Shown here in pieces: positions 1-58,780 of a stretch of DNA of 58,780 nucleotides. Each line of letters starts with the position of its first letter. Position 1 is the first letter of the stretch. Both the position numbers and the translations under genes were made by a program. This DNA is from a virus. The DNA lies in the IMG/VR virus record IMGVR_UViG_3300045988_043483; one strand, given 5' to 3'. The notes beneath the pieces were generated by a model, which was not told the origin of the DNA, searched no databases, and saw nothing but the letters and a program-made list of their open reading frames with translations.

Positions 1-81
1 ACCTGTCGCAGAGGATGCACCGTAGTCACCTGTCGCAGAAGATGCACCGCAGTAACCTGTCGCAGAAGATGCACCGCAGTC
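1..81 (-). repeat. Three 27-bp tandem coding repeats (units 10-12 of a 12-unit array that begins at 58483)
   Basis: Unit is acctgtcgcaga[g/a]gatgcacc plus a variable hexamer (gtagtc/gcagta/gcagtc). Nt 1-55 are identical to 58726-58780. Confidence 0.9.
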
Positions 82-423
82 TTCATCACTTCTAGCTTCT
101 TTTTTAACTCTGCTCATAGTAAAATCAATGGCTGCCTTTACCAGTCCAGCAACGTCCAGTCTTACACCGACCTTAATTTTTGTTGATGCAACCTTGGAAT
201 CATCTTCACCTCTGTCAAATTCACCGCTCTGCTCCACCTCATGGTAAACAGATTCGTTCGGCGAATAGTAACCAAGGCAATCCAGAGGATGTTCACAAGC
301 ATGGAATCCACTATGACATACATCTGCTGTTTCCTCTTCGTACTCCTTGCCCTCTTCGTACTGGAATCCACGGCAAGTCATGTCCTTGTTGAATCCTTTG
401 TAACTTTTAATTACTTCTGCCAT
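1..423 (-). CDS. Repeat-containing phage protein, N-terminal part. The gene crosses the circular junction and continues at 58725->58180.
   Basis: ATG at 423 with AAGGAG 9 nt upstream. The frame is open to nt 1 (MAEVIKSYKGFNKDMTCRGFQYEEGKEY...HSGFHACEHPLDCLGYY...SDEDC, then GASSATGxx repeats). It is absent from the ORF track because it runs off the window. With the 55-bp overlap removed it is in frame with 58180..58725 (423+546=969 nt, 322 aa). Confidence 0.8.
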   Translation of the reverse strand, partial: MAEVIKSYKGFNKDMTCRGFQYEEGKEYEEETADVCHSGFHACEHPLDCLGYYSPNESVYHEVEQSGEFDRGEDDSKVASTKIKVGVRLDVAGLVKAAIDFTMSRVKKEARSDEDCGASSATGYCGASSATGDYGASSATG

Positions 424-628
424 TTTCCGCAGCTCCTTTCTTTATCTTATCTGCAAATAATTTTGTGGTAACTTTTGCTCCAAATTGGGCAAAAGTAATT
501 ATCATAAGTGGGTTTTCTTCAATTAAAGAATCAAACGGCTCTTCTTCCATTGTTTTTACTATTGCTCTGCACATTTCATCAGCAGAAATCTCAACTTTTT
601 TATCCATATCATAATCATCATTAGGCAC
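407..628 (-). CDS. Hypothetical protein (73 aa)
   Basis: Operon-oriented ORF overlapping both neighbours by a few nt. No recognisable motif. Confidence 0.55.
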   Translation of the reverse strand: MPNDDYDMDKKVEISADEMCRAIVKTMEEEPFDSLIEENPLMIITFAQFGAKVTTKLFADKIKKGAAENGRSN

Positions 629-2573
629 TAGGTACTTCCTCCACTTTCAAACTCGCATCATCACTTCTGCGGAACATAATCAACTGACTGTCAACATCAG
701 GAATCTTCCAAGGGTCAAGGCTCTCGGTATCGTCAACCATAATAGGCAATTCCACACCACACCGCTTCTGAAACGCATTGCAAATGTCGATTTCCGTCAG
801 AATCCTTGCTCCGTGGTTCATGTTCCGACTGTAAGGCTCTCCACGGTATGTAAAGTCACAGCATTCCTCCGTGTCACCATTCACAAGAGGTCTGAACATC
901 CGCACAGTGCAGAAAGAAAGATACTTGTTCACATCAGCTTCCAACAGTTCGTTCTTCTTCCGGCTGAATTTCTTTAACAGGTCAAGCTGTGCCTGCACAT
1001 CTGTAATCTTCTGTGCAATGTTCTTGCGCTCCTGTTCCAGTTCTGTGATACGCCTATCCACACTCTCGTTAATGCTTACACTCGCCAAAGACTTATCAAC
1101 CACAGAAATATCATTGCGGATCTGCTCTTCATCACCTTTTAACTGGATTCTGAGAAGATTCATGTCAGTGAATTTGTTCATGGAAGCTTCTTTCTCAGCA
1201 ATCTGTGACTGGACAGCTTTATATTCTTCTGTGTTGGAAATATCCACGCTTGACGGAATGGAATTTAATGCATTATCAGCAATGGCAATCTCTTTCTCCA
1301 AACGCTCCAATTCATCCTCTGTCTTTTTCAGTTCCTCACGCTTATGTTCCAGTTCTGCCTGATCCGCTTTGATATGGTCAGCACAGGAAGAACCCTCTTT
1401 GGTAATCAGTTCCAATTCATGTGCCTTATGCGTATCAAACTCCGTTCTTAACTGCTCTTTCTTCTCTTCCGGATATTCCTGTCCACAGTAGGAGCAAATC
1501 AAAGAGTTTTCATCAAATTTAAGGCTTTTATTCAAATCCCAACTCTTCTTCAATTCCTGTCTCTTCTGCTCATACTGTGCGATACGCTTTTCCAGTGCCG
1601 TGATTTCTTCACGAATGGTATCTGCCTTAAGCAACTCTTTCTGATTCTCATTCTGAACCAGGTTCAGTGCCGTGCGCTTCTCTCTTCTGTCCGCATCCAG
1701 TTTTTCATTTGCTTTCTGCTGCAATGCGCTCAACTGACCTTTTAACTCAATAATTCCATCAGAAAGCTTATCGTAGGACTTCATGCTGTTCTGCGTATCT
1801 GTCTGCTGCTTAATGTTATCTGACAGCTTATCCAGTAAAGCTTTCTTTTTCAGTTCCAGATCCGCAAGGTCAATATCCACTCTCTGACGGCTCACCTCGT
1901 CAATTCGGCTCGGAATTTCATCTAACAGGTCCTGCAAGCCTTTAGTTCCATTTCTTCCCCTTTTGCCGTACAACTGCGTATTGCAACACTTTTTCAGTTC
2001 GTCAACCGTTCCGTCCTGCAGAACAGTCCTTAATGCTTCAAACTCCGGAAATTGATTGCAAATGTCATCATTACTGTGCTGGCCAAACATATCAGCAAGA
2101 ATTGCTCTCTGATCCGTGACACCTTTCAGCAGAAGTGTCATAGCATTGATACAAAGTGAAAACTTATATTTTCCGCATACACTCTCTTCCAAAAATGCTT
2201 CAAAATCTGCTGCCTTTTTTGGAATATCATTCACATAGTAATCCGTGACATTGCCGGTAAACTCGCCTTTCTTATTGAAGTTATGACGGCATACTTTTTT
2301 CAGAACCTTGTCTGTACCGTCAATCTCCACGGTAACTTCTGTGGTAATATCTCCGTCAATGTCATTGCCGTCCTTATCGTGCGGTCTGATTCCGGTGATC
2401 TCTCTGCCGTTCTCGTCACGGCATCCAAAAATATACTGAATTGTTCTTTTGATCGTGGACTTACCTGTTTCATTTACACCGGAAACCTCTGTCCGGTCGT
2501 ATAAATCAGTGTCCACTACGTTAGAACCATAGAACTTGCAGAAATTCTGCAAAAAGATGTGCTTAATCCTCAT
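621..2573 (-). CDS. SMC/Rad50/SbcC-like AAA ATPase with coiled coil and CxxC hook
   Basis: Walker A GVNETGKST near the N-terminus. Long heptad-rich middle containing CSYCGQ. C-terminal LPIMVDDTESLD (Walker B/D-loop). Start moved to ATG 2573 (GGAGG 9-10 nt upstream) instead of the track start at 2648. Confidence 0.75.
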   Translation of the reverse strand: MRIKHIFLQNFCKFYGSNVVDTDLYDRTEVSGVNETGKSTIKRTIQYIFGCRDENGREITGIRPHDKDGNDIDGDITTEVTVEIDGTDKVLKKVCRHNFNKKGEFTGNVTDYYVNDIPKKAADFEAFLEESVCGKYKFSLCINAMTLLLKGVTDQRAILADMFGQHSNDDICNQFPEFEALRTVLQDGTVDELKKCCNTQLYGKRGRNGTKGLQDLLDEIPSRIDEVSRQRVDIDLADLELKKKALLDKLSDNIKQQTDTQNSMKSYDKLSDGIIELKGQLSALQQKANEKLDADRREKRTALNLVQNENQKELLKADTIREEITALEKRIAQYEQKRQELKKSWDLNKSLKFDENSLICSYCGQEYPEEKKEQLRTEFDTHKAHELELITKEGSSCADHIKADQAELEHKREELKKTEDELERLEKEIAIADNALNSIPSSVDISNTEEYKAVQSQIAEKEASMNKFTDMNLLRIQLKGDEEQIRNDISVVDKSLASVSINESVDRRITELEQERKNIAQKITDVQAQLDLLKKFSRKKNELLEADVNKYLSFCTVRMFRPLVNGDTEECCDFTYRGEPYSRNMNHGARILTEIDICNAFQKRCGVELPIMVDDTESLDPWKIPDVDSQLIMFRRSDDASLKVEEVPSA

Positions 2574-2883
2574 TTTTCCTATCCTCCCAAAGATATAAAT
2601 ACAGTGAATTAACAAACATATAGATTGAGACCGGCTTGTCTGTCTCATTGATTTTCTTGTACAACTCTGTGGTTGGGTTCATCTTATCAACAGCCCACTT
2701 GATTGCCCGGTACACGCTTTCCTTGGTTGTGCTGTGTTCCTCTCCGATAATCCGGTAGATTTCAGAAAGTCTTCTGTTCCGGTTCTCAAACATCAGCGTT
2801 TCAACCTCGATGATGTACTGGAATCCCGGCAAGTACTGTTTCAGCCCCAGTTCTACCAAGATTTTTCTTATCTTCCTTTCCAT
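2563..2883 (-). CDS. Spo0A C-terminal (DNA-binding) domain-like regulator
   Basis: MERKIRKILVELGLKQYLPGFQYIIEVE...ESVYRAIKWAVDKM follows the Spo0A_C pattern (helix, G-x-x-YI, V-x-RAI-x-A) as I recall it from clostridial phage homologues. Confidence 0.6.
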   Translation of the reverse strand: MERKIRKILVELGLKQYLPGFQYIIEVETLMFENRNRRLSEIYRIIGEEHSTTKESVYRAIKWAVDKMNPTTELYKKINETDKPVSIYMFVNSLYLYLWEDRKNED

Positions 2884-2902
2884 TTCCTCACTCCTCCGGC
2901 TT

Positions 2903-3025
2903 TCAGTCTTCTGTTACGTGGATCATGTTGTCCTCTTCGCTGATATACAAGATTCCTGCATCTAACAGTCTTGCAATCAGAATCTCATTCGCACGGACGA
3001 TGGGGATAATCTGTCGTTTCTGCAT
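2903..3025 (-). CDS. Small hypothetical protein (40 aa), below the ORF-track cutoff
   Basis: ATG 3025 with AAGGAG 8 nt upstream; MQKRQIIPIVRANEILIARLLDAGILYISEEDNMIHVTED; TGA at 2903-2905. Confidence 0.4.
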   Translation of the reverse strand: MQKRQIIPIVRANEILIARLLDAGILYISEEDNMIHVTED

Positions 3026-3179
3026 AAAAATACTCCTTTCTTAACCATTTTTTCTTCCCGGTATTGCGGTTTACAATTCTGTAATAGAATGCTGTTTCTC
3101 GGTCAACTTCCCATTCTTTCGGACTGTAAAATATCTTTCCGATGCACCCTTTGACGGTAAACCGCTTTTTGGCACTCAT
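2985..3179 (-). CDS. Hypothetical protein (64 aa)
   Basis: Internal ATG (MSAKKRF...) overlaps the stop of the upstream gene, suggesting translational coupling. Confidence 0.45.
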   Translation of the reverse strand: MSAKKRFTVKGCIGKIFYSPKEWEVDRETAFYYRIVNRNTGKKKWLRKEYFYAETTDYPHRPCE

Positions 3180-3568
3180 ACGGTGTCCTCCGCAAGTTTT
3201 CCTTGAATCCACCATACTACATCATCAAAGTTGTTAGCCGAAAAAGAAGTAGCACCATTAGTCCATGTAAATATTTTCCCACCTTCAAATTTTGCAAAAT
3301 ATCTAGGTTTCCAAGGGTCACTATCGGAATCTCTTACGTACACTTTCGTGTCCACAGGCACTTTCGACCAGTCAACAGGTGGTTCAACATATTCCTGCTC
3401 TGCCCATTCTTTGAACCTTTCCCTGCATCTGCTTTTATCACTCCATGCGCAATCGGAACAAGGTATTACATTGCAATCACATAACTTTCCTTCTTTGTCC
3501 ACAGCTATCTCTATACTATCAAGTGCCATGTCAATAATCTGTTCCGCATACTTCTCTCTGTTCGTCAT
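3176..3568 (-). CDS. Hypothetical Cys-rich protein (130 aa)
   Basis: Operon-oriented ORF with a 4-nt overlap with the upstream gene. Confidence 0.55.
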   Translation of the reverse strand: MTNREKYAEQIIDMALDSIEIAVDKEGKLCDCNVIPCSDCAWSDKSRCRERFKEWAEQEYVEPPVDWSKVPVDTKVYVRDSDSDPWKPRYFAKFEGGKIFTWTNGATSFSANNFDDVVWWIQGKLAEDTV

Positions 3569-4038
3569 TTTCCATTCATCCTTTCCAGTTCTGCGCTCCT
3601 GGTTAATATCCAGTCTGCGTAATCACTTAATTCTGTCTTTGTAGCTGCGTTCTTCTCTCCGTGGTAAACCATGAGGACAATTCCTACATCACAGTACTTT
3701 TCAAACAATTCCGACAAGTAGTCTGCTCCCACATGGATATTACCGTCCACGGAGTAAATGTCCGTTACTCCCAAACGATCCATGCGGTCTTTATGCCATC
3801 TGTCAGAAATCTGCATCAGACCTTTGCAACCGCCACTTTCCACATCCGGTCTGCCGGAAGATTCTTTCTCGATCATTGCCATAAGCAGTTCCGGGCAGAT
3901 GCCATATTCCTCACCGTACTTTACACACGATTCCTGTGCTTCCTCGGAGATGAAACTGCCTTTCGGCTGTGCCGTGGATGTAAATGTGATGGAGAGTGCT
4001 ATTATAATAGGAAGAAACAGCTTCAATGTTGTTCTCAT
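3565..4038 (-). CDS. Secreted lytic transglycosylase (SLT domain)
   Basis: N-terminal signal-like segment MRTTLKLFLPIIIALSITFTSTA. Catalytic-type motifs MIEKESSG and GLMQI. Confidence 0.7.
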   Translation of the reverse strand: MRTTLKLFLPIIIALSITFTSTAQPKGSFISEEAQESCVKYGEEYGICPELLMAMIEKESSGRPDVESGGCKGLMQISDRWHKDRMDRLGVTDIYSVDGNIHVGADYLSELFEKYCDVGIVLMVYHGEKNAATKTELSDYADWILTRSAELERMNGK

Positions 4039-4046
4039 ATCACTAC

Positions 4047-4535
4047 TTACCTTTCTGTTAAAATTCTTCCATCTTGGAAGACATACAGACTTTTTACTTT
4101 GAAAAATTCTGATTCTTCTAATTCCAAATCATTACAGTATAAATAGTGTGCTCCGGTTTTTTCATCGTTTTCTCCAAAAACATCATCTGTATAATACAAA
4201 ACCATTGAAGAAAATTCTTTTATGTCATTTTCCGTAACAGGTCTGAGAAGAAGCTTTGATTCTTCCTCTTCATTTGCATGGTCAATGATTGCAATGTGTT
4301 GTCCATCTAAACAATCATCCCTTAAGTAAACAGCAACATTTCGTTCATTGCTTTCAAACCATACAACGACTTCTGCATCATCAGCGTTGGAATTTACATC
4401 CGAAACAGTAAGCCCTACCAAATCCCTTAAATCACTACCATGAAGTACTTTGTTGCCATATTTAAGTCCTCTATCATAATTTGTTTTTCTTACATTTTTA
4501 CAGATTCCGCTATTCACTGAAATATCTCCTTTCAT
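4047..4535 (-). CDS. Hypothetical protein (162 aa)
   Basis: Operon-oriented ORF that abuts 4536..5261. Confidence 0.55.
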   Translation of the reverse strand: MKGDISVNSGICKNVRKTNYDRGLKYGNKVLHGSDLRDLVGLTVSDVNSNADDAEVVVWFESNERNVAVYLRDDCLDGQHIAIIDHANEEEESKLLLRPVTENDIKEFSSMVLYYTDDVFGENDEKTGAHYLYCNDLELEESEFFKVKSLYVFQDGRILTER

Positions 4536-5261
4536 TTAAGCACTTCGCTTTGCTTCTATTTTTCTTCTGATTGCATCAACACCTTTTTGATAAACAAGTG
4601 TTTTTATAGATATATGCTCCTCTCCATTCTTGGTGTATTTCTGCTCTATTACACGAAACCATCCGCAATCAATGTATTTCTGATATGGCACATTCCATCT
4701 ATCCAGGATTGCATTATCACGAAGAAATTCAAATAGGTTGTTACGTCCGAGCCCTTTGATTCCCAATACCTTTGAAACCTCATTCATGGAAATTGCAGTC
4801 TTGCTGTCTGCAACTGCATCAAAGAAATCTGCTTTCGGTCGCATTTCTTCGATTTGCTTATCTTTCTGCGAAATAATGTTCTGTGCTACGATAAGTGCAT
4901 TCGCTACAATCTGCTCTGGGGTCATATTCTCTTGGTTTGCTATGTACCCACCATTCTTTCTGATGGACGGGATCACTTCATCCACAACCCACGATTCAAA
5001 TTTCTCCGCTGATGGCAACTTCGATCTCATAATAAGGCGGTAAACGTCACCCTCATTTATGTATGACAACTCTTGTTTACCACCAGATGTAGGGGTGTCA
5101 CGTTTCGTTACTCCCTTACAGTGGTCTATGACTGCCTTTCTGGGGTTTGCATATCCAAGTGCTGTTGCAACATCAGAAGCCACAAAGTAAGGCTTACCGT
5201 TGATTTCTGCTGTTCTGATTGTTCCAAATTCTTCATTATTAAAAATTTGTAATTCTTCCAT
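4536..5261 (-). CDS. Phage antirepressor (Bro-N domain plus KilAC/ANT C-terminal domain)
   Basis: N-terminus LQIFNNEEFGTIRT...PYFVASDVATALGY...VYRLIMRSKLPSAEKFESWV is a typical Bro-N sequence. C-terminal part has the KilAC-like PKADFFDAVADSKTAISMNEVSKVLG. Confidence 0.8.
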   Translation of the reverse strand: MEELQIFNNEEFGTIRTAEINGKPYFVASDVATALGYANPRKAVIDHCKGVTKRDTPTSGGKQELSYINEGDVYRLIMRSKLPSAEKFESWVVDEVIPSIRKNGGYIANQENMTPEQIVANALIVAQNIISQKDKQIEEMRPKADFFDAVADSKTAISMNEVSKVLGIKGLGRNNLFEFLRDNAILDRWNVPYQKYIDCGWFRVIEQKYTKNGEEHISIKTLVYQKGVDAIRRKIEAKRSA

Positions 5262-5272
5262 GTTTCTCCTTT

Positions 5273-5449
5273 CTATTCAGTTTTAACTCTTCTTGAATCT
5301 TCAAATGCCACAAGGTCATCCTCTGTGATCCTGTATTCTCTTCCTAACTTGATTGCCCCAAGTTTTTTTTGACGAATCCATTCCCAAACAGTAATGACTT
5401 TTACCTTGTATCTCTCTGCTACCTCTTCACAAGTAAACATTTGTGCCAA
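5273..5449 (-). CDS. Small HTH DNA-binding protein (excisionase/MerR-like; Cro/Xis candidate), below the ORF-track cutoff
   Basis: ...MFTCEEVAERYKVKVITVWEWIRQKKLGAIKLGREYRITEDDLVAFE. First gene of the leftward operon. TTG 5449 lies 7 nt after GGAG, with an alternative ATG at 5440. TAG at 5273-5275. Confidence 0.6.
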   Translation of the reverse strand: MAQMFTCEEVAERYKVKVITVWEWIRQKKLGAIKLGREYRITEDDLVAFEDSRRVKTE

Positions 5450-5476
5450 AATATCACTCCTTTCCGTAAATAATAC

Positions 5477-5505
5477 TTGTATATACCTCGGTTTAGTGAT
5501 ATAAT
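5477..5505 (+). promoter_or_regulatory. Rightward sigma70-type promoter TTGTAT-17-TATAAT
   Basis: -35 at 5477-5482, -10 at 5500-5505, 17-nt spacer containing TCGGTTTAG. Confidence 0.6.
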
Positions 5506-5591
5506 CTCCTTTGTCGAACGAGTTACATCTTTTTAACGAAGTATTTTTCTAGAAACTATTTTTATATTTCGTTTTGCCGAGGTATGTACAT

Positions 5592-5620
5592 AGTATATCT
5601 CGCTAAACCGAAGTTGTCAA
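5592..5620 (-). promoter_or_regulatory. Leftward sigma70-type promoter TTGACA-17-TATACT
   Basis: On the minus strand the -35 is at 5620-5615 and the -10 at 5597-5592. The 17-nt spacer contains the same TCGGTTTAG motif. It fires toward the 5477 promoter. Confidence 0.6.
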
Positions 5621-5664
5621 TAGTCTATTTCGTTATGCCGAAATATTTTTTAAGAGGTGATATT

Positions 5665-6384
5665 ATGTACAAAACTTTCGAAAAATTGTGTGAATTAAAA
5701 GGAATTACACCATATAGGTTTGGTAAAGATACTGGTGTTAACTCTTCTACTTTAAGCACATGGAAAAAGAAAAATTCTATGGCAGATCCGAAGACCTCTC
5801 AAAAAGTCTGTGAATACTTTGGAGTATCTATGGACTTCTTAATGGGAAAAACTGATAAAATTGTTTGTGAAGAATGTGGAACAGAATACAATCCATTTGA
5901 TGACTTTGATTGTGCTATTCACGAAAATGTTCATAAAACTATAGAAGCAGCAGAAAAATTAAATATAGACTTGGTTCCATATAAGGATATTATAAAAAAA
6001 CGAGTAGACTATAAAATTAAATTAGAAGATGGAACATTTGACTTTGAAAATGATTTGACCGATTATTTGAAAGTGCGATATTCTGATTATATTTATAACA
6101 ATGTTGGTAGCACTAATCTCATTGACAGAATGGGTTATTATAAGAAATGCCTTGTTGAGATTATCAACAATGGATTTGTGCCGGAAAATAATATAAACAC
6201 TTTTGTAGAATCATTTGGATTAAATAGAGATTACATAGACATGAACGGAGCTTTTATAGCCAGAATAAGCAAAAATTATGATGTGATGAAACTTGCTAAA
6301 ATTGCCGAAAAGCTTCCACCAGAAATGCTCAATATGCTTTTGTTTCAAGCGGAAGCTTTTTACGATAAATATACCAAGGGGTGA
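5665..6384 (+). CDS. XRE-family HTH regulator with a C-terminal domain of unknown function
   Basis: Start moved to ATG 5665 (AGAGGTGA upstream). MYKTFEKLCELKGITPYRFGKDTGVNSSTLSTWKKKNS is a typical HTH_3 sequence. Confidence 0.7.
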   Translation: MYKTFEKLCELKGITPYRFGKDTGVNSSTLSTWKKKNSMADPKTSQKVCEYFGVSMDFLMGKTDKIVCEECGTEYNPFDDFDCAIHENVHKTIEAAEKLNIDLVPYKDIIKKRVDYKIKLEDGTFDFENDLTDYLKVRYSDYIYNNVGSTNLIDRMGYYKKCLVEIINNGFVPENNINTFVESFGLNRDYIDMNGAFIARISKNYDVMKLAKIAEKLPPEMLNMLLFQAEAFYDKYTKG

Positions 6385-6510
6385 TTATTCACCTCTTGTT
6401 TTTTCTTTTACAAATTCATAGAACCACTGCAAAATATAGTTTTCATTTATGCTTCCAAACATATTTGACAACTCTTTTCTGTATTCTTCATTTGTCATTT
6501 CTTTTTCCAT
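6385..6510 (-). CDS. Small hypothetical protein (41 aa), below the ORF-track cutoff
   Basis: ATG 6510 with AGAGGGG about 10 nt upstream; MEKEMTNEEYRKELSNMFGSINENYILQWFYEFVKEKTRGE. Confidence 0.35.
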   Translation of the reverse strand: MEKEMTNEEYRKELSNMFGSINENYILQWFYEFVKEKTRGE

Positions 6511-6743
6511 CGTAACCACGCCCCTCTCTCTTTAATTCTCCACACAATCTAAAGTAGCGAACAAACACATTATAGAACATACGTTCTAAACAATCAATAT
6601 ATTTGACTCACGTTTTTTATTGTTGTAAAATATCAACAAAAGAGGACGGTGAAAACGCCAATAAACACCGCCCTCGCCAGAACTTGAAGTCCCTTGAAAC
6701 AAGGGATGTTACAAGTGTATCATGTGAAAGGGGGATAAAAAAC

Positions 6744-7535
6744 ATGATGAAAAAAGACCGAATCAAAGAAATTTCGACACATTTATCAGTCAACCGTACT
6801 AATTATATGTTAAGTTTTCGTGGAAATCTCCATGAATTTCTAAATGAACCGGACATGACGGTTTACAAGCTTGCTGATGAAGCTAATTTGCCTTATTCTA
6901 CGCTTAATTCACTACTATACGGTAATTCTAACGACACGAAGCTATCGACCGCTGTTGCGCTTGCTAGAGCCTTCGGAATAAGTGTAGACGAACTGGTAGG
7001 TTGCGGCACTATGGAAGATAAGATGTTGGAATCTGTCAAGATATGCCGCAGTCTTCCGGAACACTCTCTGTATCTTATCCGTTACTTCATACGTCACCAA
7101 GCTAAAATCTATTCCAGTCTTGAAAAATCGCACAAGTATATTTCTGTTCTTAATCCACAACTTATGAATGGAATTATCGCAACCACAAATGCTGTGGAAC
7201 CCATGTGCATAGACAGTTTGCCGGAAGACATAAAATCCAAGGCTTATATCGGTGTGAAAATTCCGTGCGACTACTATATGCCGTTTTATCTGCCTGGGGA
7301 AATTATTCTCCTTGCAGCGGATCGTGAGCCGCAAGACGGTGAACGATGTATTGTGACCAGTAATGGTGGGATTTATATTGTCGTGAAAACACATATAATT
7401 AAAGATGGTGTAAGAAAATGGAGACATGTTCCGCTTATGTCTCCGAACAGCATACTCCCGGAAAATCTTATTGATGACATGATAGGATATGTGGTTGGTT
7501 TCGTCAACAATGACGGTGACTGGGGAATCAGATAA
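6744..7535 (+). CDS. CI-like repressor: XRE HTH plus a LexA/S24-like C-terminal fold
   Basis: Start moved to ATG 6744 (AAGGGGGA upstream). HTH: MTVYKLADEANLPYSTLNSLLYGN. C-terminus GEIILLAADREPQDGERCIVTSNGGIYIVVK...IGYVVGFV follows the S24 beta-fold pattern, but no G-D/M-S-M nucleophile motif is evident (CDYYMP instead). Confidence 0.65.
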   Translation: MMKKDRIKEISTHLSVNRTNYMLSFRGNLHEFLNEPDMTVYKLADEANLPYSTLNSLLYGNSNDTKLSTAVALARAFGISVDELVGCGTMEDKMLESVKICRSLPEHSLYLIRYFIRHQAKIYSSLEKSHKYISVLNPQLMNGIIATTNAVEPMCIDSLPEDIKSKAYIGVKIPCDYYMPFYLPGEIILLAADREPQDGERCIVTSNGGIYIVVKTHIIKDGVRKWRHVPLMSPNSILPENLIDDMIGYVVGFVNNDGDWGIR

Positions 7536-7542
7536 ATAGATT

Positions 7543-7575
7543 AAGAGCATGGCTTTTACACCATGCTCTTTTTTG
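7543..7575 (+). terminator. Rho-independent terminator after the CI-like gene
   Basis: AAGAGCATGG-cttttaca-CCATGCTCTT followed by TTTTT. Confidence 0.8.
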
Positions 7576-7598
7576 TTGTTATTTCGCAAATATTTTTT

Positions 7599-7904
7599 AT
7601 GACTGCTTCTGTAAATGGCAAGTTAAACACTAAATTAGATACTAGCAGTTATGTCAAGAGTTCTAATGGTTCTCTTTTGGGACTGGTAAAAAATAATGAA
7701 GTATGGCTTATTATCTTTAACCGTATATCTACAGCAGACACTTGTGTTTGTGTAGCATCAAGATATGCTGATGTGGTTAGTGCTCATACTATATCAAAAT
7801 CGGATACTATGGTTGTCGAGTATAATAATCAAGGCACGATTACGGTAAAATACAACGGATCTACAAATGGCGTATATGGCGGAGCTTTTAAATTTTTCGG
7901 TTAA
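7599..7904 (+). CDS. Silent alternative tail-fibre C-terminal cassette (promoterless, no SD)
   Basis: The ORF lies tail-to-tail with the fibre gene. Its ATG sits immediately after the terminator with no RBS. Codons 5-10 (VNGKLN) lie in the 18-bp inverted repeat shared with the fibre gene. Confidence 0.5.
   Translation: MTASVNGKLNTKLDTSSYVKSSNGSLLGLVKNNEVWLIIFNRISTADTCVCVASRYADVVSAHTISKSDTMVVEYNNQGTITVKYNGSTNGVYGGAFKFFG
7610..7627. repeat. Inverted repeat, left copy: TGTAAATGGCAAGTTAAA
   Basis: 17/18 identical to the reverse complement of 8174-8191. Both copies are in the same codon phase. Confidence 0.85.
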
Positions 7905-7929
7905 ATTCATATGAAGAATAGCAAATAAG

Positions 7930-9189
7930 TTACTTATATGCCACAATAAAGTTCAATTTAAAAACTGTATCATGACTTACGTTTGCAATTTGATATGCAT
8001 AAAACTTGCTATTACTTGCAAATCTTACATTAACTGCCCAATCACAATTTGCAAACACCCCAAATACATTTGCATTATTTGGCAATCCAAAGTCAGACAA
8101 GGAGCCTAAAAAGGACTGTTTATTCGCCACTAATAGAGTAACAGATGTTGATATTGATGCAAATTTCAAACCATTTAAATTGCCATTTACATCACTTAAT
8201 CCCCCAGTAACAGTCCCATCACCAATAGCCGAAATATCGGTAGTTCCGATAAGGCTTATAAGTGATTTGAGGTTTTTTACGGCCAGTTTAATTTTTCCCA
8301 AAATAGATGATAACTTTTCTCCTGTCGTTAATTCCTCTAAAGTTGTTGCTTCTTCAAACGCCGCAGTCAAATTACTACCATCACCAGTTTTGGTCAAATA
8401 GTTTGTCAAATCTGGTTTTGGAATTGCATCTATTTTTTTATCAACAGTGGTTTTGTCATAATAATTTGTCAAATCAGAAACTTTTTTTGTAATGTATCCA
8501 GCATCATTTTCTAATTCGCTAACTTTTGTTGGTATTCCTCCTGTTTGCTGTTTTGCCTGCTCCATATAATACTTTGCGTTATCTGTATCTTCTCCTTCTC
8601 TTGTTCCGGTTCCACCTACGGCATAAGATTCAGCCAATACAGATTTTGCATTTGCGGATTGCGCATAAGCAGATGCATTTGCGGATTCTACTCTAATATC
8701 TGCTAAATAATTAGGCTGAAGCATATCATCTGTTACTGATCCTGTTTTTATCGAAAAAGAATAAGTCTTATTCTTTCCAGTACCAGTCACTGATACAGCT
8801 ATGGTTGCAGAATCTTCAAATGTCAACACCGGAAGCATAGAACCAATATCAGCTGTAAACTGTGTTCCATCTTCTGTAGTCATGGTAATGATTCCGTCAT
8901 CAGACATTGAAAAGCCGACAGGAATTTTTTCAATGTTGAGGTCAAAAATAATCTTTTCACCGTTGTACTTTGTAATAGTAATAATACCGGTTGTTTCATC
9001 CATAGTCCAATCAGCAATATTCCCGTTTATTGCAGACTTGTCTACTTTTAAGGCATCCTGTAATATGATACGGTTGTCCAACGCATCAATAGCAGAATCC
9101 ATCTGATTAAGATTGTATGCATCTAAATCCGTGTTTTCACTTGGATAATCTTCCCAGTTAATTCTGGTATAAACCTTATTCAACGCCAT
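7930..9189 (-). CDS. Tail fibre / receptor-binding protein
   Basis: N-terminus MALNKVYTRINWEDYPSENTDLDAYNLNQMDSAIDALDNRI is the usual fibre N-terminal motif. Last gene of the tail module. Confidence 0.75.
   Translation of the reverse strand: MALNKVYTRINWEDYPSENTDLDAYNLNQMDSAIDALDNRIILQDALKVDKSAINGNIADWTMDETTGIITITKYNGEKIIFDLNIEKIPVGFSMSDDGIITMTTEDGTQFTADIGSMLPVLTFEDSATIAVSVTGTGKNKTYSFSIKTGSVTDDMLQPNYLADIRVESANASAYAQSANAKSVLAESYAVGGTGTREGEDTDNAKYYMEQAKQQTGGIPTKVSELENDAGYITKKVSDLTNYYDKTTVDKKIDAIPKPDLTNYLTKTGDGSNLTAAFEEATTLEELTTGEKLSSILGKIKLAVKNLKSLISLIGTTDISAIGDGTVTGGLSDVNGNLNGLKFASISTSVTLLVANKQSFLGSLSDFGLPNNANVFGVFANCDWAVNVRFASNSKFYAYQIANVSHDTVFKLNFIVAYK
8174..8191. repeat. Inverted repeat, right copy (plus strand TTTAAATTGCCATTTACA)
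   Basis: Inside the fibre gene, encoding VNGNLN, 83 codons before its stop. Confidence 0.85.
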
Positions 9190-9358
9190 CTGCAGATACC
9201 TCGCTTTCCTCTTTCATAATCTGCATATCTGATAACTGTTTAGTCTCCGAATACACTTCATACAGTACAAGCCTTTTCACCTCGATAGGCAACGGTGTTT
9301 GATTTAATACTGTCACAAGGTTGCTTTTTAATTTCTTAATCTCAAAGTTTGCTGCCAT
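9176..9358 (-). CDS. Hypothetical small tail-module protein (60 aa)
   Basis: Operon-oriented ORF overlapping the fibre gene start. Confidence 0.5.
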   Translation of the reverse strand: MAANFEIKKLKSNLVTVLNQTPLPIEVKRLVLYEVYSETKQLSDMQIMKEESEVSADGVE

Positions 9359-9359
9359 A

Positions 9360-9662
9360 TCAATTCTCCCTTACATAGATTTCTTTTCCTTGCTCTTCTG
9401 CATATGCATACAGATTTTTGCACAGTTCAGATACCTCATATCCGCTCTGTGCAACCACTGTATCCGACATGTCAATAAGTTGCTTCATAAACTCTTCAAA
9501 ACCATCGCCATCTTCCGTGCTAAACAATGTGGCATTTATTTCCGTAAACGTGGAAATTCCAATGGTAAAAGCTATATATTGCTGAATTTCTTGCCTTTCT
9601 TCCATTACTTCTTTCATTGTTTTTCCAATAATCGTTTGAAGAATAAATATTTTTTTTACCAT
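9360..9662 (-). CDS. Hypothetical protein (100 aa)
   Basis: Operon-oriented ORF, tightly packed with its neighbours. Confidence 0.5.
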   Translation of the reverse strand: MVKKIFILQTIIGKTMKEVMEERQEIQQYIAFTIGISTFTEINATLFSTEDGDGFEEFMKQLIDMSDTVVAQSGYEVSELCKNLYAYAEEQGKEIYVREN

Positions 9663-9672
9663 AATAAATCTC

Positions 9673-11586
9673 CTACGTCATAAGTGTGACAATTCCAGAT
9701 GTTGCAGTGAGCAAACCTCCAAGTGATGAAACTCCTGTAATAAAATTAACATTATGTCCAGGATAATCAGCAACATTGGCTGTTTGTGTTACCAAAGATA
9801 CATCTGATACGGTTCCATTTATATAATTTTTTGTGACACTTAATGTGGCACTTGTCAGTACTGTCTTACTGCCTAATATTTGAGAAGTTGTTGATATGTT
9901 TTTTACATATTGTGAATCATATGTTGCTCCATTTCCTACCACTAAAATTCCGCTTACACTTACCATTGAAGCATCAATAGTAAGATATTGTCCCAATCCT
10001 TTTATAGATCCTGTGCTTTGCAATAGTTCGTTATAAAATTTAATTTCACCTGATGATACTTCTGTGTAACTTCCGTCTTCCCCTATAGACTTAAAACTAC
10101 CAGTCATTACTGCGTTTTTAGCTGTTATAGTTCCATCTGCTGATATGCTACAGTTATCTGCTTCCAATACAAAACGGTTTCCAGAAATACTTACCTGTCC
10201 ACTTTCAACACTTAACTGAGAACTAACATCACCTTTTGATACTTTTAATTTGATTTGGTCTGCCTGCAAAGATATTGCCGCTGCCAATTCTACTTCTGTA
10301 TCTGTTGCCCTTTTCGCTTCTGCTTCAATTTTTCCTGCATTTTGCGTAATTTTCGTATCCAATCCGCTCTCTACATCCTTGATCTCAGATCGTGTTTCCT
10401 CAACAGTACGTTCTAACTCATTTGTTTTTCCACGGAGTTGAATTATACTTTTGTTAATTCCATTTACCTGTTCACTGTATTTTGGTGCTTTTCCGGTGGC
10501 AGATATGGTGTCTATCGGTTGTTGGATTCCTTTGTATGTTCTGCTCAACACATAGCTTTCTATGATTTCTTTAGCCGTATATACATTGACTGCTTCTCCA
10601 AGGCTCAAACAAGGATTTCCTATTTTTTCACAGTTATAAGGTCTATATTTTACAACTTTAATAACCTCATACAGATTTCTTGCAACCGTTTCTAGGGCAT
10701 CTGCACCCATTCCATAAACAAGGAAATTATCTTGCAAAATATAACTGTTGTCGTTGTCGGTAATCTCTGTATCTGGGTAAACTGCACCAATATCATTTTC
10801 TGATTGCCTTATCTGCACTTTTGTAACTTTTTGGCAGACAAAATCTTCATATTTAACTGATTTGTATTTTCCACCAGTAACCTTTTCTTTTTTAGAACCT
10901 TTTCTAGGGTATAATCCTTTCTGTGGATATAATCCTTTTTGTGGATATAATCCGGATATTATTTCTTTAAGGAAAACATATTCAAATTTTCCATCATGGT
11001 TAATGTGACCAAAGCATCCATTTATTGAGCAGATTGCTTCCATGACCGTCTGACCAGAAAGTTCGCTTGGTTTGATTGTTTCTGCCATTTCCATGCTGTC
11101 ATTAGGCAATGTGGTTGCTACTTGCTCAACACCAAAATATGAAAAAAAGCTGTCTCTGAACTGCTTTAAGGTCAGAGGAAATTTCAATCCGTTATACCAG
11201 GAAGATACTTCTGATTCTCCAATATCGTATATGGCGTCATATGCCGTCACATTCCTGTAACGCTTATCATCTGTTGGTTTATCGGAAATGACACGGTATT
11301 TGCCGAAAATAAACGGTGCGTCAGCATGTCCATTAATCACAGCAGAAACATTTATCTGTTTCCCAATCATGCTTGTGAACACGTTGGAAATTTTGAATTT
11401 TAACTGTGATGCATTGCACTGTCCAAATGTAAGGTAATCATCATCACATAGTATTTCTTTTAATTCAAACTGTTCAAAATGGATTTCGCTGTTGGTGATT
11501 TTTACAGACTTGTCCTCTGTTTCAATCGTGATTTCCTTTTTGGATGCGCTTTTATCAAACAAATCCGCATAGGTATAGTTACTCAT
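9673..11586 (-). CDS. Tail-associated (Tal-like) minor structural protein
   Basis: 637 aa, positioned after the TMP and a small tail protein. Has a coiled-coil segment and a Gly/Ser/Thr-rich C-terminus. Contains (GLYPQK)x3. Confidence 0.6.
   Translation of the reverse strand: MSNYTYADLFDKSASKKEITIETEDKSVKITNSEIHFEQFELKEILCDDDYLTFGQCNASQLKFKISNVFTSMIGKQINVSAVINGHADAPFIFGKYRVISDKPTDDKRYRNVTAYDAIYDIGESEVSSWYNGLKFPLTLKQFRDSFFSYFGVEQVATTLPNDSMEMAETIKPSELSGQTVMEAICSINGCFGHINHDGKFEYVFLKEIISGLYPQKGLYPQKGLYPRKGSKKEKVTGGKYKSVKYEDFVCQKVTKVQIRQSENDIGAVYPDTEITDNDNSYILQDNFLVYGMGADALETVARNLYEVIKVVKYRPYNCEKIGNPCLSLGEAVNVYTAKEIIESYVLSRTYKGIQQPIDTISATGKAPKYSEQVNGINKSIIQLRGKTNELERTVEETRSEIKDVESGLDTKITQNAGKIEAEAKRATDTEVELAAAISLQADQIKLKVSKGDVSSQLSVESGQVSISGNRFVLEADNCSISADGTITAKNAVMTGSFKSIGEDGSYTEVSSGEIKFYNELLQSTGSIKGLGQYLTIDASMVSVSGILVVGNGATYDSQYVKNISTTSQILGSKTVLTSATLSVTKNYINGTVSDVSLVTQTANVADYPGHNVNFITGVSSLGGLLTATSGIVTLMT
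10907..10956 (-). repeat. 18-bp tandem repeat, about 2.7 copies, encoding GLYPQK/GLYPQK/GLYPRK
   Basis: GGRTATAATCCTTTYTGT units read directly on the plus strand. Confidence 0.85.
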
Positions 11587-12001
11587 TCGCTACACCTCCG
11601 ACAAATGAAAATTCTATCTGATTGTATTTAATCTCTCCGTCATAAGTTCCGTAGATTGTAGGCTTTATATCAGCCATATATCCATATTGTGTGACATATT
11701 GACCTAAAAATGGAATGTATGCCGTGATATTACATCCCTGTTCCGTTGCATCAATAAAGTTTCTTCGTATCCCGGACAGTAACTCTTGCAAATCGTCATC
11801 CGTCAGCATCGCAGGCGTGGAAAAATCAACACTTAATGCTTTTAGCTCCACAGCATTTCTATGTACGTATCCATTTGCATCAGTCCACGGGTCTACATCT
11901 TGCATATTTACGGCCGGCTGATAACTTTCAGCGGCTATAAATCTTGACTGGTCAATAACGTAATCTCCAATTTTTAAAAGCCATCCTTGATATGCTGACA
12001 T
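11579..12001 (-). CDS. Small tail protein (position of the distal tail protein)
   Basis: Call rests on synteny only: immediately after the TMP, overlapping the Tal start. Confidence 0.4.
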   Translation of the reverse strand: MSAYQGWLLKIGDYVIDQSRFIAAESYQPAVNMQDVDPWTDANGYVHRNAVELKALSVDFSTPAMLTDDDLQELLSGIRRNFIDATEQGCNITAYIPFLGQYVTQYGYMADIKPTIYGTYDGEIKYNQIEFSFVGGVANE

Positions 12002-12058
12002 ACGCTCACCGCCTCATTGCATAAAAATAGACAGCACCCATCCAGAGTGCTGTCTGTG

Positions 12059-15000
12059 TTAAAATACATATACATTCTTGTGTTTTTGGTTAAATTGCTC
12101 TTGACCGTATTGTCTTGCGGCAATTCCAATTTGATCTGTTGTTATTCCAAACTCTTTCTCAAGGATTCCTTGCAGTAGCTGATTATTCTGTTTCAGAAGT
12201 GCAATTTCCTGTTGTGCCGTGGAATTAATAGCATCTTTTATTCCAGTGATTTCAACTCCACCGGCAACCGCTGTCTTGCCTCCTACTGTCCCGGCAATCT
12301 CCGGTACACCGTTTTCTCCTGCCATGATCATCGTGTATCGGCTCGGAACGTAACCACCGGTATCAAATCGAGGAATACTTATTTTAGGTATTTGCACTGG
12401 CTTGAAACTTATTCCTATAGCTTCAGATATGCCACTAATCAGACCAAAGCCATCAATAAAAGCGTTTATTCCATCAATAATCAGATTTACGCATCCCTCT
12501 GCTATGGATACAAGGTTGTTAAATGTTCCTTTGAAAATGTCTTTTATTCCGTCCCATGCTTTTCTCCAGTTTCCAGTAAATACACCGGAAACAAAATTAA
12601 TTAGTCCTTTTAATTTTGTTCCAAGGTTTTTGATAATATTACCTATTGCATTAAATACAGTTTCAAAAGCAGGCTTTAAATCTTCCCACAAATGAGTGAC
12701 TATGAGAGATAAAACATTGTCCCATAAGAAGTTGAATACTTCTATTACTGGTTTTACTTGTTCTACCAGAAAATTCATGGTATCGACTATCGCATCAAAT
12801 GCAGCTCCTAAAACACTTCCTAATGCTTGTGCCAAAGGAACTACTACATTTTTCCAAAGTACCGTAAGTATATCAGTAACAATTTGAATTGCAGGCTTTA
12901 AGATATTTCCAAGGAATGTTCCAAACGGAACAAGCACTCCATTCCAAAGATTTTCAAAAGCACTTTGCAATTTCGGAAGCACTTCTTCACCAACATATTT
13001 TAATGCGGGATTTAGCATATCCTGCCATATGCTTGTGAATGCAGTCTTCAAAAATTCTCCTATCGGAGTAAGCACATCTACAAGCCCTGTCCATGCATTC
13101 TGTAAATCTGGTATAACCGTTGTTGTCAAAAACTCCATTGCAGGAGTTAGGTTATCCGCAATGGCTGAAATTGATTCCTTGAAACTATTTCTAACATCCT
13201 CGTTTGTCGCATATACAAGCGCAAGTCCTGCTACAACCGCTGTGATAGCCGCTGTTGCCGCTACTGCTCCTGCACTAATACCACCAAACAATCCGGTTGC
13301 TCCTGCTGCTGCCGCTCCCCCTGCTCCTGTTGCCGCTCCAGTTCCTAATAGACTTCCGAGAATTGTTTCTCCGATTCCTGCTCCTGCCTTACCGCCCATT
13401 GACAAGACAATAGAATCTTTTATTGCTTTCCACAGAATATCTCCCAAGCCAGTGAATTTCAAAAGTCCTATTGCTGTTAGAATCGTAGTTTCAATCGGTG
13501 CAGCATCAAAACTTCCTTTCCATAGGTCGATTGCCGCATCTATGGCAGTTTTTATGAAATTTCCGGCAGATGTAAACACAGCAGTCCAGTCAATACCAGC
13601 AAGAAACTGTCCTATGTTTTGCCCAATCTGATACCAATCTACAGATGCAATAGCATCGGACATCCAGTTAAATATCCCTGTGACAATACCGGATAAATCT
13701 TGTCCTGCTTCGAAGAAATCACCATTGAATAAATCTTTGAATAACTTTTTCACAGGCTCAAGAAGTTTTTCTATCTTATCAGCCCAGCCAAGAGCTGTAT
13801 TCTGCATCTTGTCAAATGCTTCCTGCCATACTTTTTCGTACTCTGCAGTAGCATCCATGATTTCCTTGGTAAGGTCAATTCCTGTTCCACCAGCGCCACT
13901 TCCGGAACCACTGGATTTTGGAGTTGAAATAACTTTCAATTTATCAAATGCTCTGATTCCGCTTTGAGCATTTTTTGCACTTGTACCAACTTTATCAAGT
14001 GCATCTGCCGTGTCTTCCAAATCTTCATTGTACCCGGATACACCTTGACCGAATGACGAAAAGTCAATCTTGATTCCCAGCAAATTTGCCACACTGACAA
14101 GCAATCTCTTAATTGCAATTACGACACCGTTAATAACAGGAAGTACTTTCTGCAATACCGGAATAAACAACTGTCCCAGTACCATTCCGGCTTCTTTTAC
14201 GTTGTTAGTAAACTGGCGAATCATATTACTTGGAGAATTGATTGTATTCGCTAAATCTCCCCATGATACTTTGGACTGGTCTAAGATTGCAAGTAAACGC
14301 AACTGCTGTTTCTCTGCCTGTGACATTTCAGATACAGCCTTTTCAATGCCGTATTTGTAAGCATAAGTCTGCAGTGTGGCATTTGTGATATCAATACCAT
14401 ACTTATACAGTGCTCTTGACTGACCGATCAAACCGGACTGTAAGTTTGTTGCAACTGTACTGAAATCCACGTTAAACAGAGATGAAATGTCCCCAGCAAG
14501 CATTGTCATGGACTTTGAAATTGCCGTAGTGACTTCTCCGGTCTGCCCTAAAGAGTTGGTAATAGATGCAAGTTGTGAAGCGTACTGCGTAATCTCCTGT
14601 AAATTCAATCCCAGGTTTTTCATTCCGCTTTCAGAAATCAATCCACCGTCTACATCTACTTTTAGACCGGACATTTTACCCAGCAGTTCATTTACACGGT
14701 TTCCGAAGCTCTGCGCATAATCCTCTGCGTTGTCGTAACCGAATTTTTCAAAATCCTTGCCCCATTCCTTGCCGACTTTATTAAATGCTACCGTGTAGTA
14801 GTTAAATGCTTCGATATAGTCCGTAGTTCCCTCTATGGACTTCCACAGGCTTTTAATTCCACGGATCACAAGGAAATATGTTGCGTAGAATCTGCCGAAA
14901 GCCGCAGCAAGACTGAATGTGCTCTTCGTGGCTCTTTTTGCGCTTGCCGTATAGGTGTTCAGATTCCGTCCTAAAGAGTTTGCGGCTCTGCCGGATGCCG

Positions 15001-15514
15001 CACCAGTAGATGCCAGTCCTGCCAGTGCATTTGTCATGCGGATAATGTTCTCACTGACATTCGGAGCGGTTGAAAGAGTTGTAAATAACTGCTTCAAATT
15101 CTTTGCCAGTAAAGGAATGTTCGTGATTGCTCTGCCGGATGCAACGCCTCCGAGTCTTGAAATCGAAGATGCTATGCTCGCAATATCCCCTACTCCATCT
15201 ACTTTTGTTCCTGCCATGTCAGCAGAAAAAGTCTTCAGTGCAGATGAAATTCTGCTTAATCCGCTTGTATCTATTTTCCCCATTCTGTTAATGGAATTTG
15301 TCAATGTGGAGATATTCTTAATACCGCTCGTATTCATGGAACTGGCGGCATTTGCGATACTCTGTATGCTATTAGAAATGCTTGTCAGTTTGGATGTATC
15401 AATAGACAAGCTTCTCTGAAAATTCGTAAGACTTGATGCAAGTTTATTCAGCGCATTAGTTGCTTTGTCCGCATCCGCACTGATTTTTATTTGAAGATTA
15501 TCAATATCTGCCAT
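12059..15514 (-). CDS. Tape measure protein
   Basis: 1151 aa, helical and Ala/Gly-rich with a hydrophobic central segment, downstream of the G/GT chaperones. Confidence 0.85.
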   Translation of the reverse strand: MADIDNLQIKISADADKATNALNKLASSLTNFQRSLSIDTSKLTSISNSIQSIANAASSMNTSGIKNISTLTNSINRMGKIDTSGLSRISSALKTFSADMAGTKVDGVGDIASIASSISRLGGVASGRAITNIPLLAKNLKQLFTTLSTAPNVSENIIRMTNALAGLASTGAASGRAANSLGRNLNTYTASAKRATKSTFSLAAAFGRFYATYFLVIRGIKSLWKSIEGTTDYIEAFNYYTVAFNKVGKEWGKDFEKFGYDNAEDYAQSFGNRVNELLGKMSGLKVDVDGGLISESGMKNLGLNLQEITQYASQLASITNSLGQTGEVTTAISKSMTMLAGDISSLFNVDFSTVATNLQSGLIGQSRALYKYGIDITNATLQTYAYKYGIEKAVSEMSQAEKQQLRLLAILDQSKVSWGDLANTINSPSNMIRQFTNNVKEAGMVLGQLFIPVLQKVLPVINGVVIAIKRLLVSVANLLGIKIDFSSFGQGVSGYNEDLEDTADALDKVGTSAKNAQSGIRAFDKLKVISTPKSSGSGSGAGGTGIDLTKEIMDATAEYEKVWQEAFDKMQNTALGWADKIEKLLEPVKKLFKDLFNGDFFEAGQDLSGIVTGIFNWMSDAIASVDWYQIGQNIGQFLAGIDWTAVFTSAGNFIKTAIDAAIDLWKGSFDAAPIETTILTAIGLLKFTGLGDILWKAIKDSIVLSMGGKAGAGIGETILGSLLGTGAATGAGGAAAAGATGLFGGISAGAVAATAAITAVVAGLALVYATNEDVRNSFKESISAIADNLTPAMEFLTTTVIPDLQNAWTGLVDVLTPIGEFLKTAFTSIWQDMLNPALKYVGEEVLPKLQSAFENLWNGVLVPFGTFLGNILKPAIQIVTDILTVLWKNVVVPLAQALGSVLGAAFDAIVDTMNFLVEQVKPVIEVFNFLWDNVLSLIVTHLWEDLKPAFETVFNAIGNIIKNLGTKLKGLINFVSGVFTGNWRKAWDGIKDIFKGTFNNLVSIAEGCVNLIIDGINAFIDGFGLISGISEAIGISFKPVQIPKISIPRFDTGGYVPSRYTMIMAGENGVPEIAGTVGGKTAVAGGVEITGIKDAINSTAQQEIALLKQNNQLLQGILEKEFGITTDQIGIAARQYGQEQFNQKHKNVYVF

Positions 15515-15533
15515 ACTGCACCGCCTTTACCGA

Positions 15534-15561
15534 AATAAAAAAGGAAGTGTCTGCCACTTCC
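15534..15561 (-). terminator. Rho-independent terminator T2 (GGAAGTG-n5-CACTTCC plus TTTTTTATTT on the minus strand)
   Basis: Read directly. Ends about 20 nt upstream of the TMP ATG. Confidence 0.7.
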
Positions 15562-15562
15562 A

Positions 15563-15597
15563 AGAAAAAGAGCGGTAAGCTGTGACACCTACCGCTC
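15563..15597 (-). terminator. Rho-independent terminator T1 (GAGCGGTA-n12-TACCGCTC plus TTTTTCTT on the minus strand)
   Basis: Read directly. Starts 6 nt after the endolysin stop. Confidence 0.7.
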
Positions 15598-15603
15598 CTA
15601 AAA

Positions 15604-16482
15604 TTACTTTTTGAGATATGCCCTTGTAACCGCACCGACTTTTCCATCTACAGTGATTCCAACACTCTTTTGGAATGCTTTTACTGCATCAGAAGTGGTT
15701 TTTCCAAAATATCCGTCAATGTTCGTCTTACCTTTCGCATTTACAGACGGCATAAAGCCTTTCCTTACAAGTTCGTACTGCGCCCACTTGACATCGTTTC
15801 CCTTCATCATTGCCAGACGCTTGTAATAAAGAAGTCTTTCCGGCTCTGTATAAGGGTTGCTATGGCTTGTAGAATCCTCATATACGGCATTTAACTCCTT
15901 GTACCATACATTCATGTCTACATTGCCTACAATACCGCCTACACGCCCTTTAGAAGTATACTGCCAGCCTACCATGTTCGGTACTTGCGGTTGATACTTC
16001 ACATCACACTTGCCGTTATTCTTGCCGTACCGTGCAATCCACATAGGATAACTCACACCGCCATAAGGCTTAATGTATGTCTTGTAAAAACTTTCCCCAG
16101 TGTATACACCGAATGGCAATCCTGCATCGGTGATTACCTTTCCGTAAGCATTGATAATAGAAATAATATTTTTGCCAAGACCTTTCATAACGGCATCTTC
16201 AACATCAAGATATACTGTCACTTTTCTGCCATTAAGAATAGTAAGCACTCTTCTTGCATCAGATCGTGATTTTGCAACCGTTGTAATATATCCGTATTCA
16301 TATACTCCGTGCACATGGACATTGTGCTCTTTACAACCTTTCCAGTTCTCTTCAAACTTCTTGTCCGGGTTCAAATCCTTACGGATGACTTTCAAAATAG
16401 CAAAATCAATACCGTTCTGTTTTACCGCCCACCAGTTAATCGTCCCCTGGTATGAGGACACATCAATTCCTGTTAAACTCAT
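15604..16482 (-). CDS. Endolysin: GH25 muramidase plus C-terminal peptidoglycan-binding domain
   Basis: GIDVSSYQGTINWWAVKQNGIDFAILKV is GH25-type. The C-terminus DGYFGKTTSDAVKAFQKSVGITVDGKVGAVT is PG_binding_1-like. Confidence 0.85.
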   Translation of the reverse strand: MSLTGIDVSSYQGTINWWAVKQNGIDFAILKVIRKDLNPDKKFEENWKGCKEHNVHVHGVYEYGYITTVAKSRSDARRVLTILNGRKVTVYLDVEDAVMKGLGKNIISIINAYGKVITDAGLPFGVYTGESFYKTYIKPYGGVSYPMWIARYGKNNGKCDVKYQPQVPNMVGWQYTSKGRVGGIVGNVDMNVWYKELNAVYEDSTSHSNPYTEPERLLYYKRLAMMKGNDVKWAQYELVRKGFMPSVNAKGKTNIDGYFGKTTSDAVKAFQKSVGITVDGKVGAVTRAYLKK

Positions 16483-16940
16483 GTTTGTTTCTCCTTTTTG
16501 GGATGTGATAATTCAAAATTAGCCTGCATTGCCATAAGTCCTGCAAGGAACGCTTTCCTTTGCTTCTGAATTTCTTTTTCATTATTAGCAATGTCAGCAC
16601 GTTCTATAATAGGCTTGTCAATATACTTCGATTGTGCTTTTCGACCGTTTAGGCAATGGTCTACGGCAACAGATGTTGCTGCTAGTCCATATTCTCCCCA
16701 CCACATCCACATTTCTCTGTCTCTCTGCTTCATTTCTAGCTTGTACGCTTCTGCATAAGGCTCTAAATCCGCAGGGCAGGAAGAATCTATATCTTTTACT
16801 GTAAATCCGTATCCTTTTGTGCATAAAAGCCACATAGGACGTACTTCTTTACAGTATATTTCCCATGTTAGTTCTCTGACTTCTCCGGTGCTTTCTTGGA
16901 GTTCTTCTCCTGCTCCTGTTTCAGGAGCTTCGCTAAAAAA
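16479..16940 (-). CDS. Tail assembly chaperone T-part, expressed as a G-T fusion by -1 frameshift
   Basis: The ORF (track 16479..16835) stays open upstream of its first ATG in the -1 frame relative to 16868..17275, back to the slippery heptamer at 16934-16940. Confidence 0.6.
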   Translation of the reverse strand, partial: FFSEAPETGAGEELQESTGEVRELTWEIYCKEVRPMWLLCTKGYGFTVKDIDSSCPADLEPYAEAYKLEMKQRDREMWMWWGEYGLAATSVAVDHCLNGRKAQSKYIDKPIIERADIANNEKEIQKQRKAFLAGLMAMQANFELSHPKKEKQT

Positions 16941-17275
16941 CCGTTTTCAAGCAGTTCTCCTTGCACATCAGCAAATAATTTCTGAATGTCAGATTCGTCA
17001 GAATCGAAATAATCATCAAGCATGGAATAAACCTCGCTTAACTTTGCTTCTTTCTGCTCTTTGTTGTAAGGGTCGAAACCGTATTCATCAGAGTGGTATT
17101 TCTGTAAACCTACAAGAATCAGTTCCGGCAGTAACATGAGAATGTTATTCACGGATTCAATGCCGTCTTCCTGCTTTTCAAGGTTTGCCAGTTTCTTAAT
17201 AATGTTGTTTTTTACGGTTGCTTCGTAACCAAATTTAATGTTCAGTTCCTTTTCTCCAAATTTTACTTTCAGCAT
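16868..17275 (-). CDS. Tail assembly chaperone (gpG-like)
   Basis: 135 aa with an acidic C-terminus, located between the major tail and TMP genes. Confidence 0.7.
   Translation of the reverse strand: MLKVKFGEKELNIKFGYEATVKNNIIKKLANLEKQEDGIESVNNILMLLPELILVGLQKYHSDEYGFDPYNKEQKEAKLSEVYSMLDDYFDSDESDIQKLFADVQGELLENGFLAKLLKQEQEKNSKKAPEKSEN
16934..16940 (-). promoter_or_regulatory. Candidate -1 programmed frameshift slippery site T TTT TTA
   Basis: Minus strand GGT TTT TTA GCG in the G frame. After the -1 shift the reading is FFSEAPETGAGEELQESTGEVRELTWEIYCKEVRPMWLL... with no stop. Confidence 0.55.
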
Positions 17276-17407
17276 ATTTTATCCTTTCCCCAACATTTTG
17301 TTGGAAAGGAGCCGCCCGAAGACGGCTCTCTTTTTGCTAAATTAATGTTTCATCTACCGCTTCATCAAAGTCAGCCACGGCAGTGTTATTTGTTTCTGAC
17401 TGACTTG

Positions 17408-17884
17408 CTATTCCCCCGTTGTCAGTGCAACGGTAGCATCCAATCCCTTGTATTCCTCAATGGTAAGATTCATTTCGATCGTCAGAAGTTCGTTCTGTCC
17501 GATCTCTGGTTGTGGAATCTGCTCGGGCGGCTGTGCCACAACGAAGAAAGATTTCTCTTCTCCGGGAATGACAGTTTCAAACCACATTCTATTTCCACCA
17601 GTAAGAGCCTTGTAGGCTGTGATAAGTGCAGTCCATTCAGCCACGGTCTCTGATGTGAAGTTGACTGTGACTGCAAAAGATCCGCCAGTATCTGCACGAC
17701 CTTTTACATATCTGGTGATTGCATCTTCTAACGCAGAAGCATCAATCTGTTCCGGTTCAATGTTGATGCCGCCAATGGCATTAATTCTTGTAAGTTGCTT
17801 AAAACTTGTAGGTTTTGTTCCGGCGGTTGTCTCTGTACCATATCCGAAAGTAATACCTAAAGTAGAAATTCCGGCTGCTGCCAT
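17408..17884 (-). CDS. Major tail protein
   Basis: 158 aa; MAAAGISTLGITFGYGTETTAGTKPTSFKQL...; synteny upstream of the chaperones. Confidence 0.7.
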   Translation of the reverse strand: MAAAGISTLGITFGYGTETTAGTKPTSFKQLTRINAIGGINIEPEQIDASALEDAITRYVKGRADTGGSFAVTVNFTSETVAEWTALITAYKALTGGNRMWFETVIPGEEKSFFVVAQPPEQIPQPEIGQNELLTIEMNLTIEEYKGLDATVALTTGE

Positions 17885-17938
17885 AATTTATACCTCCTTA
17901 AATTTGCATAAAAAAATAGAGCCATATGGCTCTAATAG

Positions 17939-18346
17939 TTACAATGTATCATCAGCACCTACTGTTCTTCTGAACCGTGCAGTGCTTCTGTATGTGTCCT
18001 GCGAAGTATTATTGAACTCTGGCATGGAAGTTATTTGAAATCGCAGACGTTTGAAAAGTCCGGCAACCGTAGACATGATAGTTTCGGCTTCTTCTTGACT
18101 TTTGTTGGTTATCACATCCACCTGGTACGATGCTGTGATTCCATTAACCGAACGTGCTTCAAGGTCTTGTCCAGTCTCTGTAAATGGCATAGCATGAAAG
18201 TACACGGTAGGGAATGTAGGGTCTGACAAATCCTTACTTTTGTCCGTCACATAAGCTTTCGGATGGCTCTGCCGTATCTTCATTTTTAAGTACGATGCAA
18301 TCTTGACTTTGAAATCTGATACCCATTGATATTCATTATTTTCCAT
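17939..18346 (-). CDS. Neck/tail-completion protein (hypothetical)
   Basis: Call rests on synteny between the gp10-like and major tail genes. Confidence 0.45.
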   Translation of the reverse strand: MENNEYQWVSDFKVKIASYLKMKIRQSHPKAYVTDKSKDLSDPTFPTVYFHAMPFTETGQDLEARSVNGITASYQVDVITNKSQEEAETIMSTVAGLFKRLRFQITSMPEFNNTSQDTYRSTARFRRTVGADDTL

Positions 18347-18962
18347 TTGATGACCTCCTTAATTCTCGAAGATCTCCTTGAAACAGAATCACATTAGGAT
18401 CATTATACCCTCTGTAAATTCTAGCCATAATGGATTTTGGGTTTATCCCTAGCAGTTCTCCCCACTCTGTTGCGCATCTTGTTTCTCCATTTTTTGTAAT
18501 CAAAACATTACTTGTCTTGTTTCTTGCTTGTTCTTTCATGGTTATAAAGGTACAGTTTTCAGGGCAATAATTTTTATGGACATCTATTCTTTCAATAGAT
18601 AGTTTTGGATTCCATCCATTTTCCAAACACCAGTCAGCAAAAGAATGAAAATCATTCTTCCATTTTTCGCATATGCAAATACCTTTTTCTCCGTATGAAT
18701 AATATCTTTCAGATTTAGGGTCATAGCATCTTTTTCGCATATTGCTCCAAACTCCGTATAGCTTTTCATAATCTTTTGAAGACATTCCATATGAATTTTT
18801 ATTTAAGCATCCGCAGGATTTTGCTTTTTTAAGTTGATCGGTTCTTACATATTTTGTTTTCCCACAATCGCACTTTACTTTTACATATTTCCTGTTTTTT
18901 TCGTATTTTTCTTCTCCAATGATTACTACTTTTCCAAAACGCTGACCGATATAATAGTTCAT
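18336..18962 (-). CDS. Homing-endonuclease-like protein (HNH_3/AP2-like signature)
   Basis: YGVWSNMRKRCYDPKSERYYSYGEKGICICEKW...LSIERIDVHKNYCPENCTFITMKEQARNK. A free-standing insertion within the neck/tail genes. Confidence 0.5.
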   Translation of the reverse strand: MNYYIGQRFGKVVIIGEEKYEKNRKYVKVKCDCGKTKYVRTDQLKKAKSCGCLNKNSYGMSSKDYEKLYGVWSNMRKRCYDPKSERYYSYGEKGICICEKWKNDFHSFADWCLENGWNPKLSIERIDVHKNYCPENCTFITMKEQARNKTSNVLITKNGETRCATEWGELLGINPKSIMARIYRGYNDPNVILFQGDLRELRRSSNGK

Positions 18963-19025
18963 AAATCTCTCCTTTTTTCTATAAAAAGAAAAAAGCAGGA
19001 CTTATTGCTGTCTCACGACATGAGC

Positions 19026-19562
19026 CTACTTCTCATTAAAAATCTTTTCTGCTTCTGTTTTTACAACACTTAGCAATTCCATAGATGTGTTATACATAAA
19101 TGGTCTGCTGTCCATACCTTCGCACCAATAAACTTTCCCGTCTTTGCCTTTGTAAAACCATCCATATTGACCGGATTTTAATTGCATGATGTGTGAACCA
19201 CTGCCGTAATTCCATTGAACACCTTCCGGCAAAGGATATGGATATTCTTTCTTTCCACCCATGCTACCAAGAGTACCAAACTCAACGAAAAGCGCATGGT
19301 CTGTACCGGCAACCACCGCCCAAACACCTCCACCTTTTACGGATCCAACATATTCCGAATGGATGCTTTGCAAAAGTTCCGATGTAAAGATAGCATCAAG
19401 GTCAACAATCTGCACTCTAGCAATCTCTACGCCTTTTTCTGCCAGTGTTTCAGCCAGTATCCTACATTTATACTCTAAACTATTTTCATAGTCTCTAAGA
19501 ACCTTTACAGCCGCTTGTATGGACTTTTGGTCAAACAGGTTAATGTTGATTGTCTTTCCCAT
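19026..19562 (-). CDS. HK97 gp10-family tail-completion protein
   Basis: Pattern MGKTININLFDQ...AVKVLRDYE...GTDHALFVEFGT. Confidence 0.6.
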   Translation of the reverse strand: MGKTININLFDQKSIQAAVKVLRDYENSLEYKCRILAETLAEKGVEIARVQIVDLDAIFTSELLQSIHSEYVGSVKGGGVWAVVAGTDHALFVEFGTLGSMGGKKEYPYPLPEGVQWNYGSGSHIMQLKSGQYGWFYKGKDGKVYWCEGMDSRPFMYNTSMELLSVVKTEAEKIFNEK

Positions 19563-19674
19563 ATGTTCCTACCATTTCTTTAGAATAGTCACATCCGTGA
19601 ATCCATACACCTTTTTCAGTGAAAATTCCATTTTTCAGTTTTGGAATAGTTAATTTTTCTTTGTCACCTTCCAT
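19543..19674 (-). CDS. Small hypothetical ORF (43 aa)
   Basis: ATG 19674; MEGDKEKLTIPKLKNGIFTEKGVWIHGCDYSKEMVGTYGKDNQH; fills the gap between neighbouring genes. Confidence 0.3.
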
Positions 19675-19684
19675 AGTTAATCAC

Positions 19685-20107
19685 CTACTTCACCGTCTTC
19701 TGCAACAAGAACAAATCTGCTGTCAGTCCCTCGTCTGCAACGCCTTTAACAACATAGTCCGCAGTCTTGCTGTCCACAAGTCCGTCATCGTCACGACCTA
19801 CTTCTGACTTCTTCCAGATAACATCCCCTGCCTTAATCGGCAAATAGCCTTTGTCGGTCACAATCTGACAATACGAACTGGAATCATCAATACCAAATTC
19901 CTTTACCAGTACTTCCGACAGCTTATTACTGATGTTGGCAGAAAAAAGGACGGGTTCAGAATATCCAGTAGTTTCTCTCAAAACAACCGGAATCCTTTCT
20001 CCGTCCATCTCGATGTACTTTATTTCTCCGTTTTCGTCCCGGTCATAAATCGTGACTTTCTCTCCCTGCCGTGAGTACTTCATGTCCTGCTTGTTAATGT
20101 CAAGCAT
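19685..20107 (-). CDS. Head-closure/adaptor candidate (hypothetical)
   Basis: Synteny only. Confidence 0.4.
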   Translation of the reverse strand: MLDINKQDMKYSRQGEKVTIYDRDENGEIKYIEMDGERIPVVLRETTGYSEPVLFSANISNKLSEVLVKEFGIDDSSSYCQIVTDKGYLPIKAGDVIWKKSEVGRDDDGLVDSKTADYVVKGVADEGLTADLFLLQKTVK

Positions 20108-20372
20108 CTTTCTTCACCTGCTTGTAAATCTGATTTACACCAGTGCTTGCCAAACCGGAAACAATTCCGACCGCAATTGCATTCAGCACATCATTTGCCG
20201 GGAAATCCGGAATAACATACATTCCTACTACTCCGAGAATGCCACCGACAATGCCGACAACAACCGGGATGTAGTTATCCTTAATAACCGGAATAATCTT
20301 CGCTCCAATACCGGCAAGATAGCAAATAACCACGATTGCAACACAAGTTCCTACCTGTGAAAAATCCATCAT
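20100..20372 (-). CDS. Holin (LL-H / phage_holin_4-like)
   Basis: 90 aa with three hydrophobic segments. The tail VLNAIAVGIVSGLASTGVNQIYKQVKK matches this holin family as I recall it. Confidence 0.7.
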   Translation of the reverse strand: MMDFSQVGTCVAIVVICYLAGIGAKIIPVIKDNYIPVVVGIVGGILGVVGMYVIPDFPANDVLNAIAVGIVSGLASTGVNQIYKQVKKDA

Positions 20373-20725
20373 TCCTTACCTCCGTTCTCTTTAATGTTAA
20401 GTCTTTCCTCAATTCCATCAAGTCTATGATGTGCAGATGCCGTACTGGCTTCAACCTTTGTCAGCTTCTGTTCATGCTCTGCAAGCTCTTTCTTCATCTC
20501 TGAACGCTCGCTTTTCATTTCATTGATAGTATCAAGGATGGTGTCCAGTTTCATGTTGATGCGTGTGTTTTCTTTCACACGTTCCTCAATATCCTTTGTG
20601 TCTGTTCTTTTGCTGTTTTTCAGACCAATGTAGACGGAAAAACCGAGTGATAACACGCTTATAATGATTGCTGTAGATAACTCTATAGTCACATCATATA
20701 CCGCCTTCCTAGTTTGTTGGCACAC
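20369..20725 (-). CDS. Membrane-anchored coiled-coil protein adjacent to the holin (lysis accessory?)
   Basis: N-terminal TM segment STAIIISVLSLGFSVYIGL followed by a heptad-rich region. The start is uncertain (GTG 20725 or GTG 20692). Confidence 0.5.
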   Translation of the reverse strand: MCQQTRKAVYDVTIELSTAIIISVLSLGFSVYIGLKNSKRTDTKDIEERVKENTRINMKLDTILDTINEMKSERSEMKKELAEHEQKLTKVEASTASAHHRLDGIEERLNIKENGGKE

Positions 20726-20821
20726 CGCCCACCACCCTTAAAGTGTGCCGCCTGCAACCTTATTACTGGAATCAGTAACATGGTCACGCACAATCTTCTA
20801 AACCCCTCGATTTCGATGGGG

Positions 20822-21193
20822 TTATAAAACTTTTGCAAATGGAAATACGCCAACAAACAGATCCTCACGGTCTCTCCATTTTCTCGACACTCCATTCTCT
20901 GAATAGCTTGCCATGAAGTTTTCACCGGCTTGCGATCTGTCATACACAACAAGATTAACAACCACGGACTGAAATTTTTCAATATCCGCGGAAATCTTCT
21001 CTTCCGTGTAGCTTTCCGGGTACATTCTTTTTGCTCTGATGTCGGCTTCTGCTTGACTGATAAGCTGTTCCAAAAAAGGATTTTCTTCCAAATGGTCAAA
21101 CACGACCTCGGAGCTTTCAGAATCACTTTTAGAATCAATATGAAATTGTTTCAGACGGATTTTTACTTGCTCCAAAGTCGTATATTCTGCCAT
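20822..21193 (-). CDS. Head-tail connector (gp6-like) candidate
   Basis: MAEYTTLEQVKIRLKQ... immediately after the capsid gene. Confidence 0.5.
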   Translation of the reverse strand: MAEYTTLEQVKIRLKQFHIDSKSDSESSEVVFDHLEENPFLEQLISQAEADIRAKRMYPESYTEEKISADIEKFQSVVVNLVVYDRSQAGENFMASYSENGVSRKWRDREDLFVGVFPFAKVL

Positions 21194-21203
21194 GTGCTAC
21201 CTC

Positions 21204-22520
21204 TTATTCATCCTTTGCAGTTACCGTAGTAATGCCTGCCTTTACTGCTCTGTAATTAGGATCACACTCGATAATCATAATTTCCTTGCCGGTTGTTGCT
21301 TCAATTTCAGAAGTGCCATCCCAAGTAGCATACGTCTTTACATTTCCAAGATAAGAAGGTAATTTACAATCATCTGCTACCTTGTATTTGTAAGAATTGT
21401 CGCCGCTTTTTGCAGGGGAAACGCTTACTTTCGTGTATCCATTAGTTGTTTGGCTTGCAGTGCTGTTCACTACCAATGTATCCAAACCGCTTTCTCCTTC
21501 GGTTAAAGTACCGATTACGATTCCATAAGGGTTAGGAATTACAGGAATAAACACGCCACTAGCCTTAGTCCACTCAGCAACCGGATCGGGAGTTGCCCAC
21601 TGGGAAATAGTAATGAATTGCTTTTTGGACAGGCTTGTAAATGCGCTTGCCTTTTCTTCTTCCGGAGTTACGCCCCAAAGTCCAGTACCAATCTTTCCGT
21701 TTCCAGTAGATACATAAAGAGTAAATACATTATCCGGTAAAAATCTCTTGGGAGTTCTCGTTGTATTTTCCTTGTTGGCAATTCCGTACATATCATCATC
21801 AATTACCATGTTCAGACCATACAGGCTAAGTAACAGATTTGCCACTTCTGCCGGAGTAATTGCCATTCCAACGAAATTAACTCCCTTAATAGCTTTCATG
21901 ATTCCTTCATTCTTAAGCATATAAGAGCGCATTTTGGTAGAAGTCAGTGCGATATTGACAACATATCCTTTGTCAAGAGCCATCTGAACCATGTCTGCAA
22001 TATCTCCAAGGATATCATGGGTAGGATCTTCCCAGCCTTTCAGTGCCTTGAACTTATTTACTTTGAAGTCAATAGCAAAATTGAGACCATTTTCGTTAAT
22101 AGTCATCTTACCAGTAGACATAACCTCCATTTTTGCGATTTCAGTTCTTGTCTTAACAGAATCAGAAAGCCGACCCATATCGTCATATACATAGTCAATC
22201 AGGTTGCTTTCTCTTACGCCATGATTCAGCAACTGGCGTAATCTTTCAGACTGGTTGATTTTTTCCTTGATCAGCAGCTTTTCTACGCTTACTTTTTCGA
22301 ATCCAGGTCTTACACCAATAGCAGCCTCGGTATCAAATGCGTGTACCATTGCTGCGGTAGGAAGATCCATTCCCTCGGAAAGTCTTTCGTACTCTGCTTC
22401 AAGGTTCTCGGTCTTGATATCAGGGAAAAGTCGATCACCTACATAATTTCTTGCTATAGAATAGTTCTGTGAAAAGTCCAGTCTATCCTTATCTGTAATC
22501 ATTGTTAATACACTAGGCAT
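21204..22520 (-). CDS. Major capsid protein (lambda gpE-like) with a C-terminal extension
   Basis: The N-terminal pattern ...NYVGDRLFPDIKTENLEAEYERL...LPTAAMVHAFDTEA is typical of Phage_cap_E. About 100 extra C-terminal residues are beta-rich (Ig-like?). Confidence 0.75.
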   Translation of the reverse strand: MPSVLTMITDKDRLDFSQNYSIARNYVGDRLFPDIKTENLEAEYERLSEGMDLPTAAMVHAFDTEAAIGVRPGFEKVSVEKLLIKEKINQSERLRQLLNHGVRESNLIDYVYDDMGRLSDSVKTRTEIAKMEVMSTGKMTINENGLNFAIDFKVNKFKALKGWEDPTHDILGDIADMVQMALDKGYVVNIALTSTKMRSYMLKNEGIMKAIKGVNFVGMAITPAEVANLLLSLYGLNMVIDDDMYGIANKENTTRTPKRFLPDNVFTLYVSTGNGKIGTGLWGVTPEEEKASAFTSLSKKQFITISQWATPDPVAEWTKASGVFIPVIPNPYGIVIGTLTEGESGLDTLVVNSTASQTTNGYTKVSVSPAKSGDNSYKYKVADDCKLPSYLGNVKTYATWDGTSEIEATTGKEIMIIECDPNYRAVKAGITTVTAKDE

Positions 22521-22540
22521 ACTGTTCTTACCTCCGTAAT

Positions 22541-22864
22541 TTAATCAAAGTAAATGCCGCTTGCTTTAAGTGCGGTTTCGGCATTGGTATCTACTGCAAC
22601 AGGCAAATTTGCCTTAATAACACGGCCTGCAATAATTACAGAAATAGGCTTCTTTTCGTCATCTGTAATATCAACATCCTCAAACACAATTCCCTTCGCA
22701 GAAGCGTTATTTGTTGGAACCACAGTTCCTGCCTTGATGATCTTCTTATCATCTACCTGTGTTGCCATTGCTTGTGTTCCCTCAAAAGTTTTTAACACAA
22801 GTCCGACTTCACTTGCTAAAATATTTACACCAGAAGTGTAAGTAGTGGTTTTCATGTAAGCCAT
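22541..22864 (-). CDS. Head decoration-like protein
   Basis: 107 aa, located between the scaffold and capsid genes. Confidence 0.45.
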   Translation of the reverse strand: MAYMKTTTYTSGVNILASEVGLVLKTFEGTQAMATQVDDKKIIKAGTVVPTNNASAKGIVFEDVDITDDEKKPISVIIAGRVIKANLPVAVDTNAETALKASGIYFD

Positions 22865-22883
22865 AACGTTTATACCTCCTTGC

Positions 22884-23414
22884 TTACTGTTCGATTACAT
22901 AGCGCTGATTATATTTCTTTGCCATTTCAGCACCTTTACTTTCAGTTCCATTACCACCGCCAGAACTACCACCGCCCGGATTTGTGGTTCCGTTTGCGAT
23001 TTCCTGCTCTTTAGCCTGTGCCGCAGCAGTCTCTTTATCAGAGATAATTTTTCCGAGTACTTCGTAGTCAAAACTGCCGTCATCCTTGATAACCTGTGAT
23101 GCCTGTTCAGCAGAAATGTTAAACTTGGATGCCGCATTGCTTCTCTGATCCGCAATAGCCTGTGTCTTTTCAAGTTCTGCGATTTTTGCATTTGCAGTTT
23201 CCAAAGCTTTATTAGCTTTTTCAATTTCAGAAAGATTTCCGGCTTCAAGTTCATCAATCTTTTTCTGTAACTCATCTGCACTATCAGCCTTAGCCTTGTA
23301 TTGTCCTGCCTTTGTTTTTTCTCTTGCAACTTCCGAATTGTTCTGATTCAAAAGATTTGTAATCTGTTCGTCCGTAGCTTCGGGAAAAAGTTTTAATACG
23401 TCTTCTCGTGTCAT
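22884..23414 (-). CDS. Scaffolding protein
   Basis: Helical and charged, with a Gly/Ser tail. MTREDVLKLFPEATDEQITNLLNQ is GP20-like. Confidence 0.7.
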   Translation of the reverse strand: MTREDVLKLFPEATDEQITNLLNQNNSEVAREKTKAGQYKAKADSADELQKKIDELEAGNLSEIEKANKALETANAKIAELEKTQAIADQRSNAASKFNISAEQASQVIKDDGSFDYEVLGKIISDKETAAAQAKEQEIANGTTNPGGGSSGGGNGTESKGAEMAKKYNQRYVIEQ

Positions 23415-23524
23415 AAATTACCTCCGTTAAACTCACGCTTTTGTTACCGCAGGGCGCTCCTGCTGAGTCTCTGCTATTTACCGCATAGCTGCAAATTTTA
23501 TAAAATAAAAACAGCTACCTATTT

Positions 23525-24958
23525 CTAGGCAACTGTCTTATTTTGCATTTGTTTTACAATTTCTTGTGCTTTCGCCATCTGCTCTTCTATATTGATAATG
23601 TCAGCAGTTTTCCACAGTGCATCAAGGTAAGGTTTGGAAAGGTTGAAAGTCTTTTCACAATCTCCCCAAAGTCCAACCGTTTTGATTGCAATAAGAGGAT
23701 GAATACCACACTGCAGAAGTTGCAGTAATGTCTGCGACTTCGTATACATATTATCTTGTGGACTGTGGTTGATCTGCACATCAAAATCTCTAAGAGTGAT
23801 TTTCAGATCCTCTTTCTTAATGCGGATAACATTCAGCGCAACCTTGGCCAGTCTCTTCTCTGCTGTCTTAACAACCGGATCCTTAAGCCTTGCTCTTGAT
23901 TTTGAAAAATCCCATCCGTTTCTCAGCTCAACCGCACCCTGCGTATCACCGCCAGTGTTTCCTTGCTTGTTCGGTATTCCCAAAATTGAAAGTGCGCTGT
24001 CTGTTAAATCATCCTTGGAAACCTGTGTCTGCGTTTGGTCAAGTTCCTGTGACATCACATCAACATCAGACTTGTTATCCTTGTTAATGGACTTTACAAC
24101 CAATGCATGGTTCATTTTCATTTTTTTGAACTGTTCTTCGTCAACTTCACAGTTTACAAATTTGTACCATGCCTGGATAAACTGCTCTATACCATCCATT
24201 CTGTTTGACTGTGTATTATTGATTGCATCCAACAGATCTATAACAAGTTCAATATCAGACAACCGCTCATGGTTGTTCGGAAATTCTACAATCGGAATAC
24301 TACCAAATCCATGAAGTTTCCATGTATCAGGAACAACCGCACTGTTTTTTATCTTACATTCATGGGATTCCGTGTAGCAGAGTTTGTACCACTCTCCATT
24401 TTCATCTTTTAATTCCTGTACCGCCAAAATCGGTTCTTCGGAACTGCGGTTGTAAATAACAAACGTGTTCAGAGGATTAGGTGCAACCACACGGATAGGC
24501 ACATCTCCATTCACAATCTGAATAGCTTTGAATGATGTTCCGGTTGCCGACTGCCACTCACCAGCTTTTATGTCTTTCTCATGCTTATTTGCATCTGCTA
24601 AGTAATCATTCAGTTCATCTACTGCCTTATTTACAGCTTTATCATCTTTTCTGCTGACAAACTGAATAGGCTCTCCGTAAGTCTGACCAACCTTGAACTG
24701 TACCCACTCATAAGCATGATTCTCAACGATTTTGTTCGTTATATCCTCATTTGACAGCTTTGTTCTGTATAGTACCGGTTGATCTCCTTTGTAGTACTCC
24801 CACAAGTACTTGATAACTGTCTTGTTGTAATTAAAAACACCGATGCAATCACCAATAACCTTTACAATGTTGTCTGCGGTTATCTGCTCTACATCCGTAT
24901 ATGCAATTTTTCTACCGTGACAACCCTTTACAAGGTCTTGAAATTTCATAGTGTTCAT
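23525..24958 (-). CDS. Portal protein (SPP1 gp6-like)
   Basis: 477 aa, with YLWEYYKGDQPVLYRTK near the N-terminus. Located downstream of TerL. Confidence 0.8.
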   Translation of the reverse strand: MNTMKFQDLVKGCHGRKIAYTDVEQITADNIVKVIGDCIGVFNYNKTVIKYLWEYYKGDQPVLYRTKLSNEDITNKIVENHAYEWVQFKVGQTYGEPIQFVSRKDDKAVNKAVDELNDYLADANKHEKDIKAGEWQSATGTSFKAIQIVNGDVPIRVVAPNPLNTFVIYNRSSEEPILAVQELKDENGEWYKLCYTESHECKIKNSAVVPDTWKLHGFGSIPIVEFPNNHERLSDIELVIDLLDAINNTQSNRMDGIEQFIQAWYKFVNCEVDEEQFKKMKMNHALVVKSINKDNKSDVDVMSQELDQTQTQVSKDDLTDSALSILGIPNKQGNTGGDTQGAVELRNGWDFSKSRARLKDPVVKTAEKRLAKVALNVIRIKKEDLKITLRDFDVQINHSPQDNMYTKSQTLLQLLQCGIHPLIAIKTVGLWGDCEKTFNLSKPYLDALWKTADIINIEEQMAKAQEIVKQMQNKTVA

Positions 24959-24966
24959 ATTTCCAC

Positions 24967-25167
24967 CTACATAAATGTCATTCCGCTACTCTGGTATCTT
25001 TTTGGAAGTTTCTTGATCTCACGTTCTCCGGTCTCCGTATGGTAAACAACCATTTTATTGCAATTCCGGCACTCATATGTCTTGTCGATGTGTGATTTTG
25101 CACTACATTCACCGACTAACCGTCCGCATCCCGGACAGTACACTCTAATTTTTTGGTTAAAAATCAT
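24967..25167 (-). CDS. Zinc-ribbon protein
   Basis: CPGC...CRNC pairs. Start moved to ATG 25167 (AGAGG upstream). Confidence 0.5.
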   Translation of the reverse strand: MIFNQKIRVYCPGCGRLVGECSAKSHIDKTYECRNCNKMVVYHTETGEREIKKLPKRYQSSGMTFM

Positions 25168-25185
25168 AAATACCTCTTTTCTTCG

Positions 25186-25219
25186 CACAAAAATACCGCC
25201 CTTGCTGATAAGAGCGGTA
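25186..25219 (-). terminator. Rho-independent terminator (8-bp stem plus TTTTTGTG on the minus strand)
   Basis: TACCGCTC-n10-GGGCGGTA read on the minus strand. Confidence 0.5.
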
Positions 25220-25330
25220 CTTCTGTAGTCTTCACATGATCTGAGGAGGAAATGAAAAATATCTTGGAATCTTTCTGCATCTTAATAGTATCACGGAAAA
25301 ATCGGACATATCGGACAAGTTTATATGGAA

Positions 25331-25609
25331 CTATACGATTTCGTATGTTTTTTCAAAAATATCAGGCTTGCAAGGGTAAAATTCTCCATTTACTCCTTTT
25401 ATTATAAAATCATTTATAGATACGTTCATATATCCCTCTAAAGTTTTTATTTTCATGATTACATGAGGTGAAGATTTTCCTGCTCTCCAAGCATCATCGA
25501 TAATTTCATATATAAGCGATTTCCCAACAAATGCTTTTATTTCATCTAAGTTAATGCCATTCCATCTAATAGCTTCAACAATAATAGGTATCTTTCTATA
25601 TTTTGCCAT
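25331..25609 (-). CDS. Hypothetical protein (92 aa)
   Basis: Operon-oriented ORF. Confidence 0.5.
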   Translation of the reverse strand: MAKYRKIPIIVEAIRWNGINLDEIKAFVGKSLIYEIIDDAWRAGKSSPHVIMKIKTLEGYMNVSINDFIIKGVNGEFYPCKPDIFEKTYEIV

Positions 25610-25629
25610 TTTTATACCTCCGTATTATT

Positions 25630-26070
25630 TTAATTTGCCATATAGCGGTCAAATGCTTTTCTTACGCTATCCTCTGTGTTTCCACCACCGATTCTATCAG
25701 CAACCTTGTTCCATGATAATTTTTCAACAAAACGTAAATTGATGATTCGTCTTATACGACTGTCCTGAACGCTTGCAATAAATTCTTCGACTTCATTATT
25801 TTTTTGCAGTAAATCGTCCTCTAAAAGTTGTAAAGTAGCTTTTCTGGAATAAAGCAGTGTCCGTTTTCTGCTATACTCTGGATAAGGGAATCCTTCAATA
25901 CGAAAATGTTCAGTGCCGCCGCATCCACCTGATACGCTGTCAACAACATTCCCATCCGATTCAATTTTTCTGATATCCGATTCAAGTTTTTTAATCTTCT
26001 GCTGTACTTCTTTGATTTCTTCCTGTAAATCTATGTATTGAGATAAAACCTCTTTAGTCACCATAATCAA
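25630..26070 (-). CDS. Sigma-70 region-4-like HTH protein (late regulator candidate)
   Basis: C-terminus RRIINLRFVEKLSWNKVADRIGGGNTEDSVRKAFDRYM. 4-nt overlap with the TerL stop. Confidence 0.5.
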   Translation of the reverse strand: MIMVTKEVLSQYIDLQEEIKEVQQKIKKLESDIRKIESDGNVVDSVSGGCGGTEHFRIEGFPYPEYSRKRTLLYSRKATLQLLEDDLLQKNNEVEEFIASVQDSRIRRIINLRFVEKLSWNKVADRIGGGNTEDSVRKAFDRYMAN

Positions 26071-27836
26071 TACCTCCGTCCGAAAGAGAATGGGTTTTGA
26101 ATTGCTTCTGCTCTTGCCATTCTTTTATTTCCGTAAATCATGTCACATAGTTGTGCCGTAGAATCTATCCCGTCATCATGCTTCATTTTCCCTTCAAAAG
26201 TAGCAGACAAAATATTTTGAAAATACTTTCCGTACTCTTTTGTTTGATATTTCATGTCCACAAAATGAAGTTTTCGTATGTCTGGAGCATGATTTTTGAT
26301 TCTATCCATTTTTGCAGTCTGATTGTCTGCCGGATCATGACTTGTGTTAATAGGATATCCGTCTTTTTCCCATATCTTTTCACAATCTGTACGGTATGCT
26401 GATGTTGTCTTTGTTTCCTCAAAATGGACTTCTGCTGTCTTATTATTAAATTTATCTAAATGTCTTTCCATTCGTGAAGTAACTTCCGGTATGGTAATTT
26501 CCTTATCACCGTCATTGTAGACAACATCAGTGATATAATGTTCTCCGTCAATCTCATAGCAGATAGGCATTGATACAAAATCACCGCCACCATAAGCAGG
26601 GTCATTAGCTGCAAATATCCTATCAGGTCTTATTCCTTCAAGTTCTGCCGGATTAAAGAAATTCATCATATCGACATTGAACATCTGACCTTTTCTTTCA
26701 ATAGGCTCCTGTTGATACTGTGCAAACCATGATGCCATATCGTCATTGTTCTCAAAAGATGCCATACGTCTTTTGTAATCAAGAGTTGTATATCCCAAAT
26801 GATACGGATAATCAAAATTGCTATCTCCGTTTTCATTTAGTGCAGGAATAATAACCTCTCTGTGCCGTATGCCTTTGTATTCAGGATCATTTTGTAATAG
26901 GTCTAACCGTCTACCTTGAACGTCCTTTTTCGCCCAACGTGTTCCTATCCCCAACAATTTAGCCTTTCCAGGCTTAATTCTCGGCATAAAGTTGTTGTCG
27001 AATTTTCCCCATACAGTATTTTGCCTATCTTCACTCAATGCTTCATCAATACCGCTGAATAAGTCATCATAAACTCCAAGCCCGTCACAGTCACAAGCAC
27101 CATTCAATGTTCCGTAAATGCTTCGCATGGTAAATGTTGGGTATGTCTTTTTACGGATAAGGTCTACTGTCAAATCTTTTCCATCAGTGACTAACTTTTT
27201 CTCAACTATGTTTGGATATATTTCAGCATATGTGTATGTCGGGTCTGTAATCATTTCTATGATGCCGTCATAGTAACCACCAGTAATTTTGTCCGAATAT
27301 GCCGAATACAGATTAGACCGTTCCGGTCTGTTAGAGCCGAACCACAGATTACCCATTTTTACTATTTGTGTCTTACCGATTCGTCCGGGACAAAACACCA
27401 TTCCTTCATCAAGCACATCATCGTACAAATCTTGAATAAGCTGTGCTACCTGCCGTAATGGATTTATTCTCGGCTGATAAAATCTCTCTTCTACCGGTCT
27501 GTTCTTTTCCATGTATAGCATGAAGCTTTCAAATCGGTAATGTGCTTCAATCAGAAGAGTTTTGTAATAGTCATCAACAAGGCTGTATTTTTCTTCATGT
27601 TGTTGGCTGTATTTTTCAAGGTCAAGTATTCTACCTCCTGTCCTTTCCATGCAAAAACGCTCTACAATGCCTTTAGAACGGTTTGTTATCTGTAAGCCAT
27701 AAGTTATATCCTTTTCGCCATTTATAGCCACTCTGCAGGCTTCTATGTACGCATCAATGACCTGTTCATCAATTCCCTTGCGTTGTATGTAATTGTCATA
27801 GCTGTTTACTGCCGATATAAGGCTCTGACTTGCCAA
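26067..27836 (-). CDS. terL: Terminase large subunit
   Basis: Walker A-like CPGRIGKTQ and a C-terminal nuclease-type region. Start moved to TTG 27836 (GGAGG 10 nt upstream); the track start at 27974 overlaps a better small ORF. Confidence 0.8.
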   Translation of the reverse strand: MASQSLISAVNSYDNYIQRKGIDEQVIDAYIEACRVAINGEKDITYGLQITNRSKGIVERFCMERTGGRILDLEKYSQQHEEKYSLVDDYYKTLLIEAHYRFESFMLYMEKNRPVEERFYQPRINPLRQVAQLIQDLYDDVLDEGMVFCPGRIGKTQIVKMGNLWFGSNRPERSNLYSAYSDKITGGYYDGIIEMITDPTYTYAEIYPNIVEKKLVTDGKDLTVDLIRKKTYPTFTMRSIYGTLNGACDCDGLGVYDDLFSGIDEALSEDRQNTVWGKFDNNFMPRIKPGKAKLLGIGTRWAKKDVQGRRLDLLQNDPEYKGIRHREVIIPALNENGDSNFDYPYHLGYTTLDYKRRMASFENNDDMASWFAQYQQEPIERKGQMFNVDMMNFFNPAELEGIRPDRIFAANDPAYGGGDFVSMPICYEIDGEHYITDVVYNDGDKEITIPEVTSRMERHLDKFNNKTAEVHFEETKTTSAYRTDCEKIWEKDGYPINTSHDPADNQTAKMDRIKNHAPDIRKLHFVDMKYQTKEYGKYFQNILSATFEGKMKHDDGIDSTAQLCDMIYGNKRMARAEAIQNPFSFGRRY

Positions 27837-27930
27837 TATAAAAGAGCCTCCTTCCCTTACATTTTGGAAATTTGGCTCTCTGCGTAGGCACTCTACGACT
27901 GGTGCTCTAGAAAATATTCTATTTGCTATG

Positions 27931-28101
27931 CTAAACAGTCCAAAACACAACATAACACATATGGTTTGTGTCAAATGTTATACTAATAATTTGTTCTGCA
28001 CTCTTTAATTCTTCCCAATCCTGGTCATTTTGCAGAATGGCTTGATTTATATCATTAAGGTTTTTGCAATATTGCCATTTCACCAACTTTGCTTGATTCA
28101 T
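27931..28101 (-). CDS. Small hypothetical protein (56 aa), below the ORF-track cutoff
   Basis: ATG 28101, 4 nt after the upstream stop; MNQAKLVKWQYCKNLNDINQAILQNDQDWEELK... Confidence 0.4.
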   Translation of the reverse strand: MNQAKLVKWQYCKNLNDINQAILQNDQDWEELKSAEQIISITFDTNHMCYVVFWTV

Positions 28102-28104
28102 AAA

Positions 28105-28395
28105 TTATTTCACCACAATTCTATTGATTTCCCCACATTTTGGGCATTTGATTTCAGCCTGTCCGTTGAATTTGCCTAAAAGGCGGTTGCATTTTCTACA
28201 ACGATGTTCGGACAGTTTTACATAAAAACATTTTTTCAAAGCTTCCTCGTCTTCCTTTGTATCTGCCACAACAATCGGGTCTTCTCCGAGTGTTGTACAT
28301 TCAATTTTTATATTTTCAATATTCCCGATGTTTTTAGGTGTGACCTGTCGAAACACATCACGTTCTATATTTTCAATTACTGCTGTCATGCTCAT
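28105..28395 (-). CDS. Protein with a Mu Com-like zinc finger at the C-terminus
   Basis: HRCRKCNRLLGKFNGQAEIKCPKCGEIN matches the Com pattern RC-x2-CN-x-LL...EI-x-CP-x-C. Confidence 0.55.
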   Translation of the reverse strand: MSMTAVIENIERDVFRQVTPKNIGNIENIKIECTTLGEDPIVVADTKEDEEALKKCFYVKLSEHRCRKCNRLLGKFNGQAEIKCPKCGEINRIVVK

Positions 28396-28397
28396 TC

Positions 28398-28583
28398 TTA
28401 CACCAACTTTCTACCACACATCGGACAATAATTGATTTTTATATATCCAAGGCAACCACTGTCTCCTGTGTCGATCAACACTCCAAATCCATTTTCATCT
28501 TTGCAAATAAAATCTCCGCCAGTGTATCTTTTTTTCATATATTCATCATTATTCATTGCTATATCTTTGCAAAATTCACACAT
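28398..28583 (-). CDS. Zinc-ribbon protein (61 aa)
   Basis: CEFC...CPMC pairs. Confidence 0.5.
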   Translation of the reverse strand: MCEFCKDIAMNNDEYMKKRYTGGDFICKDENGFGVLIDTGDSGCLGYIKINYCPMCGRKLV

Positions 28584-28585
28584 GA

Positions 28586-28825
28586 TTAAAACCTCGCTTC
28601 ACAATGCTCTACCATTGTTTCCAACGTTTCCTTGTCATACAAAACAGAACCGTTCTTGTCCGCTTTGTATTTATCAAAAGTGCATATCGTATTTATAAAA
28701 TTCCCGATGCAGTCCGCATGGAAATTTATGTTGTATACTTTCTTCTGCCACTTGCCGTTTGCGTATATCTTGGTGTATCCACCTTTTCTTGTCTTGATAA
28801 TGATTTTAGAACGTGACTTTTTCAT
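28586..28825 (-). CDS. Hypothetical protein (79 aa)
   Basis: Operon-oriented ORF, tightly packed. Confidence 0.5.
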   Translation of the reverse strand: MKKSRSKIIIKTRKGGYTKIYANGKWQKKVYNINFHADCIGNFINTICTFDKYKADKNGSVLYDKETLETMVEHCEARF

Positions 28826-29010
28826 TTATCAAATGCCTTTCTGCTTTCTTCCATCACTTTACAGTTTCTTGCGAAATCTCTTTCAATAAAATTTTGCGGT
28901 ATCCTTCCAAATTTTTCCAAAGCGTACTTATATACCGCTTCTTTGGAAACATCTATTTCAAAATTTTGTAATGCTTCTGTTTGTGGTTGATAATCTTTCA
29001 ATCCATTCAT
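28822..29010 (-). CDS. Hypothetical protein (62 aa)
   Basis: The track ORF is truncated to ATG 29010 (GGAGG 8 nt upstream). The track N-terminus overlaps a tRNA. Confidence 0.5.
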   Translation of the reverse strand: MNGLKDYQPQTEALQNFEIDVSKEAVYKYALEKFGRIPQNFIERDFARNCKVMEESRKAFDK

Positions 29011-29027
29011 CCTCATATCCTCCGTAA

Positions 29028-29100
29028 CCCATGCAGACGGAATCGAACCGCCGACACACATCCTATGCGGATGCCGCTCTTCCACTGAAGCTATGCATGG
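29028..29100 (-). tRNA. tRNA-like gene with CAU anticodon (Met/Ile2-type) and an atypical anticodon loop
   Basis: Perfect 7-bp acceptor CCATGCA/TGCATGG and T-arm GGCGG-TTCGATT-CCGTC. The anticodon loop is CGCATAG, which has G at position 33 and a possible C32:G38 pair. Confidence 0.5.
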
Positions 29101-29261
29101 AAATCGCACCGTAAAACCTTTTATGGCTTGCGCAAGCCATAACCAAATGTGCACCGCCTACTTGTCACTGACTATCCACAATCTCACAGTCTTGTCTGTT
29201 CTCTACTTCATAGGCTTGGTTTTTCGCTAAACATATGTGGCTTACGTTTTAGCTAGGGAAT

Positions 29262-29368
29262 AGTTGCCGTGGGAGTTGAACCCACCCGACGCAAACAAGG
29301 TACGACTACTTTTGAATCTGCAAATTCTACTCGCAGAAGTGTTTTTCGTTGACCGATAATGAGCAACT
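29262..29368 (-). ncRNA. 107-nt tRNA-like element (canonical T-arm and acceptor pairing, non-canonical body)
   Basis: T-arm GTGGG-TTCAACT-CCCAC, and acceptor AGTTGCT/GGCAACT, but 66 nt lie between the acceptor 5' strand and the T-arm. One possible fold has GCAGA/TTTGC closing a 21-nt loop that starts TTCAAAA. Confidence 0.3.
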
Positions 29369-29437
29369 ACTATCCATACATCTCCCATCGACCTGAACTA
29401 TTGCAGTAGTGCCAGACTAAGTGGAGACAAGGATAAA

Positions 29438-29505
29438 CACGCCCGGAAAGCATCGAACTTTCGCTAGAGGTTTTGGAGACCTCTTTCTGACCAACAGACA
29501 GACGT
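29438..29505 (-). tRNA. tRNA-Trp(CCA)-like, compact (68 nt including the discriminator)
   Basis: Anticodon arm GAGGT-CTCCAAA-ACCTC, T-arm GAAAG-TTCGATG-CTTTC, acceptor ACGTCTG/CGGGCGT with two G.U pairs, and a reduced D-arm (CTG-TTGGT-CAG). Confidence 0.45.
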
Positions 29506-29657
29506 ATATAAAGTTTTCACGATTTTTTGAAACTTGAAACGGTCAAACTTTTTCATTGCTTTCCAAAACAAGAGGATTTGTCACTATCTCAACAAAGCTA
29601 CTTCCTAGGATTTTCACTTCTCAATAATGACTACTGGTCGAATCCTTCATCGACGCA

Positions 29658-29739
29658 CGCCGTACACAGGATTTGAACCTGCAAGCCTTTTACAGCCAAC
29701 GGTTTTCAAGACCGCTCCCTCACCACCCGGACATACGGC
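29658..29739 (-). tRNA. tRNA-Ser(UGA)
   Basis: Anticodon arm GCGGT-CTTGAAA-ACCGT, long variable arm, T-arm GCAGG-TTCAAAT-CCTGT, acceptor GCCGTAT/GTACGGC. Confidence 0.75.
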
Positions 29740-29862
29740 AGATATGACAGTGTAATGGAACTGCCATATCTGAAATTGCTTTTGCCATTACTTTGTACAA
29801 TTTCATGCGGACTTTCTACCGCTTACGGCAAACCTTTTCCTAGGTTTATTGCCGTAAGTTAG

Positions 29863-29947
29863 CGCAGTGTGTAGGACTCGAACCTACAAGGCTAATAAAC
29901 GCCCGGCGGCTTAGCAAGCCGTTCCAATACCATTATGGGAACACTGC
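29863..29947 (-). tRNA. tRNA-Ser(GCU)
   Basis: Perfect acceptor GCAGTGT/ACACTGC, anticodon loop TTGCTAA, long variable arm, T-arm GTAGG-TTCGAGT-CCTAC. Confidence 0.8.
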
Positions 29948-30108
29948 ATAGCCGGAGGGCTTTTTACTTGGTTATCCTCCCGCCCAAGGATCTTTTAGTC
30001 AGCCGCAAGCGGCTCTATCAAGTTCCCATGAGATAAACATTAACCGGTGTATTTATCCCCTATGCTTCTGTAATAAGCATACTCGGAGTGTACTTGCAAC
30101 AACACCTA

Positions 30109-30182
30109 ATGGGATGATGGGACTTGAACCCACAGCCTATGCCTTAGAAGGACACTGCTCTTTCCATTTGCGCTACATCCCA
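30109..30182 (-). tRNA. tRNA-Arg(UCU)
   Basis: Acceptor TGGGATG/CATCCCA, anticodon arm GTGTC-CTTCTAA-GGCAT, T-arm GTGGG-TTCAAGT-CCCAT. Confidence 0.8.
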
Positions 30183-30183
30183 A

Positions 30184-30254
30184 TGATCGGTACGAGATTC
30201 GAACTCGCGTTACCACCGTGAAAGGGTGGTGTCTTACCACTTGACTAACCGATC
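30184..30254 (-). tRNA. tRNA-Glu(UUC)
   Basis: Acceptor GATCGGT/ACCGATC, anticodon arm CCACC-CTTTCAC-GGTGG, T-arm GCGAG-TTCGAAT-CTCGT. Confidence 0.85.
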
Positions 30255-30620
30255 ATGTGCGTTTCCATAAGCTGTATGCCTACATTTAAGGCGCTGACAC
30301 AGCGCAACACTTATGGCTATTTTTATTTTCGCAGGACATCCGCCAGTTACCTGCTAGTTGGGAGCAACCCAACCGTCTACGCCAATTTTATGTCCGCAAT
30401 GGCTGTGCGGGATTTTAATGTCTTTACTGACAACCCACGGATTAAAACCTACAACGGTATTCCGCAAAAACCGGGCTATCATAAACCGGTTAAACCCTCA
30501 CGAGCCTTGCGACGGCTCTTAACAGCATTCCGCTATGAGGGGAAAGGAGTGTCTCCAATGGAAAAGTATGGAAGACAATTCGCAGATGGCAAAGACCGAA
30601 AGAAGAAAACATCTGCGAAA

Positions 30621-30692
30621 CAGGACTACCAGGATTCGGACCTGGGAATGCAGCAGTCAAAGTGCTGTGCCTTACCGCTTGGCGATAGTCCT
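30621..30692 (-). tRNA. tRNA-Gln(UUG)
   Basis: Acceptor AGGACTA/TAGTCCT. The D-arm and variable region are near-identical to E. coli tRNA-Gln as I recall it. Anticodon arm CAGCA-CTTTGAC-TGCTG. The T-loop is TCCGAAT, i.e. C at position 55. Confidence 0.8.
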
Positions 30693-30997
30693 AAACTCCA
30701 GGAGAGAGACCATCTGCTCCCGGATTATTTTTTCGTGAAACACCCTATATTGCTTTATCTAAAAAAATTTTTACGCCTGTGTACAGTACTTTGAAAAACT
30801 TAGTGTTGTCGAACGCATTATTCCATTTTTCGTTTCCCACACACAGGCTGCATACACTCTTGATGCCTTGATTTCTCTGCCACATATCCAATGCCAACAC
30901 AACACCAGATATTCGGCAATAACAATGGCTTTATGAATTTAACCCATTCAACATTGTGATATGGGATAATTCGCATAATCTCCGGTAACCACATAAG

Positions 30998-31162
30998 CTA
31001 CATCCACATGAAAGTTATTCCAAATGCAAGGAACATTGCAATTGCGAAGAAAGTAACTCCTTCTGATGATGCTTTCTGTTTCGGAGCATACCATAAAGCA
31101 GATATTGCTAAAACTGTCAAAACCAACGTTGTCATTATTTTTAAAATCATGAATCCGATCAT
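30998..31162 (-). CDS. Small two-TM membrane protein (54 aa), below the ORF-track cutoff
   Basis: ATGA start/stop overlap with 31159..31560. MIGFMILKIMTTLVLTVLAISALWYAPKQKASSEGVTFFAIAMFLAFGITFMWM. More plausible than the track ORF 30948..31190. Confidence 0.45.
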   Translation of the reverse strand: MIGFMILKIMTTLVLTVLAISALWYAPKQKASSEGVTFFAIAMFLAFGITFMWM

Positions 31163-31560
31163 TTTTTCTTCGTCCTTCCTTCAATTTCATCGATCATTGC
31201 CATTACCAGTGCTTTAGCAAACTGGCTATTGTTGTGCATTTTAATCAGAAGATTGCCTTGCCGGATAATATACGACCAGTCATCATCCGTTTTCGGATTA
31301 GCGCACTCTTTATGAATTTTCCAAACCTCTGTGTAAATCTCTTTAATCTCCGGTGGCAATTCACATTTCTCCTTAACTGGCAAATCTTCTTTAGGTTCTT
31401 TATCAATCCTGCTCTTTTGGTGCTTCATCTGACAGCTAACCATTCCCGTAACGTTCTCACGGTCTCTCTTGATTCCGTGACCTTGCAGAAATAATTCGCA
31501 TTGCAAGACTTCACCACATTTTGAACATTCGTCTTTTATCTCTTTCCCGTAAATCTGCAT
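31159..31560 (-). CDS. Hypothetical protein (133 aa)
   Basis: Operon-oriented ORF with an N-terminal CxxC...C. Confidence 0.5.
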   Translation of the reverse strand: MQIYGKEIKDECSKCGEVLQCELFLQGHGIKRDRENVTGMVSCQMKHQKSRIDKEPKEDLPVKEKCELPPEIKEIYTEVWKIHKECANPKTDDDWSYIIRQGNLLIKMHNNSQFAKALVMAMIDEIEGRTKKK

Positions 31561-31564
31561 ACGC

Positions 31565-31684
31565 TTAATCTCTACCAGTGACTACCGCTCTTAAAAATAC
31601 TCCGATGATGAACAGGATATATATCCATGCAGGAGCATGTAATTGAAACAGTATCCATGCTAAAACTATGTAAATGAAAATCAT
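31565..31684 (-). CDS. Small membrane peptide (39 aa)
   Basis: MIFIYIVLAWILFQLHAPAWIYILFIIGVFLRAVVTGRD; ends 4 nt before the next ATG. Confidence 0.3.
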   Translation of the reverse strand: MIFIYIVLAWILFQLHAPAWIYILFIIGVFLRAVVTGRD

Positions 31685-31882
31685 GTGGTATACATCCTAA
31701 GGGTCTTTTTTATTTTTGAGGAAATTTGAGGGACTAAGTAGGGGCTCTTCGCTGATCCTGTCAGCCCCCCTCCCCCGGTGTGTTATGTGGCTTTTCAACT
31801 ATTCGCAAAACTAATCTTTCACGCAGTCTTTATTGACACGTCCTTAACTATCCCATATTTCCGCACGTTTCCGCTGTTGTTG

Positions 31883-32545
31883 CTACTCATTCTCATCTGC
31901 TGTATTATCTCCATGCGCTCCGGAATCGGTCAACATTGATGTATTTTGTCCAAAATTTGTGTCTAATCGTGGGAGTTGGTCGGCTGTCCTGGTTATCTTG
32001 TGTACAATCTCTTGTTGTGTGGTCTGTTTCCTTCCGTGGTCGTTGTTTAATCGTTCCGTTGCTCCTAGAGCATTCCGCAGGTTAAAAGCAACAAGTTGAT
32101 CGCAATCTGCATCATCTAACCAATTTACAAAAGCTTTTCTGACCTCGTCCATGCTCGACGTACTTGATTTAGTCCTCCATGCACTTAAAGCCTGTTTAGA
32201 TATCCCTGTTAATATCTTAAATGTATCAGCTGTAGCAGTCATATCATAAGCGTTGGCTAACTCTCTAAGATATAAATAAACCTCATACAACAGATCTATG
32301 TTGTACGCATTGTAGTTGGTTAACATTTGGTTAATACTATTATCAACTATGTTTTTAGGTATATCTTTTAATACATTGCCAGGTCTTATATAATTATTAT
32401 ATATATATTGCATAGCACCATTAAAAACCGGTTGCCGTTGTGATCTCATGTCATCGATGCCATAAGCTGCACAATAATCGTCAAAGTATTTCCGGATATT
32501 TTTTTTAATCTCGTCAATGTTTGGAATCTCTCTGACGTCCTGCAC
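31883..32545 (-). CDS. Putative terminase small subunit / DNA-binding packaging protein
   Basis: Start reassigned to GTG 32545 (AGGAGG 9 nt upstream). HTH-like FKILTGISKQALSAWR and the C-terminal RNALGATERLNNDHG resemble TerS families. It lies about 4 kb upstream of TerL, with tRNAs in between. Confidence 0.4.
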   Translation of the reverse strand: MQDVREIPNIDEIKKNIRKYFDDYCAAYGIDDMRSQRQPVFNGAMQYIYNNYIRPGNVLKDIPKNIVDNSINQMLTNYNAYNIDLLYEVYLYLRELANAYDMTATADTFKILTGISKQALSAWRTKSSTSSMDEVRKAFVNWLDDADCDQLVAFNLRNALGATERLNNDHGRKQTTQQEIVHKITRTADQLPRLDTNFGQNTSMLTDSGAHGDNTADENE

Positions 32546-33105
32546 CGCTCTGCACCTCCTAAAAATCTGCAATAAAAAAATCACTAAGCATCACTCAATA
32601 AACCTATGTCTTTTGATCTCCTCCACAGATCATGTAAAAACATAAATTTACAAAAGTGATCAGCTAGTGACTTCTGATCGGTTCCGGTCTGTCGGCTCCG
32701 GTGGTCTTGGTTACAATCTGGGCGGATGCATATCCAGAGGGGGTTGGATCTGTACCGCTGTCACTCGCACCGTGTTAACGTCGGCTCCCTAACTGCTTTT
32801 ATCATAACACAAGACCTATTTATAAATCCACAACAACCTTTTACGTATTTGATGATTTGTTGTTGTGGTATGTCTGCCGGTGATCCTGAGTATATAAAAA
32901 TCATATGCTTAAAAAATATCATCCGGTTAAATTTGACAAATGGGATTTTTTGACAGACAGATAGGTAATTTTTGCAGATGGGTACATGGTGGCAGATGGT
33001 CAGCTCTAGTATTTATATATACTTGGTTATACAATGTCTTTCTGCTCTTATTTATTTTTATTTTATTTAATCTCCTTTTATTTACTCTAATCTTATTTAA
33101 TCTGC

Positions 33106-33138
33106 GTCTACAAAATGTCTACAATTTGTCTACAAAAT
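33106..33138. repeat. Three 11-bp tandem iterons GTCTACAAAAT/GTCTACAATTT/GTCTACAAAAT
   Basis: Read directly. Embedded in a very AT-rich stretch. Confidence 0.85.
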
Positions 33139-33167
33139 TTAGCACGTTAAAATGTCGCAGTGAAAAT

Positions 33168-33199
33168 AGATCAAGAAAAGCAGGCTGTTGCACCTGCTT
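33168..33199 (-). terminator. Rho-independent terminator (AAGCAGG-n8-CCTGCTT plus TTTCTT on the minus strand)
   Basis: Read directly, downstream of 33246..33458. Confidence 0.6.
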
Positions 33200-33245
33200 A
33201 TAGATTACGATATTTTGATTTTAGCTTCTTCGCTCCGCTGAATAT

Positions 33246-33458
33246 TTAATAACAAGGGTTTTCTTTTGCCAGCTCCCAAACCTCATTAAATTTTTGCTCG
33301 TGCCGTTTTGCATACTCGTCAAAAAATTGCTGATCTGTGCACGGTGCAAGATCTCCGTGTATCTCCTCTCGCAAATCGTCATCCATAAAAGATACCGACA
33401 AATCATAATCAATGTTTACTCCATACTCGTTTACTACTGTTTTTCTCATTTTTGCCAC
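33246..33458 (-). CDS. Small acidic hypothetical protein (70 aa)
   Basis: Operon-oriented ORF. Confidence 0.55.
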   Translation of the reverse strand: MAKMRKTVVNEYGVNIDYDLSVSFMDDDLREEIHGDLAPCTDQQFFDEYAKRHEQKFNEVWELAKENPCY

Positions 33459-33475
33459 CTTTTAACCTTTCATTT

Positions 33476-33838
33476 TTAACAATATGTACTGTATCTTTTC
33501 CGCCTGTCCTGTAATCGGTTCCAGCGCTCGTCCTCTAATTGTTTCTTTTTCTGTACCAAATTTCTGTGGTATTCCGGATCCAGTGAACGAAGACTACACG
33601 CCCTAATAAATAGTTTTTGCAGCAACGTTTTGTCTGCAAATTTCTGCCGATCCGCTATCAGTTGTGCAGCATCTGTGTAGCTTTCCACCTCTGGGATAAC
33701 TTTGGCTTTTAACTCTTCCCACGCTTGCCGCTCGAATTTGTCTTTTATCTGCGGTTCATACCACGGGAAAAACGCTCTACAAGTCGATACGATCCGGGCG
33801 GCTTTCTTTGCTGTGATCTGCTCCGGTGTTCCTTTCAT
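33476..33838 (-). CDS. Hypothetical protein (120 aa)
   Basis: ORF downstream of a consensus promoter. Confidence 0.55.
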   Translation of the reverse strand: MKGTPEQITAKKAARIVSTCRAFFPWYEPQIKDKFERQAWEELKAKVIPEVESYTDAAQLIADRQKFADKTLLQKLFIRACSLRSLDPEYHRNLVQKKKQLEDERWNRLQDRRKRYSTYC

Positions 33839-33870
33839 GTCGTTTTCTCCTTTCGTTTGCTTGTAACTGT

Positions 33871-33899
33871 ATTATACATTATTAAACTATGCTTGTCAA
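33871..33899 (-). promoter_or_regulatory. Consensus sigma70 promoter TTGACA-17-TATAAT
   Basis: Minus-strand TTGACAagcatagtttaataatgTATAAT. The spacer carries the AGCATAGTTTAAT operator motif. Confidence 0.7.
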
Positions 33900-33911
33900 C
33901 ATATTATTGAA

Positions 33912-34104
33912 CTATTCTTTCATTTTTTCTAATTCTTTTGTAACGCAAGATAATACAAATTCGGAAATGCTCATATTCCGCAAAGTTGCAGCCGCTTTTA
34001 GTTTTTCTTTTGTTCCTTTTGGTGACATCACTGTAATTCTGTCGTAGTTGTCTTTCTGATATTGTGCTATGTATGATAGTTCTTTTCCTCTTTCCCGGAA
34101 TGCC
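33912..34104 (-). CDS. Ribbon-helix-helix (Arc/CopG-like) DNA-binding protein
   Basis: Start at ATG 34104 (MAFRERGKELSYIAQYQKDNYDRITVMSPKGTKEKLKAAA...). Pattern is a beta-strand followed by two helices. Confidence 0.6.
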
Positions 34105-34442
34105 ATTTTTAATACCTCTTTTCCTTTTTTATAGAATAGTATCATATTAAACTATGCTTGTCAATTAGTTTTAATGTTTGCATTATATAGGTAAAAATAA
34201 CTTTTAGAATTTTTTAAAATTATTAAACTATGCTATTGACTGTATTATTAAACTATGCTATTATAACATCATAAGGAAGAGGAAATGACAACTAGAGAAC
34301 GTCGGATTAACTTTCCTGACTGAGAGGAAGCGGATGACTCAGGGACAGCGGTTATGAAGATTAAGAGTATAGTGGATATACACCGGGCGGTGGGTCGCTT
34401 CTTCCTTATAAATTGAAGGCACCGAGAAAGGAGAATATCAAG
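34105..34442. promoter_or_regulatory. Divergent control region with three copies of the 13-bp motif ATTAAACTATGCT (a fourth copy lies at 33881-33893)
   Basis: Copies at 34146-34158, 34222-34234 and 34247-34259. Leftward TTGACA-17-TACTAT and rightward TTGACT-17-TATTAT promoters overlap them. Confidence 0.6.
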
Positions 34443-34661
34443 ATGGATAGAAAGGAATTTTTAGTAAAAATGATCCGTGTTATGAAGGGCTTTAACACCG
34501 CCCAAGAAATAAAGGAAGAATATGATTATTTGTTGTCAAATTGTGATGACAATCCGCAGATCACTATGATTGTTCATATAAAAAATTGGCTCCGTTTTAC
34601 TTTTAATGAAAGAGATCCACAATTTGTTATTTGGGAACGGTTGGAAAAAGAAGGTTTATAA
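34443..34661 (+). CDS. Hypothetical protein (72 aa)
   Basis: ATG 34443 with AAAGGAG upstream. Confidence 0.55.
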   Translation: MDRKEFLVKMIRVMKGFNTAQEIKEEYDYLLSNCDDNPQITMIVHIKNWLRFTFNERDPQFVIWERLEKEGL

Positions 34662-34711
34662 TATTTAGCTGTACTATCAGTCATGACGTGGAGAAAGGTG
34701 AAAAAAATAAC

Positions 34712-34915
34712 ATGAATATAAATTTATCTGATGAAACGATCAAGACAATTGAAAAGGCGTTGCTTACTAGACAGTTTCTTTTTAAAGAAAAAATTGAATT
34801 GGCCGCATATACCGGAAAAATTTCTGAAGATCGTGTATCTGAATTTAAGTCAGAGCTTGCGCGGGTAGAAATCACTATATTAGAATTTAATACATCAATT
34901 AATCTCAAAAAATAA
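34712..34915 (+). CDS. Hypothetical protein (67 aa)
   Basis: Internal ATG of the track ORF; helical. Confidence 0.45.
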   Translation: MNINLSDETIKTIEKALLTRQFLFKEKIELAAYTGKISEDRVSEFKSELARVEITILEFNTSINLKK

Positions 34916-35004
34916 AAAAGCCGGTGACCACCTACCAAGCGAACACCGGCACCCAAAAAAGAAAGGCACCAAAATTATAACACGGGTGAAAAGGTAAAAG
35001 CAAT

Positions 35005-35373
35005 ATGAGAAAGAATGAATTATTAGAAGCAATCAACAACAGCAAGGAAAGAAGCGCATGGAACAAGGGAGTAAAGCTCTATGCTTATGAGCTTGTAGAA
35101 GCTCTGGAAGTTGAAGAGATCCCGCAGGACAAAACAGAGTTAAAAAGCCTTTTACTGAATGGCGCCGCTGACTGGAAACAGTACAGTTGGGGCGGCTGCT
35201 CTCTGATATATGACTGTGACATTGCAGAACGTCTCTGTTGCCCGTCTGAGTTAAAAAAGGTTTGCGGCGGCGAGAACAAACCAAACAGATCAGAGGAATG
35301 GTTAGACACACAGGCAAGAGCATTAAGCCATTCTTTTGATATAATTTATCATATTGTTAAATTTAGCAAGTAA
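35005..35373 (+). CDS. Hypothetical protein (122 aa)
   Basis: ORF with GAAAAGG upstream. Its stop codon lies inside the tRNA-like minihelix. Confidence 0.55.
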   Translation: MRKNELLEAINNSKERSAWNKGVKLYAYELVEALEVEEIPQDKTELKSLLLNGAADWKQYSWGGCSLIYDCDIAERLCCPSELKKVCGGENKPNRSEEWLDTQARALSHSFDIIYHIVKFSK

Positions 35374-35411
35374 GACAGGCTTACACCGGGGTTCGACTCC
35401 CCGGCTTGCTT
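35365..35411 (+). ncRNA. tRNA top-half-like minihelix (acceptor stem plus T-arm only)
   Basis: AGCAAGT / 15-nt linker / CGGGG-TTCGACT-CCCCG / GCTTGCT-T. The acceptor has 7 bp with a terminal T.G pair. There is no D or anticodon arm. Confidence 0.4.
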
Positions 35412-35455
35412 TTACCCGGAAACGGGAAAAATTGAAAATATGGAGGTATTACGCC

Positions 35456-35593
35456 ATGAGCGAAAACGAACGCAGAAAAGAAGAACTAATAAGACGACTG
35501 GACAACCTCGAAGCCTGCAAAGATAACCCGGTATACCTTGCAGAGATCAAGAAAATACGCAAAGAGCTTGCAGATATAAACTGCGAACAATAG
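35456..35593 (+). CDS. Small helical protein (45 aa)
   Basis: ATG 35456 with GGAGG upstream; MSENERRKEELIRRLDNLEACKDNPVYLAEIKKIRKELADINCEQ. Confidence 0.45.
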   Translation: MSENERRKEELIRRLDNLEACKDNPVYLAEIKKIRKELADINCEQ

Positions 35594-35646
35594 CCGCCGC
35601 AGAGGATGCCCGCCGGATCACTACCGGCGGCGGTTGCATTTCTTTT
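35593..35646 (+). terminator. GC-rich hairpin, putative terminator
   Basis: CCGCCGG-atcacta-CCGGCGG, with a T-rich tail a few nt downstream. Confidence 0.4.
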
Positions 35647-35745
35647 AAAAATGATATATAATATGCTAAATTTCTACTAAGGTAGATAAAAGCATATCTT
35701 TATTTTGGAAAAGAAAAACAAAAAACAAAAATGGAGGTATGAACG

Positions 35746-35991
35746 ATGGAAAAATTAACAGATCAGGAAAAGAAAGCAATCAAACAGGCTATAAATGAAT
35801 TAGGCTATTTTGATGTTGCAGAAAATGAAGAAACGCTTTGCAAGTGGTACGAAGATGGAACCGCTTCAATTAACATTGCTCGGAATGGTCGTACTGTTGC
35901 TTGGGTGCTTTTGGAAAGCGCAGAAAAGGCTATTTATGTAGACACGTTGGAGGAATTAACTGAAGAAGAAATAAAAAGCGAGTTATGCTAA
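35746..35991 (+). CDS. Hypothetical protein (81 aa)
   Basis: ATG with GGAGG upstream. Confidence 0.55.
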   Translation: MEKLTDQEKKAIKQAINELGYFDVAENEETLCKWYEDGTASINIARNGRTVAWVLLESAEKAIYVDTLEELTEEEIKSELC

Positions 35992-36055
35992 CATGCAGAA
36001 ATTCAAAAAAGCAGCCGCCATGCGGTGGGCAATTTTTGAACTGGAAAACAGATAA

Positions 36056-36080
36056 AAGGCGGCTTGCAACCGTCTTTTTA
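36056..36080 (+). terminator. Rho-independent terminator
   Basis: AGGCGG-cttgcaa-CCGTCT followed by TTTTTA. Confidence 0.5.
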
Positions 36081-36207
36081 TCGTGTTCCGTTGGATCTGC
36101 TGCCGTCTGGCGGTCTATTTGTGTTACTCTTCCACCGGATCCGGTCAGATCCTGCGCCCGGATATATTGACGAATTGCGTTGTCTTGGTGTACAATCAAA
36201 TATTACA

Positions 36208-36417
36208 ATGGGATTATACAAAATGCGAAAAGTGGGAATCGGTCATATATATGACATTATGGAGAGCGTAGCGGATGCCGGGGAACGGTTGGAAACCGTC
36301 ATTTTGGTTGAGAGTGCCGCCGGTGGTCTTTCTCCGGAATCTGTGGAGCTGTTGCGGTCTGCCTATGATGCTATGATGTCAGCAGTCGGAGACCTTGGAA
36401 AAGCTGCGACACGGTGA
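36208..36417 (+). CDS. Hypothetical protein (69 aa) in a GC-rich patch
   Basis: Internal ATG (MGLYKMRKVGIGH...). The start is uncertain. Confidence 0.35.
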   Translation: MGLYKMRKVGIGHIYDIMESVADAGERLETVILVESAAGGLSPESVELLRSAYDAMMSAVGDLGKAATR

Positions 36418-36480
36418 ACGGGTGACAGGGTCAGGACTTGCACCGCAGAAGTGAACAGGTGTTTCACACATTGAATCGGT

Positions 36481-36691
36481 CTGAAAAAATCAGAGAAAAA
36501 CCTCTGAAAACGGATTTTTCAGCTTGAAAAGTGCTACCCCGGGGGGTATTTTGAAAAAGGCATTATAATTTTGTCGAAAATTTTTCTTTCAAAAACCTCT
36601 GAAAACGAGATTTTCGGTTGAAAATGCAGACCTACGGGGGTATCAAAAGAAACACATTAAAATTTTTTACGAAAAAAGTCTCAAAAAATGA
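36481..36691 (+). promoter_or_regulatory. Two 95-bp imperfect tandem units, each with a palindrome and a TTGAAA-17-TATnnn promoter-like element
   Basis: Units start at 36496 and 36591. Palindromes: CTGAAAAAATCAG, CTGAAAACGGATTTTTCAG, CTGAAAACGAGATTTTCGG and CTCAAAAAATGAG. Confidence 0.5.
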
Positions 36692-36723
36692 GATTTTTAA
36701 TAAAACCTAGAGGGGGAAATGTT

Positions 36724-37692
36724 ATGAATTGCTACAAATGTGGTAAAGAAATGAGAGTTGTTCCGGAACAAGTGGCTACGGACGAAAAAGGACTGCCGAT
36801 ATATCACAGAATAGGATATTGTGATGCTTGTATGTCTAAATTTGACATTGACATTGTGGAACAACAAAATCAGAAAAAGAAAAAGCAAAGCATATTAAGT
36901 ATACTATCTGTTGTGTTCACTCTTCTTGGTCTTACAATTCCAGTAGCAATTATTATAGCCATTATTGACATTGTTAAAGGTGATAAAAATAATAAAAATC
37001 ACAGCGGTTCATGGTTTTCAATTATTTTTTCTGCGATTGTAATTCTTGCATATTTTTTAGGTGGTCAAAATGAGGAAAATCAAAATGTTTCAAATAATTT
37101 AAGTATAGAGTCTGTAATAGAAACAGAAAGTCAAACTATTGAACTACCAGATGAATCAGTTGAAAGCTATCCTGCTTATCAAGGAGAAAATACAAATCAA
37201 GAAATAGATTCTAAAACAGAGCCTACGGTTGCTCAATCAGAAAGTAATGTAATGGAAAATGAAAATTATGGAGAATATGAGGAGGAAAATGTTTTATCAG
37301 AAGAGGAATATAAAGAATCATGTGTCGAATTATTCTATGATGATATATTTTTCTCACAAGATGATTTAGAGGGAAAAGATGTAAAACTAAATCTTTTTGT
37401 GTCAGAACTTTATGAATTAAGAGCAAAAGATATGTATTATGATTATATTCAAGAAATGTTTGGAGAATACAATTTACAAAGGAATTTCTTAAAATGCTGT
37501 GTTTTGAGAGAAGGTACTGAAAGCTATATGGGAGAGCAAATCAATGTACTATTTTCTAATGATTATGGATTAAACGCAACAGATTATTCCGGTGGTGAAA
37601 AAATAACTGTTTATGGGAAAATAATAGGATACAGCACAAATTCATGGAGAGGTTACAACAAATGTGAATTTATGCCATTATATATAGAGTAA
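36724..37692 (+). CDS. Zinc-ribbon plus two-TM membrane protein with an acidic linker and a C-terminal domain
   Basis: ATG 36724 (AGAGGGGGA upstream). N-terminus has CYKCG...CDAC. TM segments ILSILSVVFTLLGLTIPVAIIIAII and WFSIIFSAIVILAYFLG. Confidence 0.65.
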   Translation: MNCYKCGKEMRVVPEQVATDEKGLPIYHRIGYCDACMSKFDIDIVEQQNQKKKKQSILSILSVVFTLLGLTIPVAIIIAIIDIVKGDKNNKNHSGSWFSIIFSAIVILAYFLGGQNEENQNVSNNLSIESVIETESQTIELPDESVESYPAYQGENTNQEIDSKTEPTVAQSESNVMENENYGEYEEENVLSEEEYKESCVELFYDDIFFSQDDLEGKDVKLNLFVSELYELRAKDMYYDYIQEMFGEYNLQRNFLKCCVLREGTESYMGEQINVLFSNDYGLNATDYSGGEKITVYGKIIGYSTNSWRGYNKCEFMPLYIE

Positions 37693-37696
37693 TTTT

Positions 37697-37728
37697 AAGG
37701 GCATCCGAAAGGGTGCTCTTATTTTTTT
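37697..37728 (+). terminator. Rho-independent terminator
   Basis: AAGGGCATCC-gaaa-GGGTGCTCTT followed by ATTTTTTT. Confidence 0.75.
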
Positions 37729-37738
37729 GAAAAAGTAC

Positions 37739-37788
37739 TTGACTTTTCTTTGTGTCCACATTATACTTTACTTGTACCCACAAAGAAA
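37739..37788 (+). promoter_or_regulatory. Near-consensus promoter TTGACT-17-TATACT bracketed by the inverted repeat TTTCTTTGTG/CACAAAGAAA
   Basis: -35 at 37739-44, -10 at 37762-67, inverted-repeat arms at 37745-54 and 37779-88. Confidence 0.65.
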
Positions 37789-37802
37789 GGAAGTGAAAAC
37801 AT

Positions 37803-37979
37803 ATGGGTATTCATAAAGGAACAAAGTTGACTGACAATCCTAAAAATCACATTCTTAAATTCCGGTGTGATGATGAAACTTCTGAAAAACTGGAATATCT
37901 TGCTGAAAAGAAAGGAATTACAAAATCGGAGGTTGTAAGAAAAGGGATAGAAATGCAGTACGACAAAGAAAAAGAGTAA
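37803..37979 (+). CDS. Ribbon-helix-helix protein (58 aa), below the ORF-track cutoff
   Basis: MGIHKGTKLTDNPKNHILKFRCDDETSEKLEYLAEKKGITKSEVVRKGIEMQYDKEKE. RBS GGAAGTGA. TAA at 37977-79. It replaces the spurious minus-strand ORF 37761..38066. Confidence 0.6.
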   Translation: MGIHKGTKLTDNPKNHILKFRCDDETSEKLEYLAEKKGITKSEVVRKGIEMQYDKEKE

Positions 37980-38085
37980 CCACTCATTACTTTCCCGGTA
38001 ACTGGTTACTCTCCCACTCCCAAAGAAGTGATAACTTATTTTAACATCTTCTTTTGGGAAAATCAATCAAAAGGAGAAGAAAATC

Positions 38086-38331
38086 ATGGACAAATTTTTA
38101 GAAATCGTATTCGAAAGTCAGATTATAAACACTGCGGAAAAAGGAGATAAAGCATCAGAATATTTTAAGCCGTTCTTTGATAAGCTGCAGGAAATCGTGA
38201 GTGAAAAGGTCTTTGAAGAACTCATGGATTCTTTTTCAGAATGTGAAGTGAATACTATTAACTACTATGCCGTAGAGGGAATGAAGCTGGCAATAGGTAT
38301 TATGAATGGTTCTTACGTTCCACAGATTTAG
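38086..38331 (+). CDS. Hypothetical protein (81 aa)
   Basis: ATG with AAGGAGAAG upstream. Confidence 0.55.
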   Translation: MDKFLEIVFESQIINTAEKGDKASEYFKPFFDKLQEIVSEKVFEELMDSFSECEVNTINYYAVEGMKLAIGIMNGSYVPQI

Positions 38332-38341
38332 GAGGTAGCAT

Positions 38342-39019
38342 ATGACGGAACTGGTAAACGTTGAGGGAACAGAACTGGCTGTCAGAGAATGGAATGGTCA
38401 GAGAGTTGTCACTTTTAGAGATATTGACAACGCACACGGTGTTAAGCCTGGTTCGGCAAAACGAAATTTTATAAGGAACAAAAGACATTTTATTGAGAAT
38501 GAAGATTATTTTATCGCAACAAGGGATTCTCTTAAAAGTGTCAATTTGACACATTTGAATGTTGATATACCGACAAGAGGTATAACACTTATTACTGAAA
38601 TGTGTTATTTGATGTTGGCAAAATCATTTACAGATGATAAATCATGGAATGTTCAACGTACACTTGTAAATGCTTATTTTATGTTAAAAAATCAACAGCC
38701 AACACCTACTTCCACCACAGCAATCGAGGAAAAACCGACATTAGAGTTTGAAACAGACTGGTTCTGCATCAACCGTGGCAAAATCAACTACATCTGCCGT
38801 TGCTACGATATTACATCAAAGGAATATATGCACCACCTACTTGAAGTTTTGGGAAGAACGTATAATTTTGATGAAGCAAAGAGAATTTACTGCGCAACGA
38901 CAGGAAACTGGAAATGCAGAAATTCCGAAGTAATCACATACTTCCAACAGCTTTCAGAACTTGCATCTAAAATTCTTAAGAAAGACTTAGAGGACTGTGC
39001 AAAAGAAGAGACCCCATAA
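38342..39019 (+). CDS. ORF6N/KilA-N-type antirepressor-like DNA-binding protein
   Basis: ELAVREWNGQRVVTFRDIDNAHGVKPGSAKRNFIRNKRHFIENEDYFI matches the ORF6N pattern. Confidence 0.6.
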   Translation: MTELVNVEGTELAVREWNGQRVVTFRDIDNAHGVKPGSAKRNFIRNKRHFIENEDYFIATRDSLKSVNLTHLNVDIPTRGITLITEMCYLMLAKSFTDDKSWNVQRTLVNAYFMLKNQQPTPTSTTAIEEKPTLEFETDWFCINRGKINYICRCYDITSKEYMHHLLEVLGRTYNFDEAKRIYCATTGNWKCRNSEVITYFQQLSELASKILKKDLEDCAKEETP

Positions 39020-39032
39020 CAGGGGTCTTTTC
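39008..39032. terminator. Hairpin GACCCC-ataaca-GGGGTC with a T-run, between convergent genes
   Basis: Read directly. Contains the stop of 38342..39019. Confidence 0.6.
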
Positions 39033-39352
39033 TATGCCATTATTTCCATGTATCCGCTTATCAATTCATCAGCCAACGCAAACACTTCTCTTCCGTAGGT
39101 AGCCAAAAAGTCGGCAACAATCTCTTCTGTCTGAATGTCCATAGTCAAATTGTAGGACAGGCAGAACGCATGACACAGTTCATGGCACAGCACACGATCA
39201 TAGAAATTGCCATGAATCATATTTGATATGTAAATATCTCTTGTGTTCCGGTCTGTCATGCCAAACGTATATGTACCGTCAGAACGCATCAGCATAGGGC
39301 TGTGACTGCCTACGAGCCTTAAATTCCAGTCTATTCCATTTATCGTGAACAA
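39032..39352 (-). CDS. Small HExxH zinc-metallopeptidase-like protein
   Basis: VLCHELCHAF motif. TTG 39352 lies 7 nt after GGAGG. Confidence 0.5.
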   Translation of the reverse strand: MFTINGIDWNLRLVGSHSPMLMRSDGTYTFGMTDRNTRDIYISNMIHGNFYDRVLCHELCHAFCLSYNLTMDIQTEEIVADFLATYGREVFALADELISGYMEIMA

Positions 39353-39365
39353 CTTACCACCTCCA

Positions 39366-39392
39366 ACATAAAAGGGGCTAAATAAGCCCCTT
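39366..39392 (-). terminator. Rho-independent terminator closing the accessory cluster
   Basis: AAGGGGCT-n5-AGCCCCTT followed by TTAT on the minus strand. Confidence 0.6.
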
Positions 39393-39399
39393 AAGTGTT

Positions 39400-40032
39400 T
39401 TAACCGATTTTTGTAACCAGTGCAGACAGCTTGTTCCGCAGTACCGTCTTTTCTTCCGGTGTTGCATCGTTGATGATCTCCGTCATGTCGTTTGCAAGTT
39501 CGGTCATGTAGGTGTTCAGGTCACGGACTTTTGCTTCTTTGTCCTGCTGTGTATTTGCCTTATGCAGTTCCTTATTTTCCATGTAGGTTCTGCGGCTCAT
39601 TCCACTTCTTCCCTCTCTTGCATCACGCATACCGGATGAAGAAGTTTCAGTGTAGTACATACGCCCCATGTCTCTGTCCATGTCACGGTGATACATTTCC
39701 GGGGTCATGTGATAATAGGGTGGTTCTTCATAACCTCTGCGGTAGGTTCCACGACCTTTAGGTGCAAATCTGCCGTCAGCATAGCGGTAATGGTCATAAA
39801 AACGTTTACCACCGTCACCGTAACGATCAAACATTTCCATGTTTTCGTCCGAATCATATTCCTGCATGGTTTTTGTCAGTTCCCGATAGTACATAGCTTC
39901 CGATAAGTCTTTCATCATGTCGATGACCTTCCCCATTTCGCAAGTATCTACTTTGTCAATTCCTTTGTCAAACTGCGTTTTAGCGCATTCAGAAAGTTTT
40001 TCAATCATTTCATGCATTCTTTTAACATCCAT
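39400..40032 (-). CDS. Low-complexity R/Y/M/D-rich protein (210 aa)
   Basis: Helical ends with a central segment RYGDGGKRFYDHYRYADGRFAPKGRGTYRRGYEEPPYYHMTPEMYHRDMDRDMGRMYY. Confidence 0.6.
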   Translation of the reverse strand: MDVKRMHEMIEKLSECAKTQFDKGIDKVDTCEMGKVIDMMKDLSEAMYYRELTKTMQEYDSDENMEMFDRYGDGGKRFYDHYRYADGRFAPKGRGTYRRGYEEPPYYHMTPEMYHRDMDRDMGRMYYTETSSSGMRDAREGRSGMSRRTYMENKELHKANTQQDKEAKVRDLNTYMTELANDMTEIINDATPEEKTVLRNKLSALVTKIG

Positions 40033-40045
40033 GATTTTTCACCTC

Positions 40046-40468
40046 CTACGCTTCACGAACGGCAATCAAATTGCTGTTCTGCACTTCAATAGCTTGCGTA
40101 GAAGTGTTCTGAACGGCTACCGTACTGCAGCATCCACGAGGAACATCAATGTAAGCCTGCGCAGAAACATTGAAGAAATTCTCTACTGCTGCCGGAGTTA
40201 CAATCATTCTTGTGGACTGCAAAGGTTCTCCGTCTACTGCCAGTGCAAGGGAGATTTCTTCAACAGTTCCACCAGTGGGAATCTGAATGTTGCCGGAATA
40301 ACTTACAAGGAATCTCGCCCGGCACTGATTAGTGATACCTCTTAACTTTACAATTCCGGATCCCTCTCTGTGAGTGATACAACCACTTCCATTTACGGCA
40401 GTTTCGGTAAAAGCAACGTCTGCTCCTGCTGCCACAGTCTGTAATGCTACTGCTGTATATTCAGCCAT
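40046..40468 (-). CDS. Beta-rich jelly-roll-like protein (possibly TNF/C1q/BclA-CTD-like)
   Basis: Start at ATG 40468 (AGAGAGG upstream). MAEYTAVALQTVAAGADVAFTETAVNGSGCITHREGSGIVKLRGITNQCRARFLVSYSGNIQIPTGG...VPRGCCSTVAVQNTSTQAIEVQNSNLIAV. The fold assignment is from memory only. Confidence 0.55.
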   Translation of the reverse strand: MAEYTAVALQTVAAGADVAFTETAVNGSGCITHREGSGIVKLRGITNQCRARFLVSYSGNIQIPTGGTVEEISLALAVDGEPLQSTRMIVTPAAVENFFNVSAQAYIDVPRGCCSTVAVQNTSTQAIEVQNSNLIAVREA

Positions 40469-40588
40469 AATAAATACCTCTCTTTCAAAATCAAAGGGGC
40501 AAACCATATAGTCTGCCCCATGTTGTCAGTAATTCTGCATAGCAGACATAATCGAGTTAACTCAATTAAGATACTCAATTATTCAGTT

Positions 40589-41368
40589 TTAGCAATTACA
40601 GCCGGTATTGCAACTGCAGCCATAAGCGTAAGCGTTAGGATTAGAAACAATATAAGCTGGAATAGCTGTAGGATTTACAGAGTTGACAATCTGCTGTGTC
40701 TGTGCTGTCATTGCAGTAGTCAGAAGTGCATTCTGTCTATCCTGTGAAGCAGAAAGTTCAAGTTTCTGCACCTTATCTCTCAAATCCGCATTTTCTTTTG
40801 CACATAAGTAATCAAGAATTGCTCTAGTGCCGGCATTCTGATTATCAATGATATCCCTTGTGTTGTTATTCATGGTGTTCTGCAATGCGCAAGTATTCGT
40901 TGCCATATTGTAGTTTACACCCTGGATAGCTTCACGGGTATCGCAGCAACACTGTGCTAACTGTGCCTGTAAAGCGTTAGCATTCTGCATTCCTGCTACG
41001 GTGTCGGCATTGATAGCCTGTTGGATGCCATAGCCAGTCTGTAAAATGTTGGTATTAACGCCATTAAATCCGGTAAGCATACCGTTGTTTACAGCGTAGA
41101 ATCCGTCACACAGACCGTTGTTGATTCCGTCCAGTTTACCGATGATAGACTGGGTGTCGAACCCTCTTTGCAATGCAGAATCGGTGTAGTAACTGGAATT
41201 AGAGCCATTACCGCCCCAACCATTACCGCCCCAACCTCCAAAAGCGAAGAAAAGGACGAAAATAATAATCCACCATGCACCATCGTCACCCCATGCACCG
41301 TTGTTTCCATATCCGCTGTTGGCAGGCATAACAGGCATGGTAAAGGGAGTATTGTTACTCTCAAACAT
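40589..41368 (-). CDS. Membrane-anchored G/N/W- and Cys-rich protein
   Basis: Start at ATG 41368 (GGAGG 8 nt upstream). Features: TM WWIIIFVLFFAF, GGWGGNGWGGNG, an internal CCC, and a C-terminal CSCNTGCNC. Confidence 0.6.
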   Translation of the reverse strand: MFESNNTPFTMPVMPANSGYGNNGAWGDDGAWWIIIFVLFFAFGGWGGNGWGGNGSNSSYYTDSALQRGFDTQSIIGKLDGINNGLCDGFYAVNNGMLTGFNGVNTNILQTGYGIQQAINADTVAGMQNANALQAQLAQCCCDTREAIQGVNYNMATNTCALQNTMNNNTRDIIDNQNAGTRAILDYLCAKENADLRDKVQKLELSASQDRQNALLTTAMTAQTQQIVNSVNPTAIPAYIVSNPNAYAYGCSCNTGCNC

Positions 41369-41422
41369 AATTTTTACCTCCATATAAGATTTTTTATACT
41401 TAATCTTGCAAGAATTTAGTAT

Positions 41423-41662
41423 CTACTTCATAGGAAATTGACGCTTGAATTTTTCAAATTCAGAATCAAAATCTACGCCACGTTCCTTAGCAATATTTCT
41501 GCCAAAATTTTCAACACCTGATATGTCACCTTTTTGCGCCATTCCCATTACATTTCTAATCATGGGGTTTTGCATCATCTGACTATTTCCCATAATCCCT
41601 TGAATTATTTGTTGTGGATTTCCCATCCCTTTGAGCATCTGCATAGGATTCATCATTTTCAT
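41423..41662 (-). CDS. M/Q/N-rich small protein (79 aa)
   Basis: MKMMNPMQMLKGMGNPQQIIQGIMGNSQMMQNPMIRNVMGM... Confidence 0.55.
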   Translation of the reverse strand: MKMMNPMQMLKGMGNPQQIIQGIMGNSQMMQNPMIRNVMGMAQKGDISGVENFGRNIAKERGVDFDSEFEKFKRQFPMK

Positions 41663-42135
41663 TCTGCATCATCCTTTCTTTGCGATTGCGAAGTTTTTCT
41701 TTGCGATTGCGAAGATTTCAACTGCTCAATCTTTTGTTCCAGTTCATCGAAACGCTTCATAAATACCGCTGTGGCTTCGTCTGATAGGTCAAATTTTGCT
41801 TTTTCTGTTTCTGACGGTAAATTGTTAGGGTCTGCATCTAAAAAAGGCTTGTAGAGCCTTGTATAGATTTTTCCATCTGCTCCCCAAGATTTAGCATAGA
41901 TCTCCGACAAATCCTGCTTGGGAAAGAATGCTGTGTTGCCATCCATAGGAACATCATTCGGTGCTATGCACTCTTGCGCCGGTACAATACGACCGTACAT
42001 CTGTACTGTGTTTTGCTGTGGCTGTTGCATAAATTGCTGTGGTTGGAATTGCTCCTGTTGTGGCATAAACTGTCCGTACATAGGTGTTCTATACTGCGGA
42101 TTGAAATAGTTCGGATTCATAATCGGCTGCGGCAT
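41659..42135 (-). CDS. Protein with a Q/P/M-rich N-terminus (158 aa)
   Basis: MPQPIMNPNYFNPQYRTPMYGQFMPQQEQFQPQQFMQQPQQ, followed by a globular part and the duplicated C-terminal SQSQRK. Confidence 0.55.
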   Translation of the reverse strand: MPQPIMNPNYFNPQYRTPMYGQFMPQQEQFQPQQFMQQPQQNTVQMYGRIVPAQECIAPNDVPMDGNTAFFPKQDLSEIYAKSWGADGKIYTRLYKPFLDADPNNLPSETEKAKFDLSDEATAVFMKRFDELEQKIEQLKSSQSQRKTSQSQRKDDAE

Positions 42136-42188
42136 GGCTATTCTCCCTTTCTTCCATTGATTCTATCTGTTTCGCAATTTCAACTTCA

Positions 42189-42377
42189 TCAAGTGTCTGA
42201 TATGTCGGCTTGTTCATAAGTCCCAACGGACTGAAATTCATAAGCATTACCTGTTTCTCCTAAAACTTCCTCGATCACATGAACCATGATTGATTGATAC
42301 TTAATCGGCACTTCCCTTGTACGTTCTTTGCTGAATATATGTTCCAGTGTTTCATCTGAAAATTTGAATTTTCCCAT
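42189..42377 (-). CDS. Hypothetical protein (62 aa), first gene of the accessory cluster
   Basis: AAGGAGGG RBS. Confidence 0.5.
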   Translation of the reverse strand: MGKFKFSDETLEHIFSKERTREVPIKYQSIMVHVIEEVLGETGNAYEFQSVGTYEQADISDT

Positions 42378-42503
42378 AAGGTCATCCCTCCTTATGCTTA
42401 AATTTTGGCATAAAAAAAGACGGTCTACCCGTCATGTATCCGTCACATTTCATTCACTATAAAATTATTGGAATCTTTGCAAAAAACTCCTTTCGTTTTA
42501 GGC

Positions 42504-42688
42504 TTGACTACTATTTTGACTACTATTCGACTACCCGTTGCCCGGGAATGCCCATTTTATCAGCTTTTTCGAGTGGAAGCAAGGGGGCTCGAACCCCACT
42601 CTATTCCTCTTACTTTCCGCATATTTACTGGCTTTCTAGGTGTTTTTTGTTGATTACTTTTGACTACTTTCGCAAAAATAGTAGTCAA
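42504..42688. mobile_element. Candidate attP region: tRNA 3'-end fragment flanked by arm-type repeats
   Basis: Minus strand 42600->42574 reads TGGGG-TTCGAGC-CCCCT-TGCTTCC-A, a T-arm plus 3' acceptor with no 5' half. TTGACTACTATT occurs twice at 42504-42527, with a partial copy at 42528-35, TTGACTACTTT at 42660-70 and an inverted copy at 42677-88. Confidence 0.55.
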
Positions 42689-42689
42689 A

Positions 42690-43910
42690 TCACCTTGCCT
42701 GTAAATCTGGTATACTACTCAAAATAGACGATTTCTTTTCAATGGTTTTCCTGTTCCTATGATAGTGTATTTCTGATGTCATAATATCTGTATGCCCCAT
42801 CTGATCCATAACAAGTCTCTTATCCACATTGTTATCCATAAGAATAGTTCCATATGTCTTTCTTACTTTGTGCGGTGGCTTTGGATAAATTTTCAATTTC
42901 CTGCAAAGCCTTTTCTGCCTTTGTCTAACCGCCTGTGCGGTGATCCTAATATCATTTTTTGTAAAAATGTAATCTCCAAACGGATTCATGTGTTTTATTT
43001 TATCGCAAATCCATACATAATCACTTGGTATAATTGCTGTTCTGATTCCTGCCTTGGTTTTAGGATACTCTTTTACTTCAACAACATTGTTTCCGTTTTC
43101 ATCTTTATACTTCGTCTCCGTTCTGCGAACGTTAAAAGTATTATCAGAAAAATCGGAATGCCTTAATGTTACAACTTCTCCGATACGTACACCAGTTAAA
43201 AACATAAGCAATATCGCAACATTAGAAGTATCAAGGTGGCTGACAAGATACTTAATCATTACATCAGTTTCATATTCGTCGAATACTTCTTCATAGTCTT
43301 CTTTTATTACTTTTTTAAAATCACTATCAGATACGTCAAGATTATCAAACAGTTCTACGATATTAAAATCAATAAGTTTGCGTTTTTTCGCTCTTTTAAG
43401 AAATGTTCTTGTAATTCCTTTTAGACCGGAAAATGATTTAGGTGTCAACTCTTTATCGGCAATTTCTTCCTCTAAAAAATCCCCCCATTCATCTTCTGAT
43501 ATTGATTTTATTCTTCGCTTTCCCAACTCTCCATAGTGTCTGAGAAAATATCTCTCGTCTCTGTCGTATGTTGCTTTACATATCTTTTTAAGAGACAATC
43601 TCCGGTCTTCACATTCGTAAAACACTTCTGTAACTGTTGGATTTTGCTCTTTTTGGTAGTAAAACTCAATAACTTCTTCTTTGAGATCTTCCTCGCTTTT
43701 CTTTTTTACAAGTCTCCTTCCTTTTTCTTCATCTGGCAAATAAGTTCTCCAGTATCCGTCTTTGCCTTTGTTGATTGCGTATTGGTGTTTCTTCAGATAC
43801 TCCTCTTTCTTTTTCATTTCAATGCTTTTTTGCAAAGATTCCGTGTCAATCATACCATTGCTAACGGCATATTGCAATATTTCCATATCAGAAAGTTCCA
43901 AATCTATCAC
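42690..43910 (-). CDS. int: Tyrosine recombinase / integrase
   Basis: TGVRIGE (Arg I), PHKVRKTY (His-x-x-Arg) and GHTDIMTSEIHYHRN (His/Tyr) in the C-terminal domain. Confidence 0.85.
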   Translation of the reverse strand: MIDLELSDMEILQYAVSNGMIDTESLQKSIEMKKKEEYLKKHQYAINKGKDGYWRTYLPDEEKGRRLVKKKSEEDLKEEVIEFYYQKEQNPTVTEVFYECEDRRLSLKKICKATYDRDERYFLRHYGELGKRRIKSISEDEWGDFLEEEIADKELTPKSFSGLKGITRTFLKRAKKRKLIDFNIVELFDNLDVSDSDFKKVIKEDYEEVFDEYETDVMIKYLVSHLDTSNVAILLMFLTGVRIGEVVTLRHSDFSDNTFNVRRTETKYKDENGNNVVEVKEYPKTKAGIRTAIIPSDYVWICDKIKHMNPFGDYIFTKNDIRITAQAVRQRQKRLCRKLKIYPKPPHKVRKTYGTILMDNNVDKRLVMDQMGHTDIMTSEIHYHRNRKTIEKKSSILSSIPDLQAR

Positions 43911-44109
43911 CTTCTAACCGCTTAAGTTTATTTTTTATAGACCTCACTCTTCTTTCTACAGTAGTTACAGAAATGGAATGTCTAAAGGATATTTCTTTTT
44001 GAGAAATTCCTTTAGACAAATCCCAAAACACTTTTTCTTCCTCTTCCGTGAAATTGGCGTTCCGGAAGATTTCTTCAAGTTCTGGCTTAGTCAGTTTTGA
44101 TAACTTCAT
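43888..44109 (-). CDS. Small sigma-70 region-4/LuxR-type HTH protein
   Basis: Start at ATG 44109 (AAGGAG 8 nt upstream). GISQKEISFRHSISVTTVERRVRSIKNKL. Confidence 0.55.
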   Translation of the reverse strand: MKLSKLTKPELEEIFRNANFTEEEEKVFWDLSKGISQKEISFRHSISVTTVERRVRSIKNKLKRLEGDRFGTF

Positions 44110-44137
44110 AAGCCATTCTCCTTCGCTAAATTTCAGT

Positions 44138-44428
44138 TTAATAATCATATTCTACAGCTCTGTTCGGCTTAAATTGTCCTTTCATCATCAACTTTGCTTC
44201 AAATAACTTATCAACAAGAATATCAATGCTCTTAATGTCTGTAAAAACAAGCAATGTGTCATCATCTTCTTGTACAAACTTTTCAGCACTAATTGCTTCT
44301 CCAACTTTATGAGTGCCTTTGTTTTGTAAAACAACACAACACCTTTGCTTATCTTCTTGGCATAATGCAGTTAATAAAATATCTCCTGTTCCAAATCTTG
44401 CTATAGCTTTTCCTTCTATCATTTTCAA
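44138..44428 (-). CDS. Hypothetical protein (96 aa)
   Basis: Operon-oriented ORF. Confidence 0.5.
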   Translation of the reverse strand: MKMIEGKAIARFGTGDILLTALCQEDKQRCCVVLQNKGTHKVGEAISAEKFVQEDDDTLLVFTDIKSIDILVDKLFEAKLMMKGQFKPNRAVEYDY

Positions 44429-44463
44429 TTATCCCTTTCTTCATTAAATCCTAAGTTACTTAC

Positions 44464-44841
44464 TCAATTTCTCACCGTATTCAGGTACTCTTTGCATCTT
44501 TGATACACTTTCGGATCGAATTCTTTCCGCTCGTGCTCGTACGCACTGTATTCCGCAGAAGAGCATCCGGCAATCTGTGCCATCTTAAACATGGACACTT
44601 TCGCATCTCTTCTGAGTGCTGCAATATAGCCTGCGTACATATCCTTGTCACCGTTAGCAAGTTGTATTTTCGCTCTTTCCTGAATGTCTTTCGATGCAGA
44701 CACTTCCATTATTTGCTTTATTGGGCATTCCTCGTTGTGGCAATCATAAAGGCAACCGTGGATTCCATTCTTGCCATCGAAAAAGCCAACCACATATTTC
44801 GTTGGTTCCTTGCAATCATTACATTTTGCATTTATAGTCAT
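44464..44841 (-). CDS. Zinc-ribbon plus HTH-like protein
   Basis: CNDC...C...C at the N-terminus and MFKMAQIAGCSSAEYSAYEH at the C-terminus. Start at ATG 44841. Confidence 0.5.
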   Translation of the reverse strand: MTINAKCNDCKEPTKYVVGFFDGKNGIHGCLYDCHNEECPIKQIMEVSASKDIQERAKIQLANGDKDMYAGYIAALRRDAKVSMFKMAQIAGCSSAEYSAYEHERKEFDPKVYQRCKEYLNTVRN

Positions 44842-44865
44842 AATTTTCACCACCTTTTAACTTAC

Positions 44866-45032
44866 CGAACTACCGAATTTTCCTCGGTAGTTCGATTTCT
44901 CCCCCGTATTACCGGGGGATTTTAACTTGCTTTTGAGTTATTGAGTGGAACTCAAATAGAAACTCAAATTTTTAATTAAATTTTTCACTTTTTAACTCAA
45001 ATTTTGAGTTATTGTGCAGGAACTCAAATTTT
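44866..45032 (-). promoter_or_regulatory. Structured intergenic region: two strong hairpins and two 26-bp palindromic repeats
   Basis: CGAACTACCGA-n7-TCGGTAGTTCG and TCCCCCG-n6-CGGGGGA. TTTGAGTTATTGnGnnGGAACTCAAAT occurs twice, and AACTCAAAT four times. Confidence 0.5.
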
Positions 45033-45890
45033 TTAGTTCCTAATTTCACTTTCTTGCTCAATATTTAAGTTTTTGAACATTGCACACATCACATCAACCA
45101 CGATGCTGTTACCAAACTGCTTGTAAAGCTGTGTGTTGCTGTTGACTGCTGCCATCTTGGAGATATCTTCATCAGATACTCCCATAAGACGTCCGCATTC
45201 TCTCGGTGTCAGCTTTCTGATACGGTACTGTGTGGCAATGTGGCTATTTGCATACCCATGTGTGCCGGCTACAAGATTAGATTCTATGTCATTATCAGAG
45301 ATTACCGTACCGCACTGCGAACCATCGTTAGAAATCTGACCGACTTTTTCAATCCGTACAATCTCTTGATTTTGTGCGGTTAGTGTGGGACACGTATTCC
45401 CATTATCTTGCACTCTCCCTCTTCTTGTTTGACTTTCCGGGTAACTTGCATCGAAACATCCACCAACTTCACATTCGATAGAACCGCTTTTCGTAGCCTG
45501 TTTAATCAACACCATATTATCTTTCTGCACCGTAGTAAGTGAGTTGCACATTCCTTGTGCATTCGGCTCTAATCTCTGTTCTGTCGGACTTCCAGCTGTT
45601 CTGTCTGACGGATTTTCTGTGTTTCTGCCACGCATGGCAACTATCTGACTTTCAAGAATTTTCGGCTCTTGATTGCCACCTTGCATTGTACTCAATGTCG
45701 GACTACACCCCACCACATCATAAATTCTGTTGGTACTCTCAAATTTTGCTTCAAGAGAGCCTAAAACATTTACATCTGCCATAACTACTCCTAAATCATG
45801 CTGTTCAGCTTTTACGCACCTTGCAATCGGATACACACCTCGCTGAAAATCTGCTGTTACTCCGGTGTATATACTGCCTATTACTTTCAT
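45033..45890 (-). CDS. C5 cytosine methyltransferase, C-terminal part (TRD-like repeats plus motifs IX-X)
   Basis: CSPTLSTMQGG, CNSLTTVQ and CPTLTAQNQ (TRD T-L motifs). RKLTPRECGRLMGV and QLYKQFGNSIVV (motifs IX/X). GGGAG RBS 8 nt upstream of the ATG. Confidence 0.8.
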   Translation of the reverse strand: MKVIGSIYTGVTADFQRGVYPIARCVKAEQHDLGVVMADVNVLGSLEAKFESTNRIYDVVGCSPTLSTMQGGNQEPKILESQIVAMRGRNTENPSDRTAGSPTEQRLEPNAQGMCNSLTTVQKDNMVLIKQATKSGSIECEVGGCFDASYPESQTRRGRVQDNGNTCPTLTAQNQEIVRIEKVGQISNDGSQCGTVISDNDIESNLVAGTHGYANSHIATQYRIRKLTPRECGRLMGVSDEDISKMAAVNSNTQLYKQFGNSIVVDVMCAMFKNLNIEQESEIRN

Positions 45891-45894
45891 CCCA

Positions 45895-47103
45895 TCACTC
45901 CCGTATCATTCTTGGCTCTTTATATTCCCTTGCGGTTATAGCCGGTGCTGTGTCTCTGTATGTTCTTATTGCACCATCCTCTAAGCCACTCATGCTTGTA
46001 TCAATACAGATTTTCTGCAACCATGTTTCCGACTTGCTGTTGGTTTGAGATTCCGCAGTCATATCTTGCCGTGATGCAGTTTGCAATGTCTCTTCGCTGT
46101 GGATTGCAGATTGTTCCGTCAATGCAAGTCTGCTATGCTCTGTTCTGCTCTTAGGATTGTGCTGTGGCAGCGTTCCGTTGTCAATAAGCTGTTTTATTAG
46201 CTTTTCAGCCTTTTCATTTTTGATGTAATACTTCTCGTCAACATTATCTTCAAGGTAATCTTTCAACTTCTTTTTCAACGGTATCGGCTGTGGGAAATGG
46301 TAGTTATATTCTCCCAAAAATGAAAACATGAAGCATCTTTCACGGTTCTGTGCCACTCCGTAGTTCTTTGCGTTTAAGTCCTTCCAGTAACTTACATATC
46401 CAAGACTTGTCAGAAAATCGATCCATTTTTGAAAATCTCCCATGTTTGCGTTGGCATGGACTTGCGGAACGTTCTCCATGAACAGAATCTGCGGTAACTC
46501 ATTGCCACCATCTCTTATTTCTTTCAAAATACGTTCTACTTCCCACAACATTCCTGATCTCGTACCAGATCCTTTGCTCATTCCTGCCATTTTCCCTGCC
46601 ACGGAAAGATCCTGACAAGGAAATGAATATGTTAAGATGTATGTGAATTTTTCTGTATCAACCACCTTTAAATCACTGCCTGATGTTGCCATTATATTCA
46701 CAATGTTCTTTGTTGATTTGATGTTGTTGTATGTTTTTCTAAGCCACTTCTCTGGCTTTTTTCCAATCTGCTTCAATGTCATTGGATTCTTGCCATCATT
46801 TGATATTCCATACTTAAACAAAATATCAATCAGTTGTTTTTGTGATATGCCTTCACTATAATCTATTTTATCTTCCCCAAAATGTATGGCTTTGTATGAT
46901 GCAAATGACTGCACACACCATTCACAAATTAGGTATTTTTCAAATTTTGCACCGATTCTTTCCAGTGCCATTGCCTGCGAACCATATCCGGCAAACAGTT
47001 CTATCAGCCTTATAGGCTTTGTAATCCGTATCGGTTCACGTATCAGGTCAAAAATGCTCATCTGATTCTGACATTCGTAATCAAACTTATCTAAATCACT
47101 CAT
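45895..47103 (-). CDS. C5 cytosine methyltransferase, N-terminal part (motifs I-VIII plus one TRD-like segment)
   Basis: LFAGYGS (motif I), FPCQDLS (IV), ENV (VI), QNRERCF (VIII). C-terminal TAPAITAREYK. Confidence 0.85.
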   Translation of the reverse strand: MSDLDKFDYECQNQMSIFDLIREPIRITKPIRLIELFAGYGSQAMALERIGAKFEKYLICEWCVQSFASYKAIHFGEDKIDYSEGISQKQLIDILFKYGISNDGKNPMTLKQIGKKPEKWLRKTYNNIKSTKNIVNIMATSGSDLKVVDTEKFTYILTYSFPCQDLSVAGKMAGMSKGSGTRSGMLWEVERILKEIRDGGNELPQILFMENVPQVHANANMGDFQKWIDFLTSLGYVSYWKDLNAKNYGVAQNRERCFMFSFLGEYNYHFPQPIPLKKKLKDYLEDNVDEKYYIKNEKAEKLIKQLIDNGTLPQHNPKSRTEHSRLALTEQSAIHSEETLQTASRQDMTAESQTNSKSETWLQKICIDTSMSGLEDGAIRTYRDTAPAITAREYKEPRMIRE

Positions 47104-47162
47104 TTTTTCAAGGAGACCGCATATGCTTCACTCTGGCCAGAGTCTCGGCTCCTTTCTTGATT

Positions 47163-47339
47163 TTATCTAACTATTGTTTCACTCTGTTCCTTGTACATCT
47201 TGCCCGCCATCTGCACCAGATAGTGCTGTAGAGCCTGCTCCACGCTGATCCGGTGCTTTACGCAATATCTGTCAACATAGCGTTTAAAGTCCTCGTTCTG
47301 CTCGTACAGGGCGGTGTAATCAATGGGTTCCATCTGCAT
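47163..47339 (-). CDS. Hypothetical protein (58 aa)
   Basis: ATGA overlap with the upstream stop; MQMEPIDYTALYEQNEDFKRYVDRY... Confidence 0.5.
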   Translation of the reverse strand: MQMEPIDYTALYEQNEDFKRYVDRYCVKHRISVEQALQHYLVQMAGKMYKEQSETIVR

Positions 47340-47998
47340 CACACTCCTTCCGGCTTCTCGCACCGCTCAAATTCGATAACCCATACCCACGGATTAGCAT
47401 CCCAACCGTAGCGGTCAAGGTCTGATTTCTTGATGGTGGAGTTCCAAAGTTTATGAAATCCATCGATCATATTAGGGTCTCCACCACTATCTGGGTCCGA
47501 AAACGTTGGATGCCATCCGTTGTTTTCGTAACATGCTTCATCCCAAGGGTCTGTGCCCTCCACGCATGCTTGTTCCTCTGTAATCTCCTGCAACCGCTCT
47601 ACCCGTACATCCGTAACCTTAAGCCAGATACGTGCCGCTTCTTTCGGCATGTGGATGGATGGTTTCCACTTTGCAACATCGGCAATGTCATCTCTTTGCC
47701 AATCTTCGTAGTAAAAGTATCCGTTCGGCGCCTTTTTCCATGTTTCCCGTACATACAGGATATCGCCCGGACAGATAGGACAGGTTCTTTCTGCTATGCT
47801 TAACTGCTCCGTATGTTTCTTATCTGCAAAGTTATGTACTGCATAAGTTCTCTTGTCGGCATTGTAAAATTCCATATCCGGTACGGTATACTCATTTGCA
47901 TCTTTGCATATCCGCCGGGTGCAAGTCTTTCTTCCGTCCAGAATTGCCCGAACCATTTCTGTATTGAATAAAATCGGTTTAATTGCCATCCCCTGCAC
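47339..47998 (-). CDS. ASCH-like domain protein
   Basis: KPILFNTEMVRAILDGRKTCTRR...GDILYVRETW signature. Confidence 0.5.
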   Translation of the reverse strand: MQGMAIKPILFNTEMVRAILDGRKTCTRRICKDANEYTVPDMEFYNADKRTYAVHNFADKKHTEQLSIAERTCPICPGDILYVRETWKKAPNGYFYYEDWQRDDIADVAKWKPSIHMPKEAARIWLKVTDVRVERLQEITEEQACVEGTDPWDEACYENNGWHPTFSDPDSGGDPNMIDGFHKLWNSTIKKSDLDRYGWDANPWVWVIEFERCEKPEGV

Positions 47999-48371
47999 CT
48001 ACTTTCTCAAAATAGAACTTAATCGGTTCTCTGTTTTCCTGCACCATGCCGTATCTGACTGCGATATTGTATGTGCACACATCTCTTGCCAGCCTGTCCG
48101 GTATCTTCTGCAACTGCTTTCGAAAGTCTTCCAGTTCCATTGTTGCCTTGTAGCGATTGCACGAACCACAAGACGGCATCAGATTGCTTATGTCGTGTAC
48201 GTCAATTCCGGTAAATTCTTCGCTGTACTCATAATTTCTGATGCAATGCAAATGATCTACATTAAAACCTTTCTCCGGTATCTCACATCCACAGTAAGCA
48301 CAGTGACCGTTGTATTTCGCATACACTAATTTTCTAACTGATTTAGGAATCGGTTTTCGCATCTGCTCCAC
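47979..48371 (-). CDS. HNH endonuclease
   Basis: CAYCGCEI...VDHLHCIRN...NLMPSCGSCNRYK. Confidence 0.75.
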   Translation of the reverse strand: MEQMRKPIPKSVRKLVYAKYNGHCAYCGCEIPEKGFNVDHLHCIRNYEYSEEFTGIDVHDISNLMPSCGSCNRYKATMELEDFRKQLQKIPDRLARDVCTYNIAVRYGMVQENREPIKFYFEKVGAGDGN

Positions 48372-48672
48372 CTGCCTTTACGATCTCCAACAAATCATCT
48401 ACCAAATCCTTGACCTCGTACATCATCATAGTGTCGTAGGATTTTGACTGCTGCTCTGCTGTCTTATTTCCATACTTCGTACAGTATTTAAGGAATGCTG
48501 TGCGTTCTTCCAACTGCTCTACAATCTTGTTCTGGTCGTAGGCGGTCGGCTCATCATTAACAGCATCAACCATCATATCTAAATCTGATGTATTTCTGCG
48601 TAATTTCTTCCGCAACTCTATCGCCGAGTTGAGAAGAAACAACAAATGATCCGCATCAATTAGTCTTCCCAT
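48343..48672 (-). CDS. Hypothetical protein
   Basis: Start at ATG 48672 (GAGGAGGG upstream). Confidence 0.5.
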   Translation of the reverse strand: MGRLIDADHLLFLLNSAIELRKKLRRNTSDLDMMVDAVNDEPTAYDQNKIVEQLEERTAFLKYCTKYGNKTAEQQSKSYDTMMMYEVKDLVDDLLEIVKAGGADAKTDS

Positions 48673-48686
48673 CGTTCGCCCTCCTC

Positions 48687-49160
48687 TCAATACACTTTCT
48701 GCCCGCACCCACAATATCCCGGATAAGGCATTAGGTTATGACACTTTGGGCAGAAGTATTTTCCTTCAATGAGTTCTCTTGAAATCGCTGTCTGCTTCTC
48801 CACAGCTTCACGGCATTCCTCCACCGTGCCGATTTGGAATTGCTGCTTATGCTCCTCTATCATCTCAATCAGCTTTTTGAGGTCGTACCCTCTCTGCACT
48901 AGGTTATACTCAAATTTTATGCATTCTGTGATATTATCCGGATTTATCCCACGCTCGATCATAGCTTTACAGATTCCAACAGCATTCCTACAGGTGCTAA
49001 CTGTTCCGATTTGTCGATACTGCTGCACCTCTTCCAGCGCCTGGATTGCAGCATCAACCAATACAATATTTTCCTCGTTTGGCATAATGTGTGGCTTTGT
49101 ACCTCCAAGTAATGCACATCTTATAAAATCAAAACGTATAATCGCTTCATTCTCCGTCAT
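48687..49160 (-). CDS. Hypothetical protein with a C-terminal zinc ribbon
   Basis: CPKC...CGCG. Start at ATG 49160. Confidence 0.5.
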   Translation of the reverse strand: MTENEAIIRFDFIRCALLGGTKPHIMPNEENIVLVDAAIQALEEVQQYRQIGTVSTCRNAVGICKAMIERGINPDNITECIKFEYNLVQRGYDLKKLIEMIEEHKQQFQIGTVEECREAVEKQTAISRELIEGKYFCPKCHNLMPYPGYCGCGQKVY

Positions 49161-49416
49161 GGCTACCCTCGCTTTCTTTGATTCCCAGAACAACGTATCC
49201 GTTCTTTATGCCCCATCCATTCATGACAAAGGTAATGAGATATAATTTATCATTGATGAAATGATAATTCGGTGTGCCGTTTTTTTCTATTGCCTGAAAC
49301 TTAATATAATCTCCCTTCTGATATCCACGGTCATTCTCCCTGATCTCAAAGGGCTTTTCTCCCATTACTACTTCATCAGCAAAATCATTTAAGATTTTAA
49401 GGTTATGTACTCGCAT
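49147..49416 (-). CDS. DUF3850/ASCH-like small protein
   Basis: HNLKILNDFADEVVMGEKPFEIRENDRGYQKGDYIKF pattern. Confidence 0.55.
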   Translation of the reverse strand: MRVHNLKILNDFADEVVMGEKPFEIRENDRGYQKGDYIKFQAIEKNGTPNYHFINDKLYLITFVMNGWGIKNGYVVLGIKESEGSHDGE

Positions 49417-49418
49417 GG

Positions 49419-49871
49419 CTACTCCTCCAACAGTTTCGTATCGTCAAATACGTTACCGACAACCTCATAAATACAATCACTGCTTATACGTGGCTTTGAT
49501 AATCCATACTCATTACTTGTCCGATAAAATCCAGCATAATTCTCATCCCAAAGTACAGTTCCGGTGCAATAGCCTTCTGGATGTGCATCATCATTGTAGT
49601 GTTTAACAATATCATTCTCCCAAATCAGCTTCCCATTCTTGTCCTTAAGTCCTGTACACTGGCAGATGGTAGTTTCATTTACTCTGTGCCAATTTTCAAA
49701 TCCTAAATCTCCTATACTCCCACCTTTTGTATACATATTGCTATCATTTGTTGGAATGATAATTGCTTCATAACCAACTTCGGCATCATTTGAATATATG
49801 AGATTCCCCTTCACCCACTCTCCGTTATCAATCCGCTTTCCACGGAATAAATATCTATCCTGCATCCTCAT
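49419..49871 (-). CDS. YopX-family protein
   Basis: YLFRGKRIDNGEWVKGNL...QCTGLKDKNGKLIWENDIV. Confidence 0.7.
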   Translation of the reverse strand: MRMQDRYLFRGKRIDNGEWVKGNLIYSNDAEVGYEAIIIPTNDSNMYTKGGSIGDLGFENWHRVNETTICQCTGLKDKNGKLIWENDIVKHYNDDAHPEGYCTGTVLWDENYAGFYRTSNEYGLSKPRISSDCIYEVVGNVFDDTKLLEE

Positions 49872-50011
49872 TCCTCACTTTCTTTCTGTAACCATGCCAA
49901 TGTACAATCCTTACATATCTTGTCACTTTTTAATAAATTCCGCAGGACACATAATAGCGCCATTGCCAACTCCTCGTCCGTCATGCTCCTGATCCGGTCT
50001 GCGTTGGTCAT
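49868..50011 (-). CDS. Small hypothetical protein (47 aa), below the ORF-track cutoff
   Basis: MTNADRIRSMTDEELAMALLCVLRNLLKSDKICKDCTLAWLQKESEE. ATGA overlap with the YopX start. Confidence 0.45.
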   Translation of the reverse strand: MTNADRIRSMTDEELAMALLCVLRNLLKSDKICKDCTLAWLQKESEE

Positions 50012-50044
50012 GGGTATGTAATCCTCGCAGTCTCTTTCTATATC

Positions 50045-50140
50045 CTAATGCGGACAGTCGTTGATTTTCTCGCACCATGAATACGCATCGAAACCATTAT
50101 CCTTTGTTTCTAAATTCTTGCAATTATTACATTTCACCAT
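50045..50140 (-). CDS. Small Cys-rich ORF (31 aa)
   Basis: MVKCNNCKNLETKDNGFDAYSWCEKINDCPH. Confidence 0.3.
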   Translation of the reverse strand: MVKCNNCKNLETKDNGFDAYSWCEKINDCPH

Positions 50141-50147
50141 CTTCCAC

Positions 50148-50375
50148 CTACTTTTCTTGCAAAAATCTCTTGATGACATCAATATCTCTGTCCAGCACGC
50201 TTAAATGCTCTTTGTTCATTTTTTGATAGACAATCAAGGGATTCTGTCTTCCTGCCTTTTTCGCTCTTAATACTTCCCATATACCTTTGGGTTCTTCAAT
50301 CGTCCATCCGGTTTTGATAAGCCATTTGCGAAAAGCATCCAATTTGTTGCTATGCAGTGTGTTCCTATTTGCCAT
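50148..50375 (-). CDS. Hypothetical protein (75 aa)
   Basis: Operon-oriented ORF. Confidence 0.5.
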   Translation of the reverse strand: MANRNTLHSNKLDAFRKWLIKTGWTIEEPKGIWEVLRAKKAGRQNPLIVYQKMNKEHLSVLDRDIDVIKRFLQEK

Positions 50376-50745
50376 ATTCTACCTCACTTTCCCGGTACGT
50401 CTCCGGCAGTGGAATCCAAGCAGTAACCTCACATTTTTGCCAACCATTCGTGAAAAACTTCCCATTCCAAAACGCTCTGAATGGGTAGGGATCGCCTTTA
50501 ATTGATACAAGATATAACTCCAATGGCTTGTTATCAAATATTTCATTTTATTCCGGCTCTTCCGGCAGTCTCTCGCTCACCGGAATCCACACCGGCTGAT
50601 TTTGCAAGGCGGTGATCGCTAGCTGTAATGCTTCCTCACAGCAATGATCTACTCCAGTTTGTCCGTACATAGGACATTCTTCACAAACCTCTGAGTACCG
50701 TTCACTCTGAGCCTTTAAGCAGTAAATAGCTTCTTCTCTCTTCAT
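50365..50745 (-). pseudogene. DUF551-like gene interrupted by one in-frame TAA (50548-50550)
   Basis: The upstream part ends ...QPVWIPVSERLPEEPE*. The same frame continues NEIFDNKPLELYLVSIKGDPYPFRAFWNGKFFTNGWQKCEVTAWIPLPETY..., which together give the DUF551 pattern W-I-x-V-x-x-x-LPE ... VT-x-W-x-PLPE. Confidence 0.6.
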
Positions 50746-51173
50746 TCCGCACCTTCCATTTCTGCCAGCTTGCTTTCGGCTTCCTCATGAGTAAAGAATA
50801 CCGATTTATTAATTTCGCAAATGCTGCAATGTTTAGCTACGCTTTCACGTATGTAGTACGCTTTATCACTACAATTCTCGCAAAATCCTCTAAAACACAT
50901 TCCAGACCGATTACTTTTGTTTTTTCCACAACAATACTCAATAGAATACACTGGTGTATCTTCACTGATTGGCAACCGCAGTAGCAATCCCTGCTCCTCG
51001 GCATCCTCATAGGCTGCCAGCTTCTCTATTGCGCAATATCCTCCATCGCAATTTGTATATTTATCATTCGGCTTTTCTTCAAAGCACTGATAAAATGTTC
51101 TTAATCCATTTTCACCGTGATTCTCCTTTACCAAAATTCCATCAGCAGTTCTTTCTGTCAGTCTCTCCATCAT
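50742..51173 (-). CDS. Hypothetical Cys-rich phage protein (143 aa)
   Basis: MMERLTERTADGILV...AIEKLAAYEDAEEQG. Confidence 0.55.
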   Translation of the reverse strand: MMERLTERTADGILVKENHGENGLRTFYQCFEEKPNDKYTNCDGGYCAIEKLAAYEDAEEQGLLLRLPISEDTPVYSIEYCCGKNKSNRSGMCFRGFCENCSDKAYYIRESVAKHCSICEINKSVFFTHEEAESKLAEMEGAE

Positions 51174-51351
51174 TGATCCTTTCCCATTCCTTCATGACTT
51201 CTCTTTCTCTTTTCCATTTGTCGATCCTGTACTTGATGTTATCTTTCACAATGTTTACCAATATAATCATTCCAAAGATTATCCATACAAAAACCAACAA
51301 TGCGATCAATACCACTCCAACCATATCTGATAAAGTCACGATAAACTTCAT
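51142..51351 (-). CDS. Small membrane protein (69 aa)
   Basis: TM segment VGVVLIALLVFVWIIFGMIILV. Confidence 0.5.
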   Translation of the reverse strand: MKFIVTLSDMVGVVLIALLVFVWIIFGMIILVNIVKDNIKYRIDKWKREREVMKEWERINDGETDRKNC

Positions 51352-51369
51352 CTTGCATCCACTCCTTTC

Positions 51370-51558
51370 TCACACTCTTAAAAACTGCTTCGGTATCGGC
51401 ACTCCGTTTCGGTCATAAAAAGTAAAATCTCTGTACTGGTAATGCCGGTTACTCCCCACCAACCGGAAAAATGTCGGTCGGCTTTCTGAGACTTCCAACA
51501 GTCCATCCCCAATATTCGGGTAGCTGTCATTGTCATTCTTCACGGCATATATCTTCAT
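51370..51558 (-). CDS. Hypothetical protein (62 aa)
   Basis: Internal ATG (MKIYAVKNDNDSYPNIG...). Alternative to the longer track ORF. Confidence 0.4.
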   Translation of the reverse strand: MKIYAVKNDNDSYPNIGDGLLEVSESRPTFFRLVGSNRHYQYRDFTFYDRNGVPIPKQFLRV

Positions 51559-51718
51559 GGTTCTCACTTCTTCCTGCATGTATCTTTGGTTTCTCCGACA
51601 TTGCCGGATAGCTGCACTCATACGGCTTCGTGCGTCCGATTCTAATAGCATCAGCAACCGGATGTGTAGCCATGTAGAGTAAGTCACCGTTCTGAAAGTT
51701 TCCTGTTCCCTCTCTCAT
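51533..51718 (-). CDS. Hypothetical protein (61 aa)
   Basis: ATG 51718, 4 nt after the upstream stop. Confidence 0.4.
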   Translation of the reverse strand: MREGTGNFQNGDLLYMATHPVADAIRIGRTKPYECSYPAMSEKPKIHAGRSENHEDICREE

Positions 51719-51722
51719 ACAG

Positions 51723-52016
51723 CTACACTCCTTTTCCGTATGTACTTGCAATTCTGTATACATTGCAAATTTCTCTGTAATATTTTTCCTGTGCATGGAT
51801 ATTAGCATCCACACGGTCAAGTTCCGTCTCACACCACTTTGCAAATTCTTCTGTTGACATTTCTGTTCCTAAATCCTCAAAATGTTCTCTGTTGTCAATG
51901 ATAAAACACACCATGTCAACCGGGATGTGGTTCAAATCCGCAAGAATCTGAATCTGCTTGTCCTTGTCCTCTGCTTTTTCATAATTCGACAGCAATTCAT
52001 AACCTGTCATCTGCAT
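51723..52016 (-). CDS. Hypothetical protein (97 aa)
   Basis: Operon-oriented ORF. Confidence 0.5.
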   Translation of the reverse strand: MQMTGYELLSNYEKAEDKDKQIQILADLNHIPVDMVCFIIDNREHFEDLGTEMSTEEFAKWCETELDRVDANIHAQEKYYREICNVYRIASTYGKGV

Positions 52017-52021
52017 TTATA

Positions 52022-52444
52022 TCACCTCTTATCAAGTTTGATTTCTTTGTCGTAACAACTCTTTTTCGGATTTCCCTCTACTGGGGAAACCATCTTTTTA
52101 GGGTCTGTAGTGTATGATCCGTTTAGTTTCACACCTATTTTGCTTTTTTCGTCCATATAGCATGACGGCTTGTAACGATCCGGTGGAATGTAGTTGTGAA
52201 TGCGCCAGTGTTTTACAAGCATAACACCACTATCGAAAGATAAAAGGAATCTATTGTCTATCAAGGATTTCAAATCATCTTCTGAAGCACCGCACATCCT
52301 TATGATTTTCCGTGGGTTGTTTACAAATCCGTCATCATCAGCGTTCATACAGATATGGAAATAAAGCATTTGAGCCGTAGCAGGAATATCCAAAAAAGCA
52401 TCACTCTCAATTATTTTTGCGCTGAACATTCGTTTTTCTGCCAT
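52022..52444 (-). CDS. Replisome organizer N-terminal domain protein
   Basis: MFSAKIIESDAFLDIPATAQMLYFHICMNADDDGFVNNPRKI follows the Phage_rep_org_N pattern. Confidence 0.7.
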   Translation of the reverse strand: MAEKRMFSAKIIESDAFLDIPATAQMLYFHICMNADDDGFVNNPRKIIRMCGASEDDLKSLIDNRFLLSFDSGVMLVKHWRIHNYIPPDRYKPSCYMDEKSKIGVKLNGSYTTDPKKMVSPVEGNPKKSCYDKEIKLDKR

Positions 52445-52454
52445 TTAGAACTCC

Positions 52455-53018
52455 TTACTCAAAAATAGGCTTCTCAATATAGATACCGGTGTTTTCCACC
52501 AGTTCTCTCCACAAGTCCATGAAATCTTTTCCGTTGCACTTGTCTCCGGCTTTGTCCATGTGGTCAGAAAACTTATCCTTGAAATTCGTCAGCTTCTTCT
52601 TACCGAATCCATCTTCCATAAGGATTACCATTCCATATAGGATGTACCTTGTGGACAACTCATTGATAAGATTGTTACATCTGACCTGTTCCTGGATGCA
52701 TTTCTGCGCTACAACCGACTTGTAATGTGGATAATCAGCTTCGGTAAATTCCTTGTACTCAATCGTCCAGTCTGCAAAATCGTTAAGCCTGCTCTGTAAC
52801 TCCGTATAAGGCTCATTCTCGTACTTTTCATTGTATTCGGTGAATTTACCGCAAAAGTCGGAAAGTCTCGTCTGTGAGTACTTATAGTCTTTCCACAAGG
52901 TATAGCAGAACAGTGTCAGTATTCCGGTGAATGGACTTCTATTCGCAGACTGCTTCAAAAGTTCTGTCTGCCGCATGATTTTCAAAATTTCCTGCGGATT
53001 GTCATATCGTTTTGGCAT
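52455..53018 (-). CDS. Hypothetical protein
   Basis: ORF with the start probably at ATG 53018. Confidence 0.5.
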   Translation of the reverse strand: MPKRYDNPQEILKIMRQTELLKQSANRSPFTGILTLFCYTLWKDYKYSQTRLSDFCGKFTEYNEKYENEPYTELQSRLNDFADWTIEYKEFTEADYPHYKSVVAQKCIQEQVRCNNLINELSTRYILYGMVILMEDGFGKKKLTNFKDKFSDHMDKAGDKCNGKDFMDLWRELVENTGIYIEKPIFE

Positions 53019-53054
53019 TTTATGTATCACCTCCAAGTTCTGTGATTTTCAAGG

Positions 53055-53330
53055 TTATTGTTCAACCTCTTTCAGTTTTTCGATGTTAAACTTGTAATAC
53101 CACAACCCCATCTGCTTTCCACTCTCGGTTTTATATAACCCAGTTTCTTTTACAAGGTAAATAGCACCTGTTTTTTTCCACTTATCAGCTTTAGTTTTCC
53201 CAATGACTGGAACATAATTGTTCCAGCCTTTAACTATCCTTTGACTAATAAGTTGCCATATTGCACCGTTAAAAAGAACAACATCGTCTTCTGTTATGTC
53301 AAAATGATTTCTTCCTATTTTTACTATCAT
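53055..53330 (-). CDS. Hypothetical protein (91 aa)
   Basis: Operon-oriented ORF. Confidence 0.5.
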   Translation of the reverse strand: MIVKIGRNHFDITEDDVVLFNGAIWQLISQRIVKGWNNYVPVIGKTKADKWKKTGAIYLVKETGLYKTESGKQMGLWYYKFNIEKLKEVEQ

Positions 53331-53521
53331 TCAATAACCTCCAGTTCTTTCAGAACACAGTCACCACACAGTTCCTTTCCGTCAAATTCATAAAGTCTTT
53401 CCACATCATCACCGCATTTATCGCAGTACAGATGCTTCACATTTATGTTCGGGCACCTATTGCCGAGACATGGATAAGCTTCAGTTGCACATCCGCAGCA
53501 TTCACCTTCGTATTTCACCAT
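53327..53521 (-). CDS. Cys-rich zinc-ribbon protein (64 aa)
   Basis: CCGC...C...C...CDKCG...CGDC. Confidence 0.5.
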   Translation of the reverse strand: MVKYEGECCGCATEAYPCLGNRCPNINVKHLYCDKCGDDVERLYEFDGKELCGDCVLKELEVIE

Positions 53522-53712
53522 TTTCTGAAAAACTCCTTTAATTTATTGCATACTTGCTGAAATCTATACTTAAACAAATACTTTTTAAAAGATTCAGTTC
53601 CGTATTGATAGCAAAGATACATAATTTGTTTTTGAGTAGAAAGAGATTCATAAAACTCCTTGTCAGTTTCTTCAACGTATTGTAAAAGTACTTCATAGTC
53701 TGTTTTATTCAT
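53515..53712 (-). CDS. Hypothetical protein
   Basis: Start at ATG 53712 (MNKTDYEVLL). Confidence 0.45.
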   Translation of the reverse strand: MNKTDYEVLLQYVEETDKEFYESLSTQKQIMYLCYQYGTESFKKYLFKYRFQQVCNKLKEFFRKW

Positions 53713-54316
53713 TACTTTCACCGTCCTTTTCTCCATGCAAAAGTTCCATAAACCGAACAAATTGTCTTTGTGACACGGAATTGTTCTGCTTCTCAGGCTT
53801 CAAACTGATGACCAGATGCTTGTCGGCAATGTTCGCAAGTTCCCTAGCAAGGTTGATTTTGCCTTGTGCCAGTCCATCACGGTAACCTTTTCCCGGTCGG
53901 TACTCTGCGATCTGCTTCTTGCCATCACCTTGACCACCTGCTGTCTTGTTGCGAAGCTGGTAACCCTCGTCTGCATAACGTTTAATCCAGTACTGCTCCC
54001 ACTTGTCCAGTTCTTCTACCGGATAATGTAAGAATCCAATTTTCCAACCGTGTATGTTCTCCGCAGAATACAATCCGTGACTTTTAAGAGACAAATCAAT
54101 GTGTTGGTATCCGTTAAGATGCCCTGCCAGTCTTTGGAGTAGGTGTACTGCCTGTCCCACATACGCAAACCGAAAACCATCCTCGTCTGTTCTTGTCAGA
54201 AAGTAAATTCCACTTCCATCGTCCACATGTGGATTGACTGCCAGTATTCTTTCACGATTCTTTCTCTCTATGGATTTTGCTTTTGCTATATTCTTCCAAT
54301 CAGCCAACCGAATCAC
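53705..54316 (-). CDS. GIY-YIG nuclease-domain protein
   Basis: GIYFLTRTDEDGFRFAYVGQA...RLAGH...EQYWIKRYADEGYQLRN. Confidence 0.7.
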   Translation of the reverse strand: MIRLADWKNIAKAKSIERKNRERILAVNPHVDDGSGIYFLTRTDEDGFRFAYVGQAVHLLQRLAGHLNGYQHIDLSLKSHGLYSAENIHGWKIGFLHYPVEELDKWEQYWIKRYADEGYQLRNKTAGGQGDGKKQIAEYRPGKGYRDGLAQGKINLARELANIADKHLVISLKPEKQNNSVSQRQFVRFMELLHGEKDGESNE

Positions 54317-54546
54317 CGCCTTTCAAATGGAATCAAATATCCGTCCGGCAAGGCATTTATAATATTTCTCAATGCCCCATATCCTGTTTTTTGCATATTG
54401 ACTAAAGCATTGCTTTGACAGGTATTCAGTTCGGATATGTTAGAATCAATGCTCTGCATTATTTCACTTCTTAATTGCGGTGTAAGTGGTCTATAAAATG
54501 TGTCAGCCATTCGCACCACCATTTCTGTACTTTTCCAGTTCTGCAA
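54313..54546 (-). CDS. Hypothetical protein (77 aa)
   Basis: Operon-oriented ORF. Confidence 0.5.
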   Translation of the reverse strand: MQNWKSTEMVVRMADTFYRPLTPQLRSEIMQSIDSNISELNTCQSNALVNMQKTGYGALRNIINALPDGYLIPFERR

Positions 54547-54838
54547 TCATGGTCTCTCTGCCAATATCTGCGCTCTCATACCACTCTACCGCATGAAAAA
54601 CACCGTTAAGATTCTCGCTCAAAACCTCAATTCTGATACTTGCCGACCGGATATACTCAATCAACCGCTGTGTATCTCGTGCTATGTCCTCGTAACCGTA
54701 CAACTGTAAGTGTTGCACCATAATTTCAAGGTTGGAGATACTTGACGGCTCCATTAGCTCATTGACATCCTTGTAGCACAAATAACCAAAACTTCCACCA
54801 CTCAAAACGGACACTCCTTTCCATTCTGTAAAATCCAT
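54503..54838 (-). CDS. Hypothetical protein (111 aa)
   Basis: Operon-oriented ORF. The start is uncertain. Confidence 0.5.
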   Translation of the reverse strand: MDFTEWKGVSVLSGGSFGYLCYKDVNELMEPSSISNLEIMVQHLQLYGYEDIARDTQRLIEYIRSASIRIEVLSENLNGVFHAVEWYESADIGRETMIAELEKYRNGGANG

Positions 54839-55533
54839 TCCTTGCCTGCTGCCGCATAGTCTACATTCGCCAATGGATCAATCTTTTTTACCTCTGTGAC
54901 ACATTCTTTGGCATCAGAATTATCACGGCTTAAATGGCACAATATGACGTTCTGCAGGGCATCTGATTTGTTCGCAATGACAAATTCTTTTACCGTTTCC
55001 AGTTCCATATGACCACGGTACACATGGGATTTCTTAGCATCGTTGGAATCCTCTGTAATGTACTTCTTCTGATAGTTGCATGAAATAAGGATGTGGTTTA
55101 CTTCATGAAACCGCCACTTAACAAATTCCGTGTCAGTTACATAAAGCAATTTTCCCATTTCCGGGTGAGTAATCAGGAATCCATAGCAAGGGCATTCTGA
55201 ACCATCAGCGTTGGTATGTGTCCACTTACCATCCAGTGTAGTAAGATCAAATGCCATTATTTTTCCACCAGTAAAGCATATTTCCATAGGTTCTAAACTC
55301 TCATATGGTTTAAATACTGGTATTCCCATGTGTTCAAGGTCTGATACGGATAATGAGTGGTCTTTGTGCGCATGGGTGCATATCGCACCCACAACACACT
55401 TAATATTCCAGTTAAGACCACGTTTTATGTCCATGATAGGAAGTCCTGCATCCAGTAAAATCGTTTCACCGTTATCTGCCGTCAGAAGATAGCAATTGCC
55501 GGAAGAACCGGAACCTAAACATTTTAGCTTCAT
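54802..55533 (-). CDS. MBL-fold metallo-hydrolase (candidate recombination nuclease)
   Basis: LGSGSSGNCYLL...LLDAG...THAHKDH motif series. Confidence 0.75.
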   Translation of the reverse strand: MKLKCLGSGSSGNCYLLTADNGETILLDAGLPIMDIKRGLNWNIKCVVGAICTHAHKDHSLSVSDLEHMGIPVFKPYESLEPMEICFTGGKIMAFDLTTLDGKWTHTNADGSECPCYGFLITHPEMGKLLYVTDTEFVKWRFHEVNHILISCNYQKKYITEDSNDAKKSHVYRGHMELETVKEFVIANKSDALQNVILCHLSRDNSDAKECVTEVKKIDPLANVDYAAAGKEWILQNGKECPF

Positions 55534-55913
55534 GTTTCTACCTCAATTTCGTCATCTTTTGGAAACTGAAATATGCAGTTATTTACATATTCAACTTTTG
55601 ATGGCTCATTGTTCATGGTTTGAACTATAATTCCACTATTTTTCAATTTTTCAAACTGTTTTACCACATCTTCTGTAATTTCAACATTTTGAAAAAGAAT
55701 CGGCATACTAACGTATGCTTTTCTAAGCATTTCCATAACTTTCTGTACTTTTTCTTTGGAACTGTATTCAGCCATTTTTGTTCCCATTGCTGTCGAAGAG
55801 TTGTGGCAATAAATAGCCGCATACTCAACATCTTCATATTTTCCGACTGCCATGCTCAAAGAACTGATTTCATAAGGTACATCAATGATTCCATCCTGCG
55901 ATATAATTCTCAT
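55530..55913 (-). CDS. Hypothetical protein (127 aa)
   Basis: Operon-oriented ORF. Confidence 0.5.
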   Translation of the reverse strand: MRIISQDGIIDVPYEISSLSMAVGKYEDVEYAAIYCHNSSTAMGTKMAEYSSKEKVQKVMEMLRKAYVSMPILFQNVEITEDVVKQFEKLKNSGIIVQTMNNEPSKVEYVNNCIFQFPKDDEIEVET

Positions 55914-55922
55914 GGCAACCTC

Positions 55923-56324
55923 CTACTTAATCTCAATCTCCGGAACCAGCCGATCCGGATAAAAGACTAATTCATAATGGTATTTGTCCGTAGATTTCGG
56001 TTCTACCTGTTCCATCACATAGCAAGTCCAGTCATTCAAGTAAATGTAGTCCTTATAATACTGGTTTTCCCCAGTTTTAAAGGTAACGACAAGTTCATTA
56101 GCAGAGTTATTGCTAAGAGCCATATACCCCTCTGCCTGCAACATAATCATGTCTGTTCGTGCATTAGTCACCGTGATTCTTCGGTACACATTGAACTCGT
56201 CAGCTTCTTTATTGAGATTGTAATTCACGGTATCTGCTGTACTACAACCGCATACACAAAGTGCCATTACAAACATCATTACTAATACCAAAAAAGTTTT
56301 GTATAATTTCTTCATATATTTCAT
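55923..56324 (-). CDS. Putative lipoprotein
   Basis: Signal peptide MKKLYKTFLVLVMMFVMALCVCGC with a lipobox-like L-C-V-C-G-C. Confidence 0.6.
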   Translation of the reverse strand: MKYMKKLYKTFLVLVMMFVMALCVCGCSTADTVNYNLNKEADEFNVYRRITVTNARTDMIMLQAEGYMALSNNSANELVVTFKTGENQYYKDYIYLNDWTCYVMEQVEPKSTDKYHYELVFYPDRLVPEIEIK

Positions 56325-56329
56325 CCTCC

Positions 56330-57079
56330 CTACTTAAAGCAATCCGGTGTCTCTGCGCTGGCAATGTCCGTCTCTGCGGTCTGCGGTACTTCCTCAAATG
56401 TTGCGTCAGGAAACTCGATAGTGTTTGCATTTGCCTGTACCTCTTCTGCCACAACTTTTTCCACATCAAGTTTCACATCGGAAACATCAGGAAATTCTTC
56501 CTGTGCATACAAACCTTGGAATTTATCCGGAAAAGCTTCTCTTAAGGCCTGTACAACAGCAACTTTTCTTATCATTGTTGCAGGCTTTTTAGACCATTGA
56601 CCGTTGATTGTTCCATCTTTTTTTCTTCCAACATATTCATCGAAAGATACTGACTGGTACTCCGGTGTCTCTCTTCCTTTTATAAATACTTTCGCCCAAC
56701 CTCCTACAATAGATTCGTCCTTAAGGACAAAAGATCCTTCTCTTTCTTCAACGGAACCATCTTTCTTCTGAACAATAATTCCTGCTTTTTTTCCTGCATA
56801 ATTCGGATTTGCATCGGCTCTTTTTGTAAAAACATCTTTTCCGGTAACAATCGTAGCAGGATCATTGTTTCCAAACTTAATGAGGTATGCTTCTTTCAAA
56901 AAAGGATTAAGATGCTGATATCTGCAAAGAGACATAAACATCATTACTTCCTGATCCGATACGTTTCCACCACCGCTTACAAGGTACTTTCTTACCGTTG
57001 TTGGGGAAATTTTTACAATTTCCCCATTTGATTCGTATTCCACAATTCCTGTGTTTTCCTGCTTCTTTTCGTCTGCCAT
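56330..57079 (-). CDS. recT: RecT/Bet-family single-strand annealing protein
   Basis: KYLVSGGGNVSDQEVMMFMSLCRYQHLNPFLKEAYLIKFG...WSKKPATMIRKVAVVQALREAFP. Confidence 0.8.
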   Translation of the reverse strand: MADEKKQENTGIVEYESNGEIVKISPTTVRKYLVSGGGNVSDQEVMMFMSLCRYQHLNPFLKEAYLIKFGNNDPATIVTGKDVFTKRADANPNYAGKKAGIIVQKKDGSVEEREGSFVLKDESIVGGWAKVFIKGRETPEYQSVSFDEYVGRKKDGTINGQWSKKPATMIRKVAVVQALREAFPDKFQGLYAQEEFPDVSDVKLDVEKVVAEEVQANANTIEFPDATFEEVPQTAETDIASAETPDCFK

Positions 57080-57087
57080 GTTTCTAC

Positions 57088-57963
57088 CTACCTTTCTACC
57101 TTTTTGATGCCGTCAATTTTGATGATGAATACCTGGCTTGTCTTTGGATTCTGAATAAGCGCAAGGTCTGGCAGATGAATATACGGATTGTCATGCTTCG
57201 CAATGTTCAAAACCTTTGCAACCATCCCATCTTCAACAGAAACTCCCTTAACAAAATTTTGCCTATAATTTCCAAGTCCACTCCATGTATCGTATGTTGA
57301 ATAGCAATGACCTCTATGTGTTACCTCTACCATGTCACCGACATGGATTTCGCTGTCATCCTCTTTCTGCGCTTTCTCTTCCGGCTTGTAGTTTTCGAGG
57401 ACAACGTACTCTCTGTGCCATAAACCAACATTTTCCTCAGATTTTTTGCAAATACATCCTAATGCCGTAACGCAATTTACTTTGAAAATATCTCCGTTTT
57501 TATAAGGAATCAAACAAGGCATCGCATAAACAATCTTGACGTACTCACCAACTTTAGCCTTTCTTTTCACCTCACGGACACCATCATCAGGCTTTACATA
57601 TTCTCCCATCAGTCTATTAAAAGCCAACTTAGCACCAGTACGGAAATCAAATTCATCAGCCGGATTGCACTTGGCTTCTGCTTTCTTCCCTGTGGACTTG
57701 TCCAGCGCAACTACTTTGTTGTCATTGCGGTAGATGACAATGGTTTCCTGTTTTGCTTTTCTTACCAAATCAAAACATTCTTCTTCAACCGAAAATACTT
57801 CCCCAACACTGCGTGACCCTTTTATGATTTTTATATACATCGTATAGTCTCTTAATTCTGTAACAATGGCTTCTCTTACATAAGATGTATTAGTTATGGT
57901 ATAATTTTCATCTGCTTTTTTGTTTGGTTTAACCACATCTCCAACATAGAATTTATGTTTCAT
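57088..57963 (-). CDS. Hypothetical protein with three V-G-D-x-V-led SH3-like segments
   Basis: FYVGDVVK, KVGEYVK and HVGDMVE segments, plus a central KCNPADEFDFRTGAKLAFNRL motif. Confidence 0.55.
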   Translation of the reverse strand: MKHKFYVGDVVKPNKKADENYTITNTSYVREAIVTELRDYTMYIKIIKGSRSVGEVFSVEEECFDLVRKAKQETIVIYRNDNKVVALDKSTGKKAEAKCNPADEFDFRTGAKLAFNRLMGEYVKPDDGVREVKRKAKVGEYVKIVYAMPCLIPYKNGDIFKVNCVTALGCICKKSEENVGLWHREYVVLENYKPEEKAQKEDDSEIHVGDMVEVTHRGHCYSTYDTWSGLGNYRQNFVKGVSVEDGMVAKVLNIAKHDNPYIHLPDLALIQNPKTSQVFIIKIDGIKKVER

Positions 57964-57965
57964 AC

Positions 57966-58247
57966 TTATTCCTCACTTTCCGGCTCGTTCATAAACTTGC
58001 CAAATTCATCATTTTTTACTTTGACATCAGCCTTGTAAATCTCCTTAATACTTTTAGGCATCACGTTCCATGTGACATCAGTGCCGGAAATCTTGCCTTT
58101 AAATTTCAAGGTTCCACGGTCTGTCAGACCCATGTAAACCCCCGTGTAGCATTTGCCCTCTGCGTTAAAAACCACGGTGTCACCGGCATTGATTGTTTCT
58201 CCGCTTGTTGTCAGAACAGAAATGACTGTCTCTTTCTTGATCTGCAT
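57966..58247 (-). CDS. Hypothetical protein
   Basis: Start at ATG 58247 (GGAGG 6 nt upstream); MQIKKETVISVL... Confidence 0.5.
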   Translation of the reverse strand: MQIKKETVISVLTTSGETINAGDTVVFNAEGKCYTGVYMGLTDRGTLKFKGKISGTDVTWNVMPKSIKEIYKADVKVKNDEFGKFMNEPESEE

Positions 58248-58780
58248 TCTCCACCTCCACAAGTTCACCATTTTCCAATCTGTACCATGTATCCGGCTTC
58301 ACTTTTTCACCGTCTACCCGGAACATCTTCGCACCGACAAACTCCCATGCTTCCTGCTCTGCTCTGTCGTATCTGTCATCCTCTTTACTGCCAATATATT
58401 TCCATTCAGCAAGAACGATATGGGAACCAATGACACCCATTGCTTTCCCTTTGTATCCCCATGCAACCGCAACGCTCTCGGAATCGTTGGCAGAGGATGC
58501 ACCTTTGTAACCTGTGGCAGAGGATGCACCGCAGTTACCTGTGGCAGATGATGCACCGTAGTCACCTGTGGCAGATGATGCACCTTTGTAACCTGTGGCA
58601 GATGATGCACCGCAGTCACCTGTGGCAGATGATGCACCTTTGTAACCTGTGGCAGAGGATGCACCTTTGTAACCTGTCGCAGAGGATGCACCGCAGTTAC
58701 CTGTCGCAGAGGATGCACCGTAGTCACCTGTCGCAGAGGATGCACCGTAGTCACCTGTCGCAGAAGATGCACCGCAGTAA
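58180..58780 (-). CDS. Repeat-containing phage protein, repeat and C-terminal part (continuation of 1..423)
   Basis: The frame S-A-T-G-x-x-G-A-S runs through the repeats into ...NDSESVAVAWGYKGKAMGVIGSHIVLAEWKYIGSKEDDRYDRAEQEAW...YRLENGELVEVE. The track ORF 58314..58772 is the wrong frame. Nt 58726-58780 duplicate nt 1-55. Confidence 0.75.
   Translation of the reverse strand, partial: YCGASSATGDYGASSATGDYGASSATGNCGASSATGYKGASSATGYKGASSATGDCGASSATGYKGASSATGDYGASSATGNCGASSATGYKGASSANDSESVAVAWGYKGKAMGVIGSHIVLAEWKYIGSKEDDRYDRAEQEAWEFVGAKMFRVDGEKVKPDTWYRLENGELVEVENADQERDSHFCSDNKRRNNQCR
58483..58780 (-). repeat. 27-bp tandem repeat array (units 1-11; the last two duplicate nt 1-54)
   Basis: Unit starts at 58510, 58537, 58564, 58591, 58618, 58645, 58672, 58699, 58726 and 58753. 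Constant 21 nt plus a variable hexamer (tttgta/gcagtt/gtagtc/gcagtc/gcagta). Confidence 0.9.

Follow-up and report, generated by a model that had tools for sequence, protein, structure and literature searches.

A probable DNA-inversion switch for the distal tail-fibre tip of a temperate gut phage that lacks a linked invertase

We analysed a phage sequence of 58,780 nucleotides (IMG/VR record IMGVR_UViG_3300045988_043483; the whole stretch is called the window below), a circular genome of 58.7 kb, and find that its tail-fibre locus is probably a conservative DNA-inversion switch for the distal, receptor-binding tip of the fibre. Judging from assembled sequences, both states of the switch occur in nature, inversion has recurred, and the tips belong to a large shared pool of cassettes. 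We infer that a site-specific recombinase that recognizes an asymmetric site catalyses the exchange, and that the two alternative tips would give different adsorption specificities.

Results

Organization of the tail-fibre locus

The fibre gene closes the tail module, which runs from the tape measure gene (12059-15514) through a DUF6711 gene (11579-12001), the gene for a 637-aa protein and two small ORFs to the fibre. The original prediction described a plus-strand ORF convergent to the fibre gene, and we obtain the same coordinates and strands for both. The features of the locus, together with the integrase gene discussed below, are:

7930..9189, minus: fibre ORF, 419 aa
8191..9189, minus: constant N-terminal part of the gene for the distal tail fibre or putative receptor-binding protein, aa 1-333, ending in ...GGLSD
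8176..8190, minus: putative proximal crossover site inside the fibre gene, core GTAAATGGCAATTTA, encoding V334-N-G-N-L338 (repeat arm 8174-8191)
7930..8175, minus: cassette A, the C-terminal domain expressed in the window, aa 339-419 plus stop
7611..8190: putative invertible segment with two convergent cassettes, 580 bp
7626..7904, plus: cassette B, putative silent alternative C-terminal domain, about 92 aa plus stop
7611..7625, plus: putative distal crossover site, core GTAAATGGCAAGTTA (repeat arm 7610-7627)
7599..7904, plus: ORF convergent to the fibre gene, 101 aa
7599..7610, plus: conserved outer flank of the distal site, ATGACTGCTTCT, which supplies the apparent ATG of the distal ORF
7543-7570, plus: hairpin and T-run terminator of the CI-like gene, just outside the switch
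6603..7535, plus: CI-like HTH repressor gene (PF13443/PF01381, phrog_4), which flanks the switch and is context outside the mechanism
42690..43910, minus: tyrosine integrase (PF00589, phrog_1), the only site-specific recombinase found in the genome

The distal ORF was said to lack a Shine-Dalgarno sequence and to start directly past the CI terminator, and indeed its ATG at 7599 lies 29 nt beyond the hairpin with no GGAGG-like motif before it. The frame of cassette B has no stop between the site and the terminal stop codon. Among relatives the constant fibre part is 88-98% identical and the C-termini are unrelated, and the synteny of the CI-like gene and the switch is kept.

In the mechanism that we propose, the constant part (aa 1-333) would end at a short crossover core, an inverted second copy of which sits just past the CI terminator. 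Two convergent, promoterless C-terminal cassettes would lie between these sites, A expressed and B silent. Recombination between the sites would flip the 580-bp segment, joining B in frame to give a 430-aa fibre and silencing A.

A short asymmetric core marks both sites

The switch was originally proposed from an 18-nt inverted repeat, and the sequence statements made about it all hold. TGTAAATGGCAAGTTAAA (7610-7627) and the reverse complement of 8174-8191 agree at 17/18 positions, both arms encode V-N-G-(K/N)-L-N in frame, and the repeat extends in neither direction. The repeat is real, but the conserved site is narrower than 18 nt: it is a 13-15-bp core, (G/T)TAAATGGCAAGTTA, which encodes V/L-N-G-K-L. 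The distal core copy is inverted and lies 565 bp downstream of the proximal copy, and no third copy of the 15-nt core with up to two mismatches was found in the window. Inverted repeats of 18 nt with at most one mismatch within 1.5 kb occur at 2 loci in the whole window, compared to a mean of 0.1 and a maximum of 1 per genome in 40 Markov-simulated genomes.

Across 89 related loci, homology in the fibre gene ends exactly past the core, with a drop in information content from 2.0 to about 0.1-0.6 bit. The core is kept even at synonymous positions, ahead of unrelated cassettes, and the distal sites show at most two mismatches to it in 80/80 related sites analysed, most of them being exact. The repeat is conserved in more than 100 related loci and in related loci is never longer than 15-16 bp. 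By inspection of the logo and flanks, the site consists of the 13-15-bp core and a one-sided flank, without dyad symmetry. This flank, ACTNCTTC(T/G), is kept beside the core in non-coding DNA in four different phage backbones, in two of which the distal frame has no ATG and an in-frame TGA precedes the core by four codons. Cassette A carries the mismatch at core position 12 (G/T) along with it, and positions 1-2 stay with the backbone; we place the exchange point, from the sequences at hand, within core positions 3-11 (AAATGGCAA).

Two properties of the core count against reading it as the site of a switch. The repeat is just 15-18 bp long and lacks dyad symmetry, and its conservation at the DNA level would be equally expected if selection had only kept a short homology for general recombination, in a phage that has RecT.

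Flipped loci and recurrent inversion in related phages

When 7628-8173 is inverted in silico, the fibre becomes 430 aa long and the reciprocal ORF 90 aa. The inversion thus swaps the fibre C-terminus in frame, as proposed, and fibres that match the product exist in nature. A search for the flipped locus in related phages had been set beforehand as a check, and we found it in four IMG/VR loci (L027, L036, L050 and L051) and in L353/P0175, all of which have the constant part fused in frame to B, with A silent. The breakpoints fall inside the repeat, one junction reading constant part, core and B and the other outer flank, core and A. When the window is compared to the four IMG/VR loci the flanks are collinear at 95-97%, whereas the interior aligns at 93% only as the reverse complement (54.5% in direct orientation). 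P0175 agrees with the in-silico product at 410/430 positions (95%) without gaps, in a syntenic locus, and 10 B-expressing 430-aa fibres form a cluster in a protein collection. Overall, B is the expressed fibre C-terminus in L027, L036, L050, L051, L353, L212 and L213, and the loci with a silent, inverted A are L027, L036, L050, L051, L213 and L214. The contrary case named in the original prediction, a plus-strand gene that is independently expressed and has no shared repeat, was not found; the repeat is kept in every relative.

Five cassette pairs, this one and four more, are found in both orientations with the same segment length, and therefore at least nine independent inversions are required by parsimony among 41 genomes. 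The closest genomes in opposite states differ by 0.55-0.68%, and no near-identical (>99.5%) genomes with opposite states were found. The inverted repeats overlap coding sequence and both orientations occur in natural sequences, as in the generic class of programmed gene-altering inversions (Milman et al. 2023, PMC9881135).

Of 19 downstream contig ends, 8 lie within the 640-nt switch, where 3.0 would be expected (p = 0.006), a weak hint of heterogeneity within populations. A word-index protein search had returned only proteins of 82-166 aa for B, as if B were never fused to a long fibre, and this was overturned by exact look-ups that show 430-aa B-fibres; one such fibre was hidden in a cluster represented by a 113-aa ORF. 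Contigs of 525-808 bp that carry B were considered as excised invertible segments bounded by the repeats and proved to be ordinary low-coverage fragments.

A shared pool of cassettes in several backbones

We find relatives of the fibre at more than 170 IMG/VR loci, and more than 119 stretches that fit the site pattern. The cassettes of 81 related loci fall into about 40 unrelated types, paired in 30 combinations, and every type begins at the same core, GTAAATGGCAAGTTA, in the same frame. The silent cassettes are intact ORFs of 70-122 aa in 76/81 loci, the five exceptions (L056, L057, L062, L069 and L089) having an 18-aa stub and a distal core with 1-3 mismatches. At least four phage backbones, one of them with a P2-like baseplate, share this core, these cassettes and the non-coding outer flank, and cassettes are reassorted both among pairs and among backbones. 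The window itself has one segment and two sites; multi-cassette relatives carry four (L001) or three (L032) cassettes, and a 2-kb contig holds four. Fibre variation consists of whole unrelated cassettes rather than the adenine-specific substitutions of a diversity-generating retroelement, and no reverse transcriptase domain was found in the scanned ORFs.

An AlphaFold2 (AF2) model of cassette B is all-beta with a pLDDT of 85.6. The best PDB matches to this model are the C-terminal domains of phage tailspikes, fibres and T4 gp9, all of them weak (E about 6e-3 to 2e-2, TM about 0.52), with no structure matching at E <= 0.001. Cassette B is predicted from the model to fold like the distal domains of tailspikes or fibres. 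The AF2 model of the whole fibre (pLDDT 39.6) was unusable, and a PDB sequence search found nothing.

The recombinase is probably supplied in trans

The absence of a linked invertase, as originally noted, was confirmed by Pfam scans of essentially all non-structural ORFs of at least 50 aa, outside the head and portal genes (about 19.7-25.6 kb), and by a phmmer search with Gin against all ORFs of at least 80 aa, which returned nothing in the window. None of the scanned window ORFs matched PF00239, and none of the backbones has a recombinase gene closer than 8-10 kb to the switch. Within the scanned ORFs the tyrosine integrase is, as had been claimed, the only recombinase.

The integrase or a host invertase had been put forward as the flipping enzyme. 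The integrase gene is 34 kb from the switch and has its own attP-like region (about 42500-42690) with TTGACTACTAT repeats, in which homology to relatives breaks at about 42567; this attP is unrelated to the fibre core. In relatives of about 40 kb a serine integrase of 466 aa is encoded beside CI, and the tyrosine integrase is probably absent, as nothing matched it in several differently permuted contigs of about 40 kb (as opposed to closed genomes). Both switch states are found among these relatives (L017/L018 versus L053). Because these relatives also flip, the integrase half of that suggestion is unlikely and a recombinase acting in trans is favoured, most likely supplied by the host.

More broadly, we tentatively entertain, a little short of expecting it, that several unrelated temperate lineages share the site and a pool of at least 40 cassettes and all use a recombinase in trans, either encoded by the host or of an unrecognised type. 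The lineages meant would share the same gut Firmicutes hosts; some are siphovirus-like, with sizes of 57 kb and 40 kb, and one has a P2-like baseplate.

Three further ideas about the integrase region were discarded. Its att region showed a 10/15 ungapped likeness by eye to the fibre site, which is the level of chance. The att core was considered as the 3' end of a tRNA; in eight related contigs ARAGORN detected none at the junctions, so the claim of a tRNA target was dropped. Lastly, a perfect 17-nt inverted repeat around the integrase gene was considered as a second invertible segment, and inversion was seen in 0/63 related loci.

Discussion

Alternative explanations

The inversions might require no dedicated recombinase, and instead reflect occasional general or RecT-type annealing or template switching at a conserved linker, as part of modular tail-fibre evolution. 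The phage does encode RecT (56330-57079) and has no invertase that we could find, the reassortment of cassettes among pairs and backbones resembles ordinary mosaicism, and we have no opposite-state genomes more than 99.5% identical. However, efficient homologous recombination usually requires more than 15 bp, yet at least nine precise inversions are seen among 41 genomes, and the repeat stays at 15-16 bp or less though a longer linker would be cost-free. The non-coding outer flank is conserved between backbones, P0007 shows an apparent recombination at a core-like pseudo-site, and mosaicism alone does not predict that an intact convergent silent cassette is retained (76/81 loci), all of which makes this explanation unlikely. 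We think it quite unlikely, too, that the phage's tyrosine integrase (42690-43910) doubles as the invertase, with the fibre sites as its secondary sites. Its being the only site-specific recombinase found in the complete genome speaks for such a role, as does a resemblance, noticed post hoc, between the distal outer flank ATGACT(G/A)CTTCT and the arm-like motif TTGACTACTAT, 4/6 genome copies of which are beside the integrase gene. Against this, the att region is unrelated to the core, there is no further core copy in the window, and unrelated backbones have the same core and flank, as do the about 40-kb serine-integrase relatives that show both states.

The ORF at 7599-7904 could also be an independent small gene, for example for a fibre accessory or a superinfection-exclusion protein in the lysogen, that shares its motif with the fibre at the protein level. 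Gene callers do annotate it, and its ATG is conserved in the phage family (M-T-A/T-S-V-N-G-K-L), downstream of CI on the same strand. We nonetheless consider this very improbable: the ORF has no Shine-Dalgarno sequence and starts right past a terminator, other backbones have the same flank without the ATG and with an in-frame TGA, its apparent homologues are alike only from NGKL on with junk upstream, and its sequences recur as C-termini of full-length fibres. We read it from these sequences as a silent cassette rather than a gene. An origin by chance in AT-rich DNA would fit the shortness of the repeat (18 nt with one mismatch) and the many weaker inverted repeats nearby; with 0.1 such repeats per simulated genome, both arms in frame and the repeat kept in more than 100 related loci, the comparative data refute this reading and leave it next to no probability. 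An inversion switch served by a site-specific recombinase remains our preferred explanation.

Comparison with known inversion systems

Inversion switches of tail-fibre tips are textbook knowledge for Mu and P1 and, to our knowledge, barely documented outside Proteobacteria; our literature search found none described in Firmicutes phages. The original prediction likened the locus to Mu G, P1 C and the R64 shufflon, and the likeness holds for a constant N-terminus joined to convergent C-termini by inversion but not for an adjacent recombinase or Gin-type sites. Like Mu G/Gin (and P1 C/Cin, e14 P/Pin and p15B Min), the present locus combines a constant fibre N-terminus with two or more convergent C-termini, and the crossover site lies inside coding sequence with the frame kept, host-range switching being the presumed outcome. 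In contrast, the Mu G type has an adjacent small serine invertase, which this locus lacks; the gix/cix/hix sites are dyad-symmetric and about 26 bp long, compared to an asymmetric 13-15-bp core; and the Mu G segment spans 3 kb with a second gene of the chaperone U/U' type, compared to 0.58 kb and no such gene. The hosts also differ, being here of Firmicutes type and probably Lachnospiraceae.

The sites of R64 are asymmetric as well, with one conserved arm and a spacer, which restricts recombination to inversion. In the R64 shufflon (pilV, Rci) alternative C-termini are likewise joined to a constant N-terminus, and the multi-cassette form is seen here in L001 and L032. R64, however, varies a plasmid pilus adhesin and has the adjacent tyrosine recombinase Rci, whereas we find a phage fibre and no Rci. 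Thus, of the features of a shufflon, the window has a short asymmetric site opening each cassette, and has neither an adjacent tyrosine recombinase nor several invertible segments.

Closer precedents come from gut phages. The Rin shufflon of Bifidobacterium prophages uses a short asymmetric 11 bp rix site, comprises several cassettes and has a XerD-like tyrosine invertase beside it (Mavrich et al. 2018, PMC6109161). In the same study, two genomes of tRNA-Met-integrated bifidophages showed a second inversion with an 8 bp site and a segment of about 500 bp, without a flanking recombinase; this segment comprises a small gene and its neighbour's 3' end, both of unknown function, and a trans invertase was proposed (PMC6109161). 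As in our system, the phage is temperate, its host is a Gram-positive gut bacterium, the site is short and asymmetric, and the C-terminal cassettes of a receptor-binding protein are small and variable. The bifidophage systems differ from ours in the unrelated site and in host phylum, and the present system has about 40 cassette types, at least nine inferred inversions and several backbones. The earlier statement that such a switch is not described in Firmicutes siphophages therefore stands for Firmicutes phages, but there is a Gram-positive precedent in Bifidobacterium (PMC6109161). In the shufflon of BV01-like Phocaeicola phages, a 10-bp directional motif separates three cassettes overlapping the 3' end of the tail-fibre gene, with a flanking recombinase and a Bacteroidota host, and all configurations were seen in reads (PMC13596623). 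It too belongs to a gut temperate phage with tail-fibre cassettes; the locus described here is known from assembled sequences alone.

Implications and hosts

The phage family is common in human-gut viromes. A two-state receptor-binding domain drawn from an exchangeable pool would affect host-range prediction from a single assembly, the way in which metagenome assemblers break or mis-join such genomes, and the modelling of phage-host dynamics in Lachnospiraceae. The missing invertase raises a testable question, namely whether phages vary their adsorption apparatus by means of a host recombinase; if so, they would exploit a host enzyme to diversify their own adsorption specificity. The short defined site and small modular cassettes (70-120 aa) are possible parts for host-range engineering in Gram-positive gut bacteria.

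The hosts are probably Lachnospiraceae, judging from relatives of the integrase: in species-representative genomes these are at most 58% identical, and all good matches are to Lachnospiraceae. A cultured phage collection contains no near match. Roseburia phage Jekyll alone shares the fibre N-terminus (42.5% over 166 aa), without the site. A 3-Mb NCBI contig carries a related fibre.

Two convergent reading frames share an inverted repeat

The region reads as originally described, with two convergent ORFs, the second lacking a Shine-Dalgarno-like motif upstream of its ATG at 7599, which follows the CI terminator.

Features of the locus
7930..9189, minus strand: fibre ORF, 419 aa
7599..7904, plus strand: distal ORF, tail-to-tail with the fibre ORF
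7543-7570: hairpin and T-run terminator, preceding the ATG at 7599

The sequence TGTAAATGGCAAGTTAAA (7610-7627) and the reverse complement of 8174-8191 are identical at 17 of 18 positions, with no extension beyond either side, and both arms encode V-N-G-(K/N)-L-N in frame, in the same phase as had been proposed. In silico inversion of 7628-8173 gave the predicted in-frame exchange of C-termini, converting the 419-aa protein to one of 430 aa and leaving a 90-aa reciprocal ORF. Inverted repeats of this class (18 nt, at most one mismatch, within 1.5 kb) occur at two loci in the whole window, compared to a mean of 0.1 in 40 Markov-simulated genomes. No further copies of the 15-nt core of the repeat, allowing two mismatches, were found elsewhere in the window.

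Relatives carry the segment in both orientations

In a protein search with the fibre, close relatives were 84-98% identical up to ...GGLSDVNGKL, where homology stops and unrelated C-termini of 80-115 aa follow. Syntenic contigs always contain one convergent ORF of ~100 aa that starts with MT(A/T)SVNGKL and then diverges completely. We fetched 80 IMG/VR loci with the constant N-terminal region of the fibre (88-98% identity) and catalogued every site and cassette. Both sites, the proximal one inside the fibre gene and the inverted distal one, were present in 81 loci, and the catalogue holds about 40 types of cassette, combined into 30 different pairs; five of these pairs were seen in both orientations, without a change in segment length.

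The window expresses cassette A and carries cassette B silently. Four loci (L027, L036, L050 and L051) have the same pair in the reverse state, expressing B and keeping A silent. Outside the segment they are collinear with the window (95-97%), whereas their interior is 54.5% identical directly and 93% as the reverse complement, and the junctions read constant region, core, B on one side and outer flank, core, A on the other. Exact look-ups in a protein collection returned ten 430-aa B-fibres forming one cluster, and also P0175, which comes from a syntenic locus and matches the in silico product without gaps at 410/430 positions. The flipped state that the original prediction had expected in relatives is thus present in these loci. 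Parsimony on UPGMA trees of the flanks combined with orientation-normalised interiors required at least nine independent inversions among 41 genomes; the smallest differences between genomes in opposite states are 0.55-0.68%. Contig ends fall inside the switch in 8 of 19 cases (3.0 expected, p = 0.006), a weak indication and the only hint of within-sample heterogeneity. The comparisons with relatives support reading the locus as a putative invertible tail-fibre switch.

We also considered whether the distal ORF is an independently expressed gene, and rejected this. In the window's family the distal flank happens to include an ATG. The homologous flank of other backbones is either ...TGA TCT ACT TCG TTA AAT GGC..., in which a stop codon lies in frame and a start codon is lacking, or a sequence without a nearby ATG. 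Database 'homologues' of the ORF are similar only from NGKL onwards, and are preceded by junk extensions or genuine short fibre N-termini. The silent cassette is an intact ORF in 76/81 loci. The remaining 5/81 'locked' variants (L056, L057, L062, L069 and L089, at locus positions about 5000-5320) have an 18-aa stub as second cassette and a distal core with 1-3 mismatches (GTAAATGGCAAGTTT, GTAAATGGCAATTTT, GTAAATAGCAATTTT), as expected if the site is kept only while it serves a cassette.

The crossover site

Across dereplicated sites, information content is about 2 bits over GTAAATGGCAAGTTA; on the side of the cassette, the very next base carries just 0.1-0.6 bit. On its outer side the proximal site runs on into the conserved fibre gene, and the distal site into a conserved non-coding flank, TTTTTATGACT(G/A)CTTCT. 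The window's single mismatch, a G/T difference at core position 12, always goes with cassette A, expressed or silent, while positions 1-2 (GT or TT) follow the phage backbone and not the cassette; this confines the exchange point to core positions 3-11, AAATGGCAA. Dyad symmetry is absent from the site, which consists of one conserved arm and a spacer-like stretch, a layout that we take to be closer to sfx (Rci) and rix (Rin) than to gix/hix.

In one protein from a 61-kb contig (P0007), cassette B follows the inner part of cassette H, with the junction at ...MYNG|KLN.... An internal pseudo-site in cassette H (L011, about 4860-4900), GATGTACAATGGAAGTA, is similar to the real site, and P0007 looks like a product of recombination at a secondary site.

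Spread across phage backbones

At least four backbones have in common the core, several cassettes (among them A, B and C) and, at the distal flank, the motif ACTNCTTC(T/G).

Backbones sharing the system
Backbone 1: the window's 57-59-kb family
Backbone 2 (L002-L007): prophage, 252-aa fibre, then lysis genes
Backbone 3 (L212): window-like phage, 159-aa fibre
Backbone 4 (L213, L214): P2-like baseplate, 149-aa fibre; B expressed, A silent

At least 119 IMG/VR stretches match a distal-site pattern, and 90/119 among the matches listed have an inverted pair within 1.5 kb. A 2-kb contig (L001) carries four cassettes in two convergent pairs, a true multi-cassette array. No cultured phage with the system was found in the phage collection; the match to Roseburia phage Jekyll is confined to the fibre N-terminus, and the site is absent from that phage. 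Judging from the Jekyll match and from relatives of the integrase, the hosts are probably Lachnospiraceae.

The backbone 2 prophages have their own fibre with its own separate switch, and in addition an orphan, promoterless A/B pair with both sites at the prophage end (L002 5434-6013, likewise L003-L007), which lies past the lysin gene and adjoins a host AraC-family gene.

Nature of the fibre gene

The 419-aa ORF is the last gene of the tail module, which runs from the tape-measure gene (12059-15514; PHROG tape-measure families) through a DUF6711 protein, a 637-aa protein and two small ORFs. Pfam gave no match to the ORF, its PHROG match has an uninformative name only, and a PDB sequence search found nothing. 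The AF2 model of the whole protein was unusable (pLDDT 39.6). Cassette B alone was confidently predicted as a seven-stranded all-beta domain (pLDDT 85.6, pTM 0.74), which in structure best resembles the C-terminal domains of phage tailspikes, fibres and T4 gp9. The matches, to 6e1r, 1qex and 6c72 in the PDB (E 6e-3 to 2e-2, TM about 0.52) and to tail-fibre and tailspike proteins in BFVD, are weak but consistent. We infer a distal tail fibre or receptor-binding protein from gene position and these weak fold matches, and not from family assignment.

The structural operon includes a GH25 and PG_binding_1 endolysin gene (15604-16482), placed directly upstream of the tape-measure gene; relatives have a holin gene still further upstream, amid structural genes. 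Such a position is unusual for lysis genes.

Candidate enzymes for inversion

Pfam scans, which covered nearly all non-structural ORFs, and a search with Gin returned one site-specific recombinase in the window, the tyrosine integrase (42690-43910), in agreement with the reported absence of a Gin/Hin-type enzyme; the same scans found RecT and an HTH_17 excisionase-type ORF. In none of the backbones was a recombinase found less than 8-10 kb from the switch. A subset of relatives encode a 466-aa large serine recombinase (PF00239, PF07508, PF13408; Resolvase, Recombinase and Zn ribbon) adjoining CI.

The att-like region and the serine recombinase gene
42500-42690: attP-like region beside the integrase, with three direct and two inverted copies of TTGACTACTAT
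L017 6841-8238 (also L018, L053, L058, L079, L334-L352): serine recombinase gene, about 1.2 kb from the distal site

These relatives have a shorter early region, that of the window being missing, and seven of the contigs are 39.7-41.2 kb with different start points. None of 16 contigs with the serine recombinase gene matched the tyrosine integrase, and they include both switch states (L017 and L018 vs L053), which suggests that flipping does not track one phage integrase family.

Of the enzymes originally suggested, host supply fares better than the phage integrase: we favour, at about even chances, an enzyme provided in trans, probably by the host. The window's integrase is improbable. The distal flank does resemble an integrase arm-like motif (a post-hoc lead only), but at about 42567, the point at which related contigs stop or diverge, the att-like sequence bears no relation to the fibre core, and both switch states persist in the relatives that have a serine recombinase and no match to the integrase. 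An unrecognised phage protein is somewhat less improbable, though still unlikely, and homology-driven inversion is about as unlikely or slightly more so.

The att junctions were examined in eight related contigs, and no tRNA gene was found there. The att-like region and most of the integrase gene lie between the arms of a perfect 17-nt inverted repeat (GGAATCTTTGCAAAAAA, 42470-42486 / 43826-43842), the only other repeat in the window of comparable quality to that of the fibre.

Relation to known systems

The locus would work like the classic models, Mu G/Gin, P1 C/Cin, e14 Pin and p15B Min, as proposed for Mu G and P1 C, but the adjacent serine invertase and dyad-symmetric sites that define those systems are missing here. 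The closest precedent is in Bifidobacterium prophages. Their Rin shufflon has an adjacent tyrosine invertase and 11-bp sites. A second system, seen in two genomes, lacks a flanking recombinase: a segment of approximately 500 bp is inverted there at a sequence of 8 bp, and the authors suggested an invertase in trans (PMC6109161). A recombinase flanks the shufflon of a BV01-like Phocaeicola phage (PMC13596623), and a systematic survey lists tail-fibre inversions mainly in Mu-like prophages (PMC9881135). Our literature search found no such system for Lachnospiraceae or other Firmicutes phages. New here are the host group, the size of the cassette pool and its sharing across backbones, and the lack of a cognate recombinase.

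Other features of the window

The window is a circular assembly whose ends (1-423, 58314-58780) overlap by about 55 nt; the overlap falls in a DUF7666 gene with 27-nt tandem repeats, which vary in copy number among relatives. Seven tRNA genes (Met, Trp, Ser x2, Arg, Glu, Gln) cluster at 29027-30693 on the minus strand. Pfam also identified three small ORFs.

Small ORFs
33246-33458: AcrIC5 anti-CRISPR homologue
28105-28395: Mu Com-like zinc ribbon
5273-5449: HTH_17 (excisionase-type), adjoining the antirepressor gene

Follow-up and report, generated by a model that had tools for sequence, protein, structure and literature searches.

A common phage gene cassette with a TNF/C1q-type jelly-roll protein, carried by phages of gut and rumen Clostridia

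What is the role of the six small, co-oriented genes that lie beside the integrase in the viral contig IMGVR_UViG_3300045988_043483 (58,780 nt; this whole stretch is called the window)? An initial annotation made from the DNA alone had described six minus-strand ORFs (39400-42377; g6 to g1 in order of coordinates) as a module that might convert the spore or cell surface of the lysogen. The ORFs are present at these coordinates and have the compositions then described. To judge from their conservation, they are real genes and not chance ORFs, because the families of g4 and g5 each exceed 7,000 members at 90% clustering and the gene order is kept in more than 100 loci. None of the six resembles a phage structural or replication protein, as had been claimed: profile searches gave no virion or replication family match, and searches of Pfam, NCBIfam, PADLOC, and PDB sequences returned nothing explanatory for any of them.

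Upstream of g1 lies a tyrosine integrase (42690-43910, minus strand; Pfam PF00589, 1.9e-16; phrog_1) of 398 aa when started at the ATG at 43886, as in public gene calls. The 310-nt spacer between integrase and g1 looks like an attP on sequence inspection; the candidate site (42440-42689, minus strand) contains the inverted repeat TTTGACTACT/AGTAGTCAAA and a tRNA-3'-end-like segment, GGGGTTCGAGCCCCCTTGCTTCCA, flanked by three direct TAGTAGTCAA repeats. The window's exact integrase protein occurs on 22 contigs, with the cassette following in every case, and the proposed position at a prophage end, adjoining att, is borne out by prophages with an identical g5 (L024-L026) in which the cluster directly borders host genes.

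The six ORFs represent an uncharacterised cassette that is very common among phages of Clostridia from the gut and rumen, and at least 588 IMG/VR contigs have it. Among the 109 fetched g5 loci on which our gene-content counts are based, g4 accompanies g5 in 105 (adjacent), g2 in 96, g6 in 93, and g3 in 90, and 59 have a regulator gene nearby. The conserved order is regulator, hairpin with extended -10-like element, small peptidase, g2, g3, g4, g5, g6, and terminator, the peptidase being either a Cys-His-Asp type (cysP) at the 5' end or, as in the window, an HExxH protein (g7) at the 3' end. Thus the six genes exist but are not the full set, since a small regulator (43888-44148) and g7 travel with them; in this lineage, integrase and attP are placed between the regulator and g1. 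The cassette directly follows holin/endolysin genes in 41 of the 109 loci, sits inside head-morphogenesis modules between portal/MuF and scaffold/major capsid genes in 13-17, and is found elsewhere after a recombinase or, in many temperate phages, beside int/att. One group (L098-L109) has a holin-like gene within the cassette.

The cis elements fit a moron-like layout, as the initial annotation had proposed; a moron specific to this lineage was rejected, the same gene set recurring across the 109 g5 loci. A terminator scan located a hairpin plus extended -10-like element at 42403-42433 (minus strand), consisting of the hairpin GACGGGTAGACCGTC, a run of seven T residues, and TGCCAAAAT, 24 nt before the g1 start. 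Relatives keep the position of this hairpin while the stems differ. The cassette's first gene has a hairpin upstream in 42/87 loci, compared with 10.8% for other genes (4.5-fold enrichment), and the composite of hairpin, T-run, and extended -10 is found in 13/84 compared with 13/1979 (Fisher p = 2e-12). The hairpin is predicted to insulate the cassette from transcription arriving from upstream, and the extended -10-like element is probably the cassette's own promoter. A second terminator-like hairpin (40496-40519, minus strand; 10-bp stem and T-rich tail) separates g4 from g5; its position is kept in L003, and in relatives inserted genes are frequent at this spacer. The terminator claimed downstream of g6 at 39366-39392 corresponds to a bidirectional terminator-like hairpin at 39372-39392, and in both L003 and L037 the final cassette gene is followed by an equivalent one. 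By inspection, the cassette genes have strong ribosome binding sites.

The accompanying regulator (43888-44148, minus strand; 86 aa as an ORF, 73 aa as called in public contigs) is a small sigma-70 region-4/GerE-type HTH protein, with Pfam matches to GerE (9.3e-5) and Sigma70_r4_2 (0.014) that are both below cut-off; the homologue in L065 matches Sigma70_r4 at 9e-7, and homologues in other phages lie directly 5' of the cassette or within it. The 106-aa g7 (39032-39352, minus strand; phrog_1233, 6.7e-14) is metallopeptidase-like, with an HELCH motif and sub-threshold Pfam matches to SprT-like (0.004) and Peptidase_M78 (0.01). It also resembles ImmA-type proteases. The peptidase-like cysP has an invariant Cys17/His97/Asp108 and no match to Pfam C39 or to PDB sequences; solitary homologues of it also occur in the early regions of Tsamsa-like Bacillus phages and of Geobacillus GBK2. 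The two forms are nearly exclusive (cysP in 75 of the 109 loci, g7 in 27, both in 2).

The acidic, 62-aa g1 (42189-42377, minus strand) is confined to cassettes of the window's type (flavor A); at least 1000 public contigs carry an identical g1, and one source names the host as Waltera sp. The 158-aa g2 (41659-42135, minus strand; phrog_21718, 7.4e-12) has a disordered Q/P/M-rich (also Q/P/Y-rich) N-terminus, a small beta-rich central domain, a coiled coil, and a basic S/Q/R/K tail, and is translationally coupled through an ATGA overlap to g3 (41423-41662, minus strand), a helical, Met/Gln/Asn-rich protein of 79 aa with 16% Met. The 210-aa g6 (39400-40032, minus strand) starts 13 nt past the g5 stop behind a strong ribosome binding site and has an R/Y/M/D-rich low-complexity center between helical N- and C-terminal parts. 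A second flavor, B, has a g2 counterpart matching the same phrog_21718 (3e-74) and a g6 matching phrog_28802; hhalign probabilities between flavors are 94% for g2 and 96% for the C-terminal 58 columns of g6, with controls below 1%. On this shared family and these profile alignments, we regard the two flavors as homologous.

The g4 ORF (40589-41383, minus strand; phrog_16490, 5e-56; 7,937 relatives at 90% clustering) probably starts at 41368, giving 259 aa, as indicated by the family alignment and an exact public gene call. All the motifs that had been noted in it are present (GGWGGNGWGGNG, an internal CCC, and a C-terminal CSCNTGCNC), and the CCC triplet is kept in 93% of the family, the C-terminal CxC in 96-97%, with a median of 11 cysteines. 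A conserved N-terminal peptide is followed by a Gly/Trp-flanked hydrophobic segment, three long helices, and the CxC tail; the AF2 model consists of helices only and is unreliable (pLDDT 40). Because K/R are nearly absent around the hydrophobic segment, the topology of this candidate membrane anchor, and even its insertion, is doubtful. Most g4 proteins, including that of the window, have an N-terminal motif of the MVMPVAPMYGG type, and 23 distinct N-termini carry LSxxD[IV]xx[VAL]xG[GN].

The cassette centers on g5 (40046-40468, minus strand), with the cysteine-rich, putatively membrane-anchored g4 as its partner; g5 is a stand-alone TNF/C1q-type jelly roll of 140 aa whose start, MAEYT, is the conserved N-terminus of the family. 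The initial annotation had suggested a TNF/C1q-like, BclA-like fold, and Foldseek on a confident AlphaFold/AF2 model (pLDDT 93.6) confirmed it: the best PDB match is F-BclA (9h38; E 8e-8, TM 0.75), followed by BxpB, ExsFA, and the BclA C-terminal domain, then TNF, EDA, and C1q, and also by TNF-like phage-fiber knobs (the cyanophage A-1(L) short tail fiber CBD and the phi812 spike); BFVD gave matches as well. Identity to BxpB and BclA is 8-16%. The family comprises 7,280 relatives at 90% clustering and 904 clusters at 50% identity, of which the 150 listed span 83-196 aa. Cys113 and Cys114 are kept in 100% and 99% of sequences, and g5 is the slowest-evolving cassette member, being the most conserved in 85% of 600 locus pairs.

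The closest known system is the exosporium basal-layer adaptor of the Bacillus cereus group, BxpB/ExsFA (PDB 8d02, 7r1m, 9h3d). There, BxpB (167 aa) stands alone as a trimer, which touches cysteine-rich proteins of the basal layer and captures a short peptide from the N-terminus of BclA (PMC10470788). Like g5, BxpB/ExsFA are stand-alone, cytoplasmic proteins of about 140-167 aa with one TNF/C1q-type jelly roll and no signal peptide (Foldseek E 6e-6 to 1e-5, TM 0.75-0.78). However, identity is only 8-10% with no common sequence family; g5 is phage-borne and also found in non-sporulating hosts; its cysteines (C49, C113, C114) sit inside the fold rather than in a disordered N-terminus; and g2, g3, g4, and g6 lack exosporium counterparts. 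The C-terminal domains of BclA (exosporium nap) and F-BclA (F-ENA tip fibrillum; PDB 1wck, 9h38) are the best structural matches (TM up to 0.75) and share the TNF-like topology and size (about 135-140 residues), but form the ends of glycoproteins that have a collagen-like region and, at the N-terminus, an exosporium leader, and g5 has neither. Ena fibers (endospore appendages) and L-BclA dock covalently, by disulfides, through a CC motif (PMC12357932). Ena subunits and the L-BclA connector likewise pair a jelly roll that has conserved cysteines with a cysteine-rich CC partner, as may the CC of g5 and the CCC and CxC tail of g4; unlike them, the phage proteins show no sequence or Pfam relation (DUF3992/DUF4183 not matched), and the putative connector is a separate protein with a hydrophobic anchor.

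We tentatively favor, with somewhat less than even confidence, the explanation that this self-contained operon builds a cysteine-linked multi-protein assembly around a BxpB-like g5 trimer. Specifically, i) g5 would be a trimeric adaptor, by analogy with BxpB/ExsFA in the Bacillus exosporium, with its invariant Cys-Cys tying it to the cysteine-rich g4; ii) g4 would supply a hydrophobic anchor and long helical stalk; iii) the low-complexity-rich g2, g3, and g6 would be scaffold or chaperone partners; iv) the small peptidase would mature one component; and v) g2-g3-g4 would be an exchangeable, specificity-bearing block, and g5 (and g6) the constant part. Comparison of L013 with L015 suggests that g2-g3-g4 are swapped as one block (31%, 36%, and 46% identity, compared with 94% for cysP, 99% for g5, and 89% for g6). 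Since no cassette product has a signal peptide, the proteins would be made in the cytoplasm. We infer the g4-g5 contact only from the adjacency of the two genes and the joint conservation of their cysteines. Strict anaerobes are not expected to form disulfides in their cytoplasm, and the cysteines may bind metal instead; very different g4 alleles accompany nearly identical g5 proteins, which fits poorly with a tight, specific interface; the phage-fiber knobs among the fold matches, together with the 8-16% identity, would count against a BxpB-like g5; and g7 and cysP could serve regulation or host take-over rather than maturation.

Those same fiber knobs would suit a virion appendage or decoration, an optional head or tail add-on in which a g4 coiled-coil fiber is tipped by a g5 TNF-like trimer, like adenovirus/PRD1-type knobs or phi29 head fibers, with g2 and g3 as assembly chaperones and the peptidase as maturation enzyme. 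Insertion in head modules and at the late-operon end after lysis genes, carriage by both lytic and temperate phages, and strong ribosome binding sites with a fixed gene order suited to stoichiometric structure all agree with this. We nevertheless consider it unlikely: no other member is as conserved as g5, whereas a receptor-binding tip in an arms race should show the reverse; g5 proteins 84% identical to that of the window sit with capsid genes lacking BLAST similarity to the window's capsid core; the g4 allele is exchanged within one backbone (L013 and L015); a Gly/Trp-flanked hydrophobic segment and low-complexity partners are unusual in fibers; and in the window some 5 kb and two terminators separate the cassette, which has a promoter-like element of its own, from the structural genes.

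Decidedly unlikely is a membrane-anchored complex for superinfection exclusion, defense, or host take-over that, expressed from a prophage or at an early stage of infection, would stop the entry or development of competing phages or reprogram the cell. The cassette does resemble morons with a small HTH regulator, of the anti-CRISPR-aca type, in being self-contained, with a promoter-like element, terminators, and a small HTH gene, and in being inserted at module boundaries, including head modules and att sides. Its int/att-side position in many temperate phages, the variable g2-g3-g4 block expected of a specificity determinant under conflict, and the cysP homologues that neighbor kinase and Ocr-like genes in the early regions of Bacillus phages point the same way. 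But anti-CRISPR-aca loci encode one or two small variable inhibitors, and the cassette five conserved, non-enzymatic proteins in a shared order; the known Sie systems consist of one small protein, not of five to seven genes; no PADLOC family matched, and profile searches found no nuclease, NTPase, or other typical effector domain. A head-module location is unusual for such systems, although anti-CRISPR loci do occur inside head modules.

A lysis-associated or lysis-released factor is less probable still. Here g4 would be membrane-active, bacteriocin-like or holin-accessory, its leader cut by the small peptidase, and g5 a trimeric binding subunit, both freed at lysis; lacking signal peptides, they would therefore require lysis for release. 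The many cassettes directly after holin/endolysin genes, the holin-like gene within L098-L109, the 23 N-termini resembling double-glycine leaders, and the invariant cysP triad favor this, with the accessory proteins XepA/XhlA of the PBSX lytic cassette as an analogy. XepA/YomS are accessory beta-sandwich oligomers, of unknown role, within the lytic cassettes of Bacillus subtilis PBSX/SPbeta (PMC6834076), and XepA/YomS with XhlA likewise place a beta-sandwich and a membrane/coiled-coil protein beside holin and endolysin. They are, however, pentamers of another fold, absent among the 50 Foldseek matches listed for g5, and the cassette has five to seven genes and its own regulator and, as in the window, often lies away from lysis genes: the endolysin of this contig (GH25 + PG_binding_1, 15604-16482) lies a long way off. 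Most g4 lack the leader-like N-terminus, which is not linked to cysP; cysP is without a C39 or PDB sequence match; no ABC transporter was found; and g4 is far bigger than holins.

Most improbable is the reading of the initial annotation, in which BclA/BxpB-like, cysteine-rich, and Tyr/Arg-rich proteins decorate the exosporium, coat, or surface of the lysogen: the exosporium proteins are the closest g5 fold matches, absent signal peptides suit mother-cell assembly, the phage encodes a Spo0A_C-only protein (the reported ORF at 2563-2883 is indeed Spo0A_C-like; Pfam, 1.1e-7) and a GerE-type regulator, serine-recombinase relatives integrate within sigG, the cassette lies at a prophage end, and its cysteine-rich and R/Y-rich compositions recall ExsY/CotY and CotG-type proteins, but the cassette is also carried by phage Ceridwen of Butyrivibrio fibrisolvens, which lacks an integrase and was observed only in the lytic cycle, by a Selenomonas contig (L023), and in head-module and post-lysis sites, it lay in no non-phage sporulation locus among 117 loci, g5 lacks a collagen-like stalk or exosporium leader (all 150 listed representatives are 83-196 aa), and all eight listed contigs with the exact integrase were excised or replicating. 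Butyrivibrio and Selenomonas are not known to form spores.

Assembly at the cell surface or envelope as such may occur. With lytic as well as temperate carriers, and with non-sporulating hosts, the cassette is therefore not a spore-specific lysogenic-conversion module. In the explanation that we favor, a cysteine-linked assembly around g5, the window would hold one copy of a phage operon that is self-contained, mobile, and old, and that may benefit the phage itself, whether lytic or temperate, and also in hosts that do not sporulate.

The six co-oriented genes of the cassette (g1 to g6) are all present on the minus strand between 39400 and 42377, and every sequence feature quoted in the initial annotation is found in their ORFs: g1 (42189-42377, 62 aa), g2 (41659-42135, 158 aa), g3 (41423-41662, 79 aa), g4 (40589-41383), g5 (40046-40468, 140 aa), and g6 (39400-40032, 210 aa). 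Two starts were refined: family alignment and an exact public gene call place the start of g4 at 41368 (259 aa), and the MAEYT start of g5 is the conserved N-terminus of its family. The genes have strong ribosome binding sites, and g2 and g3 overlap. A tyrosine integrase (42690-43910; PF00589, 1.9e-16) lies upstream, separated from g1 by a 310-nt attP-like spacer in which an inverted repeat and three direct TAGTAGTCAA repeats surround a tRNA-3′-end-like segment; a bidirectional hairpin (39372-39392) lies downstream of g6. The proposed position at a prophage end is real, because host genes directly adjoin the cluster in prophages with identical g5 (loci L024-L026). A 17-nt perfect inverted repeat, TTTTTTGCAAAGATTCC, brackets the integrase gene and attP, with one copy (42471-42487, minus strand) over a promoter-like site 5′ of the cassette and the other (43826-43842, plus strand) in the 5′ part of the integrase coding sequence; possibly it was left behind when the integrase-attP module inserted between the regulator and g1. 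Two contigs with the exact integrase of the window (L112, 119,947 bp; L116, 115,722 bp) are about twice the length of the 58-kb genome; on both, integrase, attP, and cassette are contiguous, and this points to concatemers or circular genomes assembled from actively replicating phage, not to integrated prophages.

Searches of g1 to g6 against Pfam, NCBIfam, and PADLOC gave no informative match, for divergent homologs as for the window proteins; PDB sequence and profile searches with g2, g4, g5, g6, and cysP (a Cys-His-Asp peptidase-like protein of other cassettes) were empty; megablast of the region against GenBank phages returned nothing informative; and Rfam, run on the window and on 39000-43000, recovered phage tRNAs only. 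Three products belong to PHROGs annotated as unknown function (g2, phrog_21718; g4, phrog_16490; g5, phrog_20016); public copies are all labeled "hypothetical protein", one source placing g1 in Waltera, a genus of Lachnospiraceae; a plasmid collection yielded a single match, to a Vescimonas replicon of 861 kb; and for the gene set as such we found no describing paper, no Pfam, NCBIfam, or PADLOC family, and no PDB sequence relative. Only the fold of g5 and the moron-like organization are of known kinds.

The genes are nevertheless abundant and their order is fixed. Clustered at 90%, the families of g4 and g5 number at least 7,937 and 7,280 members; relatives of g5 are spread over at least 588 IMG/VR contigs, and some window proteins recur unchanged on at least 1000 public contigs. 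We annotated 109 g5-bearing loci from genomes, GenBank phages, metagenomes, and IMG/VR with family HMMs: g4 lies beside g5 in 105, and g2, g6, and g3 are found in 96, 93, and 90, always, where present, in the order g2-g3-g4-g5-g6. There are two flavors, the window type (g1-g2-g3-g4-g5-g6-g7, where g7 is a 106-aa HExxH protein at 39032-39352 on the minus strand) and a commoner type that begins with the 125-aa cysP. Both forms of g2 match phrog_21718, and profile-profile comparison between flavors gives probabilities of 94% (g2) and 96% (g6), mismatched controls staying below 1%; by these sequence comparisons the two flavors are homologous.

Within the cassette g5 is the constant and g2-g3-g4 the variable part. 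Over 600 random locus pairs, g5 is the most conserved member in 85%, with mean identities of 58% for g5, 46% for g4, and 36-38% for g2, g3, and g6. Loci L013 and L015 share cysP (94%), g5 (99%), and g6 (89%), yet their g2, g3, and g4 are only 31%, 36%, and 46% identical; g2-g3-g4 have been swapped as a block between nearly identical cassettes. Other genes also enter: between g4 and g5 there may be a C5 DNA methyltransferase (L013) or a 105-aa ORF (L006, L024), and a family represented in the window by a 208-aa protein (18336-18962, minus strand), without a Pfam match, is found inserted in the cassettes of other phages between g3 and g4, g4 and g5, or g5 and g6 (L005 8261-8884, L072 1334-1894, L031 6361-6942, L035 10556-11119, and L001 9560-10141). 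This family behaves like a mobile, homing-endonuclease-like gene.

An AlphaFold2 model of g5, made from an alignment of 58 sequences that are 62-95% identical to the query, is all-beta, of 11 strands (pLDDT 93.6, pTM 0.86), and has the compact 10-11-strand antiparallel beta-sandwich of TNF topology that defines the TNF/C1q-like jelly roll. Foldseek against the PDB returned 82 matches at E <= 1e-3 (TM 0.65-0.78 and identity 8-16% for the top ranks), the best being the F-BclA C-terminal domain of the F-ENA tip fibrillum (9h38; E 8e-8, TM up to 0.75), followed by BxpB (8d02), ExsFA (7r1m, 9h3d), the BclA C-terminal domain (1wck), and then EDA/TNF ligands and C1q heads; phage-fiber knob domains rank lower. 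This ranking bears out, at the level of fold, the resemblance to TNF/C1q-like BclA C-terminal domains that the initial annotation had proposed. BclA-type proteins, however, carry an exosporium leader and a collagen-like GXX stalk before the TNF-like domain, whereas g5 has no leader, no GXX repeats, and no Pfam match, and a beta-strand begins already at residue 2. The family comprises 904 clusters at 50% identity, of which the 150 listed are stand-alone proteins of 83-196 aa, and BFVD holds many stand-alone TNF-like proteins of 130-142 aa from metagenomic sipho-, myo-, and podoviruses; g5 defines a new stand-alone family of TNF/C1q-fold proteins from bacterial viruses. Its nearest architectural analog is BxpB/ExsFA, also stand-alone, a trimer which captures the BclA N-terminal peptide and touches cysteine-rich basal-layer proteins (PMC10470788). 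We have left aside an isopeptide model of BclA-BxpB attachment because the source paper is marked retracted. From the fold alone we infer that g5 would be a homotrimer.

The cysteines of g5 and g4 are conserved together. Cys113 and Cys114 of g5 are kept in 100% and 99% of sequences, and g4, with a median of 11 cysteines, keeps its CCC triplet in 93% and two C-terminal cysteines in 96-97%; in Ena fibers and L-BclA, CC motifs serve covalent docking (PMC12357932). For g4, AlphaFold2 run on an alignment of 21 sequences gave no usable model (pLDDT 40), and all that it showed was one short hydrophobic helix and three long ones. The hydrophobic 15-mer of g4 (mean Kyte-Doolittle 1.94) has almost no flanking Lys or Arg and is preceded by an acidic N-tail, and sequence inspection found no signal peptide in any of the six proteins. 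The N-terminus of g4 carries one of two conserved peptides, LSAADIAAVTG[GN] or MVMPVAPMYGG, the FTMPVMPANSG of the window being of the latter type. The former looks like a double-glycine leader and is found in 23 of about 93 distinct g4 N-termini, the window's g4 being without it; the reference double-glycine system has a leader LSxxELxxIxGG and a papain-like C39 peptidase, usually fused to an ABC exporter, and no ABC transporter is present in any cassette locus. The idea that the g4 N-terminal type is tied to g5, cysP, or the phage backbone was dropped, as L013 and L015 differ in g4 type but share 99% g5 and 94% cysP. Nor does g4 qualify as a holin or lysis-cassette protein: holins have about 70-150 aa, 1-4 transmembrane segments, a charged C-terminus, and a holin-family match, whereas g4 has 259-264 aa, one hydrophobic segment, and no holin match in Pfam or PHROG, and the endolysin of the window lies elsewhere.

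Each cassette tends to carry one small peptidase-like gene of either type, since cysP is found in 75 of the 109 loci, g7 in 27, and both in only two, where g7 is 6 kb off. In cysP, which has no Pfam or PDB sequence match, Cys17, His97, and Asp108 are invariant. The HELCH motif of g7 is accompanied by sub-threshold Pfam scores (SprT-like, 17.3 bits against a cut-off of 25.6; M78, 16.1 bits against 22) and by a match to phrog_1233, annotated as unknown function (6.7e-14); an ImmA-like regulatory role is possible. We considered and dropped the view that g7 is unrelated to the cassette: it and cysP almost never occur together, and in many loci it directly adjoins g6. Homologs of cysP also occur without the rest of the cassette, in Bacillus phage Izhevsk (9583-9978) and Geobacillus phage GBK2 (26471-26860); in Tsamsa-like Bacillus phages the solo gene, annotated "putative peptidase", is an early-region neighbor of genes for a Ser/Thr kinase and an Ocr-like protein, and GBK2 has it in the early region ahead of RecT/SSB genes. 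In 59 of the 109 loci a small sigma-70 region-4/GerE-type HTH gene either directly adjoins the cassette on its 5′ side or falls between cysP and g2; the lineage of the window has the recombinase, be it of tyrosine or serine type, together with attP between this gene (43888-44148) and g1.

In 42 of 87 loci a hairpin and T-run precede the first cassette gene by no more than 160 nt, as against 10.8% of other genes, their position being kept among relatives while the stems differ. Right after the T-run, 18-33 nt before the start codon, comes the extended -10-like sequence TGnCAWAAT; the window's upstream element reads GACGGGTAGACCGTC-T7-A-TGCCAAAAT. The composite of hairpin, T-run, and extended -10 occurs, in both flavors, in 13 of 84 distinct first-gene upstream regions versus 13 of 1979 others (Fisher p = 2e-12). 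Terminator-like hairpins follow the last cassette gene in the window, L003, and L037, and window-type cassettes have a further one between g4 and g5. Given the upstream element and the terminators, the cassette would appear to be insulated from its surroundings and to have a promoter of its own, which may depend on the regulator; together with the adjoining host DNA in L024-L026, these features give it the layout of a moron, a unit that is autonomous and sits between modules or at the end of a prophage. We rejected a lambda-Q-like arrangement, in which promoter, leader, and terminator precede the operon: no consensus sigma-70 promoter was found upstream of the hairpins, and sigma-70-like promoters lie 5′ of them in 11% of cases versus 10% in shuffles. 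Nor is TTTGCAAAGAT a shared late-promoter or operator motif, because its extra copies at about 28.5 kb fall within a coding repeat (FCKD).

The initial annotation had proposed that the cluster converts the spore or cell surface of the lysogen. Its structural intuition, that these are self-assembling, exosporium-like proteins, stands; surface conversion of the lysogen as a general function is contradicted by the distribution. All 117 loci examined are phage or prophage settings, and co-occurrence with non-phage sporulation loci was found in none of them. Spore coat and exosporium genes belong to endospore formers and to sporulation loci, whereas this cassette is found in Ceridwen (a cultured Butyrivibrio phage), on a Selenomonas contig, and in phage-only contexts. 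According to genome records the hosts are Lachnospiraceae (Clostridium sp. CAG:510, Lachnospira, Acetatifactor, Hungatella, Agathobacter), Acutalibacteraceae, and Selenomonas; the last assignment calls for caution because the contig is only 3.6 kb long. To our knowledge, Butyrivibrio fibrisolvens and Selenomonas are non-spore-forming. Ceridwen carries cysP-g2-g3-g4-g5-g6, has no integrase, and has been observed only in a lytic cycle (PMC7372960), which shows that the cassette is not confined to lysogeny.

Fixed order with a nearby regulator, near-exclusive peptidases, invariant cysteine clusters, and a g5 that evolves more slowly than all its neighbors point to a single multi-protein machine or structure, a chance collection of unrelated hypothetical genes being unlikely. 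We have shown a conserved, mobile, self-contained phage operon with a BxpB/BclA-fold core, co-conserved cysteine clusters, alternative peptidases, and a dedicated small regulator. The reading we tentatively prefer, while granting that it may well be wrong, is that the products are made in the cytoplasm and joined, through cysteines or metal, into one assembly of g5 trimer and g4 filament, which serves the phage and does not remodel spores; the g5 trimer would be the constant adaptor, g4 the anchored filament, and the operon would be of use to the phage generally.

Among the alternatives, a virion appendage is unlikely but the strongest. Seed-based annotation of neighboring genes places the cassette within the head module in 13-17 loci (portal, MuF-like, cassette, scaffold, major capsid); the capsid core of the window has no BLAST similarity to the capsids of other cassette phages, even at 84% g5 identity. 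Elsewhere a recombinase lies upstream (seven loci, plus the window and L112-L119), and on one 116-kb contig gyrase genes adjoin the cassette. A role in exclusion or take-over, somewhat less probable again, would suit an autonomous moron-like unit; g1 to g7 have no defense-model match in PADLOC-DB 2.0 at E <= 0.01, with one chance-level match for g6 (0.063). We doubt still more that the products are lysis-associated or lysis-released factors, the location best compatible with this being that of 41 loci in which a holin or endolysin gene lies just upstream (in nine an opposite-strand integrase follows); the window has a canonical endolysin of its own (GH25 muramidase plus PG_binding_1; 15604-16482, minus strand), and the cassette as a substitute for a missing lysis module was rejected on that account. 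Spore-surface conversion, which has the BclA-like fold in its favor and the host range and phage-only settings against it, is the least probable.

A bolder reading, and an improbable one, is a portable coat-building kit in tailed phages of Clostridia and Negativicutes, which would make a cysteine-cross-linked, exosporium-like layer independently of sporulation. In this kit the trimer would be BxpB-like and the anchored filament protein rich in cysteine; low-complexity proteins would supply the matrix, a peptidase would carry out maturation, and a dedicated regulator would complete the set. The layer might be assembled on the membrane of the infected cell, on spores where the host sporulates, or around virions after their release.

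Several other features of the window phage deserve mention. Its endolysin gene is not positioned after tail-fiber genes and lies between a tail assembly chaperone-like gene (16868-17275; Pfam below cut-off) and an 1151-aa ORF (12059-15514), with no Pfam match and only weak tblastn matches, taken to be the tape-measure gene; no holin was identified in this phage. Downstream of an antirepressor gene (Bro-N/KilAC, 4536-5261), the early region codes for a 157-aa protein (3565-4038, minus strand) that has an SLT lytic-transglycosylase domain and, at its N-terminus, a signal or anchor sequence. A 419-aa protein (7930-9189, minus strand) matches phrog_17196, annotated "kinase" (2.5e-30), and nothing in Pfam; by position and sequence it looks like a tail-fiber protein, and the label is probably misleading. 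Seven tRNA genes (Met, Trp, two Ser, Arg, Glu, and Gln; 29027-30693, minus strand) lie upstream of the packaging genes.

Two observations touch on sporulation. Relatives with a large serine recombinase in place of the tyrosine integrase are integrated within the forespore sigma-factor gene sigG in two independent samples (L004 7693-8110, L029 7692-7994; phage form L003 7900-8100); the site is directly 3′ of ftsZ-spoIIGA-sigE, the truncated ORF ends ...KFSTYAVPM/ACG-stop, and the crossover lies around CCATGGCATGTGG. Among the papers that a literature search listed, none describes sigG-interrupting prophages, and the intervening elements known to us are all in mother-cell genes. The window itself encodes, at 2563-2883 (minus strand), a 106-aa protein that has the C-terminal DNA-binding domain of Spo0A and nothing else (above the Pfam cut-off for Spo0A_C, at 1.1e-7); truncated phage Spo0A of this class has already been described in human-gut phages (PMC10294663).

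We wish to stress that a lineage which encodes a Spo0A effector domain, and whose relatives insert into sigG, bears on the interplay of gut phages with sporulation, and that the evidence cautions against taking the cassette itself for a sporulation module. The cassette is among the most widespread uncharacterized conserved gene sets in phages of human-gut and rumen Clostridia, and as cultured Ceridwen carries it, work on it could readily begin with that phage on Butyrivibrio fibrisolvens DSM 3071. Should the cassette be a coat-building kit, tailed phages would have their first described envelope- or coat-forming system, and exosporium or endospore-appendage proteins a possible evolutionary tie to phage genes.
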